Assembly: GCA_964593065.1 (NCBI GenBank) | Contig: CAZQGO010000001.1 | Coordinates: 350,082-414,081 of the forward strand | Direction of reading: 5' to 3' | Origin: an uncultured bacterium | GTDB taxonomy: Bacteria > Oederibacteriota > JAAXVQ01 | Length of the DNA stretch: 64,000 nt | In this document: positions 1 through 64,000 of the stretch, one piece after another | How the letters are laid out: each line of letters opens with the position of its first letter | How positions within the stretch are numbered: position 1 is the stretch's first letter | The notes under the pieces: generated by a model | The model's input: the letters and a program-made list of their open reading frames with translations, nothing else | Told to the model about the DNA's origin: nothing | Database searches by the model: none | Position numbers and translations under genes: made by a program

Positions 1-1
1 C

Positions 2-826
2 TACGAACATCCCCTGCCGGACGATCCCCGGCGGGCGCGGCCCATCGTGATCTACGAACTATGGCTGCGCTACATCGAGGCGGGAATGCGCTTCACGGGC
101 TCGCCCTTCGCCTTTTCGGCCGTGGGGTCCTGCACCGCGGCCTCGGCCTACGGCTACGCCTTGGCCGACGGCATGCCGGAGCGCAAGGCCGCCGAGGATT
201 TTCATTTCCTGCGCAAACTCGCCAAGGCCAGCGGCTTCAAGCCGCTGGCCGCGGTCCGCTCCCTCACGGTGTATCCCTCGGCCCGGGCTTCGGACCGCGT
301 GCCCTTCGGCACGGGCCGGGCCATGGGCCGCAGCCCCGCCGAGCAGGAGGCGCGCTACGCCCGCGTGGAACCTCCCGGGGTCTTTTTCGAGCTGAGGAAG
401 CTTTTTCTTTCCTGGCGGGAGGGATACGCGCGGCCGGACGCCCTGCCGGCGGCGGCCGGGCCGCGCCTGGACGCCTTCCTGGCGGCCGAGGGCGCCTGGG
501 CCGTGATGGACAAATTGCGTGCAATCTATCCCAGCGCGCGCCATTTCGAGCTGGCCTGCCAGCACTGGTTCGACGGCCTGCGGATCGTGCGCTTCGCGAA
601 CCAATACGCCCGCGAGGCCGGCCGGGTGGAAGTCCTTAGCGCCTGGCGCGAGCTCCTGGCGGCCTGGCCGGAGTTTACCGCGGCGGCCGGCCCGCCACCG
701 GCAGGGAAGGACGGGGAGCTTGAACTGGAAAGGGAGTGGCTGCGATACCTGCGGTCGGGCACCCGGGCCGGCGCACTGGAGAAAGCCGGAACGGACGGCG
801 CCCGCGATCGCCGCCTATTTGATTGA
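2..826 (+). CDS. hypothetical protein, 5'-truncated at window edge
   Basis: Reading frame of the 47..826 ORF is open back to nt 2 (no stop), so the N-terminus lies outside the window. No recognisable catalytic motif. GC-rich third positions like neighbouring genes. Confidence 0.4.
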   Translation, partial: YEHPLPDDPRRARPIVIYELWLRYIEAGMRFTGSPFAFSAVGSCTAASAYGYALADGMPERKAAEDFHFLRKLAKASGFKPLAAVRSLTVYPSARASDRVPFGTGRAMGRSPAEQEARYARVEPPGVFFELRKLFLSWREGYARPDALPAAAGPRLDAFLAAEGAWAVMDKLRAIYPSARHFELACQHWFDGLRIVRFANQYAREAGRVEVLSAWRELLAAWPEFTAAAGPPPAGKDGELELEREWLRYLRSGTRAGALEKAGTDGARDRRLFD

Positions 827-911
827 CCCGGCGGAGCCCCCTCCGCTAAGATATCTCCGCGGGCAAAAACCCGCACCCGCTTGATTGCGCGGAGGGCGAC
901 GGCACAGAGGC

Positions 912-2810
912 ATGAAAATACTTTTCCTCCATTTCAACATCCAGACCGGCAACGGCCCGCATTTTGTGCCCGGCATCGCCAGCATTTCCAGCGTGCTCAA
1001 GGCCGCCGGACACCGGACCGGACTCCTGTTCCTGCAGGAGGAAATGGACCGCGATGCCTTTTTGGAGAAAATACGGACCGAAGCGCCGGACCTGGTGGGC
1101 ATCAACACCATCACCAATCAATGGCCCGTGATCACCCGTTACACGCGCTGGCTGCGGGAGGGATTCCCGGGCCCGGTGATTCACGGCGGAGTCCATGTCA
1201 CGGTTGCGCCGGAGGCGGCGCTGGCCTGCCCGGAGGTGGATCTTCTCTGCATCGGCGAAGGGGAGTTTCCCGTGCTGGAACTGGTCTCGGCCCTGGAACG
1301 CGGCGGGTCCTACGAGGGCATCCGCAACCTGTGGCTGAAGAAACCGGACGGGCAGATCCTCAGAAATCCCTTGCGGCCCCTGATCCAGGACTTGGACGCC
1401 CTGCCTTTTGCCGACCGCGAGCTGTTCAATTACCGCTGGCTGCTGCAGGGCAATCCCTACGAGGCCACCATGCTCATGGCCGGACGGGGCTGCCCCTTCA
1501 CCTGCAAGTATTGCGTCAACAACGCCCTGCATCAACTCTATCGCGGCCTGGGAAAATATCCGCGCCTGCGCTCCCCCGAAAGAGTGGTCGAGGAGGTCCG
1601 CCAGCTGCGCGACGAATACGGCACGCGCCGCCTGCTGATTTACGACGACACCTTCACCTACGACCGCCGCTGGCTGGAGCGTTTCTGCGAACTGTACCGG
1701 CGCGAACTCCGCCTGCCCTTCACGGTGAACATCCGCGTGGGTACGGTCACGGAGGCTGATCTGACGCGGCTGCGGCAGGCGGGCTGCGAGATGATCATCG
1801 TCGGCATCGAATCCGGGAGCGAAAGAGTCCGGCGGGAAATCCTGGGACGGAAAATGCGCAACGCCGAAATCATCCGGGTCTTCCGCGCGGCCGACCGGCT
1901 GGGGTTGAAGACCTGGACCAACAACATGGTCGGCATGCCGACCGAAACCCCGGCCGAGGCGGAGGCCACCGTCGCCCTGCAGCGGAAAATCCGGCCCAAC
2001 CGGGCCCAGATGACCGTGTTCTACCCGTTTCCCGGCACGGACCTGTATGCACGCTGCCTGCGGGAAGGATACCTTTCCGGACGCGAGGCCAGCGGTGTGT
2101 TCCTCAACAGCGTGCTCAACCTGCCCACCCTGTCCCCGGAACAGATCGCCCGCACTCTCGTGAAATTCAGGGAAACCACGCGCCGGATCGCCGTGGAAAA
2201 GGAGGGGAAGCGCGCATACTATGATTTTCTCTGGCATTTTCCGGAAGCGGAAATTGCCTCCGAGCAGGCGGACTACGTGGATTTCCACGCCGAAACCATC
2301 AACGGCGAGGAGCGCCTGGTGCTGCTGGCCCACCCGGAGACCCGGATCACGTACCGGGTGTTTTTTCCCGAACGAGCGCGGCTGGTTCTCGGCATGGGTT
2401 TGTCCCCGCTGGTATGGTCCCCGGAAAAAGGTGCGGGAGTTCACTTCCGGGTTTTTCTCGAGGACCGGGGACAGGAGGTCCGGGTATTTTCCAGATACCT
2501 GGATCCCAAGAACGATCCCGCCGACCGTCGCTGGCACGACGTGGAGCTTGACCTTTCGGCCTATCCGCCGGGTCCGCGTAAAATCATTTTCCAGACCACC
2601 ACGGACGGCGCGCCGAAGTATTATTGCTGGGCCAATTGGTCCCACCCGCTGCTCCTGGGACGGAGGAACCTGCTGACGCCCTTGCGCCGGGTCTGGCGCT
2701 GGGGATTCAAGCCCGCCGGATGGTTTTCGCGGCCCGGCGCCGGCGCGCATCGCCGCGGGCGGGAAAACGCGCCCGAAAAGACGCAGACCGGGGCGGGCCT
2801 CCATGGCTGA
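912..2810 (+). CDS. B12-binding domain radical SAM protein (class B radical SAM, putative C-methyltransferase-like)
   Basis: N-terminal MKILFLHFN...B12-binding-like Rossmann segment, then the radical SAM motif AGRGCPFTCKYC (CxxxCxxC) and a ~200-aa C-terminal extension. Start moved to the ATG at 912 (ORF track starts at 885). Confidence 0.85.
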   Translation: MKILFLHFNIQTGNGPHFVPGIASISSVLKAAGHRTGLLFLQEEMDRDAFLEKIRTEAPDLVGINTITNQWPVITRYTRWLREGFPGPVIHGGVHVTVAPEAALACPEVDLLCIGEGEFPVLELVSALERGGSYEGIRNLWLKKPDGQILRNPLRPLIQDLDALPFADRELFNYRWLLQGNPYEATMLMAGRGCPFTCKYCVNNALHQLYRGLGKYPRLRSPERVVEEVRQLRDEYGTRRLLIYDDTFTYDRRWLERFCELYRRELRLPFTVNIRVGTVTEADLTRLRQAGCEMIIVGIESGSERVRREILGRKMRNAEIIRVFRAADRLGLKTWTNNMVGMPTETPAEAEATVALQRKIRPNRAQMTVFYPFPGTDLYARCLREGYLSGREASGVFLNSVLNLPTLSPEQIARTLVKFRETTRRIAVEKEGKRAYYDFLWHFPEAEIASEQADYVDFHAETINGEERLVLLAHPETRITYRVFFPERARLVLGMGLSPLVWSPEKGAGVHFRVFLEDRGQEVRVFSRYLDPKNDPADRRWHDVELDLSAYPPGPRKIIFQTTTDGAPKYYCWANWSHPLLLGRRNLLTPLRRVWRWGFKPAGWFSRPGAGAHRRGRENAPEKTQTGAGLHG

Positions 2811-3747
2811 GCATTCCCTTTCTCCGCGGCCAACCGGCGCGCCCCGGGTGACGGTGATCGTGCCCAACTACAACCATGCCCGTTTCCTGCGGCAGCGGCT
2901 GGATTCCATCCTGGGGCAGACCCACCAGGACTTCGAACTCCTGATCTTGGACGATGCCTCCACGGACCGCAGCGCCAAGGTGATCCGCTCTTATCTCAAT
3001 CAGCCGCACGTCCGCTTTGAGGCCAATGCGCGCAATTCCGGCTCCGCTTTCCGGCAGTGGGCCAAGGGCCTGGCACTGGCGCGCGGAGAATATATTTGGC
3101 TCGCGGAATCGGACGACTGGGCCGATCCCCGGTTCCTGGAAAGACTGCTGCCCGTCCTGGAGGAAAGCCCGCGGCTGGGCTTGGTGTATTGCCAGTCCCG
3201 GTGCGTGGACGCAGCCGGCAAGATCCTGGGCGATGCTTCGGGCTGGACCGCGGACCTGGATCCCCTGCGCTGGACAACGGATTTTTGCAATGCGGGACCC
3301 GACGAGCTCAGGCGGTTTTTGCTTCGGAAGAATACCCTTCCCAGCGCCTCGGCGGTCTTGTGCCGGCGCAGTGCGCTCCAGGCCGCCGGCGTCCCGGACG
3401 CGGACCTGCGCCTGTGCGGAGACTGGCTGACCTGGATGCGCCTGCTGTCCGCCTGGGACGTGGCCTTCGTGGCCGAGCCCCTGAACTATTGGCGCCAGCG
3501 GACTTCCCACGCCCGCCTGCCCAGCAACGGCACCCTGGAGTGGCTGGAAGGCGAACGCGTTTTGACCGAAGGCTGCCGCTTGGCCGGCTTAAGCCGTGCC
3601 GAGACCACCGGGGTTTTGTTCGATTTTCTGAAGCGCTGCTGGCAATGGCAGAGGGAATATATCGAGGCGGTTTCCGGGGGAAAGCGGACTTCGCTCAAGA
3701 AAAAACTGGGCGGCTGGCTGAAACGGGCCAAGGCCAACCGGGCTTAA
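2803..3747 (+). CDS. family 2 glycosyltransferase (GT-A)
   Basis: VIVPNYNHARFL...LILDDASTD...ESDD: classic GT2 N-terminal motifs. 8-nt overlap with the upstream gene. Confidence 0.85.
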   Translation: MAEHSLSPRPTGAPRVTVIVPNYNHARFLRQRLDSILGQTHQDFELLILDDASTDRSAKVIRSYLNQPHVRFEANARNSGSAFRQWAKGLALARGEYIWLAESDDWADPRFLERLLPVLEESPRLGLVYCQSRCVDAAGKILGDASGWTADLDPLRWTTDFCNAGPDELRRFLLRKNTLPSASAVLCRRSALQAAGVPDADLRLCGDWLTWMRLLSAWDVAFVAEPLNYWRQRTSHARLPSNGTLEWLEGERVLTEGCRLAGLSRAETTGVLFDFLKRCWQWQREYIEAVSGGKRTSLKKKLGGWLKRAKANRA

Positions 3748-5573
3748 TTGCGCATCATCACATGCACCCGCCCGGCCTGATACCACATGAGGTCCGTGCC
3801 GGCGGGCGGAGGGCCCGTGAACGTCAGGACGACCCGGCGCAGCGATACCCGGCGGATCGCAACCAGCGGCTGCTCCGTCACGGCCCTGAACAATTCACCC
3901 CGCTTCCCCAAATCCAGCGTAAATTCATTCACCTTCGCTTGAATATCGATGGGGTTCCAACCGGAATTCACATCGTGGAACGTTAAAGCCCCGGCATAGG
4001 TCAGGTCTGAAAGCTTTTCCAGGCGGCGCAGGTCCTGCAGGAAGGCCGGATCCTTTCGGGCCCGTGGTTGCCAGGCCGCGGGCAAATCCTCAATGTCCAT
4101 TTCAGGTGCCGCGCTTTCCGTCCCGGAATGAGATCCGGCGCGCGCGAGCACGGCCCGCAATTCCTCCGGGGACAAAGCGTAGCGCTTGACCAGGCCGGCG
4201 AACAATCGCCGGGGTTCGAAGATCCGGAGCGCGGGCGAGAAACCGATGCGGAACACGAAAGCGCCGCAATAATTGTCCGGGAGATTCATAACGACCACCT
4301 TCCGGTTTTCGATGTTTTCAACGGCGCTGTCGAGAATGCTTCGCGCCAGGCGGCCGGCCGCGACCCAGCGCTCATTGATGATCTGCAAACTCCAGGCGCC
4401 GGCCACGAGCAGAACCGCCGCCAGGGCGACGGCGTATGCCCTCCGCCGGAACAGCCTGAATACACCCAAGATCATCAGAACGCTGGTAAAGACCGAGGGC
4501 AGATACGCCAGGCGCTCGTTTTCCACGGTAGACGGCAGGACCCCCAGGCCCAAGACCGGAACCACGGCGCACAGAAAGCACAGCGGCAGGCAGGCTAAAA
4601 AACGGGAATCGGGGTTGCGGGGACGGCGCAGCAAAAACCACAGGGGCAGGATCCCGCCCGCCAGCAGGCAGGCCGCGCCCCCGGCCATCCAAAATATCTC
4701 GGCGCCCGGTTTCCAGATCCCGGCCGGCAGGGCCGGCAGAAAGGATCGCAAGGCGAAAAAAGCCAGATTTTGCAGCCCGATGCCCGGAGAAAAATACAGA
4801 TGCACTTTCTGGCCATAGACGCCCAGAGCGCTGCCCAGGACGAGAATACGCAGCAGGAAATAGGCGGCGATGATTCCGGCGGAGCAGGCCAGCGTGAGCG
4901 CCGCCCGCTTGAAAATCATCCGCCCCTCCTCACCCGCGGACCACCGCGCCGCCGCCAGCACCGCCAGGCAGGGAAACAAGGCCAGCACGCTTTCCTTGGC
5001 CAAAAGTCCGGACGCCAGGCAGCCCAGCGTCAGCAGCAAGGCGCCCGTTTTACCCAGGGATAGGTAGCGGCCGTATGCCATGAGGGCCAGGAGAAAAAGG
5101 CTCGTGGCGATCAGGTCCGCGAGGCCGCCGATGTAGGAAACGGCCTCAGTATGATTGGGCAGGACCAGGAAAAGGGCGCCGGAAAAAAACGCCGGCCACA
5201 AGACCTCCGCTCCGGCCGAAGCCGGCTTCCGCAGTTCCTGGCGCACCCAGGCGTAGACGAAGAAGGCATTGCAGGCGTGCAGCAGCACGCTCATGAGATG
5301 GTGACCCGCAGGATTGAGCCCCCACAGGCGCAAATCCAGCCAGTACGCCAGGACGGTCACGGGGCGGAAAAAGCTGGCGGGCTTACCCCCCCAGGTCCAG
5401 TAAAAACCCTTCTGGAAGAAATTGCCCAGCATGAAGAAATCGTCCGAAAGAAAAGGCACGCGGAGGATTTTCCCGTACAACGCCGCGGCGGCCAGGATGA
5501 AAACGATCAACACGGGCCAGGGCGGCCGGAAGAGGAACTCCGGCGAGAGCCAATCGCGGCGGTGGGCGGGCAC
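3744..5573 (-). CDS. polytopic membrane protein of the GT-C superfamily, PMT/TMTC-like (putative mannosyltransferase-like), paralog 1
   Basis: Many predicted TM helices. An acidic SDDFF motif sits in the first loop. The HHLMSVLLHACNAFFVY motif resembles the HLxNxxLHxxNa signature of PMT/TMTC (GT39-related) proteins. The ~200-aa soluble C-terminal domain contains LPDNYCGAFVFRIGF, which is shared with the paralog at 6675..8558. Confidence 0.65.
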   Translation of the reverse strand: MPAHRRDWLSPEFLFRPPWPVLIVFILAAAALYGKILRVPFLSDDFFMLGNFFQKGFYWTWGGKPASFFRPVTVLAYWLDLRLWGLNPAGHHLMSVLLHACNAFFVYAWVRQELRKPASAGAEVLWPAFFSGALFLVLPNHTEAVSYIGGLADLIATSLFLLALMAYGRYLSLGKTGALLLTLGCLASGLLAKESVLALFPCLAVLAAARWSAGEEGRMIFKRAALTLACSAGIIAAYFLLRILVLGSALGVYGQKVHLYFSPGIGLQNLAFFALRSFLPALPAGIWKPGAEIFWMAGGAACLLAGGILPLWFLLRRPRNPDSRFLACLPLCFLCAVVPVLGLGVLPSTVENERLAYLPSVFTSVLMILGVFRLFRRRAYAVALAAVLLVAGAWSLQIINERWVAAGRLARSILDSAVENIENRKVVVMNLPDNYCGAFVFRIGFSPALRIFEPRRLFAGLVKRYALSPEELRAVLARAGSHSGTESAAPEMDIEDLPAAWQPRARKDPAFLQDLRRLEKLSDLTYAGALTFHDVNSGWNPIDIQAKVNEFTLDLGKRGELFRAVTEQPLVAIRRVSLRRVVLTFTGPPPAGTDLMWYQAGRVHVMMRN

Positions 5574-5576
5574 GGC

Positions 5577-6650
5577 TTATTGATCCCCGCCGGCCGGCAG
5601 GAATTTATCGGCCACGGCGCAGACCAGGGTCTCGCAGACGGCGCCCGTGGCCTGTTTGGGGCCGTAGTGCAGCAGAAATTCCCGGCATTGGCGGTAGGCG
5701 GGGCCGTTCCACAATTCCGGCAAGTCCAGCTTCAGGATGTTCCCCAGCGAAAACTTGTCTTCGTACACCGTGCAGCAGGGAAATACCTCGCCGTTCCAAT
5801 GGATGATCATGGACGTGAACGGCTGGCAACACCACTCCGGCAGGCGCGGATGCAGACGAATCGCGCCCGGGGAGGAAGGCGGAGGCGCCTGCGGCCCGGA
5901 GGCGGCGGGGCCGTCCGCGTTCCGGTTTTCCTGCGCGCGATGCAGGCCGGATTTCCAGTCTTCGCGGCCCCAAACGTCCATGAGGCTGAAGCGCAGGGTC
6001 ACGCCCAGGTCCGAGGCCATTTTTTGCGCCAGGGCCTGCTCGTGCTCGTTGAAGCGGTTGACGAGGAATCCCCAGATGATTTCCGGCGTTTTCGCCCGGA
6101 GCCGCAGTTTGGCTTGCTGCAATCGGGACAGGTTGGCAAGGGCCCGCGAAAAGCTCCCCCCCACGCGGTATTTTCCGTAGGTGGCCTGGCTGGCGCCGTC
6201 CATGGAGGCGGACAGGCAGGACAAGCCCGTGGCCACGACGGCCTCGGCGTCTTTCGGGCTCAAGGCCCGGAAGGTCAGGTTCGAGTGCAGGCTGGTGTAA
6301 ATGCCCTTCGCGGACGCGGCGGCGACCATCCGCAGAATGTCCCGGTTCAAAAAAGGTTCCCCGTAGTTGAACAGGCCGATGTTGTTGGCGTGCGGGGAAA
6401 TTTTTTCCAGGATGACCTGGTAATTTTCCCAGCTTAAAAAACCCCTCGCCGTACCACGGCGGCGAAGCCCGGTGGGACAGAAAGGACAGCGCAGATTGCA
6501 CAGGTTCCCGGTCTCGATATAGTAATTCCGGGGCGGGGGACAGGTCAGTTCAGACGCAGGCATTGCGGGCCTTTCGGAAAGAATCGGCGGGTGCCAGGGA
6601 TCAGGGACGATCCAGGGGTTCGGAACCGAACCGGCACCTGCCAGAAGCAA
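5577..6650 (-). CDS. radical SAM enzyme with C-terminal Cys-rich auxiliary-cluster (SPASM/twitch-like) domain
   Basis: CNLRCPFCP (CxxxCxxC) lies near the N-terminus. The C-terminal Cys cluster is CCQPF...FPCC...C...C. The ORF as given starts with TTG at 6650. An in-frame ATG at 6563 (MPASELTCPPP...) is an alternative start. Confidence 0.8.
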   Translation of the reverse strand: MLLAGAGSVPNPWIVPDPWHPPILSERPAMPASELTCPPPRNYYIETGNLCNLRCPFCPTGLRRRGTARGFLSWENYQVILEKISPHANNIGLFNYGEPFLNRDILRMVAAASAKGIYTSLHSNLTFRALSPKDAEAVVATGLSCLSASMDGASQATYGKYRVGGSFSRALANLSRLQQAKLRLRAKTPEIIWGFLVNRFNEHEQALAQKMASDLGVTLRFSLMDVWGREDWKSGLHRAQENRNADGPAASGPQAPPPSSPGAIRLHPRLPEWCCQPFTSMIIHWNGEVFPCCTVYEDKFSLGNILKLDLPELWNGPAYRQCREFLLHYGPKQATGAVCETLVCAVADKFLPAGGDQ

Positions 6651-6674
6651 AAATAGTACAATCCCCCGCGCTTG

Positions 6675-8558
6675 TCAATTCATCTTGCTTCCGGGCAGGG
6701 GCCGCAGTCGGCCGCGGTCAAAGTAAAGGACGTCCGTGTCCCCGGGCAAACCCCGGGGCAAGAAGACGGTTAGAAGCGGAGTGGTCAGGCCGTGGGCCGC
6801 ATACTCCTCCTGCCCGGAAGGGGATAGGAACCAGAAAAAAACTCCGGGTTCCTCGAGCCGGACTTCCAGGCGCCGCGGGTACTGGGTAACGGAGACGCGG
6901 TCCTCGGGAGTGATCAGGCCGTGCAGTCCCAGGACCGAGATTTCGGAAAGGTTCAACCAGCGCCGGTATTGCTTCAGCAAGCCCTGCCAGGGTTCCACCG
7001 CCAGCCGGCCCGACGACAGCCAGCCGGAAAACAGCCGGGGCAGCTCCTCCGGTTTGAGGCGGGCCGCGGGATGCTTCACTTCCGCCAGGAATTCCTCGAG
7101 GCCGGGCAGGGACTTCTGGTCGGGGATTTGCTCCAATACCCGGGGGAATCTCAGCTTTTCCACAGCGATGGCCTCGGCGAAGCCGGTCCTCCAGATATAA
7201 GCTCCGCGGTAGTTGTCCGGCAGGTTCAGTACCAGCAATTTTGGCTGTGAAATCCGGGCCAGGGCGTCTTGGACCAGATGCCGGGAAATCCTGCCGGCCG
7301 TATGCCAGTAGCCGTGCACGACCTGCATGCCGGCCGCGCCCGCTAGGAGCAGGATAGGCACCAGGGCCAGGCGCAGCCACCGCGTCCGCACCCAAAATCC
7401 CAAACCCGTTGCCAGCGCGCAGGCCATGAACACCGATGGGAAATACAGAAACCGTTCTCCGTCGGTCCCGTACGGGTCGAGGAAGAGATTCGCGCTGGGC
7501 AATTCGGCGCAGAAAAAAAGCGCCAGCAGAACCAGGAAAAGCGTGAAAACCGGCCGGCCGGAGGCAGGGAGGCGCCTGCCTGAAAGAAAAAGCAGCAGCG
7601 CCAGGAGGAACCAGAAGAGCATGGGAAAGATCCGGGAGCTCAGCAGGCCCTTGAGCGCGAGCGGCAGGGGCGGCGTCAGGCTCCTGACCCCGGCCCAAGC
7701 CCAATTGGAGAGCAGGAGCCCGGGTGACCAGTCGAGATGGATATCGGCTCCGTAGCCGCCGATCCAGGCTCCCAAAATCAGGTGGCGCGCATAGAAATAA
7801 CCGGCCGCCAGGAGCAGTGCGAGGAGCAAAGGACCGGCGAGCCGGCTCGCGAATCGTCCGCGAATTTCCGGCACCGCGGCCCAATAAAAAATCGCCAACC
7901 CCGCCAGGCACAAGGGCAGGATCAGGGCGCTTTCCTTGGACAAGAGCGCCAAGGCGAAGGCGGCCGCAAACATCGTCAGGGTGGCGGCCCGGGGACGGAG
8001 CAGGTGCCGGGTGAACGCCAGCAGCGCCAGCAGGAGGAAAAATGTGACCAGGAGATCGGGCCGCCCGGAGATCCAGTCCACGGCCTCGCTGTGACTGGGC
8101 ATCACTAAAAAGATGAGGCCCGCGACCAGGGCGACCACCTGTGCCCGGTGCGTCCCGATGCGTTGCAGCGGCTCGCGGAAAAAGACCGCCACCAGGCAGG
8201 CGTTGGCCAGGTGCAGCATCAGGTTGCAGAGGTGAAATCCGGCGGGGTGGAGTCCCCAAATACGGATGTCCAGCCAGTAACTCAGGAGCGGCAGGGGACG
8301 GAAGAAAATCGCGCCGGGCATGCGCCAGGACTCGAACCAGGGTTTGTCAACCAGGGTTACCAGGAAGGTAAAATCATCGGCCAGGAAAGGCAGGCTCAGG
8401 CAGCTCCAGAAAACCAGCAAACCCGAAGCAAAAATCAAAACCCAAACCAGCCAGCCGGGGACCGCCCGGGATGTACCCCCATCGTTCCGGAACAGGCTCC
8501 AGCCGGCATTCGGTCGCGAAGTCATAATGTGCGCATGGTAGCACGAAAATCCGGGCAT
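6675..8558 (-). CDS. polytopic membrane protein of the GT-C superfamily, PMT/TMTC-like, paralog 2
   Basis: Same architecture as 3744..5573: LADDFTFL loop motif, FHLCNLMLHLANACLVAVF motif, and a C-terminal domain with LPDNYRGAYIWRTGF. Clear paralogy at protein level. Confidence 0.65.
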   Translation of the reverse strand: MPGFSCYHAHIMTSRPNAGWSLFRNDGGTSRAVPGWLVWVLIFASGLLVFWSCLSLPFLADDFTFLVTLVDKPWFESWRMPGAIFFRPLPLLSYWLDIRIWGLHPAGFHLCNLMLHLANACLVAVFFREPLQRIGTHRAQVVALVAGLIFLVMPSHSEAVDWISGRPDLLVTFFLLLALLAFTRHLLRPRAATLTMFAAAFALALLSKESALILPLCLAGLAIFYWAAVPEIRGRFASRLAGPLLLALLLAAGYFYARHLILGAWIGGYGADIHLDWSPGLLLSNWAWAGVRSLTPPLPLALKGLLSSRIFPMLFWFLLALLLFLSGRRLPASGRPVFTLFLVLLALFFCAELPSANLFLDPYGTDGERFLYFPSVFMACALATGLGFWVRTRWLRLALVPILLLAGAAGMQVVHGYWHTAGRISRHLVQDALARISQPKLLVLNLPDNYRGAYIWRTGFAEAIAVEKLRFPRVLEQIPDQKSLPGLEEFLAEVKHPAARLKPEELPRLFSGWLSSGRLAVEPWQGLLKQYRRWLNLSEISVLGLHGLITPEDRVSVTQYPRRLEVRLEEPGVFFWFLSPSGQEEYAAHGLTTPLLTVFLPRGLPGDTDVLYFDRGRLRPLPGSKMN

Positions 8559-8587
8559 ATCCAGACCCGAAATTCAGTTTGAAATAG

Positions 8588-8616
8588 TTGACTTACCTTT
8601 CGGAAATAATGATAAT
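8588..8616 (+). promoter_or_regulatory. sigma70-like promoter (TTGACT-N17-GATAAT) in the divergent intergenic region
   Basis: TTGACT at 8588-8593, a 17-nt spacer, GATAAT at 8611-8616. It sits where the six-frame ORF nominally starts, which argues that the true CDS start is downstream. Confidence 0.3.
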
Positions 8617-8818
8617 AATGATTCGCGCCGAATGCGACTCAGGCAATGTCTGGACACGAGCGTTTCGTCCGTTTGCTCATCACCAACTTTCCACGCCGGA
8701 TGAAATCCAATATCCAAAAGGGCGGTTTTGGTTGGCGGTTGCCCGGGAAATCTTTGGCCGTGGGGGACACGTTCGGCTCCGGACCCGCGTTGAAAGCCAC
8801 GAAAAAGGTGTGCGGCTC

Positions 8819-11800
8819 ATGGAAGAGAGGCAGGAACAAGCACCGGCACCGTCCCTGGCTGCGGTTTTTCACGATCTCCCGGACGATTTTTGGTACTGGT
8901 GCCTCACCGAAGGCATCCAGCGCGGCTGGCTGACCGATCTGCTGCCCTGGCTGCCGCCGGAAGGCGTCCAGGAAAAGTACACCGGGCGGTCGGGGGAGCC
9001 GGCCCTGTCCCAGGCTTTCGGCTTTTTCCAGCTCTGCAAGCAGGAACTCGGCCGCCTGGGCCTCGAATTGGCACCGGATTCACGGGTGTTGGATTTCGGC
9101 TGCGGTTGGGGCCGCATCACCCGTTTGCTCCTGAAGGACGTCCATCCCCGGAACGTGACGGGCGTGGACATGCTCGACGAAGCCATCCGCATTTGCCGCA
9201 AGTCGAATTTTCCCTGCGCTTTCGAGCGCATTTCCCCCCGGCCGCCCATTTTTTACGCCGACGAATCCCTGGATTATATTTTCGCCTATTCGGTCTTCAC
9301 CCATTTGTCCGAGGAATGCGCCCGCGCCTGGATCGGGGAGTTCCGGAGGATCCTCAAGCCCGGGGGCGTGGTTTTCGCCACCATCAGGCCGCCGGAGGCC
9401 GTGGAGGAGTTCGCCCGGCTGCGCCAGGTCCCGGACATCCCTTCCTCCGGGCAAACCGCGGCGCAGGCTTTCCAGGACTTGGACCGGGTGCGGCGGGACT
9501 ATGCGGCCGGGCGCTTTGTTTTCGAACCCTCGCCAGGAGCCTCCCCGGAAGGCGCCTGCTTCGGCGAAGCCCTCATTCCGCCGGCCTATGCGCAGCGGAA
9601 TTATTCCGGCCATTTTCCCGAAATCCGCATCCTGGAGTCCCGGGACCACGGGCGGTTCGACCAGCACCTGCTGATTCTGCGCAAAGCCCCCCGGCCCGTC
9701 GCGTCGGCGGCAGGACCGGCGGCCGAGCCGGCTCTCCCCCCGGCGCGCGAGCCGGAGCTGCCCTGGACCGGGGAACGTCTGGTCACCTCCCTGCGGGGAC
9801 CCATTGTCGGCGAACATTTGCACCGCTATGCCCTGGCCGCCGAACTGGTCGCCGGCCGGACGGTGCTGGACGTGGCCTGCGGCGAGGGCTACGGTTCGCA
9901 CCTGCTGGGACGCCGGGCCCGGCGCGTCCTGGGCGTGGACAATTCCCCGGAGACCATCGAGCACGCGCGCGCGAAGTATGGGCGGGAGAATGTGGAATTC
10001 CAGGTGGGTTCGGCGGAAGCCATCCCCCTGCCGGACCGGTCCGTGGACGCCGTCGTCACCTTCGAAACCATCGAGCACCTGCGCGCTCCCGGCCCCTTCC
10101 TGGCCGAGATTCGCCGCTGCCTGGGACCCCGGGGCGTGCTGGTCATTTCCTCTCCGGACCGGGAGCCCTACCAAGAGGCCACGCCCGAGCCCAATGTTTT
10201 CCATGAGCAGGAATTGACCCATGCGCAGTTCGCCGAACTGCTACGGGGAACATTCCGGCACGTGTTCCTGGCGCGCCAGCGCTTTCTCCAGGGGTCCTTC
10301 ATGGCGCCGGACCAGGAGGATCCCGCGCCCCGCCTGGGCACCTTTTCCGGCAATTTCAACGAGGTATCCTTCCATCCCGGCGTGAACAGGGGCATCTATT
10401 CCATCGCCGTGTGTTCCGACGCCCCCCTGGAACGCGTTCCCATGGGGGTGTTTGAAAGCCCCCTGGCCAACGCGGACGGGGCCTGGACCCAGTGGGCCCA
10501 GGTGCAGCGGCGCCTGCAGGAATTGAGCGAGGAATACCGGCAGCTGGCCGCCGCGCACGCCCTGGGACAGCGCGTGAACGCCGTCCTGGGATTTTTACGC
10601 GCCGAGCAGGAAAAGGACCGCGTGCTCCAGGAAACACGCCTGGAGCAGGAGCGCGAAAGCAACCGGAACCTTTCGGAAGCCCTGGAGCAAGCCCGGGAGC
10701 GGATCGGAGAGCTGGGCCGCGAACTCGAACGGGTCAATTCCCAGAAGCACCAGATGCTGCTGACCCTGCAGCAGTTCGAACAACGCCTCCACTGGCAGCG
10801 GCACCGGCATCAGAAAATGCGGACGCAGTTGATCGTGGCCAACAATCTGGCGCGCACGTTCCGCGGCCTGCTCCCGGCCTGCAAACGCGCGAGCCTGAGG
10901 AAATGGCAGCGGATCCGCCGCCGGGTCCTTCCTCCCGCCCAAGCCCGGCGCGGCCTGCTGCACGGGCTGTGGACCGTGCTGGATTGGCCGTGGCGCGCCT
11001 GGCATGCCCGCCCGAGCCAGCGCCGCCTCGTGCGCGCCAGCGGACTGTTCGACGCCGCTTATTACCTCGAACAGGTTCCCGACCTGGCGGCCCGCGGCCT
11101 GGATCCCGTGAAGCACTACCTGGCGCGCGGAGCCGAGGAGGGGCGGAATCCCAGCGCCTTGTTTGACACGTCCTTCTACCTGCGCAGCAACCCGGACGTG
11201 GACGAGTTCGGCGTCAACCCGCTCGTGCATTTCATCCAATCCGGAATGGACGAGGAACGCGATCCTTCGCCGGCCTTCGACACGCAGTATTACCTGGAAA
11301 ACAATTCCGACCTGGTGGCGGCCGGAGTGTCCGCGTTCCCGCATTATTATCACACCGGACGCCGCGAGGGCCGGCTGGCGCATGCGCATGGCGCCGGGGG
11401 CGACTCCCGGGCCGAATCCGGCGGCTCCTCGCCCGCCCCGGCCGCTCCGGCCGGCGAGGACGGGGACGGGCGCGAGCCCGTTGAACCGCGCTGGCGTTCC
11501 ACGGTGGATTGGCGCCGGCGTCCGCAGCCGGAACCCGGCAACGTGAAATGCATTGCCTTCTACCTGCCCCAGTTTCACCCCGTGCCGGAGAACGACGAAT
11601 GGTGGGGGGAAGGCTTCACCGAGTGGGAAATGGTCTCGCGGGCGGCGCCGCTGTTTCACGGGCATTACCAGCCGCACCGGCCCGCGGAACTCGGCTTTTA
11701 CGACCTGCGCGTTCCGGAGGTCCGGGAAAAGCAGGCGGCCATGGCCCGGGCCTTCGGCATCCAGGGCTTCTGCTACTATTATTACTGGTTCAACGGCCAG

Positions 11801-13831
11801 CGCCTGCTCGACCGGCCGCTGCAGGAGGTCCTGGCTTCGGGCCGGCCTGACTTTCCATTCTGCATCTGCTGGGCCAACGAGAACTGGACTCGCCGCTGGG
11901 ACGGCCAGGACCAGCAGGTGCTCATTGAGCAGGGGCATTCCTTCGAGTCGGACGTGGCTTTCATCCGGGACGTGATCCCCATCCTGAAAGACCCCCGCTA
12001 CCTCCGCTTCGAGGGCAAGCCCGTGCTGCTGGTCTATCGCGCGGACAAACTGCGGGATCCGCGGGCCACGGCCCGGGCCTGGCGCGACCTGTGCGCCCAG
12101 GCCGGAATCCCGGGCCTGCATCTGTGCATGGTGGAGATTCTGGGCACCGGCCAGCCCCAGCAGCGGGGATTCGACGCGCTGGTGGAATTTCCTCCCAACA
12201 GTTACCTGTGCAAGAACATCGCGCACTCGGTCCGGGGACTGCATCCCCAGTTTCGGGGGCAGATTTTCGACTACCGGGAACTGGCCGGCCAGTCCCTGCA
12301 GCACCGGCCGGAGGGTTATCCGTACCACCGCACCGTGATGGGCATGTGGGACAACACCGCACGCACGGGCCAGGATGCGCGGATTTTCCATCACGCCCGG
12401 CCCGACCTCTACGAGCACTGGCTGGAAACGTTCGTGCGGGAAGCCAAAAGCCGGCGGGACCAGGAAGCCTTGATTTTCATCAACGCCTGGAACGAATGGG
12501 GAGAGGGCGCGCACTTGGAGCCCGACCGGCGCCACGGATTCGGCTGGCTGGAAGCCACGGCCCGCGCCCTGTCCGCGAAGCCCGGCGCGGCCCGGGCGCT
12601 TCCGGAGCAGCCGCCGGCCGCCGCCGGCCCGGAGCCGTCCGGGGCGGAAGCGTCGCACGCGACGGAGGGCGGGGAGGAGGCGGCCGCGGCCGGAAAAAAC
12701 GGCGGGATCGTGCTGGTCGTGCACAACGCCCTGCAATTCGGCACGCAGTTTCTTTCCCTGGCGCTGGCCGAGACCTGGCTGCGGCGGTACCGCGAAAAAA
12801 TGTTCGTGCTCCTCAAGCAGGGAGGCGAACTGGAACCGGCCTTTGCCCGGACCGGCCATGTGATCAACCTCGAATCCGAAACCCGCCGTTTGGGCTCCGA
12901 GGCGGCGGCCCTGGAAAGGATCCGGCGCCGCCTGCAAGCGGCCGGAGTCGACCGCTGCCTGTGCAACAGCGTGGTCACCGGGGACCTGGCCCGGTTTTTC
13001 AAGCAGCAGGGCTGCCGGGTGGTTTCGCTGGTGCATGAATTGCCCGCGCTCACCGCCACCTACGGGTACGAGCACCTGGCCGAGTGGCTGGCGGCCTCCT
13101 CCGACCGCCTGATCTTCCCGGTCGAAGCCGTCCGCCGCCCTTTTGTCGAGCGCTTCGCCGTGCCGGACGAAAAGACGCTCATCCGGCCCCAGGGAATCAT
13201 GCGGCCCAATCCGTACCTGCAGCGCCGGGAATGGGCGCGGCGCACGCTGCAGAAACGCCACCAATTGGGCCCGGATTTCAAGCTGGTTCTAAACTGCGCC
13301 TACGGCGACCTGCGCAAGGGCCCGGACCTTTTCCTGGCCGTGGCCCGGCAGGTGCTGCAGCAGCGGGCGGCGGACAACGTTCATTTCGTCTGGGCCGGGG
13401 CTTTTGAAAGGGAACTCAAGGCCTGGTGCGAACACGACCGGAGGGGCATGGCCTTTGCCGACCGGGTGCATTTCATCGGCTTCCAGCAGGACGACGCCGT
13501 CTACCAGGCGGCGGCCGACATTCTGGCCTTAACCTCCCGCGAGGACCCCCTGCCGCATGTCATGCTCTCGGCCATGGAGGCCGGCGTGCCCGTGGTCGCG
13601 TTTGCCGGCAGCGGCGGCGCGGATGAAATCCTGGCGGACGGCCGGGGCGTCCTGGTGCCGTATCTGGACGTGGCCGGCATGGCCGGCGCAATCGCGGGGC
13701 TGCTGCTGGACGAGGAGCGGCGACGGGACATCGGCCGCCGGGCCGCGGAGACGATCGCGCGCTCGTTCCGGTTTGAGGATTACGTGGATTTCATCGCGCG
13801 GCAATTCGAAAAGGTCCCGGCGGGGCGGTAA
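8819..13831 (+). CDS. giant multidomain glycan-modifying protein: 2x class I SAM methyltransferase, coiled coil, 3 tandem ~38-aa repeats, WbsX-like domain, GT4 glycosyltransferase domain
   Basis: MT1 is VLDFGCGWGRIT. MT2 is VLDVACGEGYGSHLL. A heptad-rich, coiled-coil-like segment (ELSEEYRQLAAA...RLEQERESNRNLSEALEQARERIGELGRELERVNSQKHQ) follows. Three repeats run FDxxYYLxxNPDVxxxGxxPLxHFxxxGxxEGRxPS. The WbsX-type motif is CIAFYLPQFHPVPENDEWWGEGFTEWEMV. The C-terminal GT4-like segment is HFIGFQQDD...LPHVMLSAMEAGVPVVAF. The ORF is open from 8588 (TTG). I prefer the in-frame ATG at 8819 (MEERQEQ...) because a promoter-like element overlaps 8588-8616. Confidence 0.8.
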   Translation: MEERQEQAPAPSLAAVFHDLPDDFWYWCLTEGIQRGWLTDLLPWLPPEGVQEKYTGRSGEPALSQAFGFFQLCKQELGRLGLELAPDSRVLDFGCGWGRITRLLLKDVHPRNVTGVDMLDEAIRICRKSNFPCAFERISPRPPIFYADESLDYIFAYSVFTHLSEECARAWIGEFRRILKPGGVVFATIRPPEAVEEFARLRQVPDIPSSGQTAAQAFQDLDRVRRDYAAGRFVFEPSPGASPEGACFGEALIPPAYAQRNYSGHFPEIRILESRDHGRFDQHLLILRKAPRPVASAAGPAAEPALPPAREPELPWTGERLVTSLRGPIVGEHLHRYALAAELVAGRTVLDVACGEGYGSHLLGRRARRVLGVDNSPETIEHARAKYGRENVEFQVGSAEAIPLPDRSVDAVVTFETIEHLRAPGPFLAEIRRCLGPRGVLVISSPDREPYQEATPEPNVFHEQELTHAQFAELLRGTFRHVFLARQRFLQGSFMAPDQEDPAPRLGTFSGNFNEVSFHPGVNRGIYSIAVCSDAPLERVPMGVFESPLANADGAWTQWAQVQRRLQELSEEYRQLAAAHALGQRVNAVLGFLRAEQEKDRVLQETRLEQERESNRNLSEALEQARERIGELGRELERVNSQKHQMLLTLQQFEQRLHWQRHRHQKMRTQLIVANNLARTFRGLLPACKRASLRKWQRIRRRVLPPAQARRGLLHGLWTVLDWPWRAWHARPSQRRLVRASGLFDAAYYLEQVPDLAARGLDPVKHYLARGAEEGRNPSALFDTSFYLRSNPDVDEFGVNPLVHFIQSGMDEERDPSPAFDTQYYLENNSDLVAAGVSAFPHYYHTGRREGRLAHAHGAGGDSRAESGGSSPAPAAPAGEDGDGREPVEPRWRSTVDWRRRPQPEPGNVKCIAFYLPQFHPVPENDEWWGEGFTEWEMVSRAAPLFHGHYQPHRPAELGFYDLRVPEVREKQAAMARAFGIQGFCYYYYWFNGQRLLDRPLQEVLASGRPDFPFCICWANENWTRRWDGQDQQVLIEQGHSFESDVAFIRDVIPILKDPRYLRFEGKPVLLVYRADKLRDPRATARAWRDLCAQAGIPGLHLCMVEILGTGQPQQRGFDALVEFPPNSYLCKNIAHSVRGLHPQFRGQIFDYRELAGQSLQHRPEGYPYHRTVMGMWDNTARTGQDARIFHHARPDLYEHWLETFVREAKSRRDQEALIFINAWNEWGEGAHLEPDRRHGFGWLEATARALSAKPGAARALPEQPPAAAGPEPSGAEASHATEGGEEAAAAGKNGGIVLVVHNALQFGTQFLSLALAETWLRRYREKMFVLLKQGGELEPAFARTGHVINLESETRRLGSEAAALERIRRRLQAAGVDRCLCNSVVTGDLARFFKQQGCRVVSLVHELPALTATYGYEHLAEWLAASSDRLIFPVEAVRRPFVERFAVPDEKTLIRPQGIMRPNPYLQRREWARRTLQKRHQLGPDFKLVLNCAYGDLRKGPDLFLAVARQVLQQRAADNVHFVWAGAFERELKAWCEHDRRGMAFADRVHFIGFQQDDAVYQAAADILALTSREDPLPHVMLSAMEAGVPVVAFAGSGGADEILADGRGVLVPYLDVAGMAGAIAGLLLDEERRRDIGRRAAETIARSFRFEDYVDFIARQFEKVPAGR

Positions 13832-13842
13832 AATCCCCCGCG

Positions 13843-14086
13843 GCCTCATCCAGAGGATGAGGCTTAGGGTTCGGGGGCGGTGAAGCCCCCGACTGAAGTT
13901 GGAAGGAAAGCAGGACGTATCGGCTCAGGCCCCGTCAGGGGCCAGGGGTGGTCAGGGGAAAATTCCCCTGACTCCATGAGGGATGACCGCGAGCCGAGGA
14001 GTCCTTTCCGCTTTCGGCGAGTGCCAGAGGGGAAGCCTCCCCTATGGAGAGCGGAGCGAAAGCGGCTGGGGAACCTGTGGTTCCCC
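13843..14086 (+). ncRNA. candidate cis-regulatory structured RNA element (unclassified), copy A, in the 5' leader of the MBOAT gene
   Basis: Three parts. A 5' hairpin GCCUCAUCC-AGA-GGAUGAGGC. A conserved core UAGGGUUCGGGGGCGGUGAAGCCCCCGACUGAAGUUGGAAGGAAAGCAGGACG with an internal 8-bp stem UCGGGGGC/GCCCCCGA. A 3' perfect hairpin GGGGAACC-UGU-GGUUCCCC at 14068-14086. A near-identical element is present at 25004..25115. Confidence 0.35.
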
Positions 14087-14128
14087 TGAAAGTACCCACC
14101 CGGGCGTGGGCACGAAAGGAAAGCGTGC

Positions 14129-15556
14129 ATGGTATTTTCCTCGGTCAGCTTTTTATTTTACTTTCTGCCGGTGGTCCTCCTGGCCTATTTCCTCGTGCGT
14201 CCCGCCTGGCGGAATTTCGTGCTCCTGCTGTCCGGGCTGGTCTTTTACCTCTGGGGCGCGGGTGAAATCGTCTTCATCCTGATGTTGTCCATCGCCTTGA
14301 ATTGGGTTTTCGGGCTGATGGCCGCTGCGGCCCGCGACAGCGGGGAACGGTGGCGCCGGAACCTGCCGGTGATCGCCTCCGTGATCGTGAACCTGGGCAT
14401 CCTGGGCTATTTCAAGTACACGAATTTTTTCGTCGCCCAGATCAACCATCTCGGGGAAATCACGCGGGCCGGTTTCATGCCGGTCTATCTCGCGCCCATC
14501 CTGCTGCCCATCGGCGTGTCCTTCTTCACGTTTCAGGCCATGAGCTACGTGATCGACGTGGCCCAGGGCCGCGTGGAGCCCCTGCAAAACCCGGTGGACT
14601 TCGGCATGTACATCGCCATGTTTCCCCAGCTGGTGGCCGGGCCGATCGTCCGCTACCATGAAATCGCCCCGCAAATCCACCGGCGCGGCGTCACCTGGGA
14701 AGGCTTCTCCGCCGGCATGGTGCGTTTCATTCACGGCCTGGTCAAAAAGGTGGTTTTCGCGGATTCGATCGGGCTGCTGGCCGACCAGGCTTTCAAGGCG
14801 CCCGAGCGCTTGAGCGCCGGCGGCGCCTGGCTGGGGCTGCTGGCCTTCACCATCCAGGTCTATTTCGATTTCTCGGGCTATTCGGACATGGCCATCGGCC
14901 TGGGCCAGATGTTCGGCTTCCGCCTGCCCGAGAATTTCAACCGGCCCTATTCGGCCGTGAGTTTCACGGACTTCTGGCGGCGCTGGCACATGACCCTTTC
15001 GCACTGGTTCCGCGATTACGTCTACATTCCCCTGGGCGGATCGCGGCGGGGACCCTGGCGCACCTACCTCAACCTCGTCATCGTCTTTTTCCTGGTGGGA
15101 TTCTGGCACGGCGCCAACTGGACGTTCGTGGTCTTCGGCCTCTACCACGGCTTCTGGATGAGCCTGGAGCGGGCCACCGGGCGCCGGTTTGCCGGAGAGA
15201 TGAAACACCCCCTGGTCCGCCGGGCGCTCACTTTCTTCCTCATCCTCCTGGGCATGACCCTGTTTCGTGCCGAGAACATGCATCAGGCCTGGACCTATTA
15301 CCAGACCTTGTTCGGCCTGCGGGGCGGCACGCAGTTTTTGGCCCCGGGCACGGATTGGCAGGGTCTGGTCTTTCTGGCCCTGGGCAGCCTGGTGGTTTTC
15401 CTGCCCGACAACCTCGTGGTGGGCAGGCTCCTGGAGCAGTCCGAAAAACGCGCCGTGGCCTGGATGCGGCTCGGCCTGGCCACCGTGGCCCTGACCTTCG
15501 CCATCATGCTGATCGTCAGCCGGAATTACACTCCCTTCATCTACTTCCAATTCTGA
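14129..15556 (+). CDS. MBOAT family membrane-bound O-acyltransferase (AlgI/DltB-like)
   Basis: Polytopic protein. FWRRWHMTLSHWFRDYVYIPLGG carries the conserved His motif of MBOAT proteins. Size 475 aa. Confidence 0.9.
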   Translation: MVFSSVSFLFYFLPVVLLAYFLVRPAWRNFVLLLSGLVFYLWGAGEIVFILMLSIALNWVFGLMAAAARDSGERWRRNLPVIASVIVNLGILGYFKYTNFFVAQINHLGEITRAGFMPVYLAPILLPIGVSFFTFQAMSYVIDVAQGRVEPLQNPVDFGMYIAMFPQLVAGPIVRYHEIAPQIHRRGVTWEGFSAGMVRFIHGLVKKVVFADSIGLLADQAFKAPERLSAGGAWLGLLAFTIQVYFDFSGYSDMAIGLGQMFGFRLPENFNRPYSAVSFTDFWRRWHMTLSHWFRDYVYIPLGGSRRGPWRTYLNLVIVFFLVGFWHGANWTFVVFGLYHGFWMSLERATGRRFAGEMKHPLVRRALTFFLILLGMTLFRAENMHQAWTYYQTLFGLRGGTQFLAPGTDWQGLVFLALGSLVVFLPDNLVVGRLLEQSEKRAVAWMRLGLATVALTFAIMLIVSRNYTPFIYFQF

Positions 15557-18054
15557 TGACCCGGAAACGCTCCCTCACCCTCTGCGCCGCCGTCGGCCTT
15601 TTCTGGCTGTGCCTGCCGCTGCCGCTGACGCCCTGGCTCAGCCACTACAACCGGGACTTCATCGAAAACGTGGAAAAGCGCCTGCCCGCAACCTGGCCCC
15701 ACCTCGGCGGACCCCGGGACCTGCTGCGGGCCCAAACCTACCGGCGCATCAGCGCGTTCCTGCAGGACCGCATGCCGTTTCGCGACTGGCTGATCACGGG
15801 CGAGCGGCGGCTCGCGTACCTGTTTTTTAAACGCCGGAGTTTCGGCCAGGTGGATGTGGGCCGGGACGGATGGCTCTTCATCCGCGACGCCTATTACCGG
15901 CCCACGGAAAACGAACAGAAGGTGCGCCAGGTGCTGCGCGAGGTGGATTATTTCCTGACCCGCCGGCCGCCGGGGGAAGCCAGCCTGCTGCTGGTGATCG
16001 GGCCCGACAAGGACTCCATTTACCCCGAAAAAATGAGCGCCACCTGCCTGGCGTACCAGGCCAAGGCCGACAACCGGAGAAAGCTCATCCGCGAGTTCTT
16101 CACGCGCCCCCACGGCGGACGGGTGTTGGGCTTGTGGTCCGCGTATCTGCGGGAAAAGAAGACTTCGCCGGTATTGCTGTTTTATCCCAAGGACACGCAC
16201 CATACCCCCACCGGCGCGCTGATCATGTGCCGCGGCATCATCGAGGCCGTGCAGCCGGGACTGTGGCGCCCGGAGGAGGTCCGGAACAAGGGCCGGCAGA
16301 CCAAGGTGGGGGATTTAAGCCTCCTGGCCGGCCTGGGCTGGGGGATCGACGTCGTGCAGGATTGCGACGTCGTACGCCCGGGCGTCCAGCTGGTGAAGCG
16401 CATCGCCCTGGATCACACCGGCAGCTGGAAGGATTCGGCCCGCTACCTTTCCCGCAGCGACACGCGCCCCCTGATCCCGGGCCGGACCGCGATCCTGCAT
16501 GATTCCCTGCTCGGGGCCAACCGGGAAACCCTGCGGCAGTTTTTCCGGGACGTCACCTTCATCCATTACGAAAAAATCTACAGCGCGGACAAACTCCAGG
16601 CCGTGATGCGGCAGTACGACCGGGTGATCATGGAGGTGGTGGAACGCGAATCCGTCGGCATCTTGGAGAAGCTTCTCGACGGTTACAACTACCACGTCCT
16701 GCGCGAGCTGGGACCCGGGGATTTTTCGGCCGTCACTTCCAACCAGCAGGTCAAATTATCCCCGGCCGGGACGGAGTTGGTGGCCGAGGCCTCGGGCTAC
16801 GACCCCATGATCTTCATTCCCAGCCCCCACCTGCGCCTGAATACGGAGTACCTGGTGTGGATCGACCTGGAATCCACGGCGGACACCTACTGCCAGCTGT
16901 TTTACCAGACCAATGATGTCCCCCGCTTCGAGGACGCGCAAAGCCTCATCAAGAAGGTCGACGTGGGCCGGAATCTGCTGACGTTCCATCTGCCCGCCGG
17001 CAGCATCTGGTATCCCCTGCGGTTGGACCCCGGCCTGCAGCCGGGCCGCTACCGCTTCAAGGCTTTTCAGTACCGGCAGCTTCTGCCCCCGCCGCAAGGC
17101 GGGGAAGGGGAGGACATCCCGGAGAATGCGGTTTCCACCACGCTCTTCTTCGCCTGGGGGCCGGTCAGCCGGCTCCTGGCCACGCCGCGCGGATTCGTTG
17201 CCAGCGATCCCCGGACGAGACTGGAGAATGTGCCGGCCGGCATTCTCGTCACGGCGGCCGGGGAAGACCCGCAAATCAGCCTGCCCGTCCTGCCGGACCT
17301 GGTGGCGGGAACGCAACCGGTCCTGGAAATCGATCTCGAAGCCTCCACGGACACGTTCAGCCAGTTGTTTTATCTGACCCCCGGCGTGCCGGCCTACCGG
17401 GAAGACCTGAGCGTCAAGCAGGACATCCACCGCGGCGAGAACCGCCTGCGTTTCGTCCTGCCGCCGGAAAGCCTGCGGTTTCCCCTGCGCTTCGACCCCG
17501 GCGGGAAACCCGGAACGTACCTGTTGCGCTTCGTCAGCTTGGGCGGCGCGTGGCCGGCCAGCCTGCAGGCCGAGGCGGTCCGGCCGGGAATGCCTCCCCC
17601 CGCCCGTGCCAAACTGAATATGTTATACTTGATCGGCCGGAAAAAACTCTGGACCGGGGCGGAACTTCTGCCCCGGCTCCTGTGGCGGCAACAGGTCAAC
17701 CTCAAAGCTGCGGGCCCGGGTCTGGCGGTCCAGGTCCTGGGAAACGACCCGATCCTGGGCCTGCCGGCCTTCGAACCCCCCCGGACGGAAGGCTATTACC
17801 AGGTCAGCCTGAAACTGTTTTCGCCCCGCGCCACGGAGGCCCAGTTGTATTACCTCGAGCCCGGGGAGAAAAATTACCGCGAGGAGGCCAGCGCGCGCTG
17901 CGGAGTCCGCCCGGGACTCAATACCCTGGTTTTTCTCGTGGAGGGGCGGCAGCTCCTGCAGCCCCTGCGACTCGATCCGGCCTGCCATCCCGGGGAATAC
18001 CGGCTGGACGCGCTGGAAATCGAGGAAGTCACGACCGGCGACCTCCGGCGCTGA
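15556..18054 (+). CDS. AlgJ/AlgX-like (SGNH-like) O-acetyltransferase partner with three C-terminal ~100-aa repeat domains
   Basis: N-terminal signal anchor. A GRDGWLF motif and a DTHHT (DxHWT-like) motif are typical of AlgJ/AlgX/AlgV. The C-terminal triple repeats each begin ...QLFY(Q/L)T..VP.(F/Y)(E/R)(D/E).... ATG at 15556 overlaps the MBOAT stop (ATGA). The six-frame ORF nominally starts at 15355, inside the upstream gene. Confidence 0.75.
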   Translation: MTRKRSLTLCAAVGLFWLCLPLPLTPWLSHYNRDFIENVEKRLPATWPHLGGPRDLLRAQTYRRISAFLQDRMPFRDWLITGERRLAYLFFKRRSFGQVDVGRDGWLFIRDAYYRPTENEQKVRQVLREVDYFLTRRPPGEASLLLVIGPDKDSIYPEKMSATCLAYQAKADNRRKLIREFFTRPHGGRVLGLWSAYLREKKTSPVLLFYPKDTHHTPTGALIMCRGIIEAVQPGLWRPEEVRNKGRQTKVGDLSLLAGLGWGIDVVQDCDVVRPGVQLVKRIALDHTGSWKDSARYLSRSDTRPLIPGRTAILHDSLLGANRETLRQFFRDVTFIHYEKIYSADKLQAVMRQYDRVIMEVVERESVGILEKLLDGYNYHVLRELGPGDFSAVTSNQQVKLSPAGTELVAEASGYDPMIFIPSPHLRLNTEYLVWIDLESTADTYCQLFYQTNDVPRFEDAQSLIKKVDVGRNLLTFHLPAGSIWYPLRLDPGLQPGRYRFKAFQYRQLLPPPQGGEGEDIPENAVSTTLFFAWGPVSRLLATPRGFVASDPRTRLENVPAGILVTAAGEDPQISLPVLPDLVAGTQPVLEIDLEASTDTFSQLFYLTPGVPAYREDLSVKQDIHRGENRLRFVLPPESLRFPLRFDPGGKPGTYLLRFVSLGGAWPASLQAEAVRPGMPPPARAKLNMLYLIGRKKLWTGAELLPRLLWRQQVNLKAAGPGLAVQVLGNDPILGLPAFEPPRTEGYYQVSLKLFSPRATEAQLYYLEPGEKNYREEASARCGVRPGLNTLVFLVEGRQLLQPLRLDPACHPGEYRLDALEIEEVTTGDLRR

Positions 18055-18071
18055 GCGGAAAGGGCGACCCT

Positions 18072-18839
18072 TTGAACCGCAACACCCGTCAGTTCCTGGA
18101 TCTGATCCTCGTTCTCACCCAGAAGGACCTGAAGGTGAGGTACAAGAACAGCGTGCTGGGGTATCTGTGGTCCGTGGCCAATCCCCTGGCTTTCGCCCTC
18201 GTGTTCTACTTTGCCTTCAAGGTCATCATGCGGGTGGACATGGAGGATTACGCCCTGTTCCTCATCGTCGGCCTGTTTCCCTGGCAGTGGTTTTCCAATT
18301 CCATCAACATCTCCTCCACGGTGTTCCTGTCCAACGCCAGCATCATCAAGAAGGTGAGTTTCCCGCGCAACATCATTCCCTTAAGCATCGTATTGCAGGA
18401 CATGATCCATTACATCCTGTCCCTGCCCGTGATCGGGCTCTTCCTCCTGCTCTATCAAAAACCCGCGCAGGCGGCCTGGCTCTGGGGCATCCCGCTGCTG
18501 CTGGCCGGGCAATTCATGCTCATCTACGGCCTGGCCCTGGCCGTGTCCAGCATCAACCTCTTTTTCCGCGACCTGGAACGAATCGTCGGCATATTGATGA
18601 TGATCGTTTTTTATTGCACCCCCATCCTCTACCCGCTGGACATGATTCCCGCGCGGTTTCAGCACTGGGTGGGGTTGAATCCTTTCGCGACGGCGATCTT
18701 GGGCTGGCGGACCCTGCTTTTGGACGGACGCCTGGATCCCGTCGCCGCCGGACTCACCCTGGCCTACGGCCTGGCGGCTTTGGGCCTGGGCACCTGGATC
18801 TATTCCCGCCTGGCCTGGAAGTTTGCGGAGGTCCTATGA
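18072..18839 (+). CDS. wzm: ABC-2 type polysaccharide exporter permease (Wzm/KpsM-like)
   Basis: NRNTRQFLDLILVLTQKDLKVRYKNSVLGYLWSVANPL is the canonical ABC-2 N-terminal motif. Six TM segments. Candidate TTG start at 18072, preceded by GGAAAGGG. The six-frame ORF is over-extended back to 17550. Confidence 0.8.
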   Translation: MNRNTRQFLDLILVLTQKDLKVRYKNSVLGYLWSVANPLAFALVFYFAFKVIMRVDMEDYALFLIVGLFPWQWFSNSINISSTVFLSNASIIKKVSFPRNIIPLSIVLQDMIHYILSLPVIGLFLLLYQKPAQAAWLWGIPLLLAGQFMLIYGLALAVSSINLFFRDLERIVGILMMIVFYCTPILYPLDMIPARFQHWVGLNPFATAILGWRTLLLDGRLDPVAAGLTLAYGLAALGLGTWIYSRLAWKFAEVL

Positions 18840-19633
18840 GCGACCCCGTCATCCGGTTCGAGTCCGTGGGCAAGCGTTATCCCCAGTACCATCACATCAC
18901 CGCGGGCTTCAAGCCCTTCCTGTTCCGCTGGCTGTGCCGCCTCGGGCGAACCGGCTCCGAAACCTTCGAAGCCTTAAGGGCGGTGACGTTCGAGGTCCGC
19001 CCGGGCGAAACACTCGGCATCATCGGCCGCAACGGTTCGGGCAAGAGCACGGTCCTGGGGCTGATCGCCGGCGTGCTCCGGCCGACTTCCGGAACCGTGC
19101 GGGTGCGGGGCAGGGTGGCTCCGCTGCTGGAACTCGGCGCGGGATTTCATCCCGAACTCACCGGCCGCGAGAACATATTTTTAAACGGGATCCTGCTGGG
19201 GCTGACGCGCGCCGAGGTCGCGCGGAAGCTCGATGCCATCATCGCCTTCTCGGAACTCGGGGAGTTCATCCACGAGCCCATCCGCATCTATTCCAGCGGC
19301 ATGCTGGCCCGCCTGGGTTTCGCCGTGATCTCGTCCCTGGATCCGGAAATCCTGCTGGTGGATGAAATTCTGGCCGTGGGGGACATGGATTTCCAGAAAA
19401 AATGCGTGGACCGCGCCCTCGAGTTCAAGCGCCGCGGCGTCACCATTATTTACGTCTCGCACGCCTTGGACCAGGTTCAGGAATTGTCCGACCGGGCCTT
19501 GTGGCTCGATGAGCATACGGTTCAGGCCTGGGGGAACCCGGCCGAAGTCGTGGACGCCTACCGGCGGCATTCATCCCCGCAGCGGGGACCGGACGGCGGC
19601 CGGCCCGAAGCGCCGGGCGGGGAAGCCCCATGA
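18836..19633 (+). CDS. wzt: ABC transporter ATP-binding protein (Wzt/KpsT-like, no C-terminal carbohydrate-binding domain)
   Basis: Walker A GRNGSGKST, signature YSSGMLARLGF, Walker B ILLVDEILAVGD. Only 265 aa. ATG overlaps the wzm stop (ATGA). Confidence 0.9.
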   Translation: MSDPVIRFESVGKRYPQYHHITAGFKPFLFRWLCRLGRTGSETFEALRAVTFEVRPGETLGIIGRNGSGKSTVLGLIAGVLRPTSGTVRVRGRVAPLLELGAGFHPELTGRENIFLNGILLGLTRAEVARKLDAIIAFSELGEFIHEPIRIYSSGMLARLGFAVISSLDPEILLVDEILAVGDMDFQKKCVDRALEFKRRGVTIIYVSHALDQVQELSDRALWLDEHTVQAWGNPAEVVDAYRRHSSPQRGPDGGRPEAPGGEAP

Positions 19634-20529
19634 CCCGCCAGCCGCCGCTCGTCAGCATCATCATCCCGTGCTGCAACGACGGGAAGTACCTGGACGAGGC
19701 CGTGACCTCGGCGCTGCGGCAGACCCACGCGGCGCTGGAGATCATCATCGTGGACGACGGCTCCCGGGATCCCTACACGGTCCGGCTGTTGCGGACCTAT
19801 CAGCGGCCCCGCACCCGCGTCTTCCACACGCCCAACCGCGGCCCGGCGGCGGCGCGAAATTTCGCCATCCGCCGGGCCGCGGGAAAATACCTCCTGCCCT
19901 TGGACGCCGACGACCGCATCGCCCCCAGCTACGTCGCCCGGGCCGTTGCCTGTTTGGAGCGGGACCCCCGGCTCGGCATCGTCTACTGCCGGGCCCGGCG
20001 CTTCGGAGACCAGCGGGGGGAATGGCGCCTGCCGGAATATTCCCTGGGCCGCATGCTCATGGACAACATGATCTTCTCCACGGCCTTGTTCCGGAAAAAG
20101 ACCTGGGAGCGGGTCGGAGGCTACAACCCCAACATGGTTTACGGCCTGGAGGACTACGATCTGTGGCTCTCCATTTTGGAGAAGGAAAAATGCCGGGTGC
20201 ACCGCATCAATCAAATTCTGTTTTATTACCGCAGCCGGCGGGACTCGCGCACCGCGAAGTTGAAAGCCGAGGGCCTGGAGCAGGCCATGTTCCGGCAGTT
20301 ATTCCGCAACCACCGCCAATTTTACCTGCGGCATCTCGAAGCCTATTTCGAGGGGCGGATGCAGCTGATCCGCGATCTCAACCGCTTCGGGCGGCTGATT
20401 GAAACGTCTCCGGCTTTGAAGCTCGAGAGGCGGTTGGACCGGTTTCCCCTGGGACGGAGCCTCTACGGCGGAGTCCTGGGCGCGTTCGCGGCGCTGCTGG
20501 ACCTGGCGCGCCGCCTCGGAGGGAAGTGA
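19630..20529 (+). CDS. family 2 glycosyltransferase (GT-A)
   Basis: VSIIIPCCNDGKYL...IIIVDDGS...LDADD motifs. ATGA overlap with wzt. Confidence 0.85.
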   Translation: MTRQPPLVSIIIPCCNDGKYLDEAVTSALRQTHAALEIIIVDDGSRDPYTVRLLRTYQRPRTRVFHTPNRGPAAARNFAIRRAAGKYLLPLDADDRIAPSYVARAVACLERDPRLGIVYCRARRFGDQRGEWRLPEYSLGRMLMDNMIFSTALFRKKTWERVGGYNPNMVYGLEDYDLWLSILEKEKCRVHRINQILFYYRSRRDSRTAKLKAEGLEQAMFRQLFRNHRQFYLRHLEAYFEGRMQLIRDLNRFGRLIETSPALKLERRLDRFPLGRSLYGGVLGAFAALLDLARRLGGK

Positions 20530-20532
20530 GGC

Positions 20533-21612
20533 ATGCTGATCCTGACCAGCCTGTGCGCCAATTATCTCCCCAAGGCGCGGGTCCTGGCCGAAAGTGTCAA
20601 ACGCCATTCGCGGAACCGCGTCTGGGTATGCCTGGTGGAAAAAACGGCTCCGCCGGAGTTGACCTCCCGGGAGCCCTGGGACGGCCTGGTGCTGGCGAAG
20701 GACCTGGGCATTTCCAATTTCGGAAGGTTTATTGCCGGACGGTCCCGGCTGGAGGCGGCCACGGCGGTCAAGGCGCAGTGGTTCCTGCACGCGCTCGCGC
20801 GCTTCCCGCACGAAAAGGACTTTCTCTTTCTCGACCCCGACATGACGGTCTACACGGATTTCCGCCCGCTGCAGCGGCTGCTCCGGCGCCACCCCCTGAT
20901 CGTAACCCCGCACTTGCTGACGCCGCACAACCTGGAGATGGAAGTGAGCGCCTTAAACCACGGCGCCTACAACCTGGGATTTCTCGCCCTGCGGCGCGGG
21001 CCGCGCAGCGGGGCTTTTCTCGCCTGGTGGCGGGAGCGGCTCCAGTTCGCCTGCTATGACGACCGGCCGCACGGGTTGTTCACGGATCAGAAGTGGGCCG
21101 ACCTGGTCCCGTCGCTGTTTGACGCCCACGTGCTCCGCGACCCCGGCTATAACGTGGCGACCTGGAACCTGGGGGAACGGCGCCTGACTCCCGTGGCGGG
21201 CGGGCTGGCCGCGAACGGCCGGCCCCTGCAGTGCCTGCATTTTTCGGGGTTCGATCAAGGCACGTTCCGGTGGGCCGCGGAACGCTGGGGAGGGCGGAGC
21301 CGGCCCCGGTTGCGGGCTTTGGCAGGCGCCTATGCCCGCGCTTTGGCCCGGCACGGGCAAAAGGACCTCGGGAACCGGCCTTGGAGCTACGACCGCTTGG
21401 ATGACGGCCGCCTTCTCCCGCTTGGCCTGCGCGCGGCCTTGCGGCGGCCGGAGGTTTTGCCCGGCGAGGATCCGTATGCCTTGAGCCTGCGCGAACTGCG
21501 CCGCCGCCTGCCCTGGTCGGCAAGCTGGCCGGGACGGGCGGTGCGCGGCCTGCGGCGGGCCGCAGGGGTGTTTCTGCGGGAGCTGGGAGGCCGCCGCGGC
21601 CGTGGCTTCTAG
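20533..21612 (+). CDS. putative nucleotide-diphospho-sugar transferase (GT-A fold, DXD motif)
   Basis: FLFLDPDM (DxD) sits in a Rossmann-like N-terminal half. No closer family assignment is possible by eye. Confidence 0.5.
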   Translation: MLILTSLCANYLPKARVLAESVKRHSRNRVWVCLVEKTAPPELTSREPWDGLVLAKDLGISNFGRFIAGRSRLEAATAVKAQWFLHALARFPHEKDFLFLDPDMTVYTDFRPLQRLLRRHPLIVTPHLLTPHNLEMEVSALNHGAYNLGFLALRRGPRSGAFLAWWRERLQFACYDDRPHGLFTDQKWADLVPSLFDAHVLRDPGYNVATWNLGERRLTPVAGGLAANGRPLQCLHFSGFDQGTFRWAAERWGGRSRPRLRALAGAYARALARHGQKDLGNRPWSYDRLDDGRLLPLGLRAALRRPEVLPGEDPYALSLRELRRRLPWSASWPGRAVRGLRRAAGVFLRELGGRRGRGF

Positions 21613-22868
21613 GACCCGGCCGGAGCCGCCGCTCGCCGGCAGCACCAGCGGAAGACCGCGGCCGCGGCAAAGATCATGACCGCGGCCACCTGAAGCGGGG
21701 TGGCCGGGGCAAAGGCGGCGGCTAAGAAACCGGAGATCAGGGGCGGAATGCCCATGGCCAGGGCCTGGAGGCTGGAATTGATGCCCAGGATTTCGCCCTG
21801 CACCGTCTCCTCCGCGCTGATGCTGATCAAGCCCGTGCTGTTCGTCTGGGTGAGATTCATGGCGAGGGCGAAAAACGGCATGACCGCCACGAAGGCCCAG
21901 GCCCGGGTCGTGAAGCTTGCCAGCAGAATGAACAGGCCGGCCAACCCCAGGGAGACCCTCAGGATTGCCGCCGGCGTCCAGCGCCGCGCCGCCCACCGGA
22001 CGATCACCCATTGCGTCAGAAGACCGACCGCGCCCATGCAGGCGAAATAATCGCCGATGCCGCCCTGGGAGAAACCAAAACGGTGAATCATGAATACGCC
22101 GGCGAAAGTGGCGTAAAAAGCGAACCCGGTCTGAAACAGGAAAAGCGTGATGAAGAGAGAGCGCAGGGTGGGATGCGTAAAGGCCCGCCCGATGTTGATC
22201 CAGGCCTGGCTCCAGCGCACGGCCGTCCCGTGTCGGCGCACCGGCAGGGTTTCCGGCAGCCAGAACCACACGGAGAGCGTGTTCGCGAGGGCCAGCAGGC
22301 CGGCGAACCAGAACGGAGTGGTGGCGTTGAACCAGGACACCAGCCCCGGGTCGGACAGTTTTCCACCGAGGAAAGGCCCGCCGATAAACCCCAGGCCGAA
22401 GGCGGCGGCCAGCAGCGCGAAGCGGCCGACACGGTTTTCCGCGGTCGTGATGTCGGCGATGGACGCCTGGGCGACGGCGATCACCCCTCCCGTCGCGCCG
22501 TCCAGGGCCCGGGAGAAAAACAGGAGGGGAATGTCCTTCCGGACGATGCCGACCGCGAACAGAAAATAGGACACGCTGGTTCCGGCCAAGGACAAGGCCA
22601 GGATCCTGCGGCGGCCGAAGCGGTCGGAAAGCTGGCCGAGAACGGGTGCCGCCAGGAACTGCATGAAGGAGAAGGCGGCCATCAGGCCTCCGAGCAGGAT
22701 ATACCCGTGAGCGAGCGGGGTGCCCGGCGGCAGCAGAAAGAAACGCGAGGCGGGGTCGGCCAACAGGATGGGGATGATCGGAATCAGGATGCCGAAGCCC
22801 ATGATGTCGATGAAAATGGCGAGAAAGAGAAGCGGCGGGACGCGGTGCGCGGAGAACGGTCGGGGCAT
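21609..22868 (-). CDS. MFS transporter (TetA/TCR-like drug:H+ antiporter family)
   Basis: 12 predicted TM helices. The GxLaDrxGrkxxl-like motif LGQLSDRFGRRRIL lies between TM2 and TM3. Start moved to the ATG at 22868 (MPRPFSAH...). Confidence 0.85.
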   Translation of the reverse strand: MPRPFSAHRVPPLLFLAIFIDIMGFGILIPIIPILLADPASRFFLLPPGTPLAHGYILLGGLMAAFSFMQFLAAPVLGQLSDRFGRRRILALSLAGTSVSYFLFAVGIVRKDIPLLFFSRALDGATGGVIAVAQASIADITTAENRVGRFALLAAAFGLGFIGGPFLGGKLSDPGLVSWFNATTPFWFAGLLALANTLSVWFWLPETLPVRRHGTAVRWSQAWINIGRAFTHPTLRSLFITLFLFQTGFAFYATFAGVFMIHRFGFSQGGIGDYFACMGAVGLLTQWVIVRWAARRWTPAAILRVSLGLAGLFILLASFTTRAWAFVAVMPFFALAMNLTQTNSTGLISISAEETVQGEILGINSSLQALAMGIPPLISGFLAAAFAPATPLQVAAVMIFAAAAVFRWCCRRAAAPAGS

Positions 22869-22897
22869 GCTTGCCTCGCGTGGCTGCGGCCGGAGGC

Positions 22898-24778
22898 TCA
22901 GGCCGGAGCCGGGCCGTCGCAGTTGGCCTTCAGGTGGGGTCCGCCGGGAAGCGGACTTCCGGCCGTGCCGTCGCGGGCGAGCAATTCCTGGAATTCTTCG
23001 GCTTCCAGGGTTTCCTTTTCCAGAAGGCGCTGGGCGATCTTGTGCATCAGTTCCTTCTGGTCGCACAGGGATTTCTTCACGCCGGCCATGCGGGCTTCGA
23101 TGAGTTTCTGAATTTCCTGGTCGATGACCCGGGCGGTGTGCTCGCTGAATTCCCGGGGAGGGATGATGGCCGGCTGCTGCACGAAGACCGCCTGCCGTTG
23201 TTCGTAGGTGACCGGCCCCAAGGTTTCGTTCATGCCAAACATGGAGACCATGCTGCGGGCGATTTCCGTGGCTTTCTGCAGGTCGTTGTGCCCGCCGGTG
23301 GTGATGTCGTCGAACATCAGTTCCTCGGCCGCGCGTCCGCCCAGCAGCACGTCGATCTTTTCCAACAACTCCCGGCGCGACATGAGGTACCGGTCCTCGG
23401 TGGGGAGCTGCAGGGTGAAGCCCAAGGCGGCGATGCCCCGGGGCACGATGGAAATTTTATGCACCGGTTCCGCCGTCGGGCGGGAAGCGGCCACCAACGC
23501 ATGCCCGGTTTCATGGTACGCCACTACGGTTTTTTCCCGCTCGTTCAAATGCCGGTTCTTCTTCTCCAGGCCCGCGATGATGCGGTCGATGGCCTCTTCC
23601 AGCTCGGGTTCCCCGACCTCGGATTTGCCCCGGCGGGCGGCCAGCAGGGCCGCCTCGTTGGCCAGGTTGGCCAGATCCGCGCCCGTGAAACCCGAGGTGC
23701 GGCGGGCGATGGTCTCCAGATTCACGTCCGGGGCCAGGCGGATCTGGCGCGTATGGATCTTCAAAATGTCCAGGCGGCCCTGGAGATCGGGCCGGTCCAC
23801 GAGAATTTGCCGGTCGAAACGGCCAGGACGAAGCAGGGCCGGGTCCAGGATTTCCGGCCGGTTGGTGGCCGCCACGATGATGACGCCTTTCTTGGAATCG
23901 AAACCGTCCATTTCCGCCAGAAGCTGGTTGAGGGTCTGTTCGCGCTCGTCGTGCCCGCCGAGGGTGCCCAGTCCCCGGGCCTTGCCCAGCGCGTCCAGCT
24001 CGTCGATGAAGATGACGCAGGGCGCGACCTTGGAGGCCTGTTCGAACAGGTCGCGCACCCGGGCGGCGCCCAGGCCCACGAACAACTCGATGAAGTCGGA
24101 ACCGCTCATGAAGAAGAAGGGAACGCCCGATTCGCCGGCCAAGGCCTTGGCGAGCAGGGTTTTGCCCGTGCCCGGGGGGCCGACCAGCAGAACGCCTTTG
24201 GGAATCCGGGCGCCCAGGGTGGTGAATTTTTCGGGGCTCTTGAGGAATTCCAGAATCTCCTGCAGTTCCTGCTTGGCTTCATCCTGGCCGGCCACGTCCG
24301 CGAAAGTGATGCCCACGTCCCGCTGCACGAAAATCTTGGCCTTGCTTTTACCCAGGGTCATCATGCCGCCCATGCCCTGCTGGCCCATGCGGCGCATGAA
24401 CCACATCCAGATGAGCATGAAAAAAAAGATGGGAACGAGCCAGGACAGCAACACCTTCCAAAAGGTATTTTCGTTTTCGGCGATGATGTCCACCTGGTTT
24501 TTTTCCAGGAAGGGGATCAGGTTGGGATCGCCGACGCGCGGGGTGGTATAGAGCTTGGTGGGAAACAGGGGCTCCTTGCCGCCGTGCAGGGTTTTTTCAA
24601 AACCGCGGAGATTATGCGTGGAGACCACCACGGAGTTGATTTTATTATCGGCAATATACTTTTTAAACTGGCTGTAGGAAACCCGGTCGATCCGCGGGGA
24701 AATGGCGAACTGGAAAAGGAGAATCAGGCCCAACGTCACCAAAATGTAAATGGCGGCAAGCGAAGTCCGTTTTGGCAC
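22898..24778 (-). CDS. ftsH: ATP-dependent zinc metalloprotease FtsH
   Basis: Walker [14 protein letters not shown], the AAA second region of homology, and the zinc motif HETGHAL. A GTG start at 24778 is preceded by AGGAGGTGA, versus the ATG at 24817 in the ORF track. Confidence 0.9.
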
Positions 24779-25003
24779 GGTGATCACCTCCTGGAAGGAT
24801 AACACCATACCATACAAGCCATTCCGGTTTCAAAGCAAATCCGGCGGCTTTCGTTCCCTCGGGCCGCCCCCTGGCCGGCGCCGCGGCAGGGGGTCCGGGA
24901 AGGAGGAAATTTGCTGCCAAATTACGCGGCCAAGGCTTACAATACTGGCATCCGGCGGCCGCCTGGCGTGGACGGGCGGTGCTGCCGCGGGTCTCTGATC
25001 CGG

Positions 25004-25115
25004 CGGCCTCATCAACCTGATGAGGCCTGGGGTTCGGGGGCGGTGAAGCCTCCGACTGGAGTAGGAAGGAAAGCAGGACGCGTCAGCGTCCGCGTCCGGG
25101 GAACCTGTGGTTCCC
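25004..25115 (+). ncRNA. candidate cis-regulatory structured RNA element (unclassified), copy B, in the 5' leader of the CBS-domain gene
   Basis: Same 5' hairpin (GCCUCAUC-AACCU-GAUGAGGC), same core (GGGGUUCGGGGGCGGUGAAGCCUCCGACUGGAGUAGGAAGGAAAGCAGGACG) and same 3' hairpin GGGGAACC-UGU-GGUUCCCC (25097-25115) as copy A. The C-to-U change in the core preserves the internal stem as a G-U pair. It lacks the ~150-nt middle insert of copy A. Confidence 0.35.
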
Positions 25116-25144
25116 CGGAGAACATCCATGAGGAGGTGGAAAAC

Positions 25145-25525
25145 ATGTTGCAAGCGCAGGAAGTCATGACCCGCGAAGTCGTCAGCATCAGTCCCGAGGC
25201 CACGCTGTCCGACGCCATCGAACTGTTGCTGGCACGGAAGATCAGCGGCCTGCCCGTGGTGGACCACGAAGGCAAGATTATCGGGATCATCTCGGAGAAG
25301 GACATCCTCAATTTCGCCTTCAGCGGCAACTTGCACAATACGCGGGTCGAGGAGGCCATGACCGCGAAAATCGTCAGCTTTCCCCCGGAGGCCAGCATTG
25401 ATTCCATCGCCCTGGCCATCAGCCAGCACCAGTTCCGGCGGGTGCCCATCGTCCTGGAAGGCAAGGTCGTCGGCATCGTGTCCCGGCGGGACATCATCCG
25501 CGTGGCGCTCCTGGGGAAACGATAG
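25145..25525 (+). CDS. CBS-pair domain protein
   Basis: Two CBS motifs: VMTREVVSISPEATLSDAIELLLARKISGLPVV and AMTAKIVSFPPEASIDSIALAISQHQFRRVPIV. RBS GAGGAGGTGG is upstream of the ATG at 25145. The ORF track start at 24911 is an over-extension. Confidence 0.85.
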   Translation: MLQAQEVMTREVVSISPEATLSDAIELLLARKISGLPVVDHEGKIIGIISEKDILNFAFSGNLHNTRVEEAMTAKIVSFPPEASIDSIALAISQHQFRRVPIVLEGKVVGIVSRRDIIRVALLGKR

Positions 25526-25536
25526 GGGGAAACCCC

Positions 25537-26730
25537 TTAGGGGAAATGCGGGCCCGCGCCGGTGCGGTGAGAGCGGGGAAACTCGGAACGGCGCGCGGGG
25601 GTTTTGCGCAGCGCTTGCCAGAAGTTCCGCAGACGGTGCAGGATTTCGTGCCAGAAGGGCCAGGGATCCGTCCAGGAAAACAACACCCGGACGTGCTTCT
25701 TCCGGAAATTCCGCAGAAAGCCGTATTGCCGGCTGCCCGCCAGGTAGGCCTTGAAATCGTCCGATTCGTAGATCCAGGTCATCCCGGGCCTGGCCTGGAC
25801 CGGGGTGACCGGTTCGTGCCGCAGCAGGCGCACCAGGCTTTCCGGAAAGTTCACGCCCGCCGCGCGCGCCAGCGCGATTTGCAGGTTGAAACGTCCCACC
25901 GTCGGCTCCATGATGAAAAACTGCTTTCTCTCCGGATCGAACTTGTATTCCAAGGATCCGAAGCCGCGGTAGCCCACGGACCGGAAGAGAGCCACGCTGC
26001 GTTCGCAGAGCTCGTTGTCCTGCAAACTGACCGCCAAGCTCGTGCTTCCGGAGAAGCGGGGAAACTGGCGCAGTTTCCTGCCGAGGAAGACCTGTACGGG
26101 ACGGGATTGCTCGTCGAACAACATGAAGCAGAAATACAGCTGGTCGTCCCCGCCCGAGATCCATTCCTGCACGACCAGGGACTGGTAATGCAGCGGGGCC
26201 AGCTGCGGAAGCAGCGCCTGGAGTTCCCCGAAACTGTCAACGCGTTCCGCGTGCATCAGGAAGGGTTTGACCACCAGCGGATAGTCCAGGTTCCGGCCCA
26301 GGCGCAGGAGGGCGTCCGGATCGGGCGCGGTGTGGGTGGCCGCCACGGGCCAGCGGGCTGCCTGGGCCCAGGGATAGAACTTGGCCTTCTGCATCAGGAG
26401 CTCGATCACCGGGTCGTCGGGCAGGAGGAAATCATAGCCCGCGGAAAGTTCGCGGCGATGCCGCGAAACCTCGACCACTTGGGCGTCGCCGGTGAGCAGC
26501 AGGAGCGGGTTGTCCCGGAAGTTCTCCCGCCAGCGAAGCAGGAAGGGCACCAGGCCTCCGGGAGGATGGGTGAGCGTGGCCCGGGGCAGGTTGGAGTAAT
26601 AGGCGGGCCGGCGTACCAGCTTTTCGCCCACGGACCAAATCCGGTGTCCCTGACGCCGCAGAGGCCGCAGGCAACGAAGGGTGGAAAGGGCCGTAGCCGT
26701 GTAGTCCGGAACGACAATATCCATGCTCAA
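25537..26730 (-). CDS. ATP-grasp domain protein (carboxylate-amine/thiol ligase-like)
   Basis: ATP-grasp style segments LVVKP...QEWI.GGDD...GSLEYKFDPERKQFFIMEPTVGRFN. Function unknown. Confidence 0.65.
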   Translation of the reverse strand: MSMDIVVPDYTATALSTLRCLRPLRRQGHRIWSVGEKLVRRPAYYSNLPRATLTHPPGGLVPFLLRWRENFRDNPLLLLTGDAQVVEVSRHRRELSAGYDFLLPDDPVIELLMQKAKFYPWAQAARWPVAATHTAPDPDALLRLGRNLDYPLVVKPFLMHAERVDSFGELQALLPQLAPLHYQSLVVQEWISGGDDQLYFCFMLFDEQSRPVQVFLGRKLRQFPRFSGSTSLAVSLQDNELCERSVALFRSVGYRGFGSLEYKFDPERKQFFIMEPTVGRFNLQIALARAAGVNFPESLVRLLRHEPVTPVQARPGMTWIYESDDFKAYLAGSRQYGFLRNFRKKHVRVLFSWTDPWPFWHEILHRLRNFWQALRKTPARRSEFPRSHRTGAGPHFP

Positions 26731-26818
26731 CTCCCGGTTGAAAGGGGAAGGGGAAGACGCGCGCGGCGGCTCACGCCCTTTTCGGAGACGAACCGGACGC
26801 GGGGGCCCGGAATTTCGG

Positions 26819-26850
26819 CAAAAACAAAGCCCGCTTGAAACAGCGGGCTT
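26819..26850 (-). terminator. rho-independent terminator downstream of the OmpA-like gene (minus strand)
   Basis: On the minus strand: AAGCCCGCU-GUUUCA-AGCGGGCUU followed by UGUUUUUG. Confidence 0.45.
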
Positions 26851-26920
26851 GGGAAAGCTTGCTGCGCGGACAGGGAATCCGCGGAATTCACGCCGGCCGC
26901 ACGCGGGGGCCGAATGCGGA

Positions 26921-27592
26921 CTACTGCACCAGGCCTTTCTTGGCCGCGTTTTTCAATTTTTCGTTGGCGAAGATCGCAATTTCCACCCGACGGTTCTGGC
27001 GCTTGCCCTCTTCCGTGTCGTTCGAAGCCACGGGTTGGGATTCGCCGTAGCCCATCGCGGTGAAGCGGGCGGGCGCCACTCCGTAACTCTTCAACTGGTT
27101 GGCCACCGCGTTGGCCCGGCGCTCGGAGAGCTGCTGGTTGTACTCCTCGCTGCCGTCGGAATCCGTGTGTCCCTCCACGAGGATGTTGGTGTCGGGATAC
27201 TTGTTTAATATGGCGGACAGTTTTTTCAGGTTGGCCACGGCTTCGCTTTGCAGGCTCGCGGAGGCCTTGGCAAACAGGATGCCGGACTGGAAGGTGATCT
27301 TGATGCCTTCGCCGATGCGCTCCACCTTGGCGCCGGCGATGTCCTTCTGCATTTCGGCCGCCTGTTTGTCCATGTTGGCGCCGATCAGGGCGCCCGCCGT
27401 GCCTCCCACCGCCGCCCCGATGATGGCGCCGATGGCCGTATTGCCGGCCTGCTTGCCGATGACCGCACCGAGCGCACCGCCGCCCACGGCGCCGATGGCC
27501 CCGCCTTTGAAGGCATTGCTGGTGGCGCAGCCCGAGACGATGAGTCCCAGGGAGAGGATGGCGAACCAGGTCACGCTCTTTTTGGTCTTCAT
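26921..27592 (-). CDS. OmpA-family lipoprotein with glycine-zipper segment
   Basis: Signal peptide plus lipobox LIVSGC. A Gly-zipper [18 protein letters not shown]-terminal OmpA_C peptidoglycan-binding domain ([12 protein letters not shown]...RRVEI). Start at the ATG 27592, with a GGAGG RBS. Confidence 0.85.
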
Positions 27593-27901
27593 GGTATTCC
27601 TCCGGGAAAAGTATGCCCCCTGCCGGCTTGCGGCGGGTTCTGGCTGGAGCAGAGACATTGTACTTGGCCCCGCGTCAAAGTCAAGAAAAACCGAACCGCC
27701 TTTCGCGCGGCGCCAGGGATCCGCGGCCCTTTCGCGCGGCGGGCCTACGGGGATCCGGGCGGATGCACTTCGTCTTCCCTTGGCGGGCGAAAATGCATAC
27801 AATGGAGCGGCCGGCCGCGCCGGCCACGGACCGGGCGCAGGCCGGGGGCGACCGCCCCCGTCCGACCGGCGGCGGAAAAATTTGGTAATCCAGGAGACGA
27901 A

Positions 27902-29290
27902 ATGGACGCCAATCGCATTCGGGAAATCCTGCAGCGTGCACCCGACGGGCGGGAAGTGACGGCCGCGGGCTGGGTGCGCACCAAGCGCGAAAGCAAGAAC
28001 TTCTCCTTCGTGGAACTCAACGACGGCTCCTGCCTGCGCAATCTGCAGATCGTCGTCGACCAGGCCCTGCCGGACTACGCGGCCCTGCTGCCGCGGGTGA
28101 CCACCGGCGCCAGCCTGCGCGTGACGGGACGGTTGGTGGCCTCCCCCGGGGAAGGGCAAAGCGTCGAGTTGCAGGCCCGGGAAATCATGCTGTGCGGTTC
28201 CGCCGACCCGGACCGCTATCCCTTGCAGAAGAAACGCCATTCCCTGGAATTTTTACGCGAACAGGCCTTCCTGCGGCCGCGGAGCAACACGCTCGGCGCC
28301 GTGACCCGGGTCCGCAGCGCCCTGAGCCTGGCCATCCACCGGTTTTTCCAGGAACGGGATTTTCTTTACATCCATACTCCCATCATCACCACCAGCGACT
28401 GCGAGGGCGCGGGAGAGATGTTCCAGGTCACCACCCTGCCGCTGGAGCGTCTCGCCGGCTCGGGGGCGCCGCCTGACTACCAGGAGGATTTTTTCGGAAA
28501 AAAGACCTATCTCACGGTCAGCGGGCAGCTGGCGGGAGAGGCCTATGCCTGCGCCCTGGGCAACATCTATACCTTCGGCCCGACCTTCCGCGCCGAGCAT
28601 TCGAGCACGACCCGGCACCTGGCCGAATTCTGGATGGTGGAGCCGGAAATGGCTTTTTGCGACCTGCACGGGGACATGGATGTGGCGGAAGAATTTTTAA
28701 AATATATTTTCCGGTACGTCCTGGAACATTGCGGCGAAGACCTGGCCTTTTTCAACCGCTGGATCGACCCGGCCGTGCTACCGACCTTGGAACAGGTCGT
28801 CCAGGAGCAATTTGCGCGGATTTCCTACGGCGAGGCCGTGGCCGAGCTGCAGCGGTCCGGGGCCCGGTTCGAATTCCCGGTCCGCTGGGGGGCGGACCTG
28901 CAGTCGGAACATGAAAAATACCTGACGGAACGGATCTTCCGGAAACCCGTCATGGTGACGGATTATCCCAAGGGCAACAAGGCCTTTTACATGAAAGTGA
29001 ACCCGGACGGGGAAACGGTCCGCGCCCTGGACGTGCTCGTGCCGCGTCTGGGGGAAATCATCGGCGGCAGCGAGCGCGAGGACGACCTGGACCGGCTGGA
29101 GGGACGCATCCGCGAAGCGGGGCTGAATCCCGAGGCGTACACCGGATACCTCGATTTGCGGCGCTATGGTTCCGTGCCGCACGCGGGTTTTGGGCTGGGT
29201 CTCGAGCGGACGGTCCAGTTCGTCACGGGCATGCAGAACATCCGGGACGTGATTCCTTTCCCCAGGACCTATCGGAGCGCGGAGTACTAG
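27902..29290 (+). CDS. asnS: asparagine--tRNA ligase
   Basis: Class II aaRS motifs ([44 protein letters not shown]) and an N-terminal OB anticodon-binding domain. Start ATG at 27902 after AGGAGACGA. Confidence 0.9.
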
Positions 29291-30810
29291 GACGAGGCCG
29301 GTTCGGCGAATTTTTCGAAGATTTTCCGGAAATGGAAGCCGAAGATGGAAAAGGTCACCGCCTGGGAGAACACGCTGGGGCGGCGCAGCAGGGACCAGGT
29401 CAGCAGGCGCCAGTAATGGAGGCGCTCCTGGCCCAGGATGCCCAGGTGCCAGATGGACTTGAGAAAGGCGCCCAGGGCGTTGACCTGAAAGCGGCGGCGC
29501 TGCTGGGGCGAAGGCTGGTAGGATTTCAGAAAGGCCTTCACGCGGGCATAGTAGAACTGGGGCGAATAAATTTTCGACACGATCCGTTTGTAACCGGCGA
29601 TGAGCGTGTCGTAATTCATCTTGGGGATGAAATTGATGGAACAGTCGGTATTGTCCCCGGACAGGGTTTGGATCAGCCGCTGCTCCCGGTCGAGGCGCTG
29701 GTAGAGCTTGGTGCCCTTCACGGCGTTTAAGAGGCCCACCATGGCGGTCACGATGCCGCTGCTCTGGATGAACTGGATGGTCTTGTCGAAAATCGTGACC
29801 GGGTCGTTGTCGAAGCCGATGATGAAGCCGCCCTGGACCTGCAGCCCGGCGCGCTGGCATTTTTGAATGGACGCGATCATGTCCCGCTGCGTGTTCTGCG
29901 TCTTGCTGCACTCGTTCAGGCTGTCCTCATGCGCGGACTCGATGCCGACAAAGACCGTGCTGAAGCCCGTTTTCACCATCTGGGTGAGGAGCTCATCGTC
30001 GTCCGCCAAGTTGATGGAGGCCTGGGTGAAGAAGTTGAACGGGCGGCCCTTCTGCCGCATCCAGGCGTCCATGGCCGGCAGGATGTGCCGCGTGAGCTGG
30101 ACCTTGTTGCCGATGAAGTTGTCGTCCACGAAAAACACGTCTCCCCGCCAGCCGTGGCGATGGAGATGGTCCAGTTCGGCGATGATCTGGGCCTGGTCCT
30201 TGAGACGGGGCCGGTGGCCGTACAAGGCCGTGATGTCGCAAAAGTCGCAGTTGAACGGGCAGCCCCGGGAGTACTGCAGGGTCATGACCGCGTATTTCTT
30301 CATTTTCACCAAGTCCCATTGCGGCAGGGGGGTCCGGCTGAGATCGGCTTTTTGGTCCGTGCGGTACAACGGCGCGGGGCGGCCCGCGGCCACGTCGCGG
30401 ACGAACTCCGGCAGGGTGATTTCGGCTTCGTTGAGGACCAGGTGATCCGCTTCGGGGAATTGTTCCGGGCTGGTGGTAAACAAGGGCCCGCCGGCCACGG
30501 TCTTGATGCCGAGCTGCCGGCAGCGCGCCAGCACCTCTTTGGCCGATTCGCGCTGGATGGACATGGCGCTGACAAAAACATAGTCCGCCCAGCGCAGGTC
30601 CCGGTCCCGCAGGGGTTCGACGTTGAGGTCCACCAGGCGTTTTTCCCAGGTCTGCGGCAGCAGCGCGGCCACGGTCAGGAGGCCCAGGGGCGGGGAAGGC
30701 GCCTTTCTGGAAATGAACTTCAGGGCGTATTTGAAGCTCCAGAAGGTTTCCGGTTGTTTGGGATAGACGAGTAATATTTTCACGATGTGAGCCTTTCTGG
30801 CGATACCCAT
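29287..30810 (-). CDS. B12-binding domain radical SAM protein with DUF4070-like C-terminal domain
   Basis: The N-terminal B12-binding-like segment is [10 protein letters not shown]. The radical SAM motif is [12 protein letters not shown]. About 150 aa lie C-terminal to the TIM-barrel region. Its stop overlaps the asnS stop (convergent). Confidence 0.85.
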
Positions 30811-31116
30811 CGGGGGCCGCCGGGCCGGGCGCGACCGCTGCGCCGGGCAGGGAACCGTCCCGCGTGTCCGCTAAGGGATGGTCATTCCTTGGACCTTGAC
30901 CGGGCGTAAAAGTTCATCCGGCCGCGGCAGTCAGCCAGGCGGACAGGCGGGAAGCAACCGGAAAGCGAACACGTCAGGGAGCCACAGGAAGGGAGATCCC
31001 GCGCTTGTGTCCAGGCGGCGGCAGGGCCAAGGAAAAACCGACCGAGGCCAGTATATACTCATCCTGCGGGAACCTCCAGCTTTATTTTCCGAATTTCGGC
31101 CCCGGCGAGAAAGGGC

Positions 31117-31145
31117 TTGACAGCAGGCGCGACTCCGATTAGGAT
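31117..31145 (+). promoter_or_regulatory. sigma70-like promoter of the ilv leader (TTGACA-N17-TAGGAT)
   Basis: TTGACA at 31117-31122, a 17-nt spacer, TAGGAT at 31140-31145, about 35 nt upstream of the leader peptide ATG. Confidence 0.4.
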
Positions 31146-31179
31146 GGGTGCAACGTATCCTGACTGAAGGCTGGTCTCC

Positions 31180-31281
31180 ATGATATTGCGTGCAGGAGCG
31201 AACCTTTCCACTGCAACGGTGCGCCGGGCACTCGTGGGCGTAGGGGTAGTCGTACGCGTCCTCGACGCCAGCGCGCCATAG
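31180..31281 (+). CDS. ilvBN attenuator leader peptide (33 aa, Val/Leu/Ile-rich)
   Basis: Translation is MILRAGANLSTATVRRALVGVGVVVRVLDASAP: 7 Val, 4 Leu, 1 Ile, with a run VGVGVVVRVL. It lies between a promoter and an intrinsic terminator, directly upstream of acetolactate synthase. Confidence 0.5.
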   Translation: MILRAGANLSTATVRRALVGVGVVVRVLDASAP

Positions 31282-31318
31282 CGGGAGCCATCCGGGCATT
31301 TCACACAAGTCCATCAAC

Positions 31319-31351
31319 CCCGCTGGTGCGAATCACCGGCGGGTTTTTTTT
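31319..31351 (+). terminator. intrinsic terminator (attenuator) of the ilv leader
   Basis: CCCGCUGGUG-CGAAU-CACCGGCGGG (10-bp stem, one G-U) followed by U8, 60 nt upstream of the ilvB start. Confidence 0.6.
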
Positions 31352-31410
31352 ATCCACCCACCAGCGGTCCGGTTCGCAAGCCAGCAGGGAAAACAGAGGA
31401 GGGAAGTCCC

Positions 31411-33102
31411 ATGCTGCAAGGAACCGGAGCCCAGATCATCATCCATCTGCTTGAACGCCAGGGAGTGCGCCTGATTGCCGGCATCCCGGGCGGTTCCAAT
31501 CTCCCCCTGTATGACGCCCTGGCGCAGAGCCGTTCCATCCGCCACGTGCTGGCGCGCCACGAACAGGCCGCCGGCTTCATGGCCCAGGGCATGGCGCGCA
31601 GCACCGGCCGGCCCGGGGTGTGTTTCGCCACCTCGGGGCCAGGCGCCACCAACCTGCTGACGGCCGTGGCCGATGCCAAGCTCGATTCCGTTCCGTTGGT
31701 CTGCATCACCGGCCAGGTGCCGAGCGCACTGATCGGCACCGACGCCTTTCAGGAAGTGGATACCTACGGCATGAGCATTCCCGTGACCAAGCACAATTAC
31801 CTGGTGCGCTCGGCGCGGGATCTGCTGCGGGTGATTCCGGAGGCCTTTCGCCTCGCCGCCTCCGGCCGGCCCGGTCCTGTGCTGATCGACGTGCCCAAGG
31901 ACGTGCAGCAGCAAAGCGTGGAATTCCCGGCCTGGCCGGAACCCGGGCGGCCGGAACCGCCTCCGGAGGTCCCGGCCGGGGAATTGGGCCGTGCCGCGGA
32001 TTGGATCCGGGCTGCAGAGAGGCCCATCCTGTATCTGGGCGGGGGCGTGATCCAGTCCGGAGCGGATGCGCCGGTCTTGCGTTTGGCGGAAAAAGCCGGC
32101 CTGCCGGCGGTGACCTCCCTGATGGGCTTGGGAGCCGTGCCGGCGGAACATGACTGCAATCTCGGCCTGCTCGGCATGCATGGCGCGCCCTGCGCCAACC
32201 TGGCCCTGGAGGAATGCGACCTGCTGATCGCGGCGGGCGCCCGCTTTGACGACCGCGCCACGGGCCGGCCGGAGGCTTTTTGCCCGCGGGCCGCGATCCT
32301 CCACATCGACATCGATCCCGGCGAATTGGGCAAGATCAAGTCCCCGCGGGTCGCCATCGCGGGTGACGTGGCGCGGGTCTTCGAGGCCCTGCTGCCTCGG
32401 GTCCTCCGCAACCCGCGGCGGGAGTGGCTGGAGCGCGTGGCGCAGTTGAAAGCCCGCCACCCCCTGGCCCTGCCCGGCGGCGAGGATCCCCGCCAGCCCT
32501 ACGGACTGATCCGGCGGGCCGCCGCGGTCCTCGGGCCGGAGGCGATCATTGCCACGGACGTGGGCCAGCACCAGATGTGGACGGCCCAGGCCTATCCCTG
32601 GCCGAGGCCGCGGCAGTGGCTGACTTCCGGGGGGTTGGGGACCATGGGTTTCGGCCTGCCCGCGGCCCTGGGCGCCGCCCTGGCCCATCCCGGCCGGACC
32701 GTGGCGTGTTTCACCGGCGACGGCAGTTTGCTGATGAACATCCAGGAACTGGCCACCTTGGCCGACGAGGGCGCGAACGTGAAGATCATCCTGATGAACA
32801 ACCGGTCCTTGGGGCTGGTTCGCCAGCAGCAGGAACTGTTTTATGGCCGGCGCGTGTTCGCGGTGGATTGCAGCCAGCGCGTGGATTTTCTCAGGATTGC
32901 CAGGGGGTTTGGCCTGGGGGCGCATGACTTGGGGGACGGGATGGATCCGGGGGCGACTTTGGAACGCGCCTTGCGCAGCCGGGGCCCGTGCCTGATCCAT
33001 GCTCCGATCGACACCCGGGAAATGGTGTACCCGATGGTGCCGCCCGGCGCGGCCAACAAGGACATGCTGGGAGGTGAAACCCATGAACTGGCCCGCAGGT
33101 GA
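31411..33102 (+). CDS. ilvB: acetolactate synthase large subunit (biosynthetic, TPP-dependent)
   Basis: N-terminal TPP-enzyme pyrimidine domain (GIPGG...), central FAD-like domain and C-terminal TPP-binding motif GDGS...NN. 563 aa. RBS AGGAGGGAAG. Confidence 0.9.
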   Translation: MLQGTGAQIIIHLLERQGVRLIAGIPGGSNLPLYDALAQSRSIRHVLARHEQAAGFMAQGMARSTGRPGVCFATSGPGATNLLTAVADAKLDSVPLVCITGQVPSALIGTDAFQEVDTYGMSIPVTKHNYLVRSARDLLRVIPEAFRLAASGRPGPVLIDVPKDVQQQSVEFPAWPEPGRPEPPPEVPAGELGRAADWIRAAERPILYLGGGVIQSGADAPVLRLAEKAGLPAVTSLMGLGAVPAEHDCNLGLLGMHGAPCANLALEECDLLIAAGARFDDRATGRPEAFCPRAAILHIDIDPGELGKIKSPRVAIAGDVARVFEALLPRVLRNPRREWLERVAQLKARHPLALPGGEDPRQPYGLIRRAAAVLGPEAIIATDVGQHQMWTAQAYPWPRPRQWLTSGGLGTMGFGLPAALGAALAHPGRTVACFTGDGSLLMNIQELATLADEGANVKIILMNNRSLGLVRQQQELFYGRRVFAVDCSQRVDFLRIARGFGLGAHDLGDGMDPGATLERALRSRGPCLIHAPIDTREMVYPMVPPGAANKDMLGGETHELARR

Positions 33103-33394
33103 AGCGGAGGGCCGGCGCCGCCCCGCGGTGCTGGAATTGACGGTGCATAACCACCCCGGCGTCATGTCTCATATTTGCGGCTTGTTCGCGCGCCGGGCGT
33201 ACAACCTGGAGGGCATCCTGTGCCTGCCCCTCCCCGGCGGTGCGCGCAGCCGGATCTGGCTGCGCTTGGACGAGGATCGGCGCCTGGATCAGGTCGTCTC
33301 CCAGGTGCAAAAACTGCAGGATGTGCTGGCCGTGAAGCGCCACGGCGCCGGTCACGAGGTCTTTTCGGATTTGGAACGCTTTTTCCAGGATTGA
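33083..33394 (+). CDS. ilvN: acetolactate synthase small (regulatory, ACT domain) subunit
   Basis: ACT-like LELTVHNHPGVMSHICGLFARRAYNLEGI. Overlaps the ilvB 3' end by 20 nt. ORF track start 32999 trimmed to the ATG at 33083. Confidence 0.75.
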   Translation: MNWPAGEAEGRRRPAVLELTVHNHPGVMSHICGLFARRAYNLEGILCLPLPGGARSRIWLRLDEDRRLDQVVSQVQKLQDVLAVKRHGAGHEVFSDLERFFQD

Positions 33395-33476
33395 GACCGA
33401 GGGCGCCGGGACGTCCGGACGCAAAAAAAACGTCCGGGGACCGGAACTTTTCGGAAGCGAAGGGCATATATTAGTA

Positions 33477-34037
33477 GTGAAGGAGAGAAAAATGCCGGGC
33501 CTTGATCCTGAGGTTGCCCGCCGTTTTCAGGCCGGTGATCTCGAGGCGCTGCGACAAGTGGTGGAACAATACCAAGCCAGGATATTCCGCCTGGGCTTGC
33601 GCCTGTTGGGATCGGAGGCCGAGGCCGCCGACTTCGCCCAGGATTCGTTTCTGAAGGCGTTTGAAAAACGGAGAACCTATGATTGCCGCCGTCCCTTTGA
33701 ACCCTGGTTTTACAAGGTCTCCGTCAATGTCGGGCGCGGGCGGTTGCGGCGCAGGCGGGAATGGCCCATGAGCCACGCCTTTCCCGAACAGAGCGCCGAG
33801 GCGGGTCAGGACCGGATGCTGATCGCGGAAGAAGAAAAAAACCGGGTGCAGCGCGCCCTGCAACGAATGGCCCCCAAGTACCGCGAAGCCCTGGCGCTGC
33901 GTTTTCACGGCGGCCTGAGCCTGCGGGAGATCGCCCGCAGCCTCGGCATTCCCCAAGGCACGGTCAAATCGCGCCTGAGCCGTGGTTTGCTGATCTTTCA
34001 AAAAGTCTATGCGGGTCTGGGAGGTGAGGCCGCATGA
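33477..34037 (+). CDS. ECF-type RNA polymerase sigma-70 factor
   Basis: The sigma-70 region 2 segment is FAQDSFLKAFEK. The region 4 HTH is ALRFHGGLSLREIARSLGIPQGTVKSRLSRG. Confidence 0.85.
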   Translation: MKERKMPGLDPEVARRFQAGDLEALRQVVEQYQARIFRLGLRLLGSEAEAADFAQDSFLKAFEKRRTYDCRRPFEPWFYKVSVNVGRGRLRRRREWPMSHAFPEQSAEAGQDRMLIAEEEKNRVQRALQRMAPKYREALALRFHGGLSLREIARSLGIPQGTVKSRLSRGLLIFQKVYAGLGGEAA

Positions 34038-34501
34038 AATGTCGCAAGCCGGAATCCTGGCTGGCCCGGTATGCCCTGGGGCTGCTCTCGGACCGCCAGG
34101 CCGAGAGGGCCCGAAGTCACCTTGCCCGGTGCGGAGACTGCGCCGCCGCCCTGGCAAAATTGGAGAAGAGCGCCCGGCGGCTGCAGCGGGAATGGGAAGC
34201 GGCGCCGCCCCCCGGTCTCCCGGAACGCGTGCTTGCGAAAGCCGGCGACCTGCGGCCGCCCGCAAGCCCCGTGCTCCGCTGGCTGCCGGCCGCGGCCGCG
34301 GCCGCCGTGCTCGCGGCGGTTCTGGCCTGGCCGCTGCTGTTCCGCAATTCTCCCCACATGACGACGCAGGAGGTGGTGAATTCCTACAGCGAAGACATGG
34401 AAAGCCTGGGCCTGGTCGGCAACGAGGCCAACCGCAGCCCGGAGTTGTTCGACTACGGGATCTTCGGCATCCCGGAAGAAGTTTCGCGCTTCATGATTTA
34501 A
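34034..34501 (+). CDS. anti-sigma factor (zinc-binding ZAS-like, single TM)
   Basis: HLARCGDCAAAL (HxxxCxxC) in the N-terminal cytoplasmic domain, then a hydrophobic TM (LPAAAAAAVLAAVLAWPLLF). ATGA overlap with the sigma factor gene. Confidence 0.6.
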   Translation: MKCRKPESWLARYALGLLSDRQAERARSHLARCGDCAAALAKLEKSARRLQREWEAAPPPGLPERVLAKAGDLRPPASPVLRWLPAAAAAAVLAAVLAWPLLFRNSPHMTTQEVVNSYSEDMESLGLVGNEANRSPELFDYGIFGIPEEVSRFMI

Positions 34502-34521
34502 TCCCAAGAGAGGTGAATTCC

Positions 34522-35025
34522 ATGCAGAGAGAAGCTAAGCTCATCCTGAGTTTTTTCCTGGGCGTTTTTCTGGTCCTGGCGGCCGGCTGGGCGCAGGCGG
34601 ATCCACCCGGAGGGCACGGTCCCGAAGGCGAGGCGGCCGAAGCAGGCCCGGAAATGATGCCCGGCGGCGGGCCGGGATTCATTTCGCAGCTTTCCCTCAC
34701 GCCCGAACAAGTTGACCAGCTCAAGCAGGACAAGCTCGACAAGCGCAAGAAGATGATCCAGTTACGGGCGAAACTGGAGGAGCTGCAGCTCGATCTGGCC
34801 ACGGAGGTCGAGAAGGACCGCCCGGAATCAAAGAAGATTGAAACCATCGCCAGGCAGATGGGCGAGGTTCAAAGCAAGATGATCCTGGCCCGCACCCAGT
34901 CGGTCCTGTTCTTGAAAAGTATTCTTACCCCGGAGCAGAAGCAAAAGTGGGATGAACTGCAACTGCATCAAGGCGGGGCTTTCCGCGGCGAAGGCGGGCG
35001 GGGATGGAAAAAAATGCACAGGTAG
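34522..35025 (+). CDS. periplasmic LTXXQ-motif protein (CpxP/Spy/ZraP family)
   Basis: Signal peptide. Two LTXXQ motifs (LSLTPEQVDQL and ILTPEQKQKW) in a helical, charged protein. RBS GAGAGGTGA is upstream of the ATG at 34522. Confidence 0.7.
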   Translation: MQREAKLILSFFLGVFLVLAAGWAQADPPGGHGPEGEAAEAGPEMMPGGGPGFISQLSLTPEQVDQLKQDKLDKRKKMIQLRAKLEELQLDLATEVEKDRPESKKIETIARQMGEVQSKMILARTQSVLFLKSILTPEQKQKWDELQLHQGGAFRGEGGRGWKKMHR

Positions 35026-35055
35026 TCCGTTCTGTCCAACACGGAGAAGAATGCA

Positions 35056-35092
35056 CAACACCCCCGGCGCGCAGACTCGGGGGTGTTGTTTT
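35056..35092 (+). terminator. rho-independent terminator after the LTXXQ gene
   Basis: CAACACCCCCG-loop-CGGGGGUGUUG followed by UUUU. Confidence 0.6.
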
Positions 35093-35172
35093 CCAAAGCG
35101 GTGCATCCGCTTCTCCGGGACCAAGACCCGGGAACTCGTGGCCGGCACCGGGGGAGATCCGCAAACGGGCAT

Positions 35173-35203
35173 AAAAAAAACGGCCCGGAATCAATCCGGG
35201 CCG
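35173..35203 (-). terminator. rho-independent terminator (minus strand) after the small gene 35230..35406
   Basis: Minus strand: CGGCCCGGA-UUGAU-UCCGGGCCG followed by U8. Confidence 0.6.
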
Positions 35204-35229
35204 TTCCGGATGTGAAATCATCCCGGGGT

Positions 35230-35406
35230 TTAGTTCGACCCCGCCTGGGCCTTCTCTTGTTCGTCGGCCGCCTGCAGAATCATCTTCACGAAGCCCATGT
35301 ACTTGTAAGCCTGCGCCCGCGCCTCGTCGTCGCTCATCTCTTTGCCCGTTTTTTCCCGCACGATGGTCTTGAATTTCTGGACCTGCGCTTCGGTCAATAC
35401 GCCCAT
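35230..35406 (-). CDS. small hypothetical protein (58 aa)
   Basis: MGVLTEAQVQKFKTIVREKTGKEMSDDEARAQAYKYMGFVKMILQAADEQEKAQAGSN. A G-rich RBS (GGGGGGAG) sits before the ATG at 35406. A promoter and a terminator flank it. The ORF track version 35230..35904 is over-extended. Confidence 0.4.
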   Translation of the reverse strand: MGVLTEAQVQKFKTIVREKTGKEMSDDEARAQAYKYMGFVKMILQAADEQEKAQAGSN

Positions 35407-35449
35407 TATGCTCCCCCCCGGATAGAATGAACGCTTACTACTGGAAAAC

Positions 35450-35477
35450 ATTTTACGCGCTTTTGGCCTGCATGCAA
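35450..35477 (-). promoter_or_regulatory. sigma70-like promoter (TTGCAT-N16-TAAAAT) for the small gene, minus strand
   Basis: Minus strand: TTGCAT (35477-35472), a 16-nt spacer, TAAAAT (35455-35450), about 45 nt upstream of the ATG at 35406. Confidence 0.3.
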
Positions 35478-35907
35478 ACCGAAAAGCTCTTGCGGATAAA
35501 AAATATTTATGGTTCCGTGACAAAAATATCCGCGGCAGGGCGGAACCGCCGGGGCGAGGAACGGACCCGCGGCTTCGTTCCCGAGGCGGCGCGAAGCGGA
35601 TTGCAGGTGGAAGTTTCCCGGTTTCCGGGCTGCGAGGCGGGGCGAATGATGAAAATTCTTGTTTTTTTTCGGTTCGGGCGGAGGTACAATACTGCCACCT
35701 TGTCCCCGTTTCCCGCCGCCGGCCTGAGAAAACATTCGGCCCCCGGCATCGGAACGGAAGCCGCGGAAAATGCGCCGATCGGACGGGAACGTGCGGAGTT
35801 CGAGTCCAGGCAATGTCGCGAAGGGATGCGAAGTGAACTCTTCCCGCGTGGAAAATCCTGCGAGGACCATACCCGGCGGTTCTTGGCGCCAGGGGAGCCA
35901 TCACGGC

Positions 35908-36321
35908 GTGTCACCCTTCGAAACCCTTAAAGTCCAACACGGCGAAATTCTGGAAATGATCTCCGAGGTTTTGGCCCAATTACCGGCGGACCGGCTCCCG
36001 ACCTACATCGCGAACATCCGCAGCAGCCTGGCCATTTTGGCCGGAAAAGTCAGCGTCCACTTGGCCGTGGAAGACAAGGTCCTATACCCGCACCTGCTGC
36101 AGAGCGCCAATCACGAGATCAAAAACCTGGCCCGGTCCTTCGTGGCGGAGATGGGCGGCATCGCCCAGCAGTTTGCCGAGTACCGGCGCAAGTGGGCCGA
36201 CCTGCCCGACATCCACGCCCAAGCCGAGGATTTTATCCAGGAGACCCGGACCCTGATGACCGCCCTGGCCTGGCGCATCGAGCGCGAGGATGAAAGGCTT
36301 TATCCGCTCCTGGAAAAGTAG
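35908..36321 (+). CDS. hemerythrin-like (HHE cation-binding) domain protein
   Basis: His/Glu residues are spaced as in hemerythrin-like domains (HGEILEMI..., H...LYPHL, ERLYPLL). A probable GTG start at 35908 is preceded by GGGGAG. The region upstream to 35770 looks non-coding. Confidence 0.55.
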   Translation: MSPFETLKVQHGEILEMISEVLAQLPADRLPTYIANIRSSLAILAGKVSVHLAVEDKVLYPHLLQSANHEIKNLARSFVAEMGGIAQQFAEYRRKWADLPDIHAQAEDFIQETRTLMTALAWRIEREDERLYPLLEK

Positions 36322-36335
36322 GCAGGCTTGATCTG

Positions 36336-36602
36336 TTAGCGTTCCTGCAGCCATTGCACGACGGCGATTGCGGCCAGCGTGACGATGACCAGCAGGTTGG
36401 CCCCGATGATGATGGCATCCCGCCGGTGGAACCCGTAAGCCGTCCAAAGGGAAGCTCCGAGCACAAAGATGAAGAGCGTGGAAAAGGCCAGCCGTGCTTG
36501 GCCCGGCCTGCGCAGGCGCAGGAGCAGCTGCGGAATGAAAGAGGTGGAGGTCAAGGCCGCGGCTGCGACTCCGACCAGAGTCCAGAGGGTATCGGGAGGC
36601 AT
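36336..36602 (-). CDS. SemiSWEET / PQ-loop family small membrane transporter
   Basis: 88 aa with three TM helices and a PQ motif in TM1 (FIPQLLLRL). Confidence 0.55.
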   Translation of the reverse strand: MPPDTLWTLVGVAAAALTSTSFIPQLLLRLRRPGQARLAFSTLFIFVLGASLWTAYGFHRRDAIIIGANLLVIVTLAAIAVVQWLQER

Positions 36603-36635
36603 GGTTCTTTTTCGCCAGACCCCCTTTTCCCCGGC

Positions 36636-37076
36636 TCAGCTGGGCTGGCGCTCCCACTTGATCCAGGTGATGAGGGTGCCTTGATCGAGGACGGAAACGA
36701 TATGAAATTCGTCGGCCAGTTTTTTACTGCCGCTTAAACCGACGCCCATGCCTTTTTGATACTGGTGCACGGGCCTTTCCTTCATCGCTTCATCGATGTC
36801 CCGGATGCCGGGGCCGTTGTCCTGGAAGACGAGCTTCAGGCCCCTTTTCCCGCTGGGGGAATTCGCGAGGCTGACCTGCAGCTTCCCCGAGCCCGCGTAG
36901 TTATGGATGTTCCGGGCCAGCTCGGAGACCGCGGTCAGCACGTGCATGCGCTCCAGCGGGGAAAAATTCAGATGCTCGGCGATGAAATTCCTGACCTCCC
37001 CGCGGGCGCTGATGACGTGTTCTTCCGTGGAAATGGGGATTTCGATTTCCGTATTTTTATCAGGCATCGCTTTCAA
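36636..37076 (-). CDS. RsbT/RsbW-like anti-sigma regulatory serine kinase (HATPase_c)
   Basis: N box ELARNIHNYA, G1 DNGPGI, G2 GMGVGL. Confidence 0.8.
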   Translation of the reverse strand: MKAMPDKNTEIEIPISTEEHVISARGEVRNFIAEHLNFSPLERMHVLTAVSELARNIHNYAGSGKLQVSLANSPSGKRGLKLVFQDNGPGIRDIDEAMKERPVHQYQKGMGVGLSGSKKLADEFHIVSVLDQGTLITWIKWERQPS

Positions 37077-37416
37077 CCAACGCTATAGCTTCTTCCACGT
37101 TCAAGGCCGTCCTCACCCCGCGCCAGGACAAGCCCATCTGGGTCAGGGTTAAAGCCACTTCCGGGGTGACGCCGACCACGACGGTGTTGCAATTCAAACA
37201 TTTCGCCGCGCGGCCGATGTTGATGAGAATCCTGGCCAGGTAGGAGTCGATGACTTCCACCAGTGAGACGTCGATCACCAGGCCCCGGACCCCCGTTTCC
37301 TCGATCTTTTTCAAGACCTTGATGTGCAGATCTTCGGCCATCTCGTCGGTCAGTTCGATCTCGATGGGCACCAGCAGCACCTGGCCGATTTTCAATAAGG
37401 GTACGGGGATTTTCAT
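37060..37416 (-). CDS. STAS-domain protein (RsbS-like anti-sigma factor antagonist)
   Basis: 118-aa STAS fold with a conserved phosphorylatable region DVSLVEVIDSYLARIL. Confidence 0.8.
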   Translation of the reverse strand: MKIPVPLLKIGQVLLVPIEIELTDEMAEDLHIKVLKKIEETGVRGLVIDVSLVEVIDSYLARILINIGRAAKCLNCNTVVVGVTPEVALTLTQMGLSWRGVRTALNVEEAIALVESDA

Positions 37417-38156
37417 TTATTCCCCTCGATGCTTTTGATCGCATGCTGCAGGCCCTCCCGCAGGGTATTGCGGGTGGTGAACTGTTCGACCTCGATGCCG
37501 ATCTTGACCAGAATCGAGGCCACTTCCGCGGAGATGCCCGTGATGATGGCGTCGCTGCCGAGGATTTTCACGGCCTTGACCGTCTTGATCAGATGCTGCG
37601 CCACCATGGAGTCGATTACGGGGACGCCCGTGATGTCGATGATGGCCACCTTGGCCCGGTACTGGGTGATGCTGTTCAACAGACGCTCCATGGCGTCCTG
37701 CGCCCGGTTGCTGGTCAAGGTGCCGATGAGCGGCATGACGATGACGCCTTCCCAGGTATACAGGACGGGCGTGGAGAGCTCCTTCAATAATTCCTCCAGG
37801 ATCGAACGCTCCGCCACTTTCTCGATGGCGGTGTTGATCCCCTTGCCGAGGGCGGCCAGGGCTTCCTGCTCAAAGTCCATGGGCACGCGCACCTTCAGAT
37901 TGCCCTCGGCCACCTGGTTGAGGACATTCAGGAATTGGGCGATGGCCAGGGACAGTTCCATGGATTGATTGACGGAGTCCTCGTATACCGAGGCGATGTG
38001 GTTGATGTATTCCGACATCTCGTCCACGATGCGAATGCCCGTCGCCTCGCCCCCCAACCTGGCCTTGATGTCCCCTTCGACCAGCTTTTTCAGGACATCA
38101 ATGTGTTGCGCCAGCGCCGAGCCCAAGTCCGGGTTGTTTTGTGGCGGTTTTGACAT
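37413..38156 (-). CDS. RsbR-like stressosome protein (N-terminal sensor domain + C-terminal STAS)
   Basis: The C-terminal STAS domain is VIVMPLIGTLTSNRAQDAMERLLNSI...IIDITGVPVIDS. The N-terminal ~130-aa domain is helical. Start set to the ATG at 38156, which has a strong RBS AAGAGGAGGA. The ORF track start 38222 would overlap the TusA-like gene. Confidence 0.7.
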   Translation of the reverse strand: MSKPPQNNPDLGSALAQHIDVLKKLVEGDIKARLGGEATGIRIVDEMSEYINHIASVYEDSVNQSMELSLAIAQFLNVLNQVAEGNLKVRVPMDFEQEALAALGKGINTAIEKVAERSILEELLKELSTPVLYTWEGVIVMPLIGTLTSNRAQDAMERLLNSITQYRAKVAIIDITGVPVIDSMVAQHLIKTVKAVKILGSDAIITGISAEVASILVKIGIEVEQFTTRNTLREGLQHAIKSIEGNK

Positions 38157-38193
38157 GAAATCCTCCTCTTCGCGGGAAATTCGTGGCGCGGAT

Positions 38194-38418
38194 TTAAAAT
38201 TGAATTTTACAGTGAAACACACCCGCTGCGTCCTTCTGGATCAACAGCAGCGGTTTCCCCACCCGCTCGCACCAGGTTTTGACGTCCTGCTCGAACGTCG
38301 GACAGTTGGCCTCGGCCTCCATGACATCGCCGGGTTTCATGTCCACGGATTTGGCCGTGATTTTCAAGATGGGTTGCGGGCAGCGCAGGCCCTTTAAATC
38401 CAAGGTTACCGTCGCCAT
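38194..38418 (-). CDS. TusA-like sulfurtransferase / two-layer sandwich CPxP protein
   Basis: MATVTLDLKGLRCPQPILK carries the conserved CPxP motif. 74 aa. Confidence 0.75.
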   Translation of the reverse strand: MATVTLDLKGLRCPQPILKITAKSVDMKPGDVMEAEANCPTFEQDVKTWCERVGKPLLLIQKDAAGVFHCKIQF

Positions 38419-38621
38419 GGGTGAAGCCTCCTTAAGAAAGTGATGGTGATCCGCCAATCTGCCGGCGGCCCGGGGGTGAAATTCCAAGCCGCGCCTTGCA
38501 CACGCTCAGATCCGCCCCTCCTTTCCCTCCGCCGGCCCGTCGCCGCGGAGTCCGAAAGTCAATAGAATATGGTAATAATCGCATATCCGGGGCAAAAGGT
38601 ATAACTAAAAAACACGGAAGA

Positions 38622-39620
38622 TCAAATTACCTTGGCCAATAACAACGTCCTGTCGTCGTGGGTCTTGCCGTATTCCTTCATCAAGTCATTGATCAGATGA
38701 ATGGGCCGGTAGACCCGGCGCGACAGGGGGATGGTCAACTTGCTGGAAAGGCCGTCGGAAAACATGGCGATAATGGAGCCCTTGACCAGCGGGAATTCCT
38801 GCACGTCCAGGGTGCGGGAGATGTCGCCGGCGATTCCCTCCTTCGCGAAGGGATACAGCGCCGTCTCTTCGCCCGGAGGAAATATTTTCGTCGTCACGTC
38901 ACCCAGGCCGCAAAACCGGAGCGTATTGGCGGTGTAATCCAGGCGGACCGCGGAAATGGCCACGCCGCGGACTTTCTGGTCCTTGATGAAATCATGGACG
39001 CGGTAAATCAGCGTATCGAGCTCGGTGTGGGGGTTTTGCAGGATGAAATCCCGCACCGCGGTGGCGCTCCGGCAGGCGTCCTCGCCGTGTCCCAGCGCGT
39101 CCATCACGACCAGCAGGTCGTGTTTGTTCTTGTGGATGATATAGCCGTCGCCGTTGCACTTGTCGTGAAACAGCACCGGATAGGAAAGGACCGCGACCTC
39201 GATGCGGTTGGGGAAATCCTCGCAGTACTTGGTCGCGCGAATCCGCAGGATGTGGCCTTCCTGTTCATAGGTGACGATGTCGGAGGTGCGGTTGATGATG
39301 CCCAGGCCGATCCCGAGGCTTTTCCGGGTCGTGATGCCGTCCTGCTCGGCGCCTTCGGGAAGCGCGCCGATGTTTTCGGAGATGATTTCGATGAACGGAT
39401 TGTCCGCGCGGTGGTAGACGATGCGGATTTTGCCCTTGCCGCTGTGGCGGAGAATATTTTCACATAATTCGCCGGCAATGAGGGACATTTCGTGGATCTT
39501 TTTCTGGTAGAGGTTGTATTTCACCTGCAGGTATTTGAAAACGTTGGCGACGGTCAAAAGATCGCCCTGGTTCTGGATTCGGATCACGTTGTTGACGGTT
39601 TCGTGGTTGCTATTTTCCAA
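38622..39620 (-). CDS. fusion protein: N-terminal RsbW-like HATPase kinase domain + C-terminal PP2C (SpoIIE/RsbU-type) phosphatase
   Basis: The N-terminal HATPase domain carries ELCENILRHS...GIGLGII. The C-terminal PP2C region carries DGYIIHKNKHDLLVVMDALGHGEDA...AMFSDGLSS. Confidence 0.75.
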   Translation of the reverse strand: MENSNHETVNNVIRIQNQGDLLTVANVFKYLQVKYNLYQKKIHEMSLIAGELCENILRHSGKGKIRIVYHRADNPFIEIISENIGALPEGAEQDGITTRKSLGIGLGIINRTSDIVTYEQEGHILRIRATKYCEDFPNRIEVAVLSYPVLFHDKCNGDGYIIHKNKHDLLVVMDALGHGEDACRSATAVRDFILQNPHTELDTLIYRVHDFIKDQKVRGVAISAVRLDYTANTLRFCGLGDVTTKIFPPGEETALYPFAKEGIAGDISRTLDVQEFPLVKGSIIAMFSDGLSSKLTIPLSRRVYRPIHLINDLMKEYGKTHDDRTLLLAKVI

Positions 39621-40171
39621 CTGTTCCCATCCTTCTGCAAGGCCCGGGCCGCCCCGGCAGCCGAGTTTCGGATAAACGGGCCGTAAAGGATCAATCCCGC
39701 GGCAAGCGAAAATCCCGGCGGAAAACCGGCATTTTTTCCATCATAGCGAAATGTCACCCGGAGGTAAAGAACATTCTTTTCTCGCCTGCCGCTCCCTTGA
39801 GAGCAAGCATTCATAAATTTGACACCACGCGATGAAAAATTCCGGGCAGAGTCCGGTCAGAGTGTGGAATACCGCTGTCGCGGGTGGAAGCCGTCCAGGC
39901 TGCCGCAGGCGGAGCGCCAAGGGGATCGATTCCTGCAACGGTGATGAAATCCCGGCAGGCTGCCGGATTTTCGGCTGCCTGGGGAGGAAGCGGGAATGGA
40001 AGCCGGCCTGAATTTGTTCTTTTCTTAGAATGACCGTCAGTGAAAACCCTTGCCGGGCAAGCAGATGTTCGCCCCCGCAGTCATCACCGGCGATAAATTC
40101 ATGGCGCCGCGGCCTTGGCATGAAACCTGCTTCATAACAAAGGGGGGAATCGAATACCGGGAGGGAATAAC

Positions 40172-40510
40172 ATGAACAAAGTGATCGCAGTAGTATTTGT
40201 GTTGACGGCGGGTGTCTTGCTCCTCGGCATCCGTCCCCTTCAGGCCGGCACACAAGATCCGGGAGTCAATGTCCGGCAAAAAATGCAGCATGAACGGATC
40301 CGGGAAGGCGCGCAGAGCGGGGAACTGACGGCCGGCGAAGCCGTGCAGCTGAAGGCCCAGCAAGGACGTATCCGCCGCAGCGAGCGCCGCATGAAAGCGG
40401 ACGGGGAATTGACGGCGGAGGAACGCGCACGCCTGCAGCGCAAGCAAAACCGCGCCAACCGCAATATAAACCGCAAGAAGCACAACGACCGCAAACCCGC
40501 GGAGGAATAA
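40172..40510 (+). CDS. small secreted protein with internal duplication of an LTxxE/Q-type repeat (divergent CpxP/Spy-like?)
   Basis: Signal peptide. Two repeats: GELTAGEAVQLKAQQGRIRRSERRMKAD and GELTAEERARLQRKQNRANRNI. Basic C-terminus. A terminator-like hairpin is downstream (40538-40565). Confidence 0.5.
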   Translation: MNKVIAVVFVLTAGVLLLGIRPLQAGTQDPGVNVRQKMQHERIREGAQSGELTAGEAVQLKAQQGRIRRSERRMKADGELTAEERARLQRKQNRANRNINRKKHNDRKPAEE

Positions 40511-40594
40511 ATTCCCTTCGTCCCGGCCGACCGGGCCCGGCAGTGTTGGGCCCGGTTCTTAACATTCCTGCGCCCGGGAATACGGCCGGGGCCC

Positions 40595-43150
40595 TTATTT
40601 TTTTCTCCGCCGGGTTTTGGCCTTCGCGGTGGCCTTGGCTTGGCGGGGATCGTCCGGCCAGGGGTGACGCGGGTAGCGGCCCATGAGTTCCTTTTTCACC
40701 TGTGCATAGGTCCGGTCCCAAAACCCGTCCAAGTCGCGCGTGCGCTGGACCGTGCGTCCGGCCGGGCTCAACAGATCCAGCATGAGCGCCTGGCCGCAGA
40801 GCCTCGGCGTGGTCACGCAGCCGAAAAACTCCTGCAGCCGCGCGGACAGGACCGGCACATCTCCGCTCTCATAATCCAGCCGTTTGCCCGAACCGGAAGG
40901 CAGCCTCAGGCTTTCCGGCGCCAGCTGGTCCAGGAGCAGCCGGCGTTCCCGCCCCAGATGAAACTCCAGGGCGTGCAACAGAGACGTCTCGTCCCAAACA
41001 GCGCCTCCCCGCCAATTTCCGAAGGGAAGCAGCCAGCTGTCGGCCGATGCCACCAGCCTGTCATCGGAAAATTCCGGCCACCCGGCCACGCGTCCCCATT
41101 GTCCCACGAACCGGCAGCGGGCCAGGAAGCGCCTGGCAGCGGGGTTCCAGGGGAGATCCGCCAAGCCCCGGTCTTGAAGCCTGGAAAGCGCCGCGTTCCG
41201 GAATTCGCCGGGCTCCGGAAGCCCGGCTGGTTTTTCCTTCAGAACCATGGCCCCCAGCCTGACTTCCGACCTGCAGCGGGGCTTCCAGCCCTGCCATTCC
41301 AGGACCCGGGTCTCGCGCAGCGGCCCGGCCCGGCCCGATTCGAGGTCGCGCAGGGAAACCGGGGCGGCCAGATAGATCCTCGCATCCTGCTCACCGCCGT
41401 CCAGGTCCGCCACCACCAGAAACTCCTCGCCGGCGAGCTCGCCTTGGATCCAGGCGCCGCGGCCCGATGCCAGGAGATAACGGGAGGTAACGGGATCATC
41501 GGAACGGGTCCTTTTCGCCGCCCGGTCGGGATAGGCCGAAAGCAGCAGCGGCCCGGCGTCCTCCGGCTCACAATTCAATCTCCCGGCCGTGCCTGCGCCG
41601 AATTTCCGCCTTTCCGGCTGCGCCGGAAGTTTTGCCAGCAGGCGGCGGGCGTCCTCCCGGACCCGCCGGGCGGCGTCCGCGTCGCCTGCGTGAGTTTGGC
41701 CGGCGGCCCAGGCGCCGAACGTCGCCAGGCGTTCGCGGAAATCCGCATCCCGTCCCGGGATCAGGTCGTCGTTTTCCAGAAACGCGGCGATCACGGCCGC
41801 GGTTTCGGTCCGGGCCCGGGAACCGGCGTCCAGCACCATTTTCCCCAGGCGCGGATGGACCGAGAGTCCGGCCGCCTCTTTCCCGGACGGAGTGATCCGG
41901 CCTTCCGGGCCCAGCAATCCCAATCCGGCCAGCAGTTCCAGCGCCTGCCGGCCCGCTGCTTGCGGCGGCGGGGTCAGCCACGTCAAATCCCAGGGGGAGG
42001 CCGCGCCCCACAAGGAGGTTTCCAGAACCAGGGACGCCAGGTCGGTTTGCAGGATTTCCGGCCTGGAAAAAGCCTCGCGGAATTCATCCTCGCGCCACCA
42101 CCGGTAGCAAATCCCGGGGCCGTTCCTGCCGGCGCGGCCCTTGCGCTGCTCGGCGGAGGCCTGGCTGATCTTTCCGGTCTCCCGGTGATCCAGTCCCGTG
42201 CGGGGCGAGAAGCGCACGCTCCGTTCGAGGCCGGTGTCGACCACGGCCGTCACCCCGGGAACCGTGAGGCTGGTCTCGGCCACGTTGGTCGCGAGTATGA
42301 CGCGCGAACCGGACGCCGCAGCCGGATCCAGGATCCGGCGCTGCTGCTCGGGCGGCATGCGCCCGTGCAGCAGCAGCACCTCGGTCCCGGCTTCCGGCAG
42401 GCGCCGGCGCAGGATTTCCCGGGCGCGATGCATTTCCCGGTAGCCGGGTAAAAAGCACAAAATGGTTCCGCCGTGCCCGGGCCGCGGCGGGCGCAGCGCC
42501 TCCAGGCACAGGCGCGCCGCGCCGTCCCAGGGCGTTTCCCGGCCGGAGGCCGGCGGGCGATACTTTACTTCCACGGGATGCGCGCGGCCGGGCACCTCCC
42601 GCACGGGCCAGGGGCCGAACGCGAGCGCAATCTCCTCTTTCGGGAGCGTGGCCGACAGGAGAGCCAGCTTGAGGTCCGGGCGGAAAATCCGGCGCGCGTC
42701 CCAGGCCAGGGCCAGACCCAGATCGCCTTGGAGGCTGCGGGTATGGAATTCGTCGCAAAGGATGGCGCCGTATCCCGACAGGGACGGGTCCGCCTGCAGG
42801 AGGCGCGTGAGCACGCCTTCGGTCACCACTTCCAGCCGGGTGTGGCCGCTGACGAGGGTTTCCAGCCGGGTGCGCAGGCCGACGGTGCGGCCTGGTTTTT
42901 CCCCCAGGAGTGACGAGATGCGGTCCGCGGCCGCGCGGGCCGCCAGGCGGCGGGGTTCGAGGAGCAGGATTTTATTCCGGGCGAACGCGGGCAGGGACAG
43001 GAGTTTCCAGGGGAAGAGCGTGGTCTTGCCGGCCCCGGTCTCGGCCGAGAGCAGGAGCAGGCCCTCGCGCGCCAGGGTGCCGGAGATCTCGTCCAGGAAA
43101 GGGAAAATGGGGAGGTGCCGGATATTCTCGGACGGGCCGGAGCCGTTCAT
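40595..43150 (-). CDS. hrpB: ATP-dependent RNA helicase HrpB (DEAH-box)
   Basis: Walker A GAGKTT, a DEFH box (CDEFHTR), helicase C domain, HA2 and a C-terminal HrpB-specific domain. 851 aa. Confidence 0.9.
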   Translation of the reverse strand: MNGSGPSENIRHLPIFPFLDEISGTLAREGLLLLSAETGAGKTTLFPWKLLSLPAFARNKILLLEPRRLAARAAADRISSLLGEKPGRTVGLRTRLETLVSGHTRLEVVTEGVLTRLLQADPSLSGYGAILCDEFHTRSLQGDLGLALAWDARRIFRPDLKLALLSATLPKEEIALAFGPWPVREVPGRAHPVEVKYRPPASGRETPWDGAARLCLEALRPPRPGHGGTILCFLPGYREMHRAREILRRRLPEAGTEVLLLHGRMPPEQQRRILDPAAASGSRVILATNVAETSLTVPGVTAVVDTGLERSVRFSPRTGLDHRETGKISQASAEQRKGRAGRNGPGICYRWWREDEFREAFSRPEILQTDLASLVLETSLWGAASPWDLTWLTPPPQAAGRQALELLAGLGLLGPEGRITPSGKEAAGLSVHPRLGKMVLDAGSRARTETAAVIAAFLENDDLIPGRDADFRERLATFGAWAAGQTHAGDADAARRVREDARRLLAKLPAQPERRKFGAGTAGRLNCEPEDAGPLLLSAYPDRAAKRTRSDDPVTSRYLLASGRGAWIQGELAGEEFLVVADLDGGEQDARIYLAAPVSLRDLESGRAGPLRETRVLEWQGWKPRCRSEVRLGAMVLKEKPAGLPEPGEFRNAALSRLQDRGLADLPWNPAARRFLARCRFVGQWGRVAGWPEFSDDRLVASADSWLLPFGNWRGGAVWDETSLLHALEFHLGRERRLLLDQLAPESLRLPSGSGKRLDYESGDVPVLSARLQEFFGCVTTPRLCGQALMLDLLSPAGRTVQRTRDLDGFWDRTYAQVKKELMGRYPRHPWPDDPRQAKATAKAKTRRRKK

Positions 43151-43193
43151 GAGTCCGTGTATCGCATGGCCTTTTCGTATTTACGCCCCCGGA

Positions 43194-44093
43194 TCAATTC
43201 CACGGGCCGGAGGGGGTGAAAAAGTATTCCGCGGTGAAACGCGGGTCAAGGTCATGATAATAGTCCAGCCAGAGTTCGAACTTGGCCTTCAGCTTGGGAT
43301 ACTGTTCCAGAAGGTAATGATACCGTCCGGGGTCAAGGAAGAAGAAGGCAGAGAAATAGCAAAAATCCTCAGAAAATGAGGATCTGCAGAAATCGCTGAG
43401 AAAACCCTGTGCAAGCATTTCGGGTTGCGTCATGCCTCTTTTGATCCCGGCGGCCTGGATGGCGTTGTTGGGATAGACGAATCCACCGGGATTGAGGGCC
43501 TCCCAGCGCTTAAGGTTTTGGAAGGGCTTCTGGTGCAAGAGCAGATGAGCCAGTTCATGGTGGAACGCCAGGAATAAGTAATCTTCATCCATCTCCGGCC
43601 GGACAGCCATGAAAATGACGCCGGGTCCGCAGGTCGCACCGTAATCCACCCCATAGAAACTCATGCGCTTGGCCAAGGCGATCGTCTTGAGATGTTGTGC
43701 GACAAAACCCTTGGGATAGCGCGCCAGGGCCTGATTGAGAATGGCCGGCATGCGCCGGAGCTGGTCGGGCTCGATCTCCTCGCACTCTGCTCGGTATTCC
43801 GGAGAAGTGCGCCAATCAGGAAAAAAAGCAGCGCTATCCGACCGCAGCTTGAGATGGTATTTGCTCTCAATGGGCAGGAAAAGAAGCTTGGTTTTCGCCA
43901 AGAGGACGAAATCGTGCGGGCTCAGGCAGCCGGTCAGCCCGAGGCAGAACCCCGCAGAGATCCCGAGCAGGATGAATCGGGCCTGCCACGGGTGGCCTCG
44001 GTTTTCTCCGGAATTCCACAGACCCCGCGGGTCCGTTCGCACGTTTCGTATCCCGAATTTTCCGCGGGGAGAAAACGCTCTCGCCGGGTTCAT
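43194..44093 (-). CDS. putative lipoprotein with HExxH zinc-metallopeptidase-like motif
   Basis: The lipobox is LGLTGC. AFHHELAHLLLH contains HExxH. Its ATG overlaps the stop of the upstream TIGR03545-like gene (ATGA). The 790-aa ORF in the track is over-extended in a different frame from the overlapping upstream gene. Signal peptide length is uncertain. Confidence 0.55.
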   Translation of the reverse strand: MNPARAFSPRGKFGIRNVRTDPRGLWNSGENRGHPWQARFILLGISAGFCLGLTGCLSPHDFVLLAKTKLLFLPIESKYHLKLRSDSAAFFPDWRTSPEYRAECEEIEPDQLRRMPAILNQALARYPKGFVAQHLKTIALAKRMSFYGVDYGATCGPGVIFMAVRPEMDEDYLFLAFHHELAHLLLHQKPFQNLKRWEALNPGGFVYPNNAIQAAGIKRGMTQPEMLAQGFLSDFCRSSFSEDFCYFSAFFFLDPGRYHYLLEQYPKLKAKFELWLDYYHDLDPRFTAEYFFTPSGPWN

Positions 44094-46051
44094 TTGAAAA
44101 GCTTTTTCAGCTGGTCCTGCGCGCCTTTCTTCAATTGTTCCTCGGCCTTTTTCTTCTCCGCCTCCACGGCCTGCTGGGCCGCGGCCTGTTTTTCCTTGAT
44201 CAGGTTCTGCACGGCCGCGATTTGATCCTGCACCGACTTCTGCTGGTCCAGGATCGGGCCGAGCGCCGTGTTCTTGGAGAGCCCGTATTGCTCCAGAAGC
44301 TTCTGCTGCGAGTCCGCCGTATAGCGGTTGATTTCCGCCATGAGCTTGGACCGCAGTTCGGCCAGTTTTTCGCCGGCCATGGCCTTGAGCCGGTCGCCCA
44401 GAAGTTTGTCCAGGTTCGAGGAGAGGTTGAAGCGCAGGTCGCCGGCCTTGCCCGCAACCTGGGCGTCGACATGGACGCTGTCGATTCCGCGCCACAGCTC
44501 GGCCACCAGCTTCCGGACGTCGTCGCCGGCGCCCGCCTGCGCGGGCGAGGGGGCTCCCAGCCCGGTGAACCGGGCGGTCAGCGCGCAATCCAGCCGGTCG
44601 CCTTCCAGGGTCAGGAGGCTGTTCACGGCCAGCCGGCCCTCCCGGAAACGGGGCAGGTAATCCGATGCGGGCAGGTCCAGGGCCGCGGCGGAGAGCCCCC
44701 GGGCCGCGAGGGTGACCGTGTCCTTCGGCACGTCTCCGGTGTGGTCGAGCACCGCGCTCAAGGCGTACTCCCGGCCGCCCTGGGTGCCCTTGACCTCGGC
44801 CCTGGTCGGCGTCCCGAGCAAGCGGGGATCGGAGGTGACGTCGGTCACCCGGCCGGAGAAATCCACGGACTCGCCGGTCTTGCCGGCTCCGCCCGTGGAT
44901 CCGGACAGGGAAATTTTTTGAATCCAGAAGGCCGGCGGAACGTTGCGCCGCGGAAAGAACACGTCCATCCCTTTCAGGCGGGGCTGCGTGATTTTTTTCT
45001 GTTTCGCTTTGCGCGCCGGCATGTATTTCCGGGCCAGGTTGGCCAGGTCCACGAAACGCTGCACGCGGTTCAGCCACAGGGAGCCCACCAGGGACCGGGC
45101 CAGGTTGCCGAAGGAAAGGGAAGGCAGGTTGAGCTTGGAGGAGAGGGTCTGCAGGTCCTTTTCCTTCCATTCGTTCAGGCGCTGGGTCAGGCCCGCGGCC
45201 TGCCCGAAGTCGGTCTCGGCCCGCGACTTGAGGTCCTGCAGCTGTCCGCCCAGGGCCTGCAGCTCCTGGACCTTGCGCTGGGCGTTTTCGATCTTTTCCT
45301 TCGCGGCGGCCGCGTCCTGCGGGCTTTGCACCTGCAGGCCCTTGAGCTCCTCCAGGGCCGGTTGCACCGCCTGCAGCTTGGCCTGCACGTCGAGGGATTT
45401 GACCTGCCGCTCGTAATCCCCGGCCTTGTCCTGGTACGACTGCCGCAGAGCCTGGGCCTGCCGGATGGTTTCCAGTTCCTCGGGGCGAACCACGCCCTGC
45501 AGGGAAAGGCTCGAAACCTGGTCCTTGGCTTTTTGGATGTTTTCCCAGGCCGGCAGGGCCTGCCATTCCGACTTGGCCCGCGTTTCCAGGGTGGTCAGGA
45601 GTTTGCCGGTGGGGCTGTCCGCGGGCGCCAAACGCGCCGCGTAGCTCTTCTGTTGGGACGGGGGCAGGGCGCCTGAAGTCTTGCGGGCCGTGCCCCAGCG
45701 CACGCCCTCCAGGCTCAGTTCCGGGATATTGATCTTCTTGGAGAGCAGGGGCAGGAATTTCAGCCCGGCACGCGCGGAGGATAATTCGAAGAGGTTTTTC
45801 ATGGGCGCCTGCTTGTCGGCCACGGCCACGTCCCGGACGGTCAGGGTCAGTCCCGAGAAACGGAAGTGCACGGAAGCGATCTCCACCTTGGCGCCGAACA
45901 TCAGCTCGCCCAGGCGGATGAACCCGGCTTTCAGCAGGCCGTCGAGGAACAGGATATTGAAGGCCGTCACCAGCACGATGAGGATCAGGGCCGGGACGGC
46001 GTATTTCCAGCGGAAGAGAGCCGTACGCTTGGGTTTTTTCTCCTCAGCCAT
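44090..46051 (-). CDS. TIGR03545-like protein (N-terminal TM anchor, long coiled-coil-rich periplasmic/extracytoplasmic region)
   Basis: N-terminal TM (YAVPALILIVLVTAFNILF). Extended Q/K/E/A-rich helical segments. Paired with the TIGR03546-like small membrane protein downstream of the AT-rich island. Start at the ATG 46051, with a GAGGGT RBS. Confidence 0.55.
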   Translation of the reverse strand: MAEEKKPKRTALFRWKYAVPALILIVLVTAFNILFLDGLLKAGFIRLGELMFGAKVEIASVHFRFSGLTLTVRDVAVADKQAPMKNLFELSSARAGLKFLPLLSKKINIPELSLEGVRWGTARKTSGALPPSQQKSYAARLAPADSPTGKLLTTLETRAKSEWQALPAWENIQKAKDQVSSLSLQGVVRPEELETIRQAQALRQSYQDKAGDYERQVKSLDVQAKLQAVQPALEELKGLQVQSPQDAAAAKEKIENAQRKVQELQALGGQLQDLKSRAETDFGQAAGLTQRLNEWKEKDLQTLSSKLNLPSLSFGNLARSLVGSLWLNRVQRFVDLANLARKYMPARKAKQKKITQPRLKGMDVFFPRRNVPPAFWIQKISLSGSTGGAGKTGESVDFSGRVTDVTSDPRLLGTPTRAEVKGTQGGREYALSAVLDHTGDVPKDTVTLAARGLSAAALDLPASDYLPRFREGRLAVNSLLTLEGDRLDCALTARFTGLGAPSPAQAGAGDDVRKLVAELWRGIDSVHVDAQVAGKAGDLRFNLSSNLDKLLGDRLKAMAGEKLAELRSKLMAEINRYTADSQQKLLEQYGLSKNTALGPILDQQKSVQDQIAAVQNLIKEKQAAAQQAVEAEKKKAEEQLKKGAQDQLKKLFK

Positions 46052-46209
46052 GGCGATACCCTCGGAAAGTAGAATGACGGCGCCGGAACGCCTGACCCGC
46101 TGCGCGCGGACACTGCCCCCGGTCAAGGGGCAGGGAGATCACAAGCTTATCTCCGGGGAAAAACGGACACGCGCACTCCGCTATGCTCCCGCGCTGATTC
46201 CAGGCGAGG

Positions 46210-46728
46210 TCATCCCTTGTGCGCCTTGTCCCACAAGTTCCAGACCTTGGTCACCTTGAACCATTTCATGAAACCGGACTGAGCGACCTTCTCCCTCCAG
46301 TGTGCGCGGTAATAGCGCACGCCGGCGCTGATCCCCCACATGACCGGCGCAATGAGGATCAGGGAGAGAACGAAACTGCCCAGCACCACGGTATTGTTGA
46401 AGCGCGTGAAGGGCACAATGGGCAGATTGATCAGGCTGGTCCAGAGGGGTGTCAGGGAATCGGCCTGCACCAGGAGCGCGTATCCGATGGCGTGGGCCAG
46501 GGGATCCAGCAGAGCCGCTACGGCCGCGAACACGCCGGCGGCTAGAAACGCGGAACCGATGTTGACGTTCAGGAAAAAAACCAGCAGAAGCAGCACGATG
46601 TTCTGCGGTCCTCCCAGGGGCTGGAATCCCATGATCATCCCCAGGGCCACGCCGCCCGCCACCTGCAGCGGTGAATCCTCGGACTGCAAAACCCGCATCA
46701 AGCCGGTGATTGATTTCAAGCCGATCAT
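46210..46728 (-). CDS. TIGR03546-like small polytopic membrane protein
   Basis: 172 aa with 4 TM helices. Its N-terminus is conserved-looking (GGVALGMIMGFQPLGGPQNIVLLLLVFFLNVNIG). Confidence 0.55.
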   Translation of the reverse strand: MIGLKSITGLMRVLQSEDSPLQVAGGVALGMIMGFQPLGGPQNIVLLLLVFFLNVNIGSAFLAAGVFAAVAALLDPLAHAIGYALLVQADSLTPLWTSLINLPIVPFTRFNNTVVLGSFVLSLILIAPVMWGISAGVRYYRAHWREKVAQSGFMKWFKVTKVWNLWDKAHKG

Positions 46729-47099
46729 GGTCCGCCTCCTGGAAACCCTCGTCTCCTCCTGAAACGGCTAATTTTACTGCACCCCCTTTCCCATGGCAAT
46801 CAGGAAAACTGTCGAATGAAATATAGTTGGCCGGGATTCGACCGACCTGCCCGGGGATTTTATTCATGGCGTTCTTCATCTTCCGAATGCATACCTTGGC
46901 CCGTGTTTCCGACGGATCTGTTCGTGAAGGCAAACTCCGAAATCTTGCCTGGCAGCAAAAAAACGATGGGACGCAGCCAGGTATTAGTTATTAACCATTG
47001 TAATTAAATAAGTTATTTAAAATACGGTAATCCGATCCGGATAATGTTAATATTTTATGAATATTTAATTAATAATATTAATATAAATGAAATTAAATA

Positions 47100-47127
47100 T
47101 TGACAAAATTAATATTGATAATATAAT
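47100..47127 (+). promoter_or_regulatory. perfect sigma70 consensus promoter TTGACA-N16-TATAAT inside a 170-bp AT-rich island
   Basis: TTGACA at 47100-47105, a 16-nt spacer, TATAAT at 47122-47127. The RBS GGGAGG is at 47146-47151 and the ATG at 47157. The surrounding 46985-47150 is about 10-15% GC in a ~67% GC background. Confidence 0.5.
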
Positions 47128-47156
47128 ATTATTGAAATAATCAATGGGAGGACCAC

Positions 47157-47522
47157 ATGGCAAAAGAATGGATGGAATTGGCAAAGTTTGTCCAGGGTGA
47201 GCAGATGGTCGTTCAAAAGGTCATGCTTCCCGGCCGGGGCCTTTCCATTGAAGGAGAGTTTGAACTTCCCCCCGTGGCGCGGCTTTCCTTCGAGGACCAG
47301 GTTTTCGTGGCCACTTTTATCAGGACCCACGGCAACATCAGGCACATGGAGCAGATCTACGGAGTGAGCTACCCGACCATCAAAGCCCGCTTGAACCGCC
47401 TGTCGGAGGCCTTTGACTTCGTGCAGGTGGAAAAAATACCGGACGCCATGGACGTGCTCAACCGCCTGGATGGCGGCGAAATCGACGTGGCGGAAGCCCT
47501 GCGCAGGCTGGAGGAGAGATGA
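47157..47522 (+). CDS. DUF2089-family small HTH protein
   Basis: The conserved DUF2089 core is FVATFIRTHGNIRHMEQIYGVSYPTIKARLNRL. Confidence 0.7.
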   Translation: MAKEWMELAKFVQGEQMVVQKVMLPGRGLSIEGEFELPPVARLSFEDQVFVATFIRTHGNIRHMEQIYGVSYPTIKARLNRLSEAFDFVQVEKIPDAMDVLNRLDGGEIDVAEALRRLEER

Positions 47523-47797
47523 TCCCGCCGTATTGGCTGTGGGTGAGAATTGCGCCGGCGGCCCGGTCGGGTTTCCGCCTGTGGTTTCCCCTGTTTCTGC
47601 TGTGGCCCATCTGGCTGCTGCTGGGGCTGCTGTATTTCGCGGTTCTCATTCTCCTGGTCTGGCTGTGGCCCGTAAGCCGTCGCGCGCGGGCCTGGTTGCT
47701 CATGCCCCCGCGCGCCTACGCCGTGCTGTGCGCCCTGCGCGGCTTGTCCGTGGATGTGTCCTCACCGAAAGACGCCGTGCGCGTTTTCATTCTATGA
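47519..47797 (+). CDS. small membrane protein (2 TM)
   Basis: WFPLFLLWPIWLLLGLLYFAVLILLVWLW. The ATG overlaps the DUF2089 stop (ATGA). Confidence 0.5.
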   Translation: MIPPYWLWVRIAPAARSGFRLWFPLFLLWPIWLLLGLLYFAVLILLVWLWPVSRRARAWLLMPPRAYAVLCALRGLSVDVSSPKDAVRVFIL

Positions 47798-47818
47798 ATC
47801 CCAAGGAGGGAAAGACCA

Positions 47819-48243
47819 TGTCCGAGGAGCGCTTGAAAATTCTGGAACTGCTGTCGAAGGGAAAAATCAGCGTGGAGGAGGCGGAGAAGCTGCTCGCCGC
47901 CCTGGGCGAACAAGCCGGGGAAGCCGGGCCGCGCCCGGCCACGGGCGGCGCCAAGCCGCGCTATCTGGTGGTCAACGTGTATTCGGAGAAGGGCGGGCCG
48001 GACCAGCCGGAAAAAGTCAATGTGCGCGTGCCCCTGCAGGTCATCCGCGCCGGCGTGAAGCTGGCGTCCCTGATGCCGGCCGTGGCCAAAGACAAGGTCA
48101 ACGAGGCTTTAAGCGAGAAGGGCATCCAGCTCGACCTGGATAAAATCCGGCCCGAGGACATCGAGGAGCTGGTTTCCGCCCTGGGCGACATGACCGTGGA
48201 TATCAACGACGGCAGGGAGAAGGTCCGCGTGTACTGCGAGTAG
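47819..48243 (+). CDS. SHOCT-like / LiaG(YvlB)-N-terminal-like domain protein
   Basis: The N-terminal LKILELLSKGKISVEEAEKLLAAL resembles the SHOCT-like helix pair found on LiaG/YvlB-type proteins. RBS GGAGGGAAAG. Confidence 0.5.
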
Positions 48244-48253
48244 CGGGCGCGGC

Positions 48254-48672
48254 CTACAGCTCGCCCGCCACTTCGCGGTTCAGCCTGCGGAAAAACTCCT
48301 CCATGAAGGCCTGCCGCTCCGCGGCCAGGCGCCTGCCTTCCGGGGTCAGCATCCGGTCCCGGATCCGGCACAACTTGACCCGGTACTCGCGGTAGGCCGT
48401 GTCCTCTTCGGTGTAGGGCCGGGTCCGTTCCGGGTCCGCCTCCGGGTTGTGCAATTTGGCTCCCACTTCGCCGGCGAACAGATAGGCCCGGCCGATGCCG
48501 ATGGCTCCGATGGAGTCGAGCTTGTCCGCGTCGAACAGCACCCGGGCTTCAAGGGTCTTCGGTTCGTGGCGGCCGCGGAAGCGATGCGCGCGGATGCAAT
48601 GGGCGACGGCTTCGGTTTTTCCGGCGGGGAATTGATGCCGGGTTAGAATCTGCCGCGCCGGCTCCACTCCCC
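48254..48672 (-). pseudogene. truncated 3' fragment (C-terminal ~140 codons) of an HD-domain phosphohydrolase gene; duplicate of 54900..55320
   Basis: 390 bp (48254-48643) are identical to 54900-55289, which is a +6646 offset. A few mismatches follow up to about 48678. The fragment encodes ...ARQILTRHQFPAGKTEAVAHCIRAHRF...NREVAGEL. No N-terminal HD motif or start codon is present. Confidence 0.7.
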
Positions 48673-48854
48673 GTTCGTTTAAACTGCGAGATGATACTCC
48701 GGAAACGCCTGTGCCCAAATTGAAAAAGGCCGTCCCTGGGCGGGGAATAATACTGGGCAGCCAGTGCCGCGGTCTGTATACTGGTGCGGGTTGCCAGGAA
48801 CCGGAACGAAGGAGGACTGGCAGTACCCCGAGCAAATCCTGAAGGAGGGAAATT

Positions 48855-49055
48855 ATGCACTGGCGCTGGTACGTGGGTCTGGGGGCCCTGGTCCTGAGCC
48901 TCATCCTGATTGTCCAAAATTTTGCGGTTGTTGGGATCCGGTTTCTTTTCTGGTCCTTCGACGCGAGTCTGATCGTGGTTCTGCTGCTGGTCTTTTGCGC
49001 CGGTGCGCTCACCGGCTGGGGCCTCACCAAGCTTCTGGAACGGCGCGGCCGCTAA
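48855..49055 (+). CDS. LapA/YciS-like (DUF1049) small inner-membrane protein
   Basis: 66 aa. Two TM helices. A basic C-terminus LLERRGR. A strong RBS GGAGGG sits 7 nt upstream. Confidence 0.55.
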   Translation: MHWRWYVGLGALVLSLILIVQNFAVVGIRFLFWSFDASLIVVLLLVFCAGALTGWGLTKLLERRGR

Positions 49056-49078
49056 GGCGATAGGGTCGCTAACGGAGA

Positions 49079-52000
49079 ATGAACACGACCCCAACACCTC
49101 GTCGACCGCGCCGGGGGAAACATTCTGCTTCCGGAGCCGGACGGGGGCGTCCGGGGCCCCAAAGGGCCGCCATGCACGACCGGCCGAAGCCCGGCCTGCG
49201 GTCAGGGACGAGCGGCTGGTTGCTGCTGGCCGTGCTGCTGATATTTGCCGGGTGGGGACAGGACAGACTCTTTCACATGGGGCTGCGAAAGGCTTTGGCG
49301 TTGGGCGGTCAAGCGCTCGGCGGACGGCTCCAAGCTGAGCAGGTGAGCGGCAACCTGCTCGGGCAAGTCCGACTGCAAGGTCTTCGGCTGGAAGATTTGG
49401 ACCTGGACGGTCTGCGGGCCAACGGTCGGATCGCGCATCTGAAGCTTGACTTTCATCCCCTGCGCCTGTTGGGTGGGCGGCGGGCGTTCCTGGGCTCCAG
49501 CCGGATCTTTGTCGATAGGCCGGATCTTCAATTCCGAACGGTTCCAGGAACCGGACCCGCTCCCTCGCCCGCCCCCCCGCCTTCGTTTATCTTGGACATA
49601 CTCGCGCTGCAACTGGGAATACGGGATGCCAAAGTCCTTTGGCATCCCGCAGCGGGGGAGCTCATGATCCGCTTCCAGGCCCAAAGTGACGGCCGGCGCC
49701 TACGCGTGACCGACCTGAAGGCGCTCGCCTTTCAGGGAAGGGTCCGGGTCGCCCAGGCCGAACTGCCCGTGCGTGCCTGGTTTACGCCGGGAGAGGACCC
49801 CTGGCAGCAGGTTTCCGTGCGCGGCGATCTGGCTCTCCCGGATGCGGTCTCCTGGCTTGTCCTCGTGGGACTATTGCCGGCAACGGACAGACTGCCGCTT
49901 CAGGCGCCCATGTCCCTGTCCGCGCAGTGGCGCCTGGAAAGACTGGCGTTATGGGTGGACCGACTCGTCCTGGAGGCCGCAGGCGGGACCGTGACCGCTT
50001 CCGGATTGATCTGGCCGCACGTTGATCTTTCTCGTCTCACCCAGTGGCGGCCCGCGCAGGGCCATCTGCAGGCCGATATTCGGGATCTTTCTTCCATGGG
50101 AGCGGCGGTCGGCAACACGGACTGGCAGGGGCGGGTGAGTCTGCAAGCGGACTTTGCGTCCGGGTCCACAGAGCAGGAAGGAGCGGTCACCTTGACGGCG
50201 CGCGACCTGGTCTGGAAGCGAAAGTCCATAGGGGACCTGCTTCTGAGCGGCCGCGTCGGTGCACACGGCGTTATTCTGGAACGCCTGGACCTCAGACACC
50301 CCAAGCACACGGTCCAAGGGCAAGGCGGCTTTGATTGGGCGGCCGGCACCTTGCAGGACGTCCGGCTCACGGGCGAGCTGCGGGCCGGAAGCCCCCTGCT
50401 GGACGTGCTGCTGCCAGGCGCGGATCTACAAGGCCGGGCCGTATTAAATATGGAGGCCCGGGGTCCCTGGCGCCTGCCGGAGGGCCGCTTACACCTCGAG
50501 GTGCCGCACCTGACCTATGGTGCTTTCGGTCCGGGAGATCTTATGTTGCAGGCTGAAGGCTTGCCCGGTCGCGTACGGCTGGAGAACCTCTCGTTCACGG
50601 GTCCCGGACCCGAATTGCGTCTCTCCGGGGTTCTCAGCCATGATGACGGAGACGGCGCCTATCGAATGGACATCAAGACCGCGGCCTGGTCCCACGCTGG
50701 AGGGAACCTGTCCCTGATAAGCCCGGCCCGTGCCACCTGGCAGCCGTCTGGAAAGTGGTCATTGACCCCGCTGGAACTTGCCGGCACGGGAGGCCGTATC
50801 GCGCTCACGGCCCGGGCCGAGGCTCCGGGACAAGGCTCGTTCGACCTGGAGGCCAGGGACCTGTCCAGCGGTTCGTGGTTTGCGTCCTTGACCGGGAAGA
50901 GGCTGCACTTTTCGGGCTTGAACGTCAGGGCCGCCGCGGCCTATTCGCCCGGCGTCACGACCGGCACCCTGCAGGGAAAGATCGCCGAACTTTCCGGGCC
51001 GGCCGCGCCTTTTGCGGGTAGCCTGGTGTTCGATATCTCCCAGGAACCGAACCGCCTGAGTTTGAGGTCGCTGACCTTCACGGCCAAAAACGCCCAACCC
51101 AGCTTGGTCCTTTCGGGATTTGTCTCTGCGAACCTGTTCTCCGCCTCATTTCCGACGGACGCGGACTGGGACCTGCAAGGCCATGTGAATTTGCCGGACC
51201 TGCATTTCCTGTCCGCCTGGATGGAACCGGGTTGGACCCTGACTGGAACCGCTCGAGCTGATTTTCACCTGACAGGTACGCCGGGCGTGCCCAAAGGCCG
51301 CGTGACGGTGGCCGCTTTTAATCTCGAGCTCCCGTCCCAGTTCCCCCTGCATCTTCCCGGACCGATCACGATCACCGCTCAAGCGCGGGCCGAGGGTGCG
51401 CGCCTAACCCTGGAAAGCTTTTCCCTGACATCGCCGGCCTTGCAGGCCGATGCCCAGGGCTTTTGGCATCAGCCCGCCTGGTGGCATCGCTGGCTGGCTC
51501 TGCGGGGCAGAGCGGCCGATGCCGTGGACGTAACACTGGCTTTTGCCTCATCGGACATCGGCTGGGTCGGCCGTAGCGTGGCCCGCCGGATGCACATTGG
51601 GGGACGTCTGGAGGGGAAACTTCGGGTCCGGGGTCCCATGAGGAATCCAGTCGTCCAAGGCGAAGCCCGCCTGGAGGATGGGCGCCTGCGCTGGGAGAAC
51701 CCGGCTGCGCCTGCCCTCGAAGATCTGAAGCTGAAGGTGATCGCCGATCAGCACAAGCTGACGCTGGCCGAACTGACCGCGACCCTGGGCGGCGCCCGCC
51801 TGACCGGCAGCGGTCAGGCGGACTTAAGCGGAGAATCGCCTTACCTGCGGGTGAAATTGGGTGGCGACAACCTCCTGTTGTGGCGAAGCGAGTATCTGCG
51901 CGTGCGTGCCGAGGTCCTCCTGCAGCTGGCCGGGGTGTGGGACCGGCTGGCTCTGACCGGGAAGGTCAGGATCACGGAGGGCAGATACACGCAACCAATC

Positions 52001-52765
52001 GACTGGCTCGCGCCCCTGCGCGGGAGCGCTCCGGCCCGAACGGGAGATTGGCTGGGTGCCCTGGCCCTCAAGGAACCTCCCGGGTCTGGTCTGCGGTACC
52101 ATGTCGCGATCACGGCCGGGCCGCCTTTCGTGATCCGCAACAACATGGCCAAGGCGGCCGTGCGACCCGAGCTCACCCTGACCGGAACCGGCGAGCTTCC
52201 CGCCCTGGATGGAGAGGTTTACATCGACGATTCGCAGGTCAATCTTCCTTTCGGACGCATGAACATCTCCTCGGGGGTGGTTTCCTTCGATGCCCAGCGG
52301 CCCGGACAGGCGCACATCAATCTGAATGCCAGCGGACAGGTTCGGGGCTATCAGATCGGCGCCCAGGTGCAAGGTCCGCTGCTGGATCCGAGCGTATTCC
52401 TTTCCAGCGTGCCGCCTTTGCCCAAGGACGCCCTGCTGGTGTTGGTCCTGACCGGGTCCCTGCCCAAGGACCTGGCGCAGGGGGAAAAGCGTTTCCAAGC
52501 CCAGCTCAACCTGGCAATCTTTCTCGGCCAGGACCTTATCGACCGGTTGACCGCGCGTACCACCGGCGGGGTGGCGGACGTCGTGGACCGCTTTCAGGTG
52601 GACGTGGGCCGGGACCTGACCCAAAGCGGCCAGGAGACCATTTCGGCGCAGTTCCAAATGAGCGAAGGCTGGCCGACCCGCGGGGATATCCTGTATTTAA
52701 CGTCGGAACGCGACATGTATGGAGACTACAATGCCGGCATCAAATTGGCCTTTCCTGTCCGCTAG
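49079..52765 (+). CDS. tamB: TamB/AsmA-like translocation and assembly module protein
   Basis: N-terminal signal anchor (WLLLAVLLIFAGW). About 1200 aa of beta-rich repeats. A C-terminal DUF490-like segment (DRFQVDVGRDLTQ...YLTSERDMYGDYNAGIKLAFPVR). The alternative start ATG at 49172 is closer to the TM segment. Confidence 0.7.
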   Translation: MNTTPTPRRPRRGKHSASGAGRGRPGPQRAAMHDRPKPGLRSGTSGWLLLAVLLIFAGWGQDRLFHMGLRKALALGGQALGGRLQAEQVSGNLLGQVRLQGLRLEDLDLDGLRANGRIAHLKLDFHPLRLLGGRRAFLGSSRIFVDRPDLQFRTVPGTGPAPSPAPPPSFILDILALQLGIRDAKVLWHPAAGELMIRFQAQSDGRRLRVTDLKALAFQGRVRVAQAELPVRAWFTPGEDPWQQVSVRGDLALPDAVSWLVLVGLLPATDRLPLQAPMSLSAQWRLERLALWVDRLVLEAAGGTVTASGLIWPHVDLSRLTQWRPAQGHLQADIRDLSSMGAAVGNTDWQGRVSLQADFASGSTEQEGAVTLTARDLVWKRKSIGDLLLSGRVGAHGVILERLDLRHPKHTVQGQGGFDWAAGTLQDVRLTGELRAGSPLLDVLLPGADLQGRAVLNMEARGPWRLPEGRLHLEVPHLTYGAFGPGDLMLQAEGLPGRVRLENLSFTGPGPELRLSGVLSHDDGDGAYRMDIKTAAWSHAGGNLSLISPARATWQPSGKWSLTPLELAGTGGRIALTARAEAPGQGSFDLEARDLSSGSWFASLTGKRLHFSGLNVRAAAAYSPGVTTGTLQGKIAELSGPAAPFAGSLVFDISQEPNRLSLRSLTFTAKNAQPSLVLSGFVSANLFSASFPTDADWDLQGHVNLPDLHFLSAWMEPGWTLTGTARADFHLTGTPGVPKGRVTVAAFNLELPSQFPLHLPGPITITAQARAEGARLTLESFSLTSPALQADAQGFWHQPAWWHRWLALRGRAADAVDVTLAFASSDIGWVGRSVARRMHIGGRLEGKLRVRGPMRNPVVQGEARLEDGRLRWENPAAPALEDLKLKVIADQHKLTLAELTATLGGARLTGSGQADLSGESPYLRVKLGGDNLLLWRSEYLRVRAEVLLQLAGVWDRLALTGKVRITEGRYTQPIDWLAPLRGSAPARTGDWLGALALKEPPGSGLRYHVAITAGPPFVIRNNMAKAAVRPELTLTGTGELPALDGEVYIDDSQVNLPFGRMNISSGVVSFDAQRPGQAHINLNASGQVRGYQIGAQVQGPLLDPSVFLSSVPPLPKDALLVLVLTGSLPKDLAQGEKRFQAQLNLAIFLGQDLIDRLTARTTGGVADVVDRFQVDVGRDLTQSGQETISAQFQMSEGWPTRGDILYLTSERDMYGDYNAGIKLAFPVR

Positions 52766-54821
52766 CCTGGCCGCCGCCAGGGTTTCGGCCGCGCTGCTGG
52801 TCGCCTTGGCGGTCGCACATCCGCTCCGCGCCGCGGCGCCGGATGCCGGGGCCGGAAGCCCGACCGCCCAGGCCGCACAGGACCGGGACGGTCCTCTCGT
52901 CCGCATCGTCGGCGCCCGGCAGGTGAGCCCGGGCCGCCTGCGGAGCGAGGCAGCCGAGGCGCTGGCGGTCCTCGAGCAGGACTCCCGGGCCGCTTGGGCC
53001 GTGGACGACGCCGCCTACCAGATGGAGGCGGTCTACCGGCGTCAGGGCTATGCCTTTGCGAACGTTGACTACCACCTGTCCGGGCCGGAGGCGGTCTTCG
53101 AGGTGGAGGAAGGTCCCAGGGTGTTCGTGGATGCGGTGCGGATCGCGGGCAATCAGCAGGTCCCGGAGCAGCAACTCCTGCGGTTCTTTCCCATGCGCCC
53201 GGGCGGTTTGTTCGGACTCTCCCCCTTCGTGGCGGCGGAGGTGGAATCGGCCGTGGCGAATGTGCGAGCGTTCTATCAAGCTCAGGGATTCCGTGACGCC
53301 CGGGTGGAGCGACCCGACTACACCTTCTCCCCGGAGCGCGAACGCGTAACCGTCGTGCTTCAGGTCCACGAAGGCGTTCAGTATGTGATCACCGAGGTTC
53401 AGTTCGAGAACGCCGGCCGGCTCGAGGCCGAGGCCCTGCGGGAAACGGCGCGAATGTGGCAGGGGCGCGTGTTCATCCGCACCCAGGTGCGTTCCCTGCG
53501 GGAGCACGTGGAGGAGATCTATGCCAATTTGGGCTATCCCAGCCCCAAGGCCAACGTCCGCGCGAATCCTGCCGCCGACGGAGCGACCGTCCTCAGCGTG
53601 CAGGTCGAGACCGGAACGCGTGTACGTCTCGAGGGCGTGCAGGTGCTGGGGACCCACCATACCCATACCGATTTCATCCGCGAGATGGTGACCCTGCGAC
53701 CGGGGGACTGGTATGCCGCGGACCAAGTCCGAAAGAGCTTCCACAATCTTTATGCCACGGGGCTTTTCAAGCGGATCCGGATCGACCTGGCGGGGAACAG
53801 TCTGGCGGCCCGGCGCGACTTGGTGGTCAGCGTGGAGGAGACCCTCGGCGGCGAGGTCTTCGTAGAGGCCGGCTATGGTTCCTACGAGCAGCTGCGTGGG
53901 CGCGTCGGGTGGCGGCAACGCAATCTCTGGGGCCGCGGGCGCGCGCTGCGGGTCGAAGCCGGGGCCTCGTTCAAAAGCTATAACCTGCTGATCGGCCTCT
54001 CCGATCCCCGGCTTCTGCACACCGCGGTGCAGGCGGACCTGCCCCTGTTCGTCCGTTTCCGGAGGGAACCGTCCTTTTGGCGGCGCGAAATCGGCGGCAA
54101 CTTGGTGACCTCCAGCGAGCTGGCCAAGGACCTCGGCCTGAACTTGGGCTACGAGCTCCGTGCCACCCGCTTGGGCGATGTGACGACGCAGACGGACACG
54201 TTCTATCGCGTGGCCGGGGCCCAAGGCCAGCTCCAGTACAATACTCGCGACGACCCGTTTTGGCCCACCCAGGGACAACTGGTGTTGCTGTCCGCCAATG
54301 TTTCGGACCCGCTGCTCGGGGCCGAGTTGGACCTGACGCGGATCACGTTCGCGGCCCGTTTCTTTCAGGAGGTCGGGGAGAACCTCATCCTGGCCCTGCG
54401 CTACGATACGGGCTTGGTCTGGCCCCAGCGGGGCGGAAGGGACGTACCGGTGGGCGAGCGCTTCTTCACCGGGGGTGCCAGCAGCGTCCGGGCCTATGGT
54501 GAATCCTCGGTCGGCCCGCGCGATGCGGCCGGACAGCCTTTGGGCGGTCTCGGGATGAACATCTTCAGTGCAGAGTTCCGCTACCGCTTCCTGGGCAATT
54601 TCGCCGTGGTCTTGTTTTCGGACTGGGGCAACGTGGCGCCGGGCACGAACGCCAGCCAGGCGCTGGCGGACTTCTTCGTCGGCGGCAAGAGCGCGGTCGG
54701 GCTGGGCCTGGCCTACCTGCTGCCGATCGGACCGGTGCGGGTGGACGCGGCTTTTGATCCACAGACCGCCGCGGGCGATACGTCCTACGCGGTGCATTTC
54801 AGCGTGGGAACGGCGTTCTGA
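52719..54821 (+). CDS. Omp85-family outer membrane protein (TamA/BamA-like) with POTRA domains
   Basis: Signal peptide. POTRA-like repeats. A C-terminal 16-strand barrel with alternating aromatic residues and the terminal motif AVHFSVGTAF. The start is possibly the internal ATG at 52731 (47-nt overlap with tamB). Confidence 0.85.
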   Translation: METTMPASNWPFLSASLAAARVSAALLVALAVAHPLRAAAPDAGAGSPTAQAAQDRDGPLVRIVGARQVSPGRLRSEAAEALAVLEQDSRAAWAVDDAAYQMEAVYRRQGYAFANVDYHLSGPEAVFEVEEGPRVFVDAVRIAGNQQVPEQQLLRFFPMRPGGLFGLSPFVAAEVESAVANVRAFYQAQGFRDARVERPDYTFSPERERVTVVLQVHEGVQYVITEVQFENAGRLEAEALRETARMWQGRVFIRTQVRSLREHVEEIYANLGYPSPKANVRANPAADGATVLSVQVETGTRVRLEGVQVLGTHHTHTDFIREMVTLRPGDWYAADQVRKSFHNLYATGLFKRIRIDLAGNSLAARRDLVVSVEETLGGEVFVEAGYGSYEQLRGRVGWRQRNLWGRGRALRVEAGASFKSYNLLIGLSDPRLLHTAVQADLPLFVRFRREPSFWRREIGGNLVTSSELAKDLGLNLGYELRATRLGDVTTQTDTFYRVAGAQGQLQYNTRDDPFWPTQGQLVLLSANVSDPLLGAELDLTRITFAARFFQEVGENLILALRYDTGLVWPQRGGRDVPVGERFFTGGASSVRAYGESSVGPRDAAGQPLGGLGMNIFSAEFRYRFLGNFAVVLFSDWGNVAPGTNASQALADFFVGGKSAVGLGLAYLLPIGPVRVDAAFDPQTAAGDTSYAVHFSVGTAF

Positions 54822-54899
54822 CCCGGGGGAAAACGATCCGTAAAAGTAGTGGCCGTCCTGTCCTTGCCGGGACGGGTCCGCATCGGAACCTCGGGCTGG

Positions 54900-55538
54900 C
54901 TAGAGCTCGCCCGCCACTTCGCGGTTCAGCCTGCGGAAAAACTCCTCCATGAAGGCCTGCCGCTCCGCGGCCAGGCGCCTGCCTTCCGGGGTCAGCATCC
55001 GGTCCCGGATCCGGCACAACTTGACCCGGTACTCGCGGTAGGCCGTGTCCTCTTCGGTGTAGGGCCGGGTCCGTTCCGGGTCCGCCTCCGGGTTGTGCAA
55101 TTTGGCTCCCACTTCGCCGGCGAACAGATAGGCCCGGCCGATGCCGATGGCTCCGATGGAGTCGAGCTTGTCCGCGTCGAACAGCACCCGGGCTTCAAGG
55201 GTCTTCGGTTCGTGGCGGCCGCGGAAGCGATGCGCGCGGATGCAATGGGCGACGGCTTCGGTTTTTCCGGCGGGGAATTGATGCCGGGCTAGAATCTGCC
55301 GCGCCAGCTCCGCGCCCCGTTCGGCGTGGTCGACGCCGCCCCCGGCGAGGTCCTCCTCGCCCCGCGCGATGTCGTGCAGCACCGCGGCATAGCGGACGAT
55401 TTCCAAGTCCGCGCCCTCGCGGGCCGCGAGGCGCGCGGCCAGGATCAGCACGCGCCGGGTATGCTCCCAGTCATGGGACCGGCGCGAGGCGGAAAATGCA
55501 TTCCGCGCTTCCTCTTGAACCGCTGCAAAAGTCTCCAT
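54900..55538 (-). CDS. HD-domain phosphohydrolase
   Basis: The HD motif is ...HTRRVLILAARLA...LHDIAR.... The C-terminal 140 aa is identical to the fragment at 48254..48672. Start chosen is the ATG at 55538, with a GGAGGAAGG RBS. Confidence 0.8.
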   Translation of the reverse strand: METFAAVQEEARNAFSASRRSHDWEHTRRVLILAARLAAREGADLEIVRYAAVLHDIARGEEDLAGGGVDHAERGAELARQILARHQFPAGKTEAVAHCIRAHRFRGRHEPKTLEARVLFDADKLDSIGAIGIGRAYLFAGEVGAKLHNPEADPERTRPYTEEDTAYREYRVKLCRIRDRMLTPEGRRLAAERQAFMEEFFRRLNREVAGEL

Positions 55539-55808
55539 CCTCAACCTTCCTCCCGCCGGTTTTCTGCGCACGCATTATATACATGAATGCGGCCGCCGGC
55601 AAAACTATTTGCCTGCGCCGCCCAACCCCCGTCGCCGCTGTTCCTCCCCCGGGTGGAAAAAAGTCAAAAAATGGTAGGCGCGGGAGATTTGCGGGCCCGG
55701 CCCAAGGCCCTAGAGTGATCGCAGTTCATTTTCGGATACCCGGAGCAAGAAGGACGGGGCGGTCCTGCCGGCCCATCCCGTCCAGCCATCCAGTCGGGGG
55801 TCATCCGC

Positions 55809-56813
55809 ATGAAAATCGTGATGTTCGAAATGGATCCCTGGGAAGAGTCCGCCTGGGACGCGCTGCGCCGGGAACATGAAACGGTGCAGGAACGAAAAAC
55901 TCTCTCGGCCGAAACGGCCGCCCAGTACCAGGACGCGGAGGCCGTGTCCGTTTTCCTCTATTCTCGCGTCACGGCCGAGGTGCTCGCGCTGCTGCCGCGC
56001 CTGCGCCTGATCGCTTCCCGCTCCATCACCACCGACCACATTGATCTGCCGGCCTGCCGCCAGCGGGGGATCACGGTCTGCCACGTTCCCGCCTACGGGG
56101 AGAACGCCGTGGCCGAGCATGTGTTCGCCCTCCTGCTGGGCATCAGCCACCGGCTGGTGGAGGCCGCGGACCGGACGCGCCGCGGCGATTTCAGCCTGCG
56201 CGGCCTGCAGGGCTTCGATCTGGCCGGCAAAACCCTCGGGGTGGTGGGCACCGGCGCCATCGGCGCGCGCGTGGCGCGCATCGGCCGCGGCTTCGGCATG
56301 GAGCTGCTGGCCCACGATCCCGAACCCGACGCCCAGCTGCAAAAAGAACTGGGACTGAAGTACGTGCCGTTTACCGAGCTGCTCGAACAGGCCGACGTCG
56401 TCAGCCTGCACGTGCCGGCACGCCGCAACACCGAGCATCTGCTGTCCAAGTCCGAGTTCAAGCGCCTGAAAACCGGCGCCGTGGTCATCAATACTTCGCG
56501 CGGCAAGGTGGTGGACAACCAGGCCCTGCTCCGGGCGCTCTCGGAGGGACAGGTGGCGGCCGCGGGCTTGGACGTGCTTCCGGAAGAACCCCTCCTCCAC
56601 GAGGAGGCGGAACTGCTGCATTCCTCTTTCCCGCCCCAGTACGACCTGGAAATCCTCCTCGTGGATCACGTGCTGCTGCGACTGCGCAACGTCATCATCA
56701 CGCCGCACAGCGCCTTTTACACCCGCGAGACCGTCCGGAAGATCTCGGAGGACACGGTGGAGGTCCTGCGGGCTTTCGCCCGGGGGAAACCCCTGCACGA
56801 AGTCACGGGGTGA
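55809..56813 (+). CDS. D-isomer-specific 2-hydroxyacid dehydrogenase (D-lactate/phosphoglycerate dehydrogenase family)
   Basis: NAD-binding GVVGTGAIGARVARI. Catalytic R/E/H spacing (TSRG...E...HSAF). Confidence 0.85.
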   Translation: MKIVMFEMDPWEESAWDALRREHETVQERKTLSAETAAQYQDAEAVSVFLYSRVTAEVLALLPRLRLIASRSITTDHIDLPACRQRGITVCHVPAYGENAVAEHVFALLLGISHRLVEAADRTRRGDFSLRGLQGFDLAGKTLGVVGTGAIGARVARIGRGFGMELLAHDPEPDAQLQKELGLKYVPFTELLEQADVVSLHVPARRNTEHLLSKSEFKRLKTGAVVINTSRGKVVDNQALLRALSEGQVAAAGLDVLPEEPLLHEEAELLHSSFPPQYDLEILLVDHVLLRLRNVIITPHSAFYTRETVRKISEDTVEVLRAFARGKPLHEVTG

Positions 56814-56930
56814 ACTCCCCGACGAGTGCGGCCCGGCGCGAAAGGATGCGGGTCGCCAAACGAGCCGTGGTACAATACGGGCTTTTCGGGGCGGGTCCCG
56901 TCCGGACGCTGCCCACAACGGAGGACGGCC

Positions 56931-57752
56931 ATGCCCTTCACAGTGTTGCTGGTGGACGACGACGCGGATTTCCGGGAGGAGTTTGCCGACGCGTTCGAGG
57001 ACTTCCGGGTTCTGGAAGCCGGCAGCGGGCGGCGGGCCATGGAAATCCTGCAGGGGCCCAATGAGGTGGACCTGGTCGTGCTGGATGTCATGCTGCCGGA
57101 TGCGCGCGGCACCCGCCTGCTGGACAAGATCCGCGCCGCCGCGCCCGGCGTTTCCGTCGTGATTCTGACGGGGTACGGGACCAAGGACGTGGCGGTGGAG
57201 GCGCTCAAGGCGCATGCGGACGAATTCGTGGAAAAACCGTTCGACGTCGCCCGGACCCGGGAAATCCTGGACCGGCTCCTCGACGCCCGCCAGAATCCCG
57301 TGAGCTTGAGCGACGAGGACAGCCGCGGCAAAATCGAGCGGGTCAAGCGCTTCGCGGAGCGCAATTATCACAAGAAGGTGACCCTGAACCACGCCGCCGC
57401 GGCCGTGGGCTTGAGCCCGAAGTATTTAAGCCGGGCCTTTAAGCAGGCCACCGGCATGGGCTTTTCGGACTACCGCCTGTCCTTCAAGGTCCGCCGGGCC
57501 AAAGAGATGCTGTCGCAGACCGGGCGCAGCGTGAGCCAGATTTCCGACGACTTGGGCTATCAGAACCTGGAGACCTTCATCCGCCTGTTCAAACGCTTTA
57601 CCCGCCTGACCCCCTCCGCGTTCCGAGCCCGGCGGCGCCGCGGCGTTTCCGGACGTGAAAAGGCCGCCGCCCGCCCGGCAGCGGGCCGGAACGCGAAATC
57701 CGGCGCGCCCCGGGCCAAGGCCGGGCGGCGGGCACGGCCGCGGAGTGGATAA
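56931..57752 (+). CDS. response regulator with AraC-type HTH output domain
   Basis: The receiver domain is LLVDDDADFREEFADAFEDFRVLEA...DLVVLDVMLPD. The C-terminal AraC HTH carries KVTLNHAAAAVGLSPKYLSRAFKQATGMGFSDY. RBS GGAGGACGG. Confidence 0.8.
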   Translation: MPFTVLLVDDDADFREEFADAFEDFRVLEAGSGRRAMEILQGPNEVDLVVLDVMLPDARGTRLLDKIRAAAPGVSVVILTGYGTKDVAVEALKAHADEFVEKPFDVARTREILDRLLDARQNPVSLSDEDSRGKIERVKRFAERNYHKKVTLNHAAAAVGLSPKYLSRAFKQATGMGFSDYRLSFKVRRAKEMLSQTGRSVSQISDDLGYQNLETFIRLFKRFTRLTPSAFRARRRRGVSGREKAAARPAAGRNAKSGAPRAKAGRRARPRSG

Positions 57753-57843
57753 ACATCGGCGAAAAGTGGAAGCGCCGGCTTTTTCGCCGCTGGCCGGTGC
57801 TGCTACCATGCCAGCAAGAACCGGCTCCGTAAAGGAGGGGAAA

Positions 57844-58230
57844 ATGGAAGGCTCGAAAATTCTCATTATTGACGACGATCCGGAGTATTTGGAGGAACTG
57901 GGCGGCATGCTGAGGGAATCCGGCTACGCGGTGGATATCCTGAATGACAGCACCCGGGCCCTGGACAAGGTCAAGGCCTTTCAACCGGACCTCGTCCTGC
58001 TCGACCTGAAAATGCCGGTGAAGTCGGGGTTCGAAGTGGCCGCGGAGCTCCGGGCCGACGCCGGCACGCGGGAGACGCGCGTCATCGCGGTTACGGGTCA
58101 TTATACCGAGAGGGAGAAGCGCCAGCTGATGCAGCAATACGCCCTGGAACGGATCCTCTTGAAACCCCTCAAACCGCTGGACGTCATCGCGCAGGTGGAG
58201 GAAGTGCTGAGGGAACGGCGGTCGTCCTGA
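57844..58230 (+). CDS. single-domain CheY-like response regulator
   Basis: ILIIDDDPEYLEEL...DLVLLDLKMP...AVTGH. 128 aa. RBS AAGGAGGGG. Confidence 0.8.
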   Translation: MEGSKILIIDDDPEYLEELGGMLRESGYAVDILNDSTRALDKVKAFQPDLVLLDLKMPVKSGFEVAAELRADAGTRETRVIAVTGHYTEREKRQLMQQYALERILLKPLKPLDVIAQVEEVLRERRSS

Positions 58231-58352
58231 ACCGCGGCGGGTTTTGCACCTGCCGGCGGGTGGAGGAAAGGCTTCCGCCGCACGGCGGCCTATGCGCGGC
58301 GGCTGCCGGACGGGCGCTCGTATCTCGTACATCAAACAAGGAGGCAATTTCC

Positions 58353-58748
58353 ATGCAGGAGTTCAAAACGTTGTATCAGAGTGCGGACTGGAAAGCGGAG
58401 AAACACGTCCCGGTCATCGAGGCGCCCGACCGGGTGAAAAAGGGCGCCGAGGTGGAGGTCACGGTCACGGTCGGCAAGGAAATCCCCCATCCCAACAAGA
58501 CCGAGCACCACATCCGCTGGATCGCGGTGTATTTCCAGCCCGAGGGTGAGAAATTCCCCTACCAGCTCGGCAAGGCGGAATTCACGGCCCACGGCGAGTC
58601 CACCCAGGGCCCGGACACGAGCGGCGTGTATTCCGATCCCGAGGTTTCCCTGTGCTTCAAAACCACCAAGCCCGGAACGCTCTATGCCGGCGCCTATTGC
58701 AACATCCACGGGTTGTGGCAGAACGCCAAATCCCTGGGCGTCGAGTAG
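58353..58748 (+). CDS. superoxide reductase (neelaredoxin/1Fe-SOR type)
   Basis: KHVPVIE...H...H...CNIHGLW: the SOR iron-centre motif CN(I/L)HGxW. 131 aa. RBS AAGGAGG. Confidence 0.8.
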   Translation: MQEFKTLYQSADWKAEKHVPVIEAPDRVKKGAEVEVTVTVGKEIPHPNKTEHHIRWIAVYFQPEGEKFPYQLGKAEFTAHGESTQGPDTSGVYSDPEVSLCFKTTKPGTLYAGAYCNIHGLWQNAKSLGVE

Positions 58749-58888
58749 CGGCCGCCTTCCGTCTCCGCCGCCGGGCTCGCCCGGCCGTGGCCGGAGGCGG
58801 GGCCGGGAGGGAGCGGGAGCTTGACATTCCAGACGACGCCGGGGACGGGGGAGGGAAACACCCGCCGGGCGCGAAAGGCAGGTTGCGC

Positions 58889-60604
58889 ATGCGTGAGGAA
58901 ATCAATCTGATCATCACCGGAGAAGCGGGGCAAGGCCTGCAGACCATCGGCAACGCCCTGGGGAAGTTATTCCAGCGGACGGGTTACCACCTGTTCACGG
59001 ACCAGGATTACATGTCCCGGGTCCGGGGCGGAAACAATTTTTACCGCCTGCGCGTGGCCTCCCGCCCCGTGTACGCTCCCCGGGAGCGGGCCGACCTGGT
59101 CGTCTGCCTGGACCGCGAAAGCGTGGAGCGGCAGGCCGGCAAGGCGGCCGGCGGCGGCCTGGTGGTGCTGGATCAAAAAACCTTCCAGCTGGAGGCCAGG
59201 GGTCCGGAATATTTCGACGTGCCCCTGCACGACCTGGCCGAGCGGCACGGGGGCAGCGCGCTCTACATGAACTCCGTGGCCAGCGGGCTGGTGGCCGGGT
59301 TGCTGCGGATGGACTTCGACCCGGTGGAACGGATCATCCGCGCCAGCTTCGCCGGCAAGCCGGACGAGGTCGTGGACAAGAACGTCAACTCGGCCCGGGC
59401 CGGATACGACCACGGCCGCGGGCATTTCCGGGACGACCGCTTTGCGCTTCCCCCCGGCAAGCCGCGGGAGACCCTGCTGTTCAACGGCAGCGAAGCCATC
59501 GGCCTGGGGGCCATCGCGGCCGGATGCAAGTTTTATTCCGCCTATCCCATGACGCCTTCCACCGGCGTGCTGAATTTTTTGGCCCACAACATGCAAGCCT
59601 ACGGCATCTTGGTGGAGCAGGCGGAAGACGAGCTCGCCGCCGTCAACATGGCCCTGGGCGCCTCCTTCGCGGGCGCGCGCGCCATGACCGGCACTTCGGG
59701 CGGGGGGTTCGCGCTCATGACCGAGGGCTTGAGCCTGGCGGCCATGACCGAGACGCCCATCGTGATCATGGATTCCCAGCGCCCGGCCCCGGCCACGGGC
59801 TTTCCCACGCGCACCGAGCAGGCGGACCTGGACCTGGTGCTGCACGCCGGGCACGGGGAATTCGCCCGCGCGATTTTCGCGCCCGGCACGCCGGAAGAAG
59901 CCTTCCACCTGACCCGGCGCGCCTTCAACCTGGCGGAAAAGTACCAGGTGCCGGTCATCATTTTGAACGACCAGCACCTGGCGGACTGCACCCGGGACCT
60001 GCCCGGCCTCGACTTGGAGCGCGAGCCGGTCGAACGCCACCTGCTGCCCCGGGGTGCGAAAGCCGGGGGCTATCAGCGGTACGCGCTTACGCCCGACGGC
60101 GTGAGCCCGCGGGCGGTTCCTTCATGGCTCGAAACCCCGATCTGGGCGGACAGCGATGAACACACCGAGGAAGGCCACATCACCGAGGACGGCGCGCTCC
60201 GCGTCCGCATGGTGGAGAAGCGCCTGAACCTGAAAATGGCGGGCCTGGCCCGGGAGGTCGTGCCGCCCACCGTAAGCAACGCGGACGGGGCGGACCTGGT
60301 GCTGGTGGGCTTCGGATCCAATTACGGGGTCCTGCGGGAAACCGCGGAAGCCTCCCCGGGCGGGAAGAAGGTGGGGTTTGTCCACCTGTCCCAGGTCTGG
60401 CCGTTTCCCGCCGCGGAGGTGATTGCGGCGCTGCAAAACGCGCGCAAATTCCTGGTGGTGGAAAACAACGCCACCGGCCAGCTGGCCCGGTTGCTGCAGC
60501 GCGAGACGGGCTTAAGCCCGAACGGGAGGATCCTGCAGTACGACGGCAGGCCCTTTACCCTCGAGGGGCTGGCCCGAAAAATCGAAAGCGAGCTTGCGTC
60601 ATGA
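58889..60604 (+). CDS. korA: 2-oxoacid:ferredoxin oxidoreductase alpha subunit with fused N-terminal gamma-like domain
   Basis: The N-terminal gamma-domain motif is IITGEAGQGLQTIGN. The alpha core carries GSEAIGLGAIAAGCKFYSAYPMTPST. Confidence 0.85.
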   Translation: MREEINLIITGEAGQGLQTIGNALGKLFQRTGYHLFTDQDYMSRVRGGNNFYRLRVASRPVYAPRERADLVVCLDRESVERQAGKAAGGGLVVLDQKTFQLEARGPEYFDVPLHDLAERHGGSALYMNSVASGLVAGLLRMDFDPVERIIRASFAGKPDEVVDKNVNSARAGYDHGRGHFRDDRFALPPGKPRETLLFNGSEAIGLGAIAAGCKFYSAYPMTPSTGVLNFLAHNMQAYGILVEQAEDELAAVNMALGASFAGARAMTGTSGGGFALMTEGLSLAAMTETPIVIMDSQRPAPATGFPTRTEQADLDLVLHAGHGEFARAIFAPGTPEEAFHLTRRAFNLAEKYQVPVIILNDQHLADCTRDLPGLDLEREPVERHLLPRGAKAGGYQRYALTPDGVSPRAVPSWLETPIWADSDEHTEEGHITEDGALRVRMVEKRLNLKMAGLAREVVPPTVSNADGADLVLVGFGSNYGVLRETAEASPGGKKVGFVHLSQVWPFPAAEVIAALQNARKFLVVENNATGQLARLLQRETGLSPNGRILQYDGRPFTLEGLARKIESELAS

Positions 60605-61452
60605 AATCCCAGGACTACAAAACCTCAGACGAAATCGCCTGGTGCCCGGGGTGCGGCAATTTCGGCATCTGGAACGCGGTGCGGGCCTCCCTGGCGGAGA
60701 TGAACCTGGCTCCCAAGGACGTTTTGCTGGTCTCGGGCATCGGGCAGGCGGCCAAGCTGCCGCACTACGTTCAGGCCAACTGCTTCAACGGCCTGCACGG
60801 CCGCGCCCTGCCCGTGGCCGCGGCCGCCAAGATGGCCAACCCCAAGCTCACCGTCATCGTGACCACCGGCGACGGGGACTGTTACGGCGAGGGCGGCAAT
60901 CATCTCCTGCACAACATCCGGCGCAACGTGGACCTCACGGTCCTGGTGCACGACAACCAGATTTACGGCCTGACCAAGGGCCAGGCTTCGCCGACCACGG
61001 ACCCGGGCACCCGCACCAAAGTCCAGACCGGAGGCGTGATTCTCGCGCCCTTCCAGCCCCTGGAAGTGGCCATCGCGCTGGGCGCCGGGTTCGTGGCCCG
61101 CGGGTACACCAAGGACCAGGCCCTTCTCTCCGGCCTCATCCAGGAGGCGGTGCGGCACCGCGGTTTCGCGCTGGTCGACATCCTGCAGCCCTGCGTGTCG
61201 TTCAACAAGAAGAACACCTACGCCTGGTACGACAAACGAGTTTATACGCTCGGGGCGGAGTATGACCCGGCCGACAAGGCCGCGGCCTACGTCAAGGCCG
61301 CGGAGTGGGGCGACCGCATTCCCCTGGGCGTGCTCTACCGCCGGGAGTCGCCCACCTACGCGGATCAAAGCGGCTGGGCGGACAAACCGCCGCTGGTCGA
61401 AGCGGACATCAGCCGGGTGGACGTATCCCCCCTGCTGGCGGAATTCCGCTAG
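60601..61452 (+). CDS. korB: 2-oxoacid:ferredoxin oxidoreductase beta subunit (TPP-binding)
   Basis: WCPGCGNFGI and the TPP motif GDGDCYGEGGNH. ATGA overlap with korA. Confidence 0.9.
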   Translation: MKSQDYKTSDEIAWCPGCGNFGIWNAVRASLAEMNLAPKDVLLVSGIGQAAKLPHYVQANCFNGLHGRALPVAAAAKMANPKLTVIVTTGDGDCYGEGGNHLLHNIRRNVDLTVLVHDNQIYGLTKGQASPTTDPGTRTKVQTGGVILAPFQPLEVAIALGAGFVARGYTKDQALLSGLIQEAVRHRGFALVDILQPCVSFNKKNTYAWYDKRVYTLGAEYDPADKAAAYVKAAEWGDRIPLGVLYRRESPTYADQSGWADKPPLVEADISRVDVSPLLAEFR

Positions 61453-61611
61453 GCCCGGCGGCGTCCGGGCAAAGCGCCCTCGCCCCCGTTTAAGCCGCCG
61501 CGCGCTTTGCATTTGACGGGGAGGGGTGCCGGCGGTACAATTGGCCCGCGGCCGACCCGCCGGCGTTGCCACCGTCCGCGGGGAGTCTGCGGGCCGCCTC
61601 GAGGGCTTGCT

Positions 61612-63648
61612 ATGAAGGGCTCATCTCCATTCCGGACGTCGCCGGTCGCGTCCCGGCCCCTGCACTCCTTGGCCTCCCGGCAGGTCTCCCTGCTGGTTCT
61701 CACGGCCCAAATCGCCGTCCTCGTGGCCGTACTGGCCGTGCTGCACACCCATCACTATCTCCTGTTCCACACCCTGGCGGAAATGTTCAGCGTGGTCGTC
61801 GGCGGCGCCATCTTCCTGGTGGCCTGGAACACCCGCCGTTTCGTGGACACGGATTATTTCCTGTTGATCGGAACCGGCTACCTGTTCGTTTCCATCCTCG
61901 ACACGCTGCATACGCTGGCTTACCAGGGCATGACCGTATTGCCGGGCGCCGGCGCCGACTTAGCCGCGCAATTGTGGATTCAGGCCCGCTTCCTGGAAGC
62001 CCTGGGGCTCCTCGCGGCGCCGTTTTTCCTGGGCCGCCGGATCCGCGCCGGCACCCTGCTGGCCGGGTTCGCGGCGCTGACCCTCCTGGGCCTGGCCTCC
62101 CTGTTCTGGTGGCACGACTTTCCCGTGTGTTTCCGGGCGGGCAGCGGCCTGACCGGTTTCAAAATCGGCGCCGAATATTTCATCATGGCCATGTTGTTGC
62201 TGGCGTTTTGGCGCCTGCGCACGATCCCGGAAAAGATGGGCGCGGATTCGACCCGGTACATCCAGGCTGCGATCGTTGTCACGGTCTTCTCGGAATTGCT
62301 GTTCACCCTGTATCACGGGCCCTACGGCATCCACAATTACTGGGGGCACATCTTCAAGGTCGTGTCCTTCTTGCTGCTGTACAAGGGAATTGTGGAAGGC
62401 AGCCTGGCGCGCCCCTATGACAATCTGTTCCGCAACCTGGCGGAAGGCGAAAAGAGGTTTCGCCTGGCCATCGAATACTTTCCGCGCTCCTTCCTCATCT
62501 ACGACAGGGAGCGCCGCATCCGGTACATCAATCCCTATGCGGTCCGGCTCACGGGACTGCCGGAGGAAAAAATCCTCGGCCGCCGCGACGAGGACATCCT
62601 GCCGCCGGAGATCACCAGCCAGTATCTGCCGCAACTTCAAAGGGTTTTTCAGGAAATGCAGCCGCTGGTCTTCGACCTGCACAGCCGGCTGCCGGGCGGC
62701 GAGGTTTACATGCGGGTCCACTGCATCCCGCAGACGGACGAACGGGGCCGGATCGAGCAGGTCTTTTGCATCAGCCAGGACATCATGGACCTGAAAAAGA
62801 CCGAGGAACTGCTGTGGCAGGACAACGAACGGCTCGAGGCCCTGGTGAACGAGCGGGCCCGCGAGCTGTCCGAGACCCAGGTCGAACTGGAGCGCAACCG
62901 GCGGCTGTCCGACCTCGGCATGCTCGCCGCGGGCATCGCCCACGATCTGCGCAACCCCCTGGGCGTGATCGTCACGGCCCTGTTCAACCTGCGGCGGAAA
63001 AACACCGATCCGGCGCTGGACCGCCATTTCGACAATATCGCCAAGAAAGTGGAGGAGAGCGAGCGCATCATCCGCAACCTCCTCCAATACGCGCGCGTCC
63101 AGCCCCCGGAACTCGAGGCCGTGGACCTGGGCGCCCTGCTCGAAGAACGCGTGGAGGCCGCGACCGCCCGCTATGCCCGGGGGACGATGGAGGTGCGGCT
63201 GGAAGTTTCATCCTTGCGGGGGACCAGCCTCTGGGCGGACGCCACCCAGCTCGGCCAGGTGGTCGACAATCTGCTCGACAATGCCTTTCAAATCCTGGAG
63301 CGGGACGGAGGCCGGTTTTTCATTCACGGCGCCTGCGACGGCGCCTACACGGTGGTCCGGTTCGAAGACAACGGGCCGGGCCTGCCGCCCGGGGAAGAGG
63401 AGCGGATTTTCCAGCCGTTTTTTTCCCGGCGTTCCAAGGGCACGGGGCTCGGCCTGGCCATCAGCCGGCAGATCGTGGAGCTGCACCAGGGAACCTTAAC
63501 GGCGGTGAACCTGCCCGCGGGCGGGGCGTGTTTCATCCTGAGCCTGCCCCGTCAGGCGCCGCCCGATCCGGCGCCGCCCGCCGTCGGCGGGGACGTCTCC
63601 GCGACGACCGCCGCCGGTACCCGCAAAACCGCCCTCGAGCCGGAATGA
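61612..63648 (+). CDS. sensor histidine kinase (polytopic N-terminal membrane sensor domain, PAS, HisKA, HATPase_c)
   Basis: About 8 TM helices at the N-terminus. A PAS domain (RYINPYAVRLTGLPEEKILGR...). HisKA IAHDLRNPL. HATPase N/G boxes (DNLLDNAFQ, DNGPGL, GTGLGL). Confidence 0.8.
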   Translation: MKGSSPFRTSPVASRPLHSLASRQVSLLVLTAQIAVLVAVLAVLHTHHYLLFHTLAEMFSVVVGGAIFLVAWNTRRFVDTDYFLLIGTGYLFVSILDTLHTLAYQGMTVLPGAGADLAAQLWIQARFLEALGLLAAPFFLGRRIRAGTLLAGFAALTLLGLASLFWWHDFPVCFRAGSGLTGFKIGAEYFIMAMLLLAFWRLRTIPEKMGADSTRYIQAAIVVTVFSELLFTLYHGPYGIHNYWGHIFKVVSFLLLYKGIVEGSLARPYDNLFRNLAEGEKRFRLAIEYFPRSFLIYDRERRIRYINPYAVRLTGLPEEKILGRRDEDILPPEITSQYLPQLQRVFQEMQPLVFDLHSRLPGGEVYMRVHCIPQTDERGRIEQVFCISQDIMDLKKTEELLWQDNERLEALVNERARELSETQVELERNRRLSDLGMLAAGIAHDLRNPLGVIVTALFNLRRKNTDPALDRHFDNIAKKVEESERIIRNLLQYARVQPPELEAVDLGALLEERVEAATARYARGTMEVRLEVSSLRGTSLWADATQLGQVVDNLLDNAFQILERDGGRFFIHGACDGAYTVVRFEDNGPGLPPGEEERIFQPFFSRRSKGTGLGLAISRQIVELHQGTLTAVNLPAGGACFILSLPRQAPPDPAPPAVGGDVSATTAAGTRKTALEPE

Positions 63649-63680
63649 TTTCGCCGCCCGGCCCCCACCGGCGCTGATTT

Positions 63681-64000
63681 TCACCCGCCGGTTTTCGGCG
63701 CGGCCTCCGCTGCCCGCGGAGCCCCGGGCCGCATCTCCAATCTCGCCTTGGGCAGGCTCTCCGGAAATTCCCGCTGCAGGTAGGCCAGCAGGCGCTCCCG
63801 CACGTGGCATCTCAAGTCCCAGGCCTGCGGGGAATTGGGCGCGCTCATCAGGGCGCGCAACTCCACGGCGCGTTCGCTGGTGTTGGTCACCTGCAGGTTC
63901 CAAACCTTCCCGTCCCACAAACCGGAGGCCGCGAGCACGCGGTGCAGTTCTTCCCGCACCGCCGCCACCGGCACCGTGTAGTCCACGTAAAAAAAGACCG
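63681..64000 (-). CDS. mechanosensitive channel MscS-family protein, C-terminal part (N-terminus beyond window)
   Basis: The C-terminal MscS-like domain is DYTVPVAAVREELHRVLAASGLW...VWNLQVTNTSERAVELRAL...VRERLLAYLQREFPESLP. The frame stays open to the window edge. Confidence 0.4.
   Translation of the reverse strand, partial: VFFYVDYTVPVAAVREELHRVLAASGLWDGKVWNLQVTNTSERAVELRALMSAPNSPQAWDLRCHVRERLLAYLQREFPESLPKARLEMRPGAPRAAEAAPKTGG

Follow-up and report, generated by a model that had tools for sequence, protein, structure and literature searches.

Gene organization of the locus

The analysed window is a 64,000-nt stretch of DNA from an uncultured bacterium of the Oederibacteriota. Three minus-strand open reading frames, in the order P2, radical SAM gene, P1, were found where the preliminary description had placed them, and their GC3 of 0.78–0.79 is usual for coding sequence here. 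The features of this trio are as follows:

3744..5573, minus strand: P1 (609 aa), one of two membrane glycosyltransferase paralogues with a GT-C fold; its periplasmic domain at the C-terminus bears the NLPDNY motif
5577..6563, minus strand: radical SAM enzyme (328 aa when read from the ATG at 6563), whose C-terminal domain is of the SPASM/twitch type
6650..6678, minus strand: TTGACA-17-TATTTT, a match to the sigma-70 promoter type, lying at the P2 stop and upstream of the radical SAM gene
6675..8558, minus strand: P2 (627 aa), the second of these membrane glycosyltransferase paralogues, also with a GT-C fold

The longest reading frame of the radical SAM gene spans 5577–6650 (357 aa), but translation most likely begins at the ATG at 6563, for a protein of 328 aa. 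This start is shared by the public gene calls and by a 64%-identical homologue (P0002), and GAAAGG sits 8 nt upstream of it. With this start, 111 nt separate P2 from the radical SAM gene, in place of 24 nt. Of the gaps of 3–25 nt described earlier, the one of 3 nt that separates the stop of the radical SAM gene from the start of P1 holds, and that on the P2 side does not. The 3-nt spacing implies co-translation of the radical SAM enzyme and P1, and could mean a real functional link in this organism. The 111-nt gap holds the sigma-70-like match; a consensus scan gave two sites against 1.0 expected, and as a promoter the site at 6650–6678 is a hint only. An Rfam scan of the window returned no matches. 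Base composition gave no sign that the radical SAM gene was recently inserted by horizontal transfer, with GC3 at 0.78–0.79 in all three genes, and this possibility was dropped.

A surrounding glycan cluster

The trio belongs to a cluster of ~21 kb at about 885–21,600, in which a Pfam assignment was obtained for every gene from 885 to 20,529. The other genes are:

885..2810, plus strand: B12-binding radical SAM enzyme, 641 aa (Pfam B12-binding and Radical_SAM), overlapping the start of GT2a
2803..3747, plus strand: GT2a, soluble family-2 glycosyltransferase (Pfam Glycos_transf_2, 2e-25)
8819..13831, plus strand: giant protein with two methyltransferase domains, a WbsX-type glycosyltransferase and GT4/GT1 (Pfam), divergent from P2
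14129..15556, plus strand: MBOAT membrane O-acyltransferase (Pfam MBOAT, 2.7e-33; 54% identical in the syntenic cluster L009, described below)
15556..18054, plus strand: AlgX/AlgJ-like SGNH protein with repeated C-terminal modules (Pfam ALGX, 5e-12; start at 15556 likely)
18072..18839, plus strand: Wzm-type ABC-2 permease (Pfam ABC2_membrane, 5.7e-13)
18836..19633, plus strand: Wzt-type ABC ATPase, 265 aa (Pfam ABC_tran, 1.1e-19)
19630..20529, plus strand: GT2b, second family-2 glycosyltransferase (Pfam Glycos_transf_2, 2.4e-34)

The presence of Wzm and Wzt beside glycosyltransferases with GT2, WbsX and GT4 domains fits an ABC-transporter-dependent glycan assembly cluster, and the whole looks like an ordinary set of surface-polysaccharide genes. 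Wzt is of the short form without a carbohydrate-binding C-terminal domain. No flippase was seen in the cluster, and neither a priming phosphoglycosyltransferase nor a ligase was found among the genes from 885 to 21,612; these may lie elsewhere in the genome. The reading frame of the giant protein opens at 8588, its likely start is the ATG at 8819, and a promoter-like site at 8588–8616 lies ahead of this ATG. A search of its WbsX domain against solved structures gave no match, and no NCBIfam equivalog reached its cut-off for the B12-binding radical SAM enzyme. GT2a was considered as a lipid-sugar synthase of the GtrB/ArnC/DPM1 type and rejected, since its best matches are chain-extending GT2s and no transmembrane (TM) segment is predicted.

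The cluster shares with the E. coli O9a WbdA/WbdD type both Wzm/Wzt and a large multidomain methyltransferase-glycosyltransferase protein. However, unlike in that system, Wzt has no carbohydrate-binding domain, neither a priming transferase nor WaaL is visible, and GT-C, MBOAT/AlgX and two radical SAM genes are present in addition.

The GT-C membrane proteins P1 and P2

P1 and P2 align end to end with 32% identity (E 5e-68) and share the motifs FLADDF/FLSDDF, HLCNLMLHLANA/HHLMSVLLHACNA and NLPDNYRGAYIWRTGF/NLPDNYCGAFVFRIGF, which map to conserved columns of a 22-sequence family alignment (A1). The proposal that they are paralogues with common DDF, HLxN-type and LPDNY motifs is thus well founded. 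P1 retains all invariant columns of A1, including the DD motif after the first transmembrane helix (TM1, model helix 35–55), and D61 and D62 are at least 90% conserved among the 22 sequences. This acidic motif immediately follows TM1 and lies in the first extracytoplasmic loop, a feature of the GT-C superfamily; the 11 helices put the C-terminal domain outside the cytoplasm. The model has the multi-helix GT-C fold, with PMT/OST/ArnT-type enzymes as best structural matches and Pmt4 at the top, and its C-terminal part consists of strands and helices followed by a strand-rich stretch from 539 to 620. A sequence search of P2 against solved structures gave no match.

The TMTC-like and PMT_2-type enzymes (eukaryotic TMTC1-4 of family GT105, yeast Pmt1/2/4, and ArnT) likewise have a GT-C fold with ~11 helices, and their first external loop opens with an acidic DD motif. 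In bacterial TMTC-like proteins, the HLxN...LH and SKE core is conserved: residues 85–219 are 47% identical to P0150, a 768-aa TPR protein of this kind, and many TPR proteins align to the first ~20% of the query. Judged from these alignments, the GT-C core of P1 and P2 is closely related to bacterial TMTC-like TPR proteins. Unlike the TMTC/PMT_2-type enzymes, however, P1 and P2 have no TPR, MIR or DUF1736 match in Pfam at E <= 1, and the repeats are replaced by a different C-terminal domain with an NLPDNxRGAY motif. The structural matches and the 47%-identical core therefore support the earlier assignment to PMT/TMTC-like GT-C proteins with another domain in place of TPR. Of the checks suggested for it, structure prediction recovered the GT-C fold, DUF1736 is absent from the Pfam matches, and neither PMT nor PMT_2, the Pfam models for the PMT family (GT39), reaches its cut-off (PMT_2 20.1 bits against 26.1 for P2, no match for P1). 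PMT_2 matches are weak in 8 of the 22 family members, with a best E of 1.3e-5. An O-antigen ligase or polymerase, named earlier as the identity that would overturn the assignment, was rejected for P1 and P2, as neither a Wzy_C match in Pfam nor a WaaL-like fold in the fold search was found.

The family to which P1 and P2 belong has no Pfam or NCBIfam model. It is large: with representatives taken at the 50% identity level, the top 150 score below E 1e-109 without exception, nearly all of them covering almost the whole profile, and members with this periplasmic domain of their own are spread over Acidobacteriota, cyanobacteria, Bacteroidota, candidate phyla and others. Members are usually ~540 aa; the pair in the window and that in the syntenic cluster L172 (below) are longer, at ~600–650 aa, and the extra length of P1 and P2 is an insertion of ~80 aa in the C-terminal domain. 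Family members from cyanobacteria and two other phyla have UbiA, a GMC oxidoreductase and an NAD-epimerase as neighbours, a set reminiscent of decaprenyl-phospho-arabinose synthesis. The family, sometimes found beside such a donor pathway, is thus one lead from this work. Many members lie in unrelated neighbourhoods, so context says little about the acceptor. The neighbours in Chitinophagaceae are housekeeping genes held by lineage synteny and are uninformative.

These relationships bear on the possibility that the GT-C pair acts en bloc as OST-type transferases or ligases, moving the completed and exported glycan from undecaprenyl diphosphate to a lipid, protein or cell-wall acceptor instead of attaching sugars one at a time. 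Pfam STT3 has no match to P1 or P2 at E <= 1, the nearest sequence relatives are TMTC/PMT_2-type users of monosaccharide donors, and the cyanobacterial members adjoin a monosaccharide lipid-donor pathway. We consider en bloc transfer unlikely, although it is the strongest of the alternatives weighed here.

The radical SAM enzyme

Both Radical_SAM (43.8 bits, cut-off 29.5) and SPASM (53.5 bits, cut-off 21.5) of Pfam match the radical SAM enzyme above their cut-offs, which supports its proposed SPASM/twitch class. The CX3CX2C motif and the partial TIM-barrel core of the superfamily are both present, and C22, C26 and C29 of the motif are invariant in an alignment of 40 sequences. The C-terminal cysteines form CX12GX4C (C245, G258, C263) together with C293, C310 and C316, of which C245, G258, C263, C310 and C316 are conserved in the alignment; the full seven-Cys SPASM pattern with CX2CX5CX3C is absent from it. 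Such a reduced pattern is what a single-cluster twitch-type domain would show, and the NCBIfam model N_Twi_rSAM matches weakly. No NCBIfam family reaches its cut-off (best 74.5 bits against 380; BlsE 38 against 400), which holds for anSME, BtrN, PqqE and the sactipeptide and other peptide maturases as well, and longer homologues were inspected for informative fusions and had none.

The AlphaFold2 model (pLDDT 93) has BlsE, SuiB, BtrN and DesII as its top PDB matches. BlsE, which heads the fold search, is with BtrN also the closest by sequence among solved structures. The fold search gives no discrimination between SPASM enzymes acting on sugars and those acting on peptides, as SuiB, SkfB and anSME lie near BlsE and BtrN. 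The enzyme is like BtrN, BlsE and DesII in its CX3CX2C core, its reduced Cys-rich auxiliary domain and its setting in carbohydrate biosynthesis, but identity to these enzymes is only 14–21%, and in place of an antibiotic pathway the gene lies among surface-polysaccharide genes, one of them encoding a WbsX-type glycosyltransferase. The radical SAM core starts ~10 residues into the protein, too close to the N-terminus for a peptide-recognition domain to precede it. A sugar substrate is therefore plausible, given this and the best sequence matches to BlsE and BtrN.

Conservation of the trio

The preliminary description had proposed a tight functional link between the radical SAM enzyme and PMT-like glycosyltransferases. 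The neighbourhoods do not bear this out: not one of 79 genomic loci containing a GT-C homologue has the radical SAM gene, and not one of 84 loci containing a radical SAM homologue has the GT-C gene. The two GT-C genes were found together with the radical SAM gene in this organism alone. As one refuting outcome, the earlier description had named an enzyme of a known family whose homologues are not linked to such membrane proteins; the homologues are indeed unlinked, but the enzyme belongs to no named family.

Synteny was found in just three clusters, of which two lie on short contigs: L009, from a metagenome-assembled genome of candidate division FCPU426, and L170 and L172, both Logan contigs. 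All three are without the radical SAM gene, so that the trio is not a conserved unit. The closest synteny is that of L009, which shares AlgX, MBOAT, the giant protein (48% over 1714 aa) and GT2a (61%), and has a single GT-C gene. L170 likewise has one GT-C gene. L172 has two overlapping tandem GT-C genes with nothing between them, then GT2a (62%) and the B12-radical SAM gene (55%). P1 is convergent with GT2a with a 4-nt overlap, and the same arrangement occurs in L009 and L172, where the GT2a homologues (61–62% identical) hold the same position; the divergent pairing of the giant protein and GT-C recurs in L009 and L170. The radical SAM gene is probably a lineage-specific insertion between two older tandem GT-C paralogues. 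Gene content, folds, family relations and this lack of conservation are direct observations, and they remove a false lead, namely a conserved module of a radical SAM enzyme and PMT-like glycosyltransferases. Literature searches for GT-C with radical SAM and for SPASM with O-antigen found no papers.

Association of the radical SAM enzyme with WbsX

Six loci with radical SAM orthologues of at least 42% identity (42–54%) had enough flank to be scored. In all six (L002, L003, L005, L006, L090 and L093), a WbsX homologue (46–56% identity) lies within ~6 kb, and methyltransferases, GT2 and sometimes Wzm/Wzt or MBOAT/AlgX are also nearby. This pairing probably marks an unknown sugar modification. Literature searches on WbsX with radical SAM and on PF14307 found no paper describing the pairing; in a broader search, radical SAM genes were only mentioned in LPS clusters, with their function not given. 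A second lead is therefore a radical SAM subfamily consistently alongside WbsX-type glycosyltransferases in surface-glycan clusters. Together with the GT-C family, it would be useful for annotating cell envelopes of uncultured bacteria, and current concepts are unchanged.

The same neighbourhoods bear on whether the locus encodes protein or peptide O-glycosylation coupled to radical peptide modification, one of two readings put forward earlier. In its favour, protein glycosylation is the established activity of PMT and TMTC enzymes, and the GT-C protein has Pmt4 as its best structural match; peptide maturation is the role of many SPASM enzymes, and SuiB, SkfB and anSME are among the fold matches. 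However, the orthologue neighbourhoods L002, L003, L005 and L006 are all glycan clusters, as is the context here, and the enzyme's auxiliary-cluster motif is less complete than that of peptide maturases. A recognition domain and a nearby precursor gene are common in RiPP-type radical SAM maturases, if not universal. The enzyme has no such N-terminal domain, and the genes from 885 to 21,600 abut or overlap, which leaves no precursor-sized space. This coupling is very improbable, and we do not retain it.

A proposed pathway

The other earlier reading, in which a radical SAM enzyme tailors a sugar within a glycan pathway, agrees with the context of Wzm/Wzt, the WbsX/GT4 giant protein, MBOAT/AlgX and GT2. 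The trio probably forms part of a cluster that makes a heavily tailored surface glycan and depends on an ABC transporter to export it; the radical SAM enzyme and the GT-C pair would be neighbours in one pathway, and do not look like a dedicated three-protein machine. Substrates, step order, donor type and dimerisation are inferred as follows. GT2a, GT2b and the giant methyltransferase-WbsX-GT4 protein would assemble the glycan in the cytoplasm, where it would be a substrate for tailoring by the methyltransferase domains, the B12-radical SAM enzyme and the SPASM/twitch enzyme, the last most likely through sugar oxidation, epimerisation or a similar radical change. Wzm/Wzt would then export the glycan. 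On the periplasmic side, MBOAT/AlgX would O-acylate it, and the GT-C pair, possibly as a P1–P2 heterodimer, would glycosylate it further, with a polyprenyl-phosphate sugar as the probable donor. Counting against this pathway, GT2a resembles an ordinary chain-extending GT2 and not a polyprenyl-phosphate sugar synthase.

Alternatively, the trio may be a lineage-specific unit in which the radical SAM enzyme makes or remodels a lipid-linked sugar donor, for instance by oxidation or epimerisation that needs no oxygen, comparable to DprE1/DprE2, and the GT-C pair transfers that sugar. The tight gene order, with the trio on one strand and 3 nt between the radical SAM gene and P1, is consistent with such a unit, as is the UbiA/GMC-oxidoreductase/epimerase donor set adjoining GT-C relatives, a set that the window does not have. 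BtrN, one of the best matches, represents a type of twitch enzyme that oxidises the hydroxyls of sugars. On the other hand, the radical SAM orthologues go with WbsX, and with GT-C in none of the 84 loci, the syntenic clusters do without the gene, and no polyprenyl-phosphate sugar synthase is recognisable here. We therefore regard a unit of this kind as improbable. Slightly less probable still is that the twitch enzyme was recruited for O2-free donor synthesis or remodelling, replacing the flavin and NAD oxidoreductases found beside the GT-C relatives; if so, the trio would be a periplasm-directed glycan-decoration unit of an undescribed kind.

For the pathway of one tailored surface glycan, mycobacterial arabinogalactan assembly provides a parallel, with Wzm/Wzt-type export followed by GT-C enzymes (Aft/Emb) acting on decaprenyl-phospho-arabinose. 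The organism and the glycan are different, however: the window contains no UbiA or DprE genes, and the identity of its GT-C proteins to mycobacterial Aft/Emb is about 10–13%.

Gene arrangement

The two paralogous GT-C membrane protein genes, P1 and P2, and the radical SAM gene between them (the trio) lie in a region where all genes from 885 to about 21,600 are for glycan biosynthesis, except one ORF at the cluster end:

885-2810, B12-radical SAM gene
2803-3747, GT2a, a family-2 glycosyltransferase, convergent with P1
3744-5573, minus strand, P1, ORF of 609 aa
5577-6650, minus strand, radical SAM enzyme, longest ORF (357 aa); 328 aa from the ATG at 6563
6675-8558, minus strand, P2, ORF of 627 aa
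likely 8819-13831, divergent from the trio, giant protein with two methyltransferase, WbsX-type and GT4 domains
next in order after the giant protein, MBOAT, AlgX-like protein, Wzm, Wzt and GT2b (a second family-2 glycosyltransferase)
20533-21612, ORF of 359 aa with no Pfam or NCBIfam match and coding-type composition, closing the cluster

Together these genes make up a glycan cluster that relies on an ABC transporter, with acylation after export; past its end come an MFS transporter, FtsH and housekeeping genes. The three minus-strand ORFs were found where the preliminary description placed them, with a third-position GC (0.78-0.79) typical of coding sequence for the window (64% GC). P1 and P2 are 32% identical across their full length (E 5e-68), and the motifs attributed to them (DDF, HLxNxxLH and NLPDNY.GA) fall on conserved columns of the GT-C family alignment. 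The middle protein scored above the Pfam cut-offs for Radical_SAM and SPASM. The ATG at 6563 is the radical SAM start in the public gene calls (P0001) and in the 64%-identical homologue P0002, and GAAAGG lies 8 nt upstream of it. The spacer between P2 and the radical SAM gene is therefore 111 nt, and contains a sigma-70-like match (TTGACA-17-TATTTT); only 3 nt separate the radical SAM stop from the P1 start. The AT skew is strongly positive (0.18-0.26) at 4001-8000, probably because the minus-strand genes of P1 and P2 contain many T-rich Phe/Leu codons.

The giant ORF at 8588-13831 encodes two SAM-methyltransferase domains, followed by an unassigned middle part and then by WbsX-type and GT4/GT1 domains. 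A promoter-like site overlaps its annotated start, a TTG, and the real start is thus probably the ATG at 8819. Homologues of 1658-1708 aa were found in L009 (a candidate division FCPU426 MAG) and L170 (a Logan contig), always divergent from a GT-C gene. At its C-terminal end, the AlgX-like protein (15556-18054) has three copies of a module of roughly 130 aa, over which no Pfam family was found; segments 612-745 and 772-898 and an earlier copy align to the same region of homologues. An ORF of 259 aa at 47-826 has no Pfam match, and another B12-binding radical SAM protein, this one carrying DUF4070, is encoded outside the cluster (29287-30810, minus strand).

Conservation of the trio

The tight functional association proposed between the radical SAM enzyme and P1/P2 was not borne out. 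Within 10 kb of the GT-C gene, no radical SAM homologue is present at any of the 79 genomic loci from many phyla recovered by the family profile (0/79), and no P1/P2 homologue was found in the radical SAM loci (four obtained via exact proteins and 80 metagenomic). L009 is syntenic with the window (AlgX 34%, MBOAT 54%, giant protein 48% over 1714 aa, GT2a 61%) and has one GT-C gene, without a second paralogue or a radical SAM gene. In L170/L171, the giant protein and GT-C genes are divergent, as in the window. L172/L173 contain two overlapping tandem GT-C genes of about 600 aa each, each aligning to P1 and P2 over the full length, with no gene between them, followed by convergent GT2a (62%) and B12-radical SAM (55%) genes in exactly the window order. 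P1, P2, the homologues P0122 and P0137 and the L009 protein group together in a neighbour-joining tree. These loci and the tree therefore define a conserved set of GT-C (one or two copies), GT2a and giant protein, sometimes with the B12-radical SAM gene. As an addition to this set, the twitch radical SAM gene was found only in the window's own lineage and in near-identical metagenome contigs. Overall, the preliminary description was accurate and its family assignments right at the superfamily level, both families being uncharacterised members of known superfamilies; that the radical SAM gene sits so close to P1 and P2 in this glycan cluster is an accident of local gene order or, at most, reflects recruitment specific to the lineage.

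The radical SAM enzyme

All NCBIfam scores of this protein fall far short of the respective cut-offs (best 74.5 bits vs 380). In a 40-sequence alignment, CX3CX2C, the CX12GX4C element (C245, G258, C263) and C310 are invariant, C293 and C316 are mostly conserved, and the sequences lack the CX2CX5CX3C element found in full SPASM domains. This pattern would be expected of a twitch-type domain with one auxiliary cluster. The closest relatives of solved structure by sequence are BlsE (2.7e-7) and BtrN (4.5e-6), both sugar-modifying enzymes. The predicted model (pLDDT 93) matches BlsE, SuiB, BtrN, DesII, SkfB and anSME at TM-scores of 0.5-0.64, matches that do not tell sugar-acting from peptide-acting enzymes. 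Protein or peptide modification by the trio is a very unlikely alternative to a sugar-acting role. Neither alignment nor model contains an N-terminal recognition domain.

A WbsX homologue (46-56% identity) was found within about 6 kb in all six loci that have a radical SAM protein at least 42% identical and enough flank (L002, L003, L005, L006, L090 and L093), together with sugar methyltransferases, GT2 genes and sometimes Wzm/Wzt or MBOAT/AlgX. In the window, the WbsX domain sits within the giant protein adjoining the trio. Remoter relatives (30-37% identity) are without WbsX. Close to them there is often a B12-radical SAM gene (in 9 of the 41 examined loci that span at least 7 kb, a set of 41 that includes the four exact-protein loci) or GT2 genes. 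No paper describing a radical SAM/WbsX pairing was found in the literature. Three paralogues from this radical SAM/SPASM subfamily, 42-48% identical to the window protein, are encoded together at 10001-14034 in L003, alongside a WbsX gene and one for a TylF-type methyltransferase.

The GT-C membrane proteins

P1 and P2 gave only sub-threshold Pfam and NCBIfam matches (PMT_2 20 bits vs 26.1, Agl23 27 vs 126), and a sequence search of solved structures gave none. The figures listed for structural matches were 19.4 for AglB, 18.8 for ALG12, 18.5 for STT3B, 17.7 for ArnT, 17.0 for Pmt2, 16.1 for PglB, and 14-15 for AftD, AftA and AftB. Immediately after TM1 (helix 35-55) comes a DD motif (D61, D62), and over residues 85-219 the identity to a TMTC-like bacterial protein with TPR repeats is 47%. 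On these structural matches, the DD motif and the core identity, P1 and P2 belong to the PMT_2/TMTC-like branch of GT-C. Remoter relatives are almost all TPR-bearing TMTC-like proteins. P1, P2 and their nearer relatives are a family of their own, with a length of about 540 aa, in which a C-terminal domain with NLPDNxRGAY replaces the TPR repeats. With about 11 helices, this domain would lie outside the cytoplasm if the arginine-containing N-terminus is cytoplasmic. In P1 and P2, it contains about 80 additional aa; the two L172 proteins are about as long as P1 and P2 and align end to end with both.

This is a large family: its profile gave 18,905 matches at E <= 1e-30 among 1.84 billion representatives, probably including TMTC-like relatives; the best 150 are all below 1e-109, nearly all along almost the whole profile. 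Both P1 and P2 keep all invariant family residues, and are thus probably active. Tandem or nearby duplicates occur in L015, L038, L039, L044, L046, L050 (three copies), L061, L063 and L172, across several phyla, so paralogue pairs are a general habit of the family.

Proposed pathway and sugar donor

GT2a, GT2b and the WbsX-GT4 giant protein may build the glycan on a lipid carrier in the cytoplasm. The methyltransferase domains of the giant protein would tailor it, as would the B12-radical SAM enzyme, probably through C-methylation or a related reaction. The twitch radical SAM enzyme could oxidise or epimerise a sugar or change it in a similar way; less probably, it has a lineage-specific role in donor making. 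After export by Wzm/Wzt, the glycan would be O-acylated in the periplasm by MBOAT/AlgX and glycosylated by P1 and P2, perhaps as a heterodimer comparable to Pmt1-Pmt2 or EmbA-EmbB. En bloc ligation by the pair is a less likely alternative to such glycosylation.

Many GT-C family members lie in unrelated neighbourhoods. Recurring neighbours are NAD-epimerase (12 loci), UbiA prenyltransferase (9) and GMC oxidoreductase (9), in cyanobacteria, one Pseudomonadota MAG and one Polyangia MAG. In L088 (2080-11146), the GT-C gene is flanked by UbiA, GMC oxidoreductase, NAD-epimerases, a DUF218 gene and a small SMR-type transporter; at the position of this DUF218 gene, a conserved unannotated ORF stands beside GT-C in 10 loci. 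Further such loci (8-11 depending on the gene) are L011, L015, L017, L021-L025, L027, L028, L030 and L043. Mycobacterial UbiA, DprE1 and DprE2 act in the route to decaprenyl-phospho-arabinose, and the similarity of the neighbour set to this route suggests a polyprenyl-phosphate monosaccharide as the GT-C donor. GT2a was considered as a lipid-sugar synthase and set aside, as it looks instead like a chain-extending GT2. A GT2 gene adjoins GT-C in 10 loci of three phyla, and GT2-GT-C fusions occur among distant relatives.

Follow-up and report, generated by a model that had tools for sequence, protein, structure and literature searches.

A putative methyl-capping and polymerising fusion protein beside a Wzm/Wzt exporter without a Wzt carbohydrate-binding module

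Introduction

Can a single cytoplasmic protein build a surface sugar polymer, cap its end and set its length where the neighbouring exporter has no module with which to read the cap? For ABC-transporter-dependent glycan pathways, the current model connects a cap at the chain end with a coiled-coil ruler and a transporter module that reads the cap (PMC11231755). In this model, the terminator is found at the coiled coil's distal end and the polymerase glycosyltransferase (GT) modules at the other, all encoded in a wzm/wzt locus, and a carbohydrate-binding module (CBM) on Wzt is present in every characterised terminated system (PMC11231755). The question is raised by a stretch of 64,000 nucleotides (hereafter the window) from an uncultured bacterium of the Oederibacteriota, in which a preliminary description had noticed a large fusion protein next to a Wzm/Wzt exporter and had proposed it as a fused chain terminator and polymerase. 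The results reported here indicate that this protein is probably an enzyme that builds a surface sugar polymer and methyl-caps its end.

Gene and domain architecture

The gene is located at positions 8819 to 13831 of the forward strand. It extends from an ATG at 8819 to a stop codon at 13829-13831, which makes 1671 codons including the stop, and encodes a soluble multidomain protein of 1670 aa with no predicted transmembrane segment; the previously given length of 1671 aa is correct as a codon count once the stop is included. Its GC3 is 0.82 and its GC1/GC2 pattern is coding-like. The start Met of this reading frame is common to seven full-length orthologues. A longer, TTG-initiated reading frame from 8588 is unlikely, as the seven orthologues begin at the Met of 8819 and a promoter-like site, TTGACT-17-GATAAT, occupies positions 8588 to 8616 of the forward strand. 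This site is a consensus match only (10 of 12 positions) and is found ~200 nt upstream of the ATG, within an AT-rich divergent intergenic region.

Read from the N-terminus, the protein begins with two methyltransferase domains (MT1 and MT2) and a helical segment of ~137 aa; these are followed by a basic segment rich in Trp and by three repeats, after which come the WbsX domain and, last, the GT4 domain. The Pfam matches and the AlphaFold2 model thus bear out the domain composition and order proposed before (MT-MT-coiled coil-repeats-WbsX-GT4). The AlphaFold2 model of residues 1-910 contains no kinase-like domain and no β-sandwich or Ig-like domain.

Methyltransferase domains

Both methyltransferases belong to class I of the SAM-dependent enzymes, are N-terminal to the helical segment and possess an intact motif I. 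MT1 (positions 8846 to 9688, forward strand; residues ~10-290, with the Pfam match at ~77-186) has the motif LDFGCGWG, while MT2 (positions 9764 to 10453, forward strand; residues ~316-545, with the Pfam match at ~345-451) has LDVACGEGYG and is preceded by the conserved lead-in WTGER...EHLHRYA. MT2 is the conserved N-terminal module across the wider family and is the candidate chain terminator. The N-terminal position of MT1 is an add-on specific to the window's clade; domains of this type are C-terminal or internal in other family members.

Whether these domains resemble small-molecule or carbohydrate methyltransferases had been raised as a check. This comparison does not discriminate: the methyltransferases of known structure that come closest include both small-molecule and sugar O-methyltransferases, and the fold match is generic, as the N-terminal model retrieved only generic class I methyltransferases among its top 50 Foldseek matches, and a metagenome scan with the N-terminal half of the protein returned only distant methyltransferases. 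The suggested relationship with WbdD-type terminators is not borne out. Sequence comparison detected no relation, no WbdD chain was found among the PDB phmmer matches at E<=0.01 or the top 50 Foldseek matches, and the protein was found to contain neither a kinase-like domain nor any other known terminator domain.

Helical spacer, Trp-rich segment and repeats

MT2 is followed by a heptad-rich helical spacer, the candidate coiled-coil ruler (positions 10463 to 10873, forward strand; residues 549-685). This stretch contains no proline, is 41% E, K, R or Q and is heptad-rich by a crude heptad scan. The earlier estimate of ~150 aa was about right, as 137 residues are free of proline and long helices are modelled here. 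AlphaFold2 places helices at residues 550-599, 611-682, 684-703 and 715-741; the region was modelled as a monomer only, with a pLDDT of 50-80 and a break at 600-610, and from this model a helical hairpin in place of a coiled coil is possible. A coiled coil of 100-200 residues had been expected; the 137-aa heptad-rich helical segment, a candidate for it by the monomer model, falls within this range of length. The distance from MT2 to the repeats varies among orthologues, ranging from 190 to 252 aa, and the length of the spacer also differs among members of the wider family.

The following basic Trp-rich helical segment (positions 10874 to 11041, forward strand; residues 686-741), with 15 K/R, one D/E and five W, is a candidate membrane-interface or partner-binding region. 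It is followed by three tandem repeats of 38-39 aa (positions 11042 to 11386, forward strand; units 742-780, 781-818 and 819-856) with the consensus FDxxYYLxxNPDVxxxGxxPxxHxxxxGxxEGRxP. The repeats noticed in the preliminary description are confirmed: the units are 34-44% identical, and their alignment scores exceed those of all 1000 shuffles by ~10 SD or more. Each unit is modelled as three short helices with a pLDDT of 93-96. The 38-aa repeats are very widespread; they match no Pfam family, and a PDB sequence search with the region gave no meaningful match.

WbsX and GT4 domains

The WbsX domain (positions 11534 to 12583, forward strand; residues 906-1255) matches Pfam Glyco_tran_WbsX (PF14307) at residues 912-1247 with an E-value of 1e-134. 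The score is 449.6 bits, where the gathering cut-off is 25.1, and the match spans positions 2-350 of the 350-position profile. A WbsX-type domain is therefore present; its reading as a polymerase or transferase is not supported by its fold, which is a GH99-like (β/α)8 barrel with a Glu pair. A profile of the WbsX alignment matched the GH99 structure 5ngw in the PDB at E 9e-8; the WbsX-only alignment was used for this search, a full-length family profile being dominated by GT and methyltransferase matches. The WbsX motif NEWAEG aligns with the catalytic NEWHEG of the GH99 structure 5lyr, NEWxEG is invariant, and E1226 and E1229 are at the positions of the GH99 catalytic Glu pair. The model of the domain has a pTM of 0.87, and its top 37 Foldseek matches in the PDB are all GH99, followed by GH71. 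By sequence and model, the domain has neither a GT-A nor a GT-B fold, and its role as a glycosyltransferase is not proven. Database names for the barrel conflict, "glycosyltransferase WbsX" and "GH99-like" both being in use.

The GT4 domain (positions 12704 to 13813, forward strand; residues ~1296-1665) is assigned to the GT-B, retaining type. It matches Glyco_transf_4 weakly at residues 1354-1460 and Glycos_transf_1 at residues 1476-1644, the latter with an E-value of 4e-21 and a score of 75.6 bits against a cut-off of 26.4. When aligned to BshA (2jjm), its EX7E positions are D1576...S1584, i.e., the second Glu is replaced, while the wider family has D...E. The label "polymerase" is firm for GT4 only, because the WbsX domain is a GH99-like barrel for which our literature search on WbsX, PF14307, GH99-like and OpGH99A found no biochemical study or transferase assay.

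The same profile match, aligned motif and Foldseek matches, together with the missing transferase assay, would suit a WbsX domain that works as a GH99-type endo-glycosidase or transglycosylase and trims, edits or releases the nascent chain, with GT4 and the stand-alone GT2 enzymes polymerising. We consider this quite unlikely. A cytoplasmic WbsX domain directly precedes a GT4, RgpF or GT2 domain in more than 100 multidomain proteins of glycan-synthesis loci, and such a fixed fusion order would be expected if the domain were a partner transferase; hydrolysing a nascent lipid-linked chain would have no obvious role. Truncation of a homologous protein of B. gladioli results in an altered O antigen, which also argues against a glycosidase, although the domains are not separated thereby (PMC13391952).

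Exporter and neighbouring genes

The wzm and wzt genes are 4 kb downstream of the fusion gene on the same strand, an arrangement kept in the loci L001 and L003. Wzm (positions 18072 to 18839, forward strand) is an ABC-2 permease of 255 aa with a TTG start and an ABC2_membrane match at E 6e-13. Wzt (positions 18836 to 19633, forward strand; 265 aa) is of the TagH/Wzt type of NCBIfam; with the TagH and galactan-Wzt models it reaches 178-220 bits, which is less than their equivalog cut-offs. It consists of the nucleotide-binding domain (NBD) only: no residue extends beyond the NBD alignment, and hence a C-terminal CBM is absent, as the short Wzt had been described.

Between the fusion gene and the exporter, an AlgI-like membrane O-acyltransferase of the MBOAT type (positions 14129 to 15556, forward strand) is encoded directly downstream of the fusion gene in all orthologous loci. 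It is followed by an AlgX-like SGNH protein of 832 aa (positions 15556 to 18054, forward strand), which has an anchor at its N-terminus and, in its C-terminal part, three repeated modules ~156-160 aa apart. Downstream of wzt are the genes for a GT2 glycosyltransferase of 299 aa (positions 19630 to 20529, forward strand) and a conserved soluble protein of 359 aa (positions 20533 to 21612, forward strand) that matches no Pfam or NCBIfam family. The latter also follows GT2 in L003 and has homologues in L023 and L071. Stop and start codons overlap between the MBOAT and AlgX-like genes, between wzm and wzt and between wzt and the GT2 gene. Another GT2 glycosyltransferase of 314 aa (positions 2803 to 3747, forward strand) is a homologue of the GT2 domain that other lineages have at the C-terminus of the large protein itself, and is a candidate detached polymerase module. 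Radical SAM enzymes are further decorating functions of the locus besides the MBOAT/AlgX-like pair. No initiating transferase or ligase was found among the subset of window reading frames that were scanned. For FtsH, the closest relatives that bear a name are from Desulfomonilaceae/Thermodesulfobacteriota, at about 70% identity.

Relatives and the distribution of the Wzt carbohydrate-binding module

WbsX-containing relatives were found in more than 581 loci of the species-representative genomes scanned. The widespread core of the family comprises an N-terminal MT2-type methyltransferase, a helical spacer, repeats, WbsX and GT4. In all 108 homologues with both MT2 and WbsX that were analysed, the MT2-type domain is N-terminal and is followed by a spacer of 94-544 aa, and 66% of them possess a substantial heptad-rich stretch of at least 56 residues. 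The MT2-type domain is also found in stand-alone proteins of 415-730 aa, several of which have precomputed coiled-coil family matches; in the Nostoc locus L089, such a protein is encoded in the order wzm, wzt (with CBM), MT, MT2 plus coil protein and GT.

It had been asked whether homologues are ever clustered with ABC-2 exporters. They are: a Wzt-like ATPase is encoded within 10 kb in about 39 of 87 fetched loci, with an extension of CBM length in 28 of the 39. The relatives' Wzt proteins have extensions of 186-244 aa or a Pfam Wzt_C match. Where MT2-carrying relatives have a transporter nearby, they adjoin a CBM-bearing Wzt in 10 loci, and we regard this adjacency as a signature of cap-gated export. 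The 10 loci are L005 of Burkholderia, L007 of Halomonas, L009, L012, L019, L034 and L056, those of the nearest outgroups P0024 and P0049 (nearest-outgroup loci L095 and L096) and L089 of Nostoc. The pairing of relatives with CBM-bearing Wzt supports the terminator role of the MT2-type module.

The window's clade, which consists of the window and two orthologous loci, has a short Wzt, no detectable CBM and the inserted MBOAT/AlgX-like pair. Its gene order is the fusion gene, MBOAT and AlgX-like genes followed by wzm, short wzt, GT2 and the gene for the 359-aa protein, at 42-53% identity. The earlier remark that this Wzt is unusual thus describes a real feature, as the CBM-less state is shared by both orthologous loci with a visible Wzt. 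Because the nearest outgroups sit directly beside a CBM-bearing Wzt, this state is a true departure.

Capping and a cap-gated export might both be retained if a reader different from Wzt_C recognised the cap, such as the 38-aa repeats, the β-rich C-terminal part of MT2, an unrecognised site on Wzm/Wzt or a direct hand-over from the protein to the transporter. An HMM built from 31 Wzt extensions detected no Wzt_C-like CBM reading frame in the window, L001, L003 or L004, and it recovered only its own 31 members; CBMs are divergent, and this leaves room for such a reader, as do the well-folded model of the repeat domain and the CBM-like Ig domain within the terminator protein ORF6 of Klebsiella pneumoniae O7. 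The model of residues 1-910, with its lack of β-sandwich and Ig-like domains, argues against it, and we regard a reader of this kind as very unlikely. A replacement of the CBM in the β-rich region after MT2 or in the repeats was rejected: both are equally present in relatives with CBM-bearing Wzt, and therefore neither is a substitute for the CBM.

An alternative that is unlikely but deserves more weight is that MT1, MT2 or both add methyl groups within every repeat unit during chain synthesis and that the helical segment serves only for oligomerisation or as a scaffold. The chain length would then depend on how much transporter there is relative to polymerase, and extension would be obligatorily coupled to export. 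K. pneumoniae O2a is a system of this kind, in which transporter:polymerase stoichiometry determines length and extension is coupled to export (PMC11231755). The CBM-less Wzt resembles the O1/O2a transporter in this respect (PMC11231755), MT1-type domains elsewhere are beside GT domains or C-terminal, not at the tip of the spacer, and the locus contains other decorating functions, i.e., the MBOAT/AlgX-like pair and the radical SAM enzymes. Against this stand the N-terminal MT2 with its long helical spacer throughout the 108 homologues, the existence of stand-alone methyltransferase and coil proteins and the lack of a coiled-coil protein in O2a-type systems (PMC11231755). The pairing of MT2 with CBM-bearing Wzt in 10 loci outside the clade would be hard to explain by internal methylation.

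Proposed mechanism and implications

Extension by the C-terminal half and capping by MT2 is the reading that we favour, and we hold it to be somewhat more probable than not that the protein is cytoplasmic and peripheral, that it assembles the glycan of an ABC-transporter-dependent pathway and that it combines both activities in one polypeptide. In the mechanism that we infer, WbsX and GT4 would extend a glycan carried on polyprenol at the membrane's inner face, probably aided by the separately encoded GT2 (2803-3747), and the Trp-rich segment and the 38-aa repeats would adjoin these extension modules at the membrane-proximal end. The helical segment of ~137-190 residues may oligomerise into a coiled coil and thereby keep the N-terminal methyltransferases a set distance away. 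Upon reaching this distance, the growing non-reducing end would be O-methylated by MT2, whereby extension stops, and MT1 may add a second methyl at the chain end. Wzm/Wzt would export the finished chain, and the MBOAT/AlgX-like pair would O-acetylate it in the periplasm. As Wzt has no CBM, export is most likely not gated by cap recognition, unlike that in related systems. The Wzt without CBM, the lack of a known terminator domain and of any similarity found to WbdD, methyltransferase domains whose sequence and fold do not reveal a substrate, a helical segment modelled only as a monomer, a WbsX domain that is not a known GT fold, the Ser at the second EX7E position and the failure to find an initiating transferase or ligase among the scanned reading frames count against this mechanism.

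The window locus and its orthologues keep the predicted cap and ruler parts without the cap-reading module, while their nearest relatives keep all three. They thus offer a natural comparison of whether length control needs no more than capping and of what the transporter checkpoint adds. Tentatively, and with considerable doubt, we propose that in this clade ruler-coupled capping was uncoupled from export gating, with the Wzt CBM lost and the assembly protein kept, and that WbsX, despite its glycoside-hydrolase fold, is a genuine transferase that polymerises together with GT4. If the uncoupling is true, chain-length control and export quality control would be separable. The very widespread family pairs a glycoside-hydrolase-like barrel with catalytic glutamates with a GT4 domain, and the way in which many surface-glycan loci are annotated would depend on whether WbsX is a transferase or a hydrolase, given the more than 581 stretches that encode relatives.

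Comparison with known systems

The GH99 endo-α-1,2-mannosidases and mannanases (Bacteroides GH99 and human MANEA; 4ad1, 5lyr, 6zfn) share the (β/α)8 barrel and the Glu-x-x-Glu with WbsX, at 12-16% identity and a TM of ~0.57, whereas WbsX is cytoplasmic, fused to GTs and encoded in biosynthetic loci. WsaE of Geobacillus stearothermophilus (Steiner et al. 2008) reportedly belongs to an S-layer glycan pathway that depends on an ABC transporter and is a fusion of rhamnosyltransferase domains, said to be of the GT2 type, with an O-methyltransferase by which the non-reducing rhamnose is capped; it is said to have neither a GH99-like domain nor a long coiled coil.

The operon TET of Pseudomonas syringae is similar in its wzm, wzt, O-methyltransferase gene wbdD and GT4 polymerase, and some isolates have the GT gene fused to the methyltransferase gene; it differs in that its Wzt has a C-terminal binding domain and no WbsX is described, its functions being assigned by homology only (PMC7820976). 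K. pneumoniae O1/O2a shares a transporter NBD without CBM and needs no terminal residue, and O2a differs by having no terminator or coiled-coil protein (PMC11231755). In E. coli O9a, as predicted for the window protein, a methyltransferase-containing terminator, WbdD, is held on an extended coiled coil that sets the chain length, and its membrane-proximal region recruits the GT4-type polymerase WbdA; the difference is that WbdD, which has a kinase domain, and the dual-GT4 polymerase WbdA are two separate proteins and that Wzt has a CBM (PMC3482155, PMC11231755).

The architecture of the window protein matches a known kind, that of the single polypeptides with terminator, coiled-coil spacer and polymerase of ABC-transporter pathways. 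The earlier proposal of a fused terminator and polymerase thus agrees with the architecture but is not new in kind, as WbbB and K. pneumoniae O7 ORF6 precede it (PMC11231755). WbbB of K. pneumoniae O12 and Raoultella terrigena unites all activities in one protein, with its terminator and two polymerising modules at opposite ends of a coiled-coil ruler, an arrangement like that predicted for the window protein, but the terminator is a β-Kdo transferase (GT99), the polymerase modules are GT102 and GT103, and the Wzt CBM binds the Kdo cap and is needed for export (PMC11231755). O7 ORF6 is a single polypeptide encoded in a wzm/wzt locus, in which a terminator containing a SAM methyltransferase is N-terminal, a coiled coil is central and the polymerising GT modules are C-terminal, and one further GT of its system is encoded separately, all of which resembles the predicted make-up of the window protein and its locus (PMC11231755). 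It differs in its cryptic kinase, Ig-like CBM, methyl-phosphate cap and two GT2 polymerase domains, and its Wzt is described as of the CBM-bearing class (PMC11231755). The window protein, by comparison, combines a pair of methyltransferases with a GH99-like domain and GT4, its model shows no kinase-like domain, and it is accompanied by a CBM-less Wzt.

Domain organization of the WbsX protein

The ORF at 8819-13831 (+) is real. It runs from an ATG at 8819, preceded by an AAGGTG-like site, to a stop codon at 13829-13831 and encodes 1670 aa; its GC3 is 0.82, its GC1/GC2 pattern is like that of the other genes of the 64% GC window, and the same start Met is found in seven full-length orthologues that are 42-53% identical to it. 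A promoter-like TTGACT-17-GATAAT sequence (8588-8616), which matches the consensus at 10 of 12 positions, lies in an AT-rich, 260-bp divergent intergenic region (8559-8818) and would give the gene a leader of ~200 nt. A longer ORF with a TTG start at 8588 was rejected because its start coincides with this promoter-like site, and 8819 was therefore taken as the start of the gene.

Two class I SAM methyltransferase domains (MT1, residues ~77-186; MT2, residues ~345-451), a Glyco_tran_WbsX domain (residues 912-1247; E = 1e-134) and GT4 elements (residues 1354-1644) are found by Pfam, as the preliminary description had stated, and the protein is, by sequence, a member of PF14307 and probably of GT4. 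Three other segments match no Pfam family: a proline-free, heptad-rich segment with 41% E/K/R/Q (residues 549-685; heptads were scored with a home-made heuristic), a basic, Trp-rich segment with 15 K/R, one D/E and five W (residues 686-741) and three 38-39-aa repeats that are 34-44% identical (residues 742-856; 11042-11386 of the window). The three tandem repeats of ~38 aa first read from the sequence are well supported, as their alignment scores exceed those of all 1000 of 1000 shuffles by ~10 SD or more. At the EX7E positions of the GT4 domain (residues 1575-1584; window 13541-13570; SREDPLPHVMLSAMEAG), the motif is an atypical D...S, in which Ser replaces the second Glu; this Ser is shared by most orthologues, while Glu is kept in the orthologue on the P0002 contig and in the wider family. 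No transmembrane segment is predicted in the protein.

The AlphaFold2 model of residues 1-910 (a monomer from a 38-row alignment; mean pLDDT 80.8) contains two confident methyltransferase folds at 10-290 and 328-545 with a disordered linker between them, long helices at 550-599, 611-682, 684-703 and 715-741 (pLDDT 50-80), a small helical domain formed by the three repeats (pLDDT 93-96) and a disordered linker from this domain to WbsX. The coiled-coil-like segment of ~150 aa described previously is retained as a heptad-rich, helical segment, which presumably assembles into an oligomeric coil.

A WbsX-only profile matches GH99 structures in the PDB (5ngw, E = 9e-8; Bacteroides GH99, ~1e-3), and the AlphaFold2 model of WbsX (pTM 0.87) is a (β/α)8 barrel; GH99 structures take the first 37 places among its PDB matches, followed by GH71. 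The GH99 motif NEWHEG aligns to an invariant NEWxEG of WbsX, which includes E1226 and E1229. In the B. xylanisolvens enzyme, NEWHEG holds the catalytic residues E333 and E336; E333Q and E336Q variant entries among the Foldseek PDB matches are consistent with this pair. Such a fold and motif would suit a hydrolase or transglycosylase, a role that we regard as improbable for WbsX, given its fixed fusion ahead of GT domains in biosynthetic loci. In the literature searched, no biochemical study of the WbsX family was found, and the only functional data are from a homologous 'wbsX' gene of Burkholderia gladioli (>1450 aa), in which phage-selected truncations alter the O antigen (PMC13391952). The label 'glycosyltransferase' for WbsX is therefore a name and not a result.

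A widespread family of multidomain proteins

In addition to the seven full-length orthologues, database searches returned hundreds of related multidomain proteins. Mapping the segments of the protein onto 120 relatives defined a family core: an MT2-type methyltransferase at the N-terminus (~245 aa; lead-in WTGER...EHxxRY), a spacer of 94-544 aa, zero to several 38-aa repeats, WbsX and then GT4, which is often followed by a GT2 or replaced by RgpF. The MT1-type domain is accessory, being N-terminal only in the window clade (the window and its orthologous loci) and C-terminal or internal elsewhere. The MT2-type module is also joined to other GT sets and can form a protein by itself (415-730 aa); several of these stand-alone proteins have precomputed matches to coiled-coil families. 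When a single genome for each species was scanned, at least 581 stretches were found to encode WbsX-containing relatives, all among the first 600 listed that match the pattern; these relatives come from Proteobacteria, Planctomycetota, Verrucomicrobiota, Acidobacteriota, Cyanobacteria, Firmicutes and one archaeon.

The archaeal case is a 2291-aa ORF with WbsX and GT4 (L008, a Candidatus Methanoperedenaceae MAG; 7640-14512), next to which lies a Wzt extended by 186 aa at its C-terminus. Unless this contig is misbinned, the family, together with its transporter pairing, extends across bacteria and archaea. In the nearest outgroup relatives, P0024 (L095, 6596-11827) and P0049 (L096, 6050-11392), a domain of ~290 aa that is not MT1-like precedes MT2, and sulfotransferase genes lie nearby. 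The 38-aa repeat (consensus FDxxYYLxxNPDVxxxGxxPxxHxxxxGxxEGRxP) has no Pfam family; in the proteins described here, its usual place is directly ahead of WbsX. Representative protein clusters with a match to it number 23,211 at E ≤ 1e-3 and 14,132 at E ≤ 1e-10, and in some proteins 12-13 stretches are matched. The repeat seems to be a module that is very frequent in large proteins of glycan synthesis and has so far gone unannotated.

Gene neighborhood

Downstream of the WbsX gene, all on the (+) strand and with stop/start codon overlaps between several pairs, are genes for an MBOAT protein (14129-15556), an AlgX-like SGNH protein that has an anchor at its N-terminus and three copies of a module at its C-terminus (15556-18054), Wzm (18072-18839; TTG start), Wzt (18836-19633), a GT2 (19630-20529) and a conserved, soluble 359-aa protein without Pfam or NCBIfam hits (20533-21612). 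The AlgX-like modules carry a QLFY...PLRLDPG motif and are ~156-160 aa apart (parts of them at nt 16804-17119, 17272-17587 and 17752-18054). Two orthologous loci, L001 (16568-19495, 21073-23973) and L004 (6875-8224, 12526-14952), each have the MBOAT/AlgX-like pair in two copies. The conserved soluble protein has an FLDPD motif, follows wzt-GT2 also in the orthologous locus L003 (22203-23252) and has homologues in Caulobacter and Alcaligenaceae loci that also encode WbsX proteins (L023, 5275-7755; L071, 12458-13819); it may be an unrecognized glycosyltransferase.

Upstream are genes for a B12-binding radical SAM enzyme (885-2810, +), a second GT2 (2803-3747, +), a SPASM radical SAM enzyme (5577-6650, -) and a pair of PMT_2-like paralogues with 9-10 TM segments (3744-5573 and 6675-8558, both -). 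This GT2 is homologous (E = 1e-47) to the C-terminal fused GT2 domain of a Caulobacter hibisci protein, so that a module fused elsewhere is a separate gene in the window. Both radical SAM genes belong to the conserved locus (L003 counterparts at 1784-2707 and 8214-10004, where the B12-binding gene overlaps the start of the WbsX gene) and hint at a possible unusual modification of sugars, for instance C-methylation. The PMT_2-like paralogues have weak PMT_2 and Agl23-like matches, both match one 740-aa ORF of L003 (E ~1e-63 to 1e-66), and either may be a GT-C enzyme that acts in periplasmic glycosylation or in glycan transfer. TamB-, Omp85- and OmpA-family proteins are encoded in the rest of the window, and the host is therefore a diderm. 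Among named organisms, the closest FtsH sequences are those of Desulfomonilaceae/Thermodesulfobacteriota, with ~70% identity.

Transporters with and without a carbohydrate-binding module

The most informative result is the comparison of transporters across the 14 MT2-carrying loci that show one. Loci were surveyed as stop-to-stop ORFs with single-sequence or small HMM searches, in which some short-extension 'Wzt' matches are other ABC ATPases. Where Wzt is in range, the one directly upstream of an MT2-carrying gene has a C-terminal extension of 188-225 aa or a Pfam Wzt_C match, that is, a carbohydrate-binding module (CBM). Such Wzt proteins are found in Burkholderia pyrrocinia, Halomonas hibernica, Modicisalibacter, Thiothrix, two Paraburkholderia and Undibacterium, as well as beside P0024 and P0049, which of all relatives beyond the window clade resemble it most. 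In Nostoc, the gene order is wzm, wzt (CBM), MT, MT2-coil and GT, the MT2-coil protein being stand-alone. MT2 relatives thus adjoin Wzt in these loci, which answers the earlier concern that homologues might never cluster with ABC-2 exporters. In MT2-carrying C. hibisci, only a short Wzt-like ATPase is found, 12 kb away.

The short Wzt without a CBM noted from the sequence is indeed a nucleotide-binding domain only in the window (265 aa), as it is in L001 (a candidate-division FCPU426 orthologue; 246 aa) and L003 (245 aa), and these three loci share the order WbsX gene, MBOAT, AlgX-like, wzm, wzt. In L004 and on the P0002 contig, the same MBOAT/AlgX-like pair is present and the sequence ends before wzt. 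An HMM of 31 Wzt extensions from related loci has no match in the window, L001, L003 or L004. From the absence of the CBM in the window clade, we infer that export there is probably not gated by a cap, as with the O1/O2a transporter, which has no CBM either (PMC11231755). Cap-gated export could have been kept through an unrecognized reader, as the CBMs are divergent; the candidate domains also occur in relatives with a CBM, however, and we consider such a reader very unlikely.

Proposed function and comparison with known systems

The best-supported interpretation is that the WbsX protein is probably a single-polypeptide polymerase-terminator of the WbbB/O7 ORF6 class (PMC11231755). From domain identity, domain order and genomic association we infer the rest. 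Polymerizing modules, likely GT4 and possibly WbsX, would lie at the membrane-proximal end, perhaps aided by the detached GT2 (2803-3747); the helical spacer, presumably oligomeric, would come next, and the methyltransferase(s) at the far end would cap the non-reducing terminus when the chain spans the spacer. The glycan would be O-acetylated in the periplasm after export by the MBOAT/AlgX-like pair. The main argument that MT2 may be a terminator rather than a decorator is the family-wide pairing of MT2 and spacer with CBM transporters; in characterized systems, it is the CBM that recognizes the terminal group (PMC11231755). The missing CBM of the window Wzt and the fact that MT1-type domains vary in position among relatives would also fit methyltransferases that decorate every repeat, with chain length set by transporter stoichiometry, but the MT2-spacer arrangement is fixed and elsewhere associated with a CBM, and we judge decoration to be rather unlikely.

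A terminator fused to a coiled coil and a polymerase is an already known kind of protein. The GH99-like-domain family, the two-methyltransferase head and the conserved CBM-less transporter appear to be unstudied in the part of the literature that was searchable. The window protein would work like WbbB of K. pneumoniae O12 and O7 ORF6. The preliminary description had invoked WbdD-type terminators; WbdD is absent from the PDB sequence matches at E ≤ 0.01 and from the top 50 Foldseek matches, and the window protein is not taken to be its homologue. While the CBM of Wzt is a defining feature of the characterized terminator class, the window system lacks it, and in this its Wzt resembles the O1/O2a transporter, which is likewise CBM-less (PMC11231755).

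Follow-up and report, generated by a model that had tools for sequence, protein, structure and literature searches.

The spacer between a giant methyltransferase/glycosyltransferase fusion gene and an MBOAT (AlgI-like) gene, within the 64,000-nucleotide stretch of DNA analysed here (the window), holds a structured element (copy A) whose principal blocks recur 5′ of a gene for a CBS-pair protein (copy B), and the question is what kind of element this is. The sequence-only reading of the locus offered three answers, namely a new cis-regulatory RNA, which was its leading idea, a protein-binding operator pair, or a small repeat family. The evidence assembled below points to the third answer; copies A and B are probably members of a lineage-specific, interspersed, modular, multi-hairpin family of co-transcribed intergenic repeats.

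The structural features that had been described for the two copies are all present in the sequence, and copy A does follow directly upon the stop codon of the giant gene (Table 1). A 5′ hairpin (P1), a second stem-loop (P2), a purine tract and a perfect 3′ hairpin (P4) are common to both copies, and each of these blocks occurs exactly twice in the 64-kb window, where 0.00–0.05 occurrences are expected from shuffled sequence. Copy A had been delimited as 13843–14086; its 5′ end is confirmed, whereas at the 3′ side the element runs past 14086 into a conserved tail, which forms the 3′ boundary of the repeat and has the family consensus CTGAAAGCTCCT(AC), the tail of copy A beginning CTGAAAG. P4 of copy A ends 42 nt 5′ of the MBOAT start codon, and the position in P3 that is occupied by the optional domain M1 in copy A is a mere 4-nt loop in short copies. 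Folding, proposed earlier as a check, gave better folds than shuffled sequence for both the copy A region (z = −6.43) and the copy B region (z = −5.41). Against a model of the P1–P2 region, M1 of copy A (13926–14004) obtains a weak score of 14.8 bits, which may reflect an internal duplication or generic hairpin similarity.

Table 1. Features of the two copies and of their flanking genes (positions are those of the window).
Feature	Position	Strand	Remark
Giant methyltransferase/glycosyltransferase fusion gene	8588–13831	+	Stop codon TAA at 13829–13831, ~11 nt before copy A; product of 1747 aa with two SAM-methyltransferase domains, a WbsX glycosyltransferase and a GT4 domain
Copy A, whole element	13843–~14097	+	Between the giant gene and the MBOAT gene
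Copy A, P1 hairpin GCCTCATC-CAGAG-GATGAGGC	13843–13863	+	5′ boundary of the repeat
Copy A, junction J1/2, TTAGGGT	13864–13870	+	
Copy A, P2 stem-loop TCGGGGGC-GGTGAA-GCCCCCGA	13871–13892	+	GC-rich
Copy A, variable junction CTGAAGTT, then conserved purine tract	13893–13917	+	
Copy A, purine tract GGAAGGAAAGCAGGACG	13901–13917	+	Predicted unpaired
Copy A, P3 helix (GGAC...GTCC, CGGCTC...GAGCCG) around optional domain M1	13913–14004	+	M1 consists of two hairpins
Copy A, insert of ~150 nt with further hairpins	13918–14067	+	Between tract and P4
Copy A, optional domain M2, CCGCTTTCG...CGAAAGCGG around GAGGGGAAGCCTCCCC hairpin	14005–14067	+	
Copy A, P4 perfect hairpin GGGGAACC-TGT-GGTTCCCC	14068–14086	+	
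Copy A, 3′ tail TGAAAGTACCC	14087–14097	+	3′ boundary of the repeat
MBOAT (AlgI-like) gene	14129–15556	+	3′ of copy A; ATG at 14129; PF03062, E = 2.7e-33
Copy B, whole element	25005–~25127	+	5′ of the CBS-pair protein gene
Copy B, P1 hairpin GGCCTCATC-AACCT-GATGAGGCC	25005–25027, also delimited as 25006–25026	+	
Copy B, conserved core	25030–25058		
Copy B, P2 stem-loop TCGGGGGC-GGTGAA-GCCTCCGA	25034–25055	+	G-U pair at 25051
Copy B, junction and purine tract	25056–25080	+	Tract at 25064–25080
Copy B, short P3 hairpin GGACGC/GTCA/GCGTCC	25076–25091	+	
Copy B, P4 hairpin and tail	25098–25127	+	P4 at 25098–25116
CBS-pair protein gene	25145–25525	+	3′ of copy B; PF00571, E = 4.4e-34; public gene calls
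ORF of 395 aa after the CBS gene	25537–26730	−	Public gene call, no Pfam on record; overlaps the next ORF
ORF of 430 aa	25546–26838	+	No Pfam match

The earlier finding that the element matches no known riboswitch class is borne out by both modes of an Rfam 15 search. At gathering thresholds the whole window gave 0 matches, and in E-value mode nothing above noise (at most 17 bits, against thresholds of 34–160) was returned for copy A, copy B or the 305-nt copy at site L062. A scan of the GTDB representative genomes, a set without the source genome, for GGTGAA-N16-22-GGAAGGAAAGCAGG gave 36 matches, all of them chance matches without the stem, and two scans of viral contigs likewise gave chance matches only. 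With no match in Rfam and none in species-representative genomes, the family appears to be undescribed, while the kind of element is a known one.

The extent of the family became apparent in metagenomes. Exact-protein look-ups placed proteins of the window on contigs of a JGI metagenome series, and a metagenome scan with the 20-mer GGTTCGGGGGCGGTGAAGCC returned 25 loci, of which 23 were real and almost all came from the sample series of the source organism. Once the same locus in different samples had been collapsed, 16 sites remained besides copies A and B, and a covariance model (R1) built on the 86 nt common to the copies added one degenerate site (L061, 8487–8571), to give at least 19 distinct sites (A, B and 17 more). 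Within the window, R1 run with its filters off found copies A and B only. The copies are ~95% identical, stems included, and the mean column identity over the common 86 nt is 87%; L083, from a different sample, is a clearly more divergent copy. All sites are inferred to lie in one genome, given their common samples and a similar GC3 of ~0.8. Many near-identical short copies thus occupy 19 unrelated intergenic sites, and the sequence outside the P1 and tail boundaries is unrelated among copies.

The copies fall into size classes that differ by optional domains at fixed positions, two of these positions being inside hairpin loops. The 128-nt class, exemplified by copy B, consists of P1, P2, the tract, P3 (GGACGC-AUCG-GCGUCC), P4 and the tail; the 169-nt class (L064a, L066) has the same content plus the 41-nt domain M3 within the P4 loop; the 261-nt class, to which copy A belongs, carries M1 in the P3 loop and M2 between P3 and P4; and the 305-nt class (L062, L065) carries M1, M2 and M3. 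M2 is confined to the long members of the family, always at the same position. In ~290 kb of related sequence P1, P4, M1, M2 and M3 are absent outside family elements and constant in position within them, and the idea of M1, M2 and M3 as independent mini-repeats was rejected for this lack of any occurrence outside the family. Contig L064 carries two copies in minus orientation, at 1880–1965 and 22–107, 1.86 kb apart, which bracket a DUF502 gene and an ORF of 263 aa without a name; in the second copy, which the contig end truncates, the M1 hairpin is the variant GGATCC-TGAAA-GGATCC.

The domain M3 bears directly on the proposed operator pair, that is, on a family of protein-binding sites in double-stranded DNA (an operator, or else a site for a nucleoid protein or for gyrase, as has been proposed for REP/BIME) in which GGGGAACC-N3-GGTTCCCC would be the dimer site. 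The palindrome is perfect in both window copies, its position is intergenic, and some copies lie near promoter-like sites, all of which would suit such a site; at 8 sites, however, M3 lies within the P4 loop and separates the half-sites by 41 nt while the complementarity of the stem is kept, so that a hairpin is preserved and a dimer operator is not. Since a strong strand bias is not expected of a symmetric DNA site either, and the conserved sequence includes more than 120 nt that are not palindromic, this explanation is so improbable as to be remote.

The genes beside the copies, called by GC3 with the backing of Pfam, have no function in common. Copies fill short spacers, in which the stop codon of the upstream gene usually lies −2 to 115 nt before P1 and the next start codon usually follows 4–44 nt after the tail. 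The downstream genes encode, for instance, the MBOAT protein, the CBS-pair protein, an M50 peptidase, DUF4330 and DUF502 proteins, PurE (purE), a rubrerythrin-like protein, SurE (surE), pyruvate kinase (pyk), a GT2 glycosyltransferase, a STAS protein, a class-I GATase, an NadD-like (nadD) cytidylyltransferase and a rod-binding protein. The sequence-only reading had named a dispersed repeat as the outcome that would speak against a regulatory element, and at least 19 sites in short spacers between unrelated genes are essentially that outcome; they favour the small repeat family among its three answers.

Comparison with relatives at the same loci leads in the same direction. The giant gene is followed by genes (14129–21612) for the MBOAT protein, an AlgX-like SGNH protein, an ABC ATPase and a GT2 glycosyltransferase, a predicted polysaccharide-modification cluster that is called conserved because the same gene order recurs in the distant, lower-GC relatives L086 and L088. 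The nearest MBOAT homologues (60–61% identity) keep the order giant methyltransferase/glycosyltransferase, MBOAT, AlgX-like, methyltransferase, ABC2, ABC, GT2. At the corresponding junction, the giant gene–MBOAT spacer of L086 is only 46 nt long and without the element, and that of L088 consists of 314 nt of unrelated AT-rich sequence; none of the syntenic junctions L086–L089 contains the element or a match to R1, and the closest CBS homologue (L085, 76%) has a plain AT-rich leader that lacks it. The family therefore shows presence and absence at orthologous sites, as expected of an interspersed repeat, and the element is a lineage-specific addition to a conserved junction, not a conserved regulator. 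As these relatives are distant (60–61% in MBOAT), the empty sites show lineage specificity and not recent mobility. Among the window proteins, the best non-self matches are 75% identical for FtsH, 76% for CBS and 63% for MBOAT; the best named matches of FtsH are only ~70% identical (Desulfomonilaceae, Thermodesulfobacteriota), and the named matches come variously from Thermodesulfobacteriota, candidate division FCPU426, Elusimicrobia and Phycisphaerales, so that, judged by these matches, no organism sequenced so far is a close relative of the source.

That the MBOAT and CBS genes are controlled by a riboswitch or another ligand-sensing cis-regulator was suggested by the strong structure of the element, by its place 5′ of both genes on their coding strand and by the failure of any known family to account for it. 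The likeness to riboswitches and Rfam leaders in position, multi-helix fold and conserved unpaired nucleotides is real; the element differs from them in that it matches no Rfam family, follows no regulon logic, shows no consistent expression platform and is not conserved at orthologous genes. At least 19 copies precede housekeeping and envelope genes of unrelated function, some of them follow a gene or run antisense to one, an identity of ~95% including the stems is unlike that of paralogous riboswitches, neither a terminator nor a conserved Shine-Dalgarno-sequestering helix was found, and the element is missing upstream of the orthologous MBOAT genes and of the closest CBS homologue elsewhere. 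Copies at unrelated genes and absence from syntenic relatives speak against a gene-specific cis-regulatory RNA, and a riboswitch in particular is very unlikely, to the point of being barely tenable, because regulon logic is lacking, the paralogues resemble one another closely down to their stems, and no sense terminator or consistent ribosome-binding-site helix was found.

The ends of the element give little indication of how it might have moved. Terminal inverted repeats were not found, the 5′ end GCCTCATC not being complementary to the 3′ end GCTCCT(AC), and there is no target-site duplication, the longest word common to a copy's own flanks averaging 3.75 nt as against 3.92 nt for mismatched flanks; the family is therefore not a classical MITE of the Correia, ERIC, RUP or BOX type. 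No transposase candidate occurs in the ~290 kb examined or adjoins any copy, and no conserved target motif (a tetra- or pentanucleotide in such elements) is found 5′ of P1 among the copy flanks, which leaves an IS200/IS605-type (PATE) origin unsupported. Integron attC sites were also considered and rejected, as the ends are unlike the R''/R' core sites (RYYYAAC...GTTRRRY) and the copies are scattered among housekeeping genes without cassette arrays. A non-autonomous derivative of an HUH/Y1 (IS200/IS605-like) or RNA-mediated mobile element, with P1 and P4 as its recognition structures, would nevertheless have some appeal: hairpins at both ends without inverted ends or target duplication are the signature of the IS200/IS605 type, strand-specific insertion would explain the orientation bias described below, and the syntenic junction in relatives is free of the element. 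Yet besides the missing target motif there is no TnpA, TnpB or reverse transcriptase gene beside any copy (~290 kb), no longer element with the same ends and no Rfam match of the omega-RNA or HEARO type, and this origin is decidedly unlikely.

Within the family, variation is distributed unevenly. The P1 stem is paired in 18 of 18 aligned copies with 3 compensatory pairs, and over these 18 copies 98.6% of cells are paired for P1 and P2; for P2 the count is biased because the metagenome scan fixed the 5′ strand of its stem, and its variation consists of G-C to G-U changes only. RNAalifold backs the helices in all size classes. The copy count and covariation analysis proposed earlier has accordingly delivered 19 sites, with sparse covariation that comes mostly from L083 and, in P1, amounts to the 3 compensatory pairs. 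The single core substitution of copy B, C to T at 25051, does give a G-U pair as had been pointed out, although it is a weak argument for an RNA stem because the 3′ strand of P2 is C-rich and C-to-T is the expected transition. An asymmetry between G-U and A-C pairs was likewise uninformative as a strand test, given the fixed 5′ strand of P2 and its C-rich 3′ strand. Deviation from the consensus is 1.5–2.2% in the strands of the P1 stem and 1.6% in the purine tract, as against 25% in the P1 loop, 18% in J1/2, 15% in J2/3 and 57% in the flanks, so that the tract is as conserved as the stems though predicted to be unpaired. Low variation in stems and tract beside high variation in loop and junctions is unlike passive junk and may point to selection acting on the individual copies. 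Optional domains, moreover, occur only at structure-compatible positions and never alone, a placement also expected of a functional RNA with variable peripheral domains. An RNA-level role is possible given this constraint within the family. Pairing of the P1 loop with the variable junction or the flanks followed no pattern, and an 8-codon leader peptide (ATG in P1 to TGA in the P2 loop) was dismissed owing to a 1-nt indel in L063 and L080 and the absence of a ribosome-binding site.

The orientation of the copies suggests that the element is read as RNA. Seventeen sites are co-oriented with the adjacent gene and 2 are antisense (one-sided binomial P = 3.6e-4), and this 17:2 bias, together with helices kept through a few compensatory changes, makes it likely that the element is a transcribed, folded RNA, though not a gene-specific sensor. 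Promoter-like sites differ among copies in where they lie relative to the element, a variability that favours the repeat reading. At L063 a perfect TTGACA-N17-TATAAT promoter-like site (5870–5912) ends 6 nt before P1, so that its transcript would begin with the P1 hairpin; a weaker promoter-like match ends 8 nt before P1 of copy A, and one lies ~60 nt upstream of copy B. At L062, TTGACA-N17-TACACT (2720–2760) follows the element, so that here the element precedes the promoter-like site of the next gene. Motifs of sigma-54 and ECF-type promoters within the element fitted poorly on inspection. A terminator scan found no sense-strand terminator in or after the element; on the opposite strand of copy B (25076–25097, minus), and at the corresponding place in other copies, it flagged the P3 hairpin with the TGCTTTCCTT behind it as terminator-like, and the reverse complement of the element presents the P3 hairpin and then UGCUUUCCUU, that is, a GC hairpin with a U-rich run. 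Of the two antisense sites, L061a has an epimerase gene on one side and a TPR gene on the other, each on the opposite strand, and L076 lies beside an opposite-strand MscS-family gene, its other neighbour being an ORF, likewise opposite, without Pfam support. These rare antisense copies thus sit between co-directional genes on the other strand, a placement that the terminator-like reading may explain.

A course of events consistent with these observations would begin with the element spreading, or being copied, into transcribed spacers by a route that leaves neither inverted ends nor target duplication; mobility as such is presumed, and the absence of inverted ends, of duplication and of a candidate transposase in ~290 kb counts against it. 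Co-transcribed with its flanking genes, the element would fold as a P1-P2-tract-P3-P4 RNA. The sense orientation would be the one mainly tolerated, since antisense copies, reading as terminator-like, could be polar inside operons, which is a candidate cause of the strand bias. Its effect on the MBOAT and CBS genes would then be generic and not signal-specific; stable hairpins are able to shield the ends of an mRNA from RNases, and the anti-Shine-Dalgarno-like tail (GCUCCU) and the Shine-Dalgarno-like tract (AGGAAGGAAAG) may modulate ribosome access to the next cistron. A translational effect through tail or tract pairing is possible on the modelled folds, and any effect on mRNA stability or translation is probably only incidental.

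A small share of the probability is nevertheless kept for a functional RNA module, because of the uneven conservation and the structure-compatible placement of domains. The element could be a portable post-transcriptional control module whose tract would bind a global factor (a CsrA-like protein, an sRNA or the 30S subunit), binding of which would set the pairing of the tail with the tract against its pairing with the ribosome-binding site of the next gene, so that many genes would answer to one signal. To this possibility, which carries a minor but appreciable chance, the conserved and predicted unpaired tract with its three GGA motifs lends support, as do the orientation bias, a 3′ end 4–44 nt before start codons at most sites, and the insertion of domains only where helices are preserved. 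Among the copies given partition-function folds, 5 have the tail paired to the Shine-Dalgarno region that follows it and 2 have it paired to the tract, and L069 and L062 show possible compensatory changes between tract and tail; a tract–tail long-range helix was rejected all the same, because other copies contradict these two possible compensations. Such a module would further have to accommodate the lack of a common theme among downstream genes, the two antisense copies, the copy upstream of a promoter-like site, a tract that is not conserved in the divergent relative L083, tail pairing that is inconsistent among copies, and the absence of the element at the same junction in relatives. There is a rather small chance of a broader form, in which a portable RNA module with a tract or hairpins read by a global RNA-binding factor or the ribosome couples dozens of unrelated cistrons to one signal, having spread strand-specifically (as ssDNA or RNA) without inverted ends or duplications.

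As an intergenic repeat family, the element has several counterparts among described repeats. ERIC elements exist in size variants produced by internal insertions or deletions at fixed sites. The present family resembles ERIC in being small, structured, intergenic and, presumably, co-transcribed, and in having size variants; it differs in forming a chain of at least 4 local hairpins and not one long imperfect palindrome, in having neither inverted ends nor duplication, in its strong strand bias and in the absence of sequence similarity. ERIC (or IRU, 127 bp) is a small structured repeat that occurs only in transcribed intergenic regions and is co-transcribed (PMC2229807), possesses short inverted ends and a TA duplication (PMC2229807 Table 1), and affects mRNA stability in an orientation-dependent manner (PMC2229807, PMC3049150). 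The BOX elements of Streptococcus pneumoniae (67–637 bp) have variable internal modules and extensive secondary structure, lie between genes, are co-transcribed and are thought to affect the expression of the co-transcribed genes (PMC3049150). The present family is likewise modular, structured and intergenic, but where BOX has inverted ends, target duplications and tandem boxB modules, its optional domains are single and nested in hairpin loops, and it is GC-rich, with no relation to BOX in sequence. CIR (Caulobacter/Brucella intergenic repeat) is listed without terminal inverted repeats (PMC2229807 Table 1) and is therefore comparable as a small intergenic repeat, a likeness by description and not by sequence; it differs in its DNA motif, its TA termini and its host organisms. 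REP/BIME, which are GC-rich extragenic palindromes within transcription units, are able to stabilise the mRNA upstream of them or to attenuate transcription (PMC3049150, PMC3184786); a REP sequence is a single palindrome of ~35 nt, and REP sequences occur in mosaics and are moved by RAYT transposases, in contrast to elements of at least 128 nt with a fixed order of distinct hairpins. Transcripts of the ERIC, BOX, REP and CIR type form stable stem-loops that can stabilise, destabilise or attenuate neighbouring mRNA, depending on orientation (PMC2229807, PMC3049150, PMC3184786).

For annotation, the repeat-family reading removes a false riboswitch candidate. It also brings to light a repeat family that appears undescribed, in a GC-rich lineage of uncultured bacteria that has been little sampled. 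The unusual traits of the family are the lack of inverted ends and duplications, the fixed and structure-compatible domains, the 17:2 orientation bias and the conserved unpaired tract; if these reflect selection on the RNA, one structured module would be wired into many mRNAs. The repeat-family reading further explains why public assemblies of the source organism break at spacers with the element, a repeat-induced fragmentation that could mislead its binning and annotation. Public metagenome contigs break inside the element, L002 starting at window position 25060 and L055 at 13918, as is usual where an assembly graph contains a repeat; the ends of L064, L078 and L082 also lie inside the element or at its edge. 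Between samples, differences are too few for a comparison of SNP density in element and flanks, with one locus showing an excess inside the element: L059 and L062, one locus in two samples, have 4 differences in the 304-nt element and 3 in 5967 nt of flanks, which could stem from gene conversion between copies or from assembly mixing of repeats.

Follow-up and report, generated by a model that had tools for sequence, protein, structure and literature searches.

The 64-kb window analysed here, i.e. the whole stretch of 64,000 nucleotides from the genome of an uncultured bacterium, carries the 3' end of a gene for an HD-domain phosphohydrolase twice, on either side of an operon for outer-membrane biogenesis. 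Such a locus raises the question whether a gene tail found on both sides of a block is the scar of a mobile element, the remnant of an ordinary duplication or a fault of assembly. An earlier note on the same DNA had proposed either an integration into the 3' end of a gene with regeneration of this target or a segmental duplication followed by deletion, with misassembly as an alternative. Our analysis favours, with a probability of about two thirds (0.68), a real duplication remnant whose pseudogene tail would have been homogenised by gene conversion, without participation of a mobile element.

Extent and boundaries of the repeat

Pairwise alignment and base-by-base comparison defined a direct repeat of 424 nt, with both copies in the same orientation, at positions 48254-48677 and 54900-55323 (offset 6646). 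No other long repeat was found in the window. The copies differ at five positions (left/right): 48257 (C/G), 48643 (T/C), 48660 (G/A), 48666 (A/G) and 48668 (T/G). The first of these differences is synonymous and falls in the last Leu codon of the HD reading frame, and the 385 nt from 48258 to 48642 are perfectly identical. Identity had previously been given as 100% between 48254-48643 and 54900-55289, with a few mismatches out to about 48678 and 55324; the offset of +6646 and the outlying mismatches were found again, whereas the identity of this portion is 388/390 and homology ends at 48677 and 55323. Position 48678 already lacks similarity to its right-copy counterpart.

At the outer end, the boundary is the stop codon of the HD gene (CTA on the + strand) in both copies, at 48254-48256 and 54900-54902, and the left copy does start exactly there, as had been described. 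Over the 50 to 100 nt past either boundary, similarity was not above that of shuffled and random-window controls (p about 0.3-0.99), so that neither a microhomology nor a longer decayed duplicate is claimed. A likeness of the type 'CGGGC..GG' / 'GGTCCGC' to the left of the stop codon was dropped, being likewise not above these controls.

The two copies, the bracketed operon and its flanks

The features of the locus are listed in Table 1.

Table 1. Coordinates of the repeat copies, the genes between them and the adjoining regions
Feature	Position	Strand	Remarks
Left flank 'A', DUF2089-orf92-SHOCT-like operon	47157..48243	+	last stop 10 nt from the left copy
Left repeat copy, truncated 3' fragment of the HD gene	48254..48677	-	last 141 codons + stop
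lapA leader	48678..48854	+	unrelated to the HD gene; runs from the left copy (inner end) to lapA
lapA-like gene, small membrane protein, 66 aa	48855..49055	+	LapA_dom PF06305, 2.6e-09
TamB-like gene, 1228 aa	49079..52765	+	PF04357, 6.5e-25
Omp85 gene with POTRA repeats, 700 aa	52719..54821	+	Omp85, 2.5e-41; POTRA x3
Spacer of the convergent gene pair Omp85/HD, 78 nt	54822..54899	.	GC hairpin
Right repeat copy	54900..55323	-	last 141 codons + stop of the intact HD gene
Intact gene of the HD-domain phosphohydrolase	54900..55538	-	212 aa from ATG; PF01966, 1.3e-19
Right flank 'B', D-2-hydroxyacid dehydrogenase gene	55809..56813	+	divergent from the HD gene

As stated in the earlier note, the right copy forms the 3' end of an intact HD gene; the product of this gene has a full PF01966 domain. 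The reading frame stays open up to a GTG at 55571, and a promoter-like site was found at 55602-55574. The protein covers profile positions 2-114 of PF01966 with the signature WEH...LHD...DADKLD, and the H...HD...D metal-binding motif is present over a domain of about 115 residues. With 114 bits on the PRK10119 model, below the equivalog cut-off of 286, it is classed as a YedJ/PRK10119-like family member and not as an equivalog. Protein P0123 is identical to this 212-aa product. In an alignment with 14 homologues (58-70% identity), the inner-edge positions of the right copy agree with the family consensus. The one polymorphism private to it, at 48413, is synonymous, and the other, at 48643, leads to a residue that is also seen in homologues.

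In the left copy, gene callers predict a 137-aa ORF, the GTG start of which (48665-48667) depends entirely on the left-specific substitution at 48666. Its translation matches profile positions 60-114 of PF01966 only, without the H...HD half, and the likeness to HD proteins ends exactly where the homology ends. With reference to the same 14 homologues, two private substitutions were observed, both at near-invariant positions: Ala is replaced by Val (A76V) and Leu by Pro. Furthermore, the SHOCT-linked copy has lost its stop in five contigs from other samples (TAG to CAG, window position 48256), and in contig L087 the reading frame is also closed prematurely at 48301, by which the invariant residues FF..R...E..G of the C-terminus are lost. 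Because the H...HD half is missing, near-invariant residues are changed and the stop is lost or premature in other strains, the left copy is to be regarded, on these sequence grounds, as a non-functional truncated pseudogene. Its previous description as a promoterless C-terminal fragment holds; the C-terminal half of the HD domain is all that was found there.

The 6.2 kb between the copies contain three genes, all on the + strand, for a LapA-like, a TamB-like and a BamA-like Omp85 protein. The lapA leader has a weak promoter-like site (48754-48782) and a GGAGG ribosome-binding site, and the lapA-like protein is of identical sequence in five independent contigs. For tamB, gene callers in other assemblies choose a start at 49172 within the ORF that opens at 49079. 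On the NCBIfam models, the Omp85 protein scores 292.6 bits for BamA (TIGR03303, cut-off 297) and 130 bits for TamA (cut-off 625), and by these scores it looks like BamA rather than TamA. The domains that the earlier note had assigned to the three products were recovered, with the exception of its 'tamA' label, to be replaced by a BamA-scoring Omp85. Judged from its predicted products, the operon of this deeply branching lineage appears to be of the type lapA-tamB-bamA. Operons of tamB and bamA occur in lineages without a dedicated TamA, and, as in these, the TamB gene stands here directly before a BamA-scoring Omp85 gene with POTRA repeats. The same pair is present in a relative with a 41%-identical Omp85, in the order glyS-tamB-Omp85; unlike in that relative, which has neither an HD gene nor a lapA-like gene nearby, both adjoin the pair here.

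Several other features were observed on the left side of the locus. The SHOCT-like protein (141 aa) is encoded with an internal 47-nt repeat (47863-47909 and 48142-48188, + strand, 72% identity); both repeats encode 'KI..E..E.L..ALGD', near the N- and C-termini, and Pfam recognises the N-terminal one only. Just upstream of the DUF2089-orf92-SHOCT operon lies a perfect sigma-70 consensus (TTGACA-16-TATAAT, 47100-47127), and positions 47042-47130 form an AT-rich stretch (44% GC, as compared with 65% for the genome) with the short tandem repeats AATATTTAATG and AAATTAATATTGACA. About 3 kb upstream of tamB, a gene at 44090-46126 (- strand) encodes a 678-aa TIGR03545/DUF748 protein, which we take to belong to the AsmA/TamB-like group of envelope proteins; it adjoins genes for a DUF2062 protein and an HrpB helicase. 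On the right flank, response regulators and a PFOR come after the 2-hydroxyacid dehydrogenase.

Recurrence of the arrangement in independent assemblies

Exact-protein look-ups gave access to 16 independent contigs (99.2-100% identity) from 10 datasets, namely seven metagenomes of JGI and the Logan assemblies (k=31) of three SRA runs. Look-ups with the fragment P0011, the 212-aa HD protein, the 700-aa Omp85 ORF and a spurious 160-aa ORF had no exact match, possibly as a consequence of start-codon choice. Throughout these 16 contigs and 10 datasets, sequences coming from SHOCT or from Omp85 always enter the repeat at its outer end and those coming from lapA or from the 5' half of the HD gene always at its inner end. 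Logan contigs terminate exactly 30 nt inside the shared run (L086 and L092 after marker 48272, L091 after 48257, L002 and L004 before 48643), a pattern characteristic of a repeat that truly has two contexts in the reads. Contig L094 (SRR8557364) passes the inner boundary without a branch.

Two distinct copies coexist within single samples. In sample 3300031354, position 48413 is G in the SHOCT-linked copy (L088) and A in the copy linked to Omp85 and the HD 5' half (L090). Likewise, position 48542 in sample 3300031552 is T in the lapA-linked copy (L005) and C in the copy linked to the HD 5' half (L095). On an NCBI contig of 416,687 bp, presumably the source of the window, the 137-aa fragment is present together with the 212-aa HD gene.

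The full traverse from SHOCT through the repeat to lapA was found in the source contig of the window only. Six of the seven independent SHOCT-side contigs end inside the repeat and one continues to the HD 5' half, i.e. 0/7 reach lapA. Apart from the source, three contigs cross the repeat: L090 shows the parental passage from Omp85 to the HD 5' half, and L087 and L001 show recombinant ones. Breaks were also observed inside tamB, where L001 and L004, from independent assemblies, both end at 49551, L001 restarting at 49691; the adjoining positions 49552-49581 (+ strand) are a C-rich low-complexity tract, CCCGCCCCCCCG x2.2. A gap in sequencing coverage is probably responsible, possibly a strain-variable segment.

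An assembly artefact would imply that the source contig mis-threads a collapsed repeat and that the genome has a single HD tail at this place. The shared run is indeed longer than short reads, the assemblies behind L087 and L001 resolved the repeat differently, and the SHOCT to lapA traverse is confirmed by no independent contig. However, all four joins between flanks and repeat recur in the 10 datasets, the ends of the block lead into the repeat and nowhere else, copy-specific SNPs coexist in single samples and L090 independently shows the passage from Omp85 to the HD 5' half with a private SNP. Moreover, the order of the window alone makes use of the four observed joins and needs no non-replicating circle. 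Given the alternative joins of L087 and L001, the linear order rests in part on the reasoning that a 6.6-kb circle would not be maintained if it lacks replication functions. Since the four-way branching at the repeat recurs in 10 datasets, a one-off misassembly, the alternative named earlier, is largely excluded. An artefact of this kind is considered very improbable, and the gene order of the window is accepted as real with high confidence.

Edge-clustered divergence and probable gene conversion

The mismatches between the copies are far from evenly spread, a pattern whose bearing on gene conversion the earlier note had overlooked. All differences (five in the window, seven to eight in other strains) fall within the outer 19 nt and the inner 35 nt of the 424 nt. 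Four belong to the inner edge and up to three to the outer one, and the interior 370-385 nt show none or one. Under uniform divergence, such clustering would be expected with a probability of about (54/425)^7, roughly 5e-7. The edges have diverged by 11-16%, as compared with 0.1-0.5% between strains, which suggests that the duplicate is old and that its interior was overwritten recently. The '100%' identity of the interior is to be read as an upper bound, given that bubble-popping or re-use of graph nodes can hide isolated interior SNPs; neither process could mask several per cent of divergence.

Markers at the edges also vary among strains. At the outer edge, the left copy of the window reads A,C,T and that of five other contigs G,C,C, and the right copy of L090 has T, the left-type base, at 48643. 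Such variation between strains is what independent conversion tracts would bring about, and we infer from this pattern that the homogenising process is gene conversion.

The tufA and tufB genes of Salmonella and E. coli, as well as rrn operons, are duplicated genes kept identical by gene conversion. The present copies are similar to these in lying several kb apart in the same orientation, with a near-perfect interior and diverged edges, in having marker boundaries that vary between strains and in that recombination between copies can delete or duplicate the intervening segment. Unlike in these cases, one partner is a dead fragment of 424 bp and not a functional paralogue, and conversion would here be effectively one-way repair of a pseudogene, without obvious selective value. 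On a more general level, edge-clustered mismatches together with strain markers can tell a duplicate maintained by conversion from an artefact or from the scar of a mobile element.

A search for consensus terminators found none from the SHOCT gene to lapA and none in the Omp85-HD spacer. Hairpin energies in both places did not differ from those of shuffled sequences, the GC hairpin CCGUCCUG...CGGGACGG of the spacer included. As there is no terminator-like site from SHOCT to lapA, one may speculate that read-through from SHOCT over the left copy would give an RNA antisense to the HD mRNA, perfectly complementary over 385 nt. It is still more speculative that selection for this antisense pairing, beside gene conversion, might keep the interior identical.

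Origin of the duplicated gene tail

Pfam annotation of every neighbour between 33 and 64 kb gave no integrase, recombinase, excisionase or transposase, either inside the block or up to about 15 kb away. Searches for tRNAs and Rfam RNAs over about 15 kb were negative as well, which bears out the earlier remark that integrase, transposase and tRNA are missing. A foreign origin of the block was rejected because its composition is not an outlier (tetranucleotide distance 0.163 versus a window mean of 0.133 with an SD of 0.023, i.e. within 1.3 SD; GC 65%).

Comparison with other genomes was limited by the isolation of this lineage. A scan of genome_contigs with the HD protein gave 80 loci of at most 63% identity, none of them syntenic on either side: tamB, Omp85, SHOCT, DUF2089 and 2-hydroxyacid dehydrogenase were sought as neighbours and found at 0 of the 80. 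The closest HD homologues, which include MAGs labelled candidate division FCPU426, are 63-70% identical; in protein searches, the range from 70% to 99% identity was empty for HD homologues, and an Omp85 of more than 41% was not found. A scan of metagenome_contigs with an exact 30-mer of the repeat gave 0 matches, this collection not holding the samples concerned. With HD proteins at 70% or less and Omp85 at 41% or less, the lineage is too isolated for the ancestral gene order to be recovered.

Among known integrative elements, e14 and phage 21 insert into icd of E. coli and carry a substitute 3' end of their target. Site-specific integration at the 3' end of the HD gene in this manner, with a replacement tail, would agree with the duplicated tail that brackets the 6.2-kb block, the gene being regenerated at one end and a promoterless 3' fragment displaced at the other as in icd; this topology is that of a 3'-end integrative element. 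However, in contrast to e14 and phage 21, neither an integrase nor phage genes accompany the block, or any recombinase, excisionase, transposase or tRNA within the 15 kb mentioned above, and the cargo consists of lapA, tamB and Omp85 alone, native core genes of native composition. The identity pattern is also inverted: a short identical att core is expected within diverged, element-borne tails, whereas here the interior is identical and the edges have diverged. Finally, 0/80 HD loci in other genomes have anything comparable adjoining the gene. An integration footprint, as suggested by the earlier note, is for these reasons hardly credible, although the repeat, the fragment and the lack of recombinases that the note had described were all found again.

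A Campbell-type insertion by homologous recombination is the chief alternative to a local origin. DNA carrying lapA-tamB-Omp85 and a 424-bp HD tail, circular or linear and possibly from a related strain, could have recombined into an HD gene next to SHOCT, by insertion-duplication or by homology-facilitated illegitimate recombination. With a truncated copy at one end of the block and the intact gene at the opposite end, the locus has the single-crossover topology of a circle that carries a 3' fragment; the left copy is only 10 nt from the SHOCT stop, as expected of an original convergent pair, and the diverged edges could be leftover allelic differences. Such an insertion is nevertheless judged quite unlikely. 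The block is native in composition and encodes core functions that the recipient already needed, a former tamB-Omp85 locus would be required elsewhere and this second context is seen in no contig, gene conversion is still needed for the perfect interior and the 80 HD loci examined bring no comparative support.

A local history is favoured because each of its steps is a common bacterial event and no second locus is needed. The chromosomal order would be real, from the SHOCT operon through the HD 3' fragment and lapA-tamB-Omp85 (BamA-like) to the intact HD gene, and the left copy would be the dead remnant of a local segmental duplication. It may have arisen by tandem duplication of the segment from lapA to the HD 3' end, followed by loss of the redundant first copy of the operon, or by a template switch during replication, through which the HD tail was copied. 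The edges of this old duplicate would then have diverged, and its interior would have been overwritten repeatedly from the intact gene by a RecA-type gene conversion that keeps 370-385 nt identical, a mobile element playing no part. The duplication-plus-deletion history, one of the two readings of the earlier note, is thereby retained as the best guess and not as proof, no close relative existing; until one shows the pre-duplication state, it is a conjecture. The exact position of the outer boundary at the stop codon is predicted by neither the insertion nor the duplication model and may mark the extent of edge erosion.

Possible recombination between the copies

Direct repeats make an intervening operon deletable or amplifiable by RecA-dependent unequal exchange. 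The suggestion that homologous recombination could excise the tamAB block is therefore sound as far as the substrate is concerned, and the repeats would passively turn the 6.2-kb operon into such a unit. Two contigs have the corresponding joins. L087 (sample 3300031277, 1.3 kb) leads from SHOCT through the repeat to the HD 5' half; an empty target site would read in this way, but the contig has a pseudogene-type tail and may be an assembler path. L001 (sample 3300031699, 6507 bp) leads from tamB and Omp85 through the repeat to lapA and tamB, which corresponds to the 6646-bp unit minus 139 nt.

These joins are either path choices of the assembler or products of real unequal crossing-over, and we infer that they are mostly the former. 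Ongoing RecA-mediated crossing-over in the population would yield deletion alleles (SHOCT-repeat-HD) as well as amplifications or circles (Omp85-repeat-lapA), and the operon copy number would vary between cells; this would add to the duplication remnant preferred above and not replace it. L087 and L001 are exactly the two reciprocal products of an unequal exchange, and the branchless crossing of the inner boundary by L094 points in the same direction. On the other hand, the shared run of 270-385 nt exceeds a typical short read, so that an assembler is unable to phase it and may take either exit, and the parental join is present in a third sample (L090). The HD gene of L087 has the pseudogene-type tail of a chimeric path or of a defective recombinant, and L001 ends at the C-rich tract of tamB where another assembly breaks, as in a walk around a graph loop. 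BamA is essential, and a deletion should be lethal if this Omp85 is the BamA of the cell. The alternative graph, a SHOCT-repeat-HD chromosome with a free 6.6-kb circle, would demand a circle without replication function and a chromosome without a BamA-like gene. Ongoing exchange on this scale is thus a minority possibility, and there is a similarly modest chance that some of the recombinant molecules are real.

The locus may also be compared with tandem units bounded by direct repeats, known from gene duplication-amplification in enterobacteria and from the amplifiable units of Streptomyces. A 6.2-kb segment between direct repeats of about 0.4 kb is of this type, and L001 contains the diagnostic end-to-start junction (Omp85-repeat-lapA). 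The differences are that the repeats are here a gene tail and not IS or rrn copies, that the cargo is an outer-membrane biogenesis operon and not a resistance or catabolic gene, and that amplification of the present unit is hypothetical. It is rather doubtful that the repeat copies are a natural copy-number switch for the tamB-bamA operon, with L001 and L087 as real crossover products, frequent enough in sediment populations to be assembled; if they were, cells would differ in the dosage of an essential operon for outer-membrane biogenesis, and real recombinant junctions would provide a natural example of tamB-bamA operon dosage variation. As things stand, the locus is an ordinary duplication remnant that leaves knowledge of any system unchanged. 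It is also a cautionary case: an uncultivated and deeply branching bacterium carries a repeated gene fragment of 0.4 kb, which gives rise to contradictory contigs across metagenome assemblies.

Other observations in the window

The region 33000-41000 has a lower GC content (0.59 versus 0.64) and the most atypical tetranucleotide usage of the window (0.20 versus a mean of 0.13). Encoded there are an ECF sigma/anti-sigma pair, a hemerythrin and proteins of partner switching (STAS, SpoIIE-type phosphatase and HATPase kinases).

An 88-nt element occurs twice on the + strand (13837-13924 and 25000-25087, 85% identity) and matches no Rfam family, the best match, with E=0.53, being noise. The two copies sit in 5' leaders, one of an MBOAT acyltransferase gene (14129-15556) and the other of a CBS-pair gene divergent from ftsH. 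Two hairpins are conserved between them, the loop of the first being different and the stems being kept with one compensatory pair, which makes the element a candidate cis-regulatory leader RNA.
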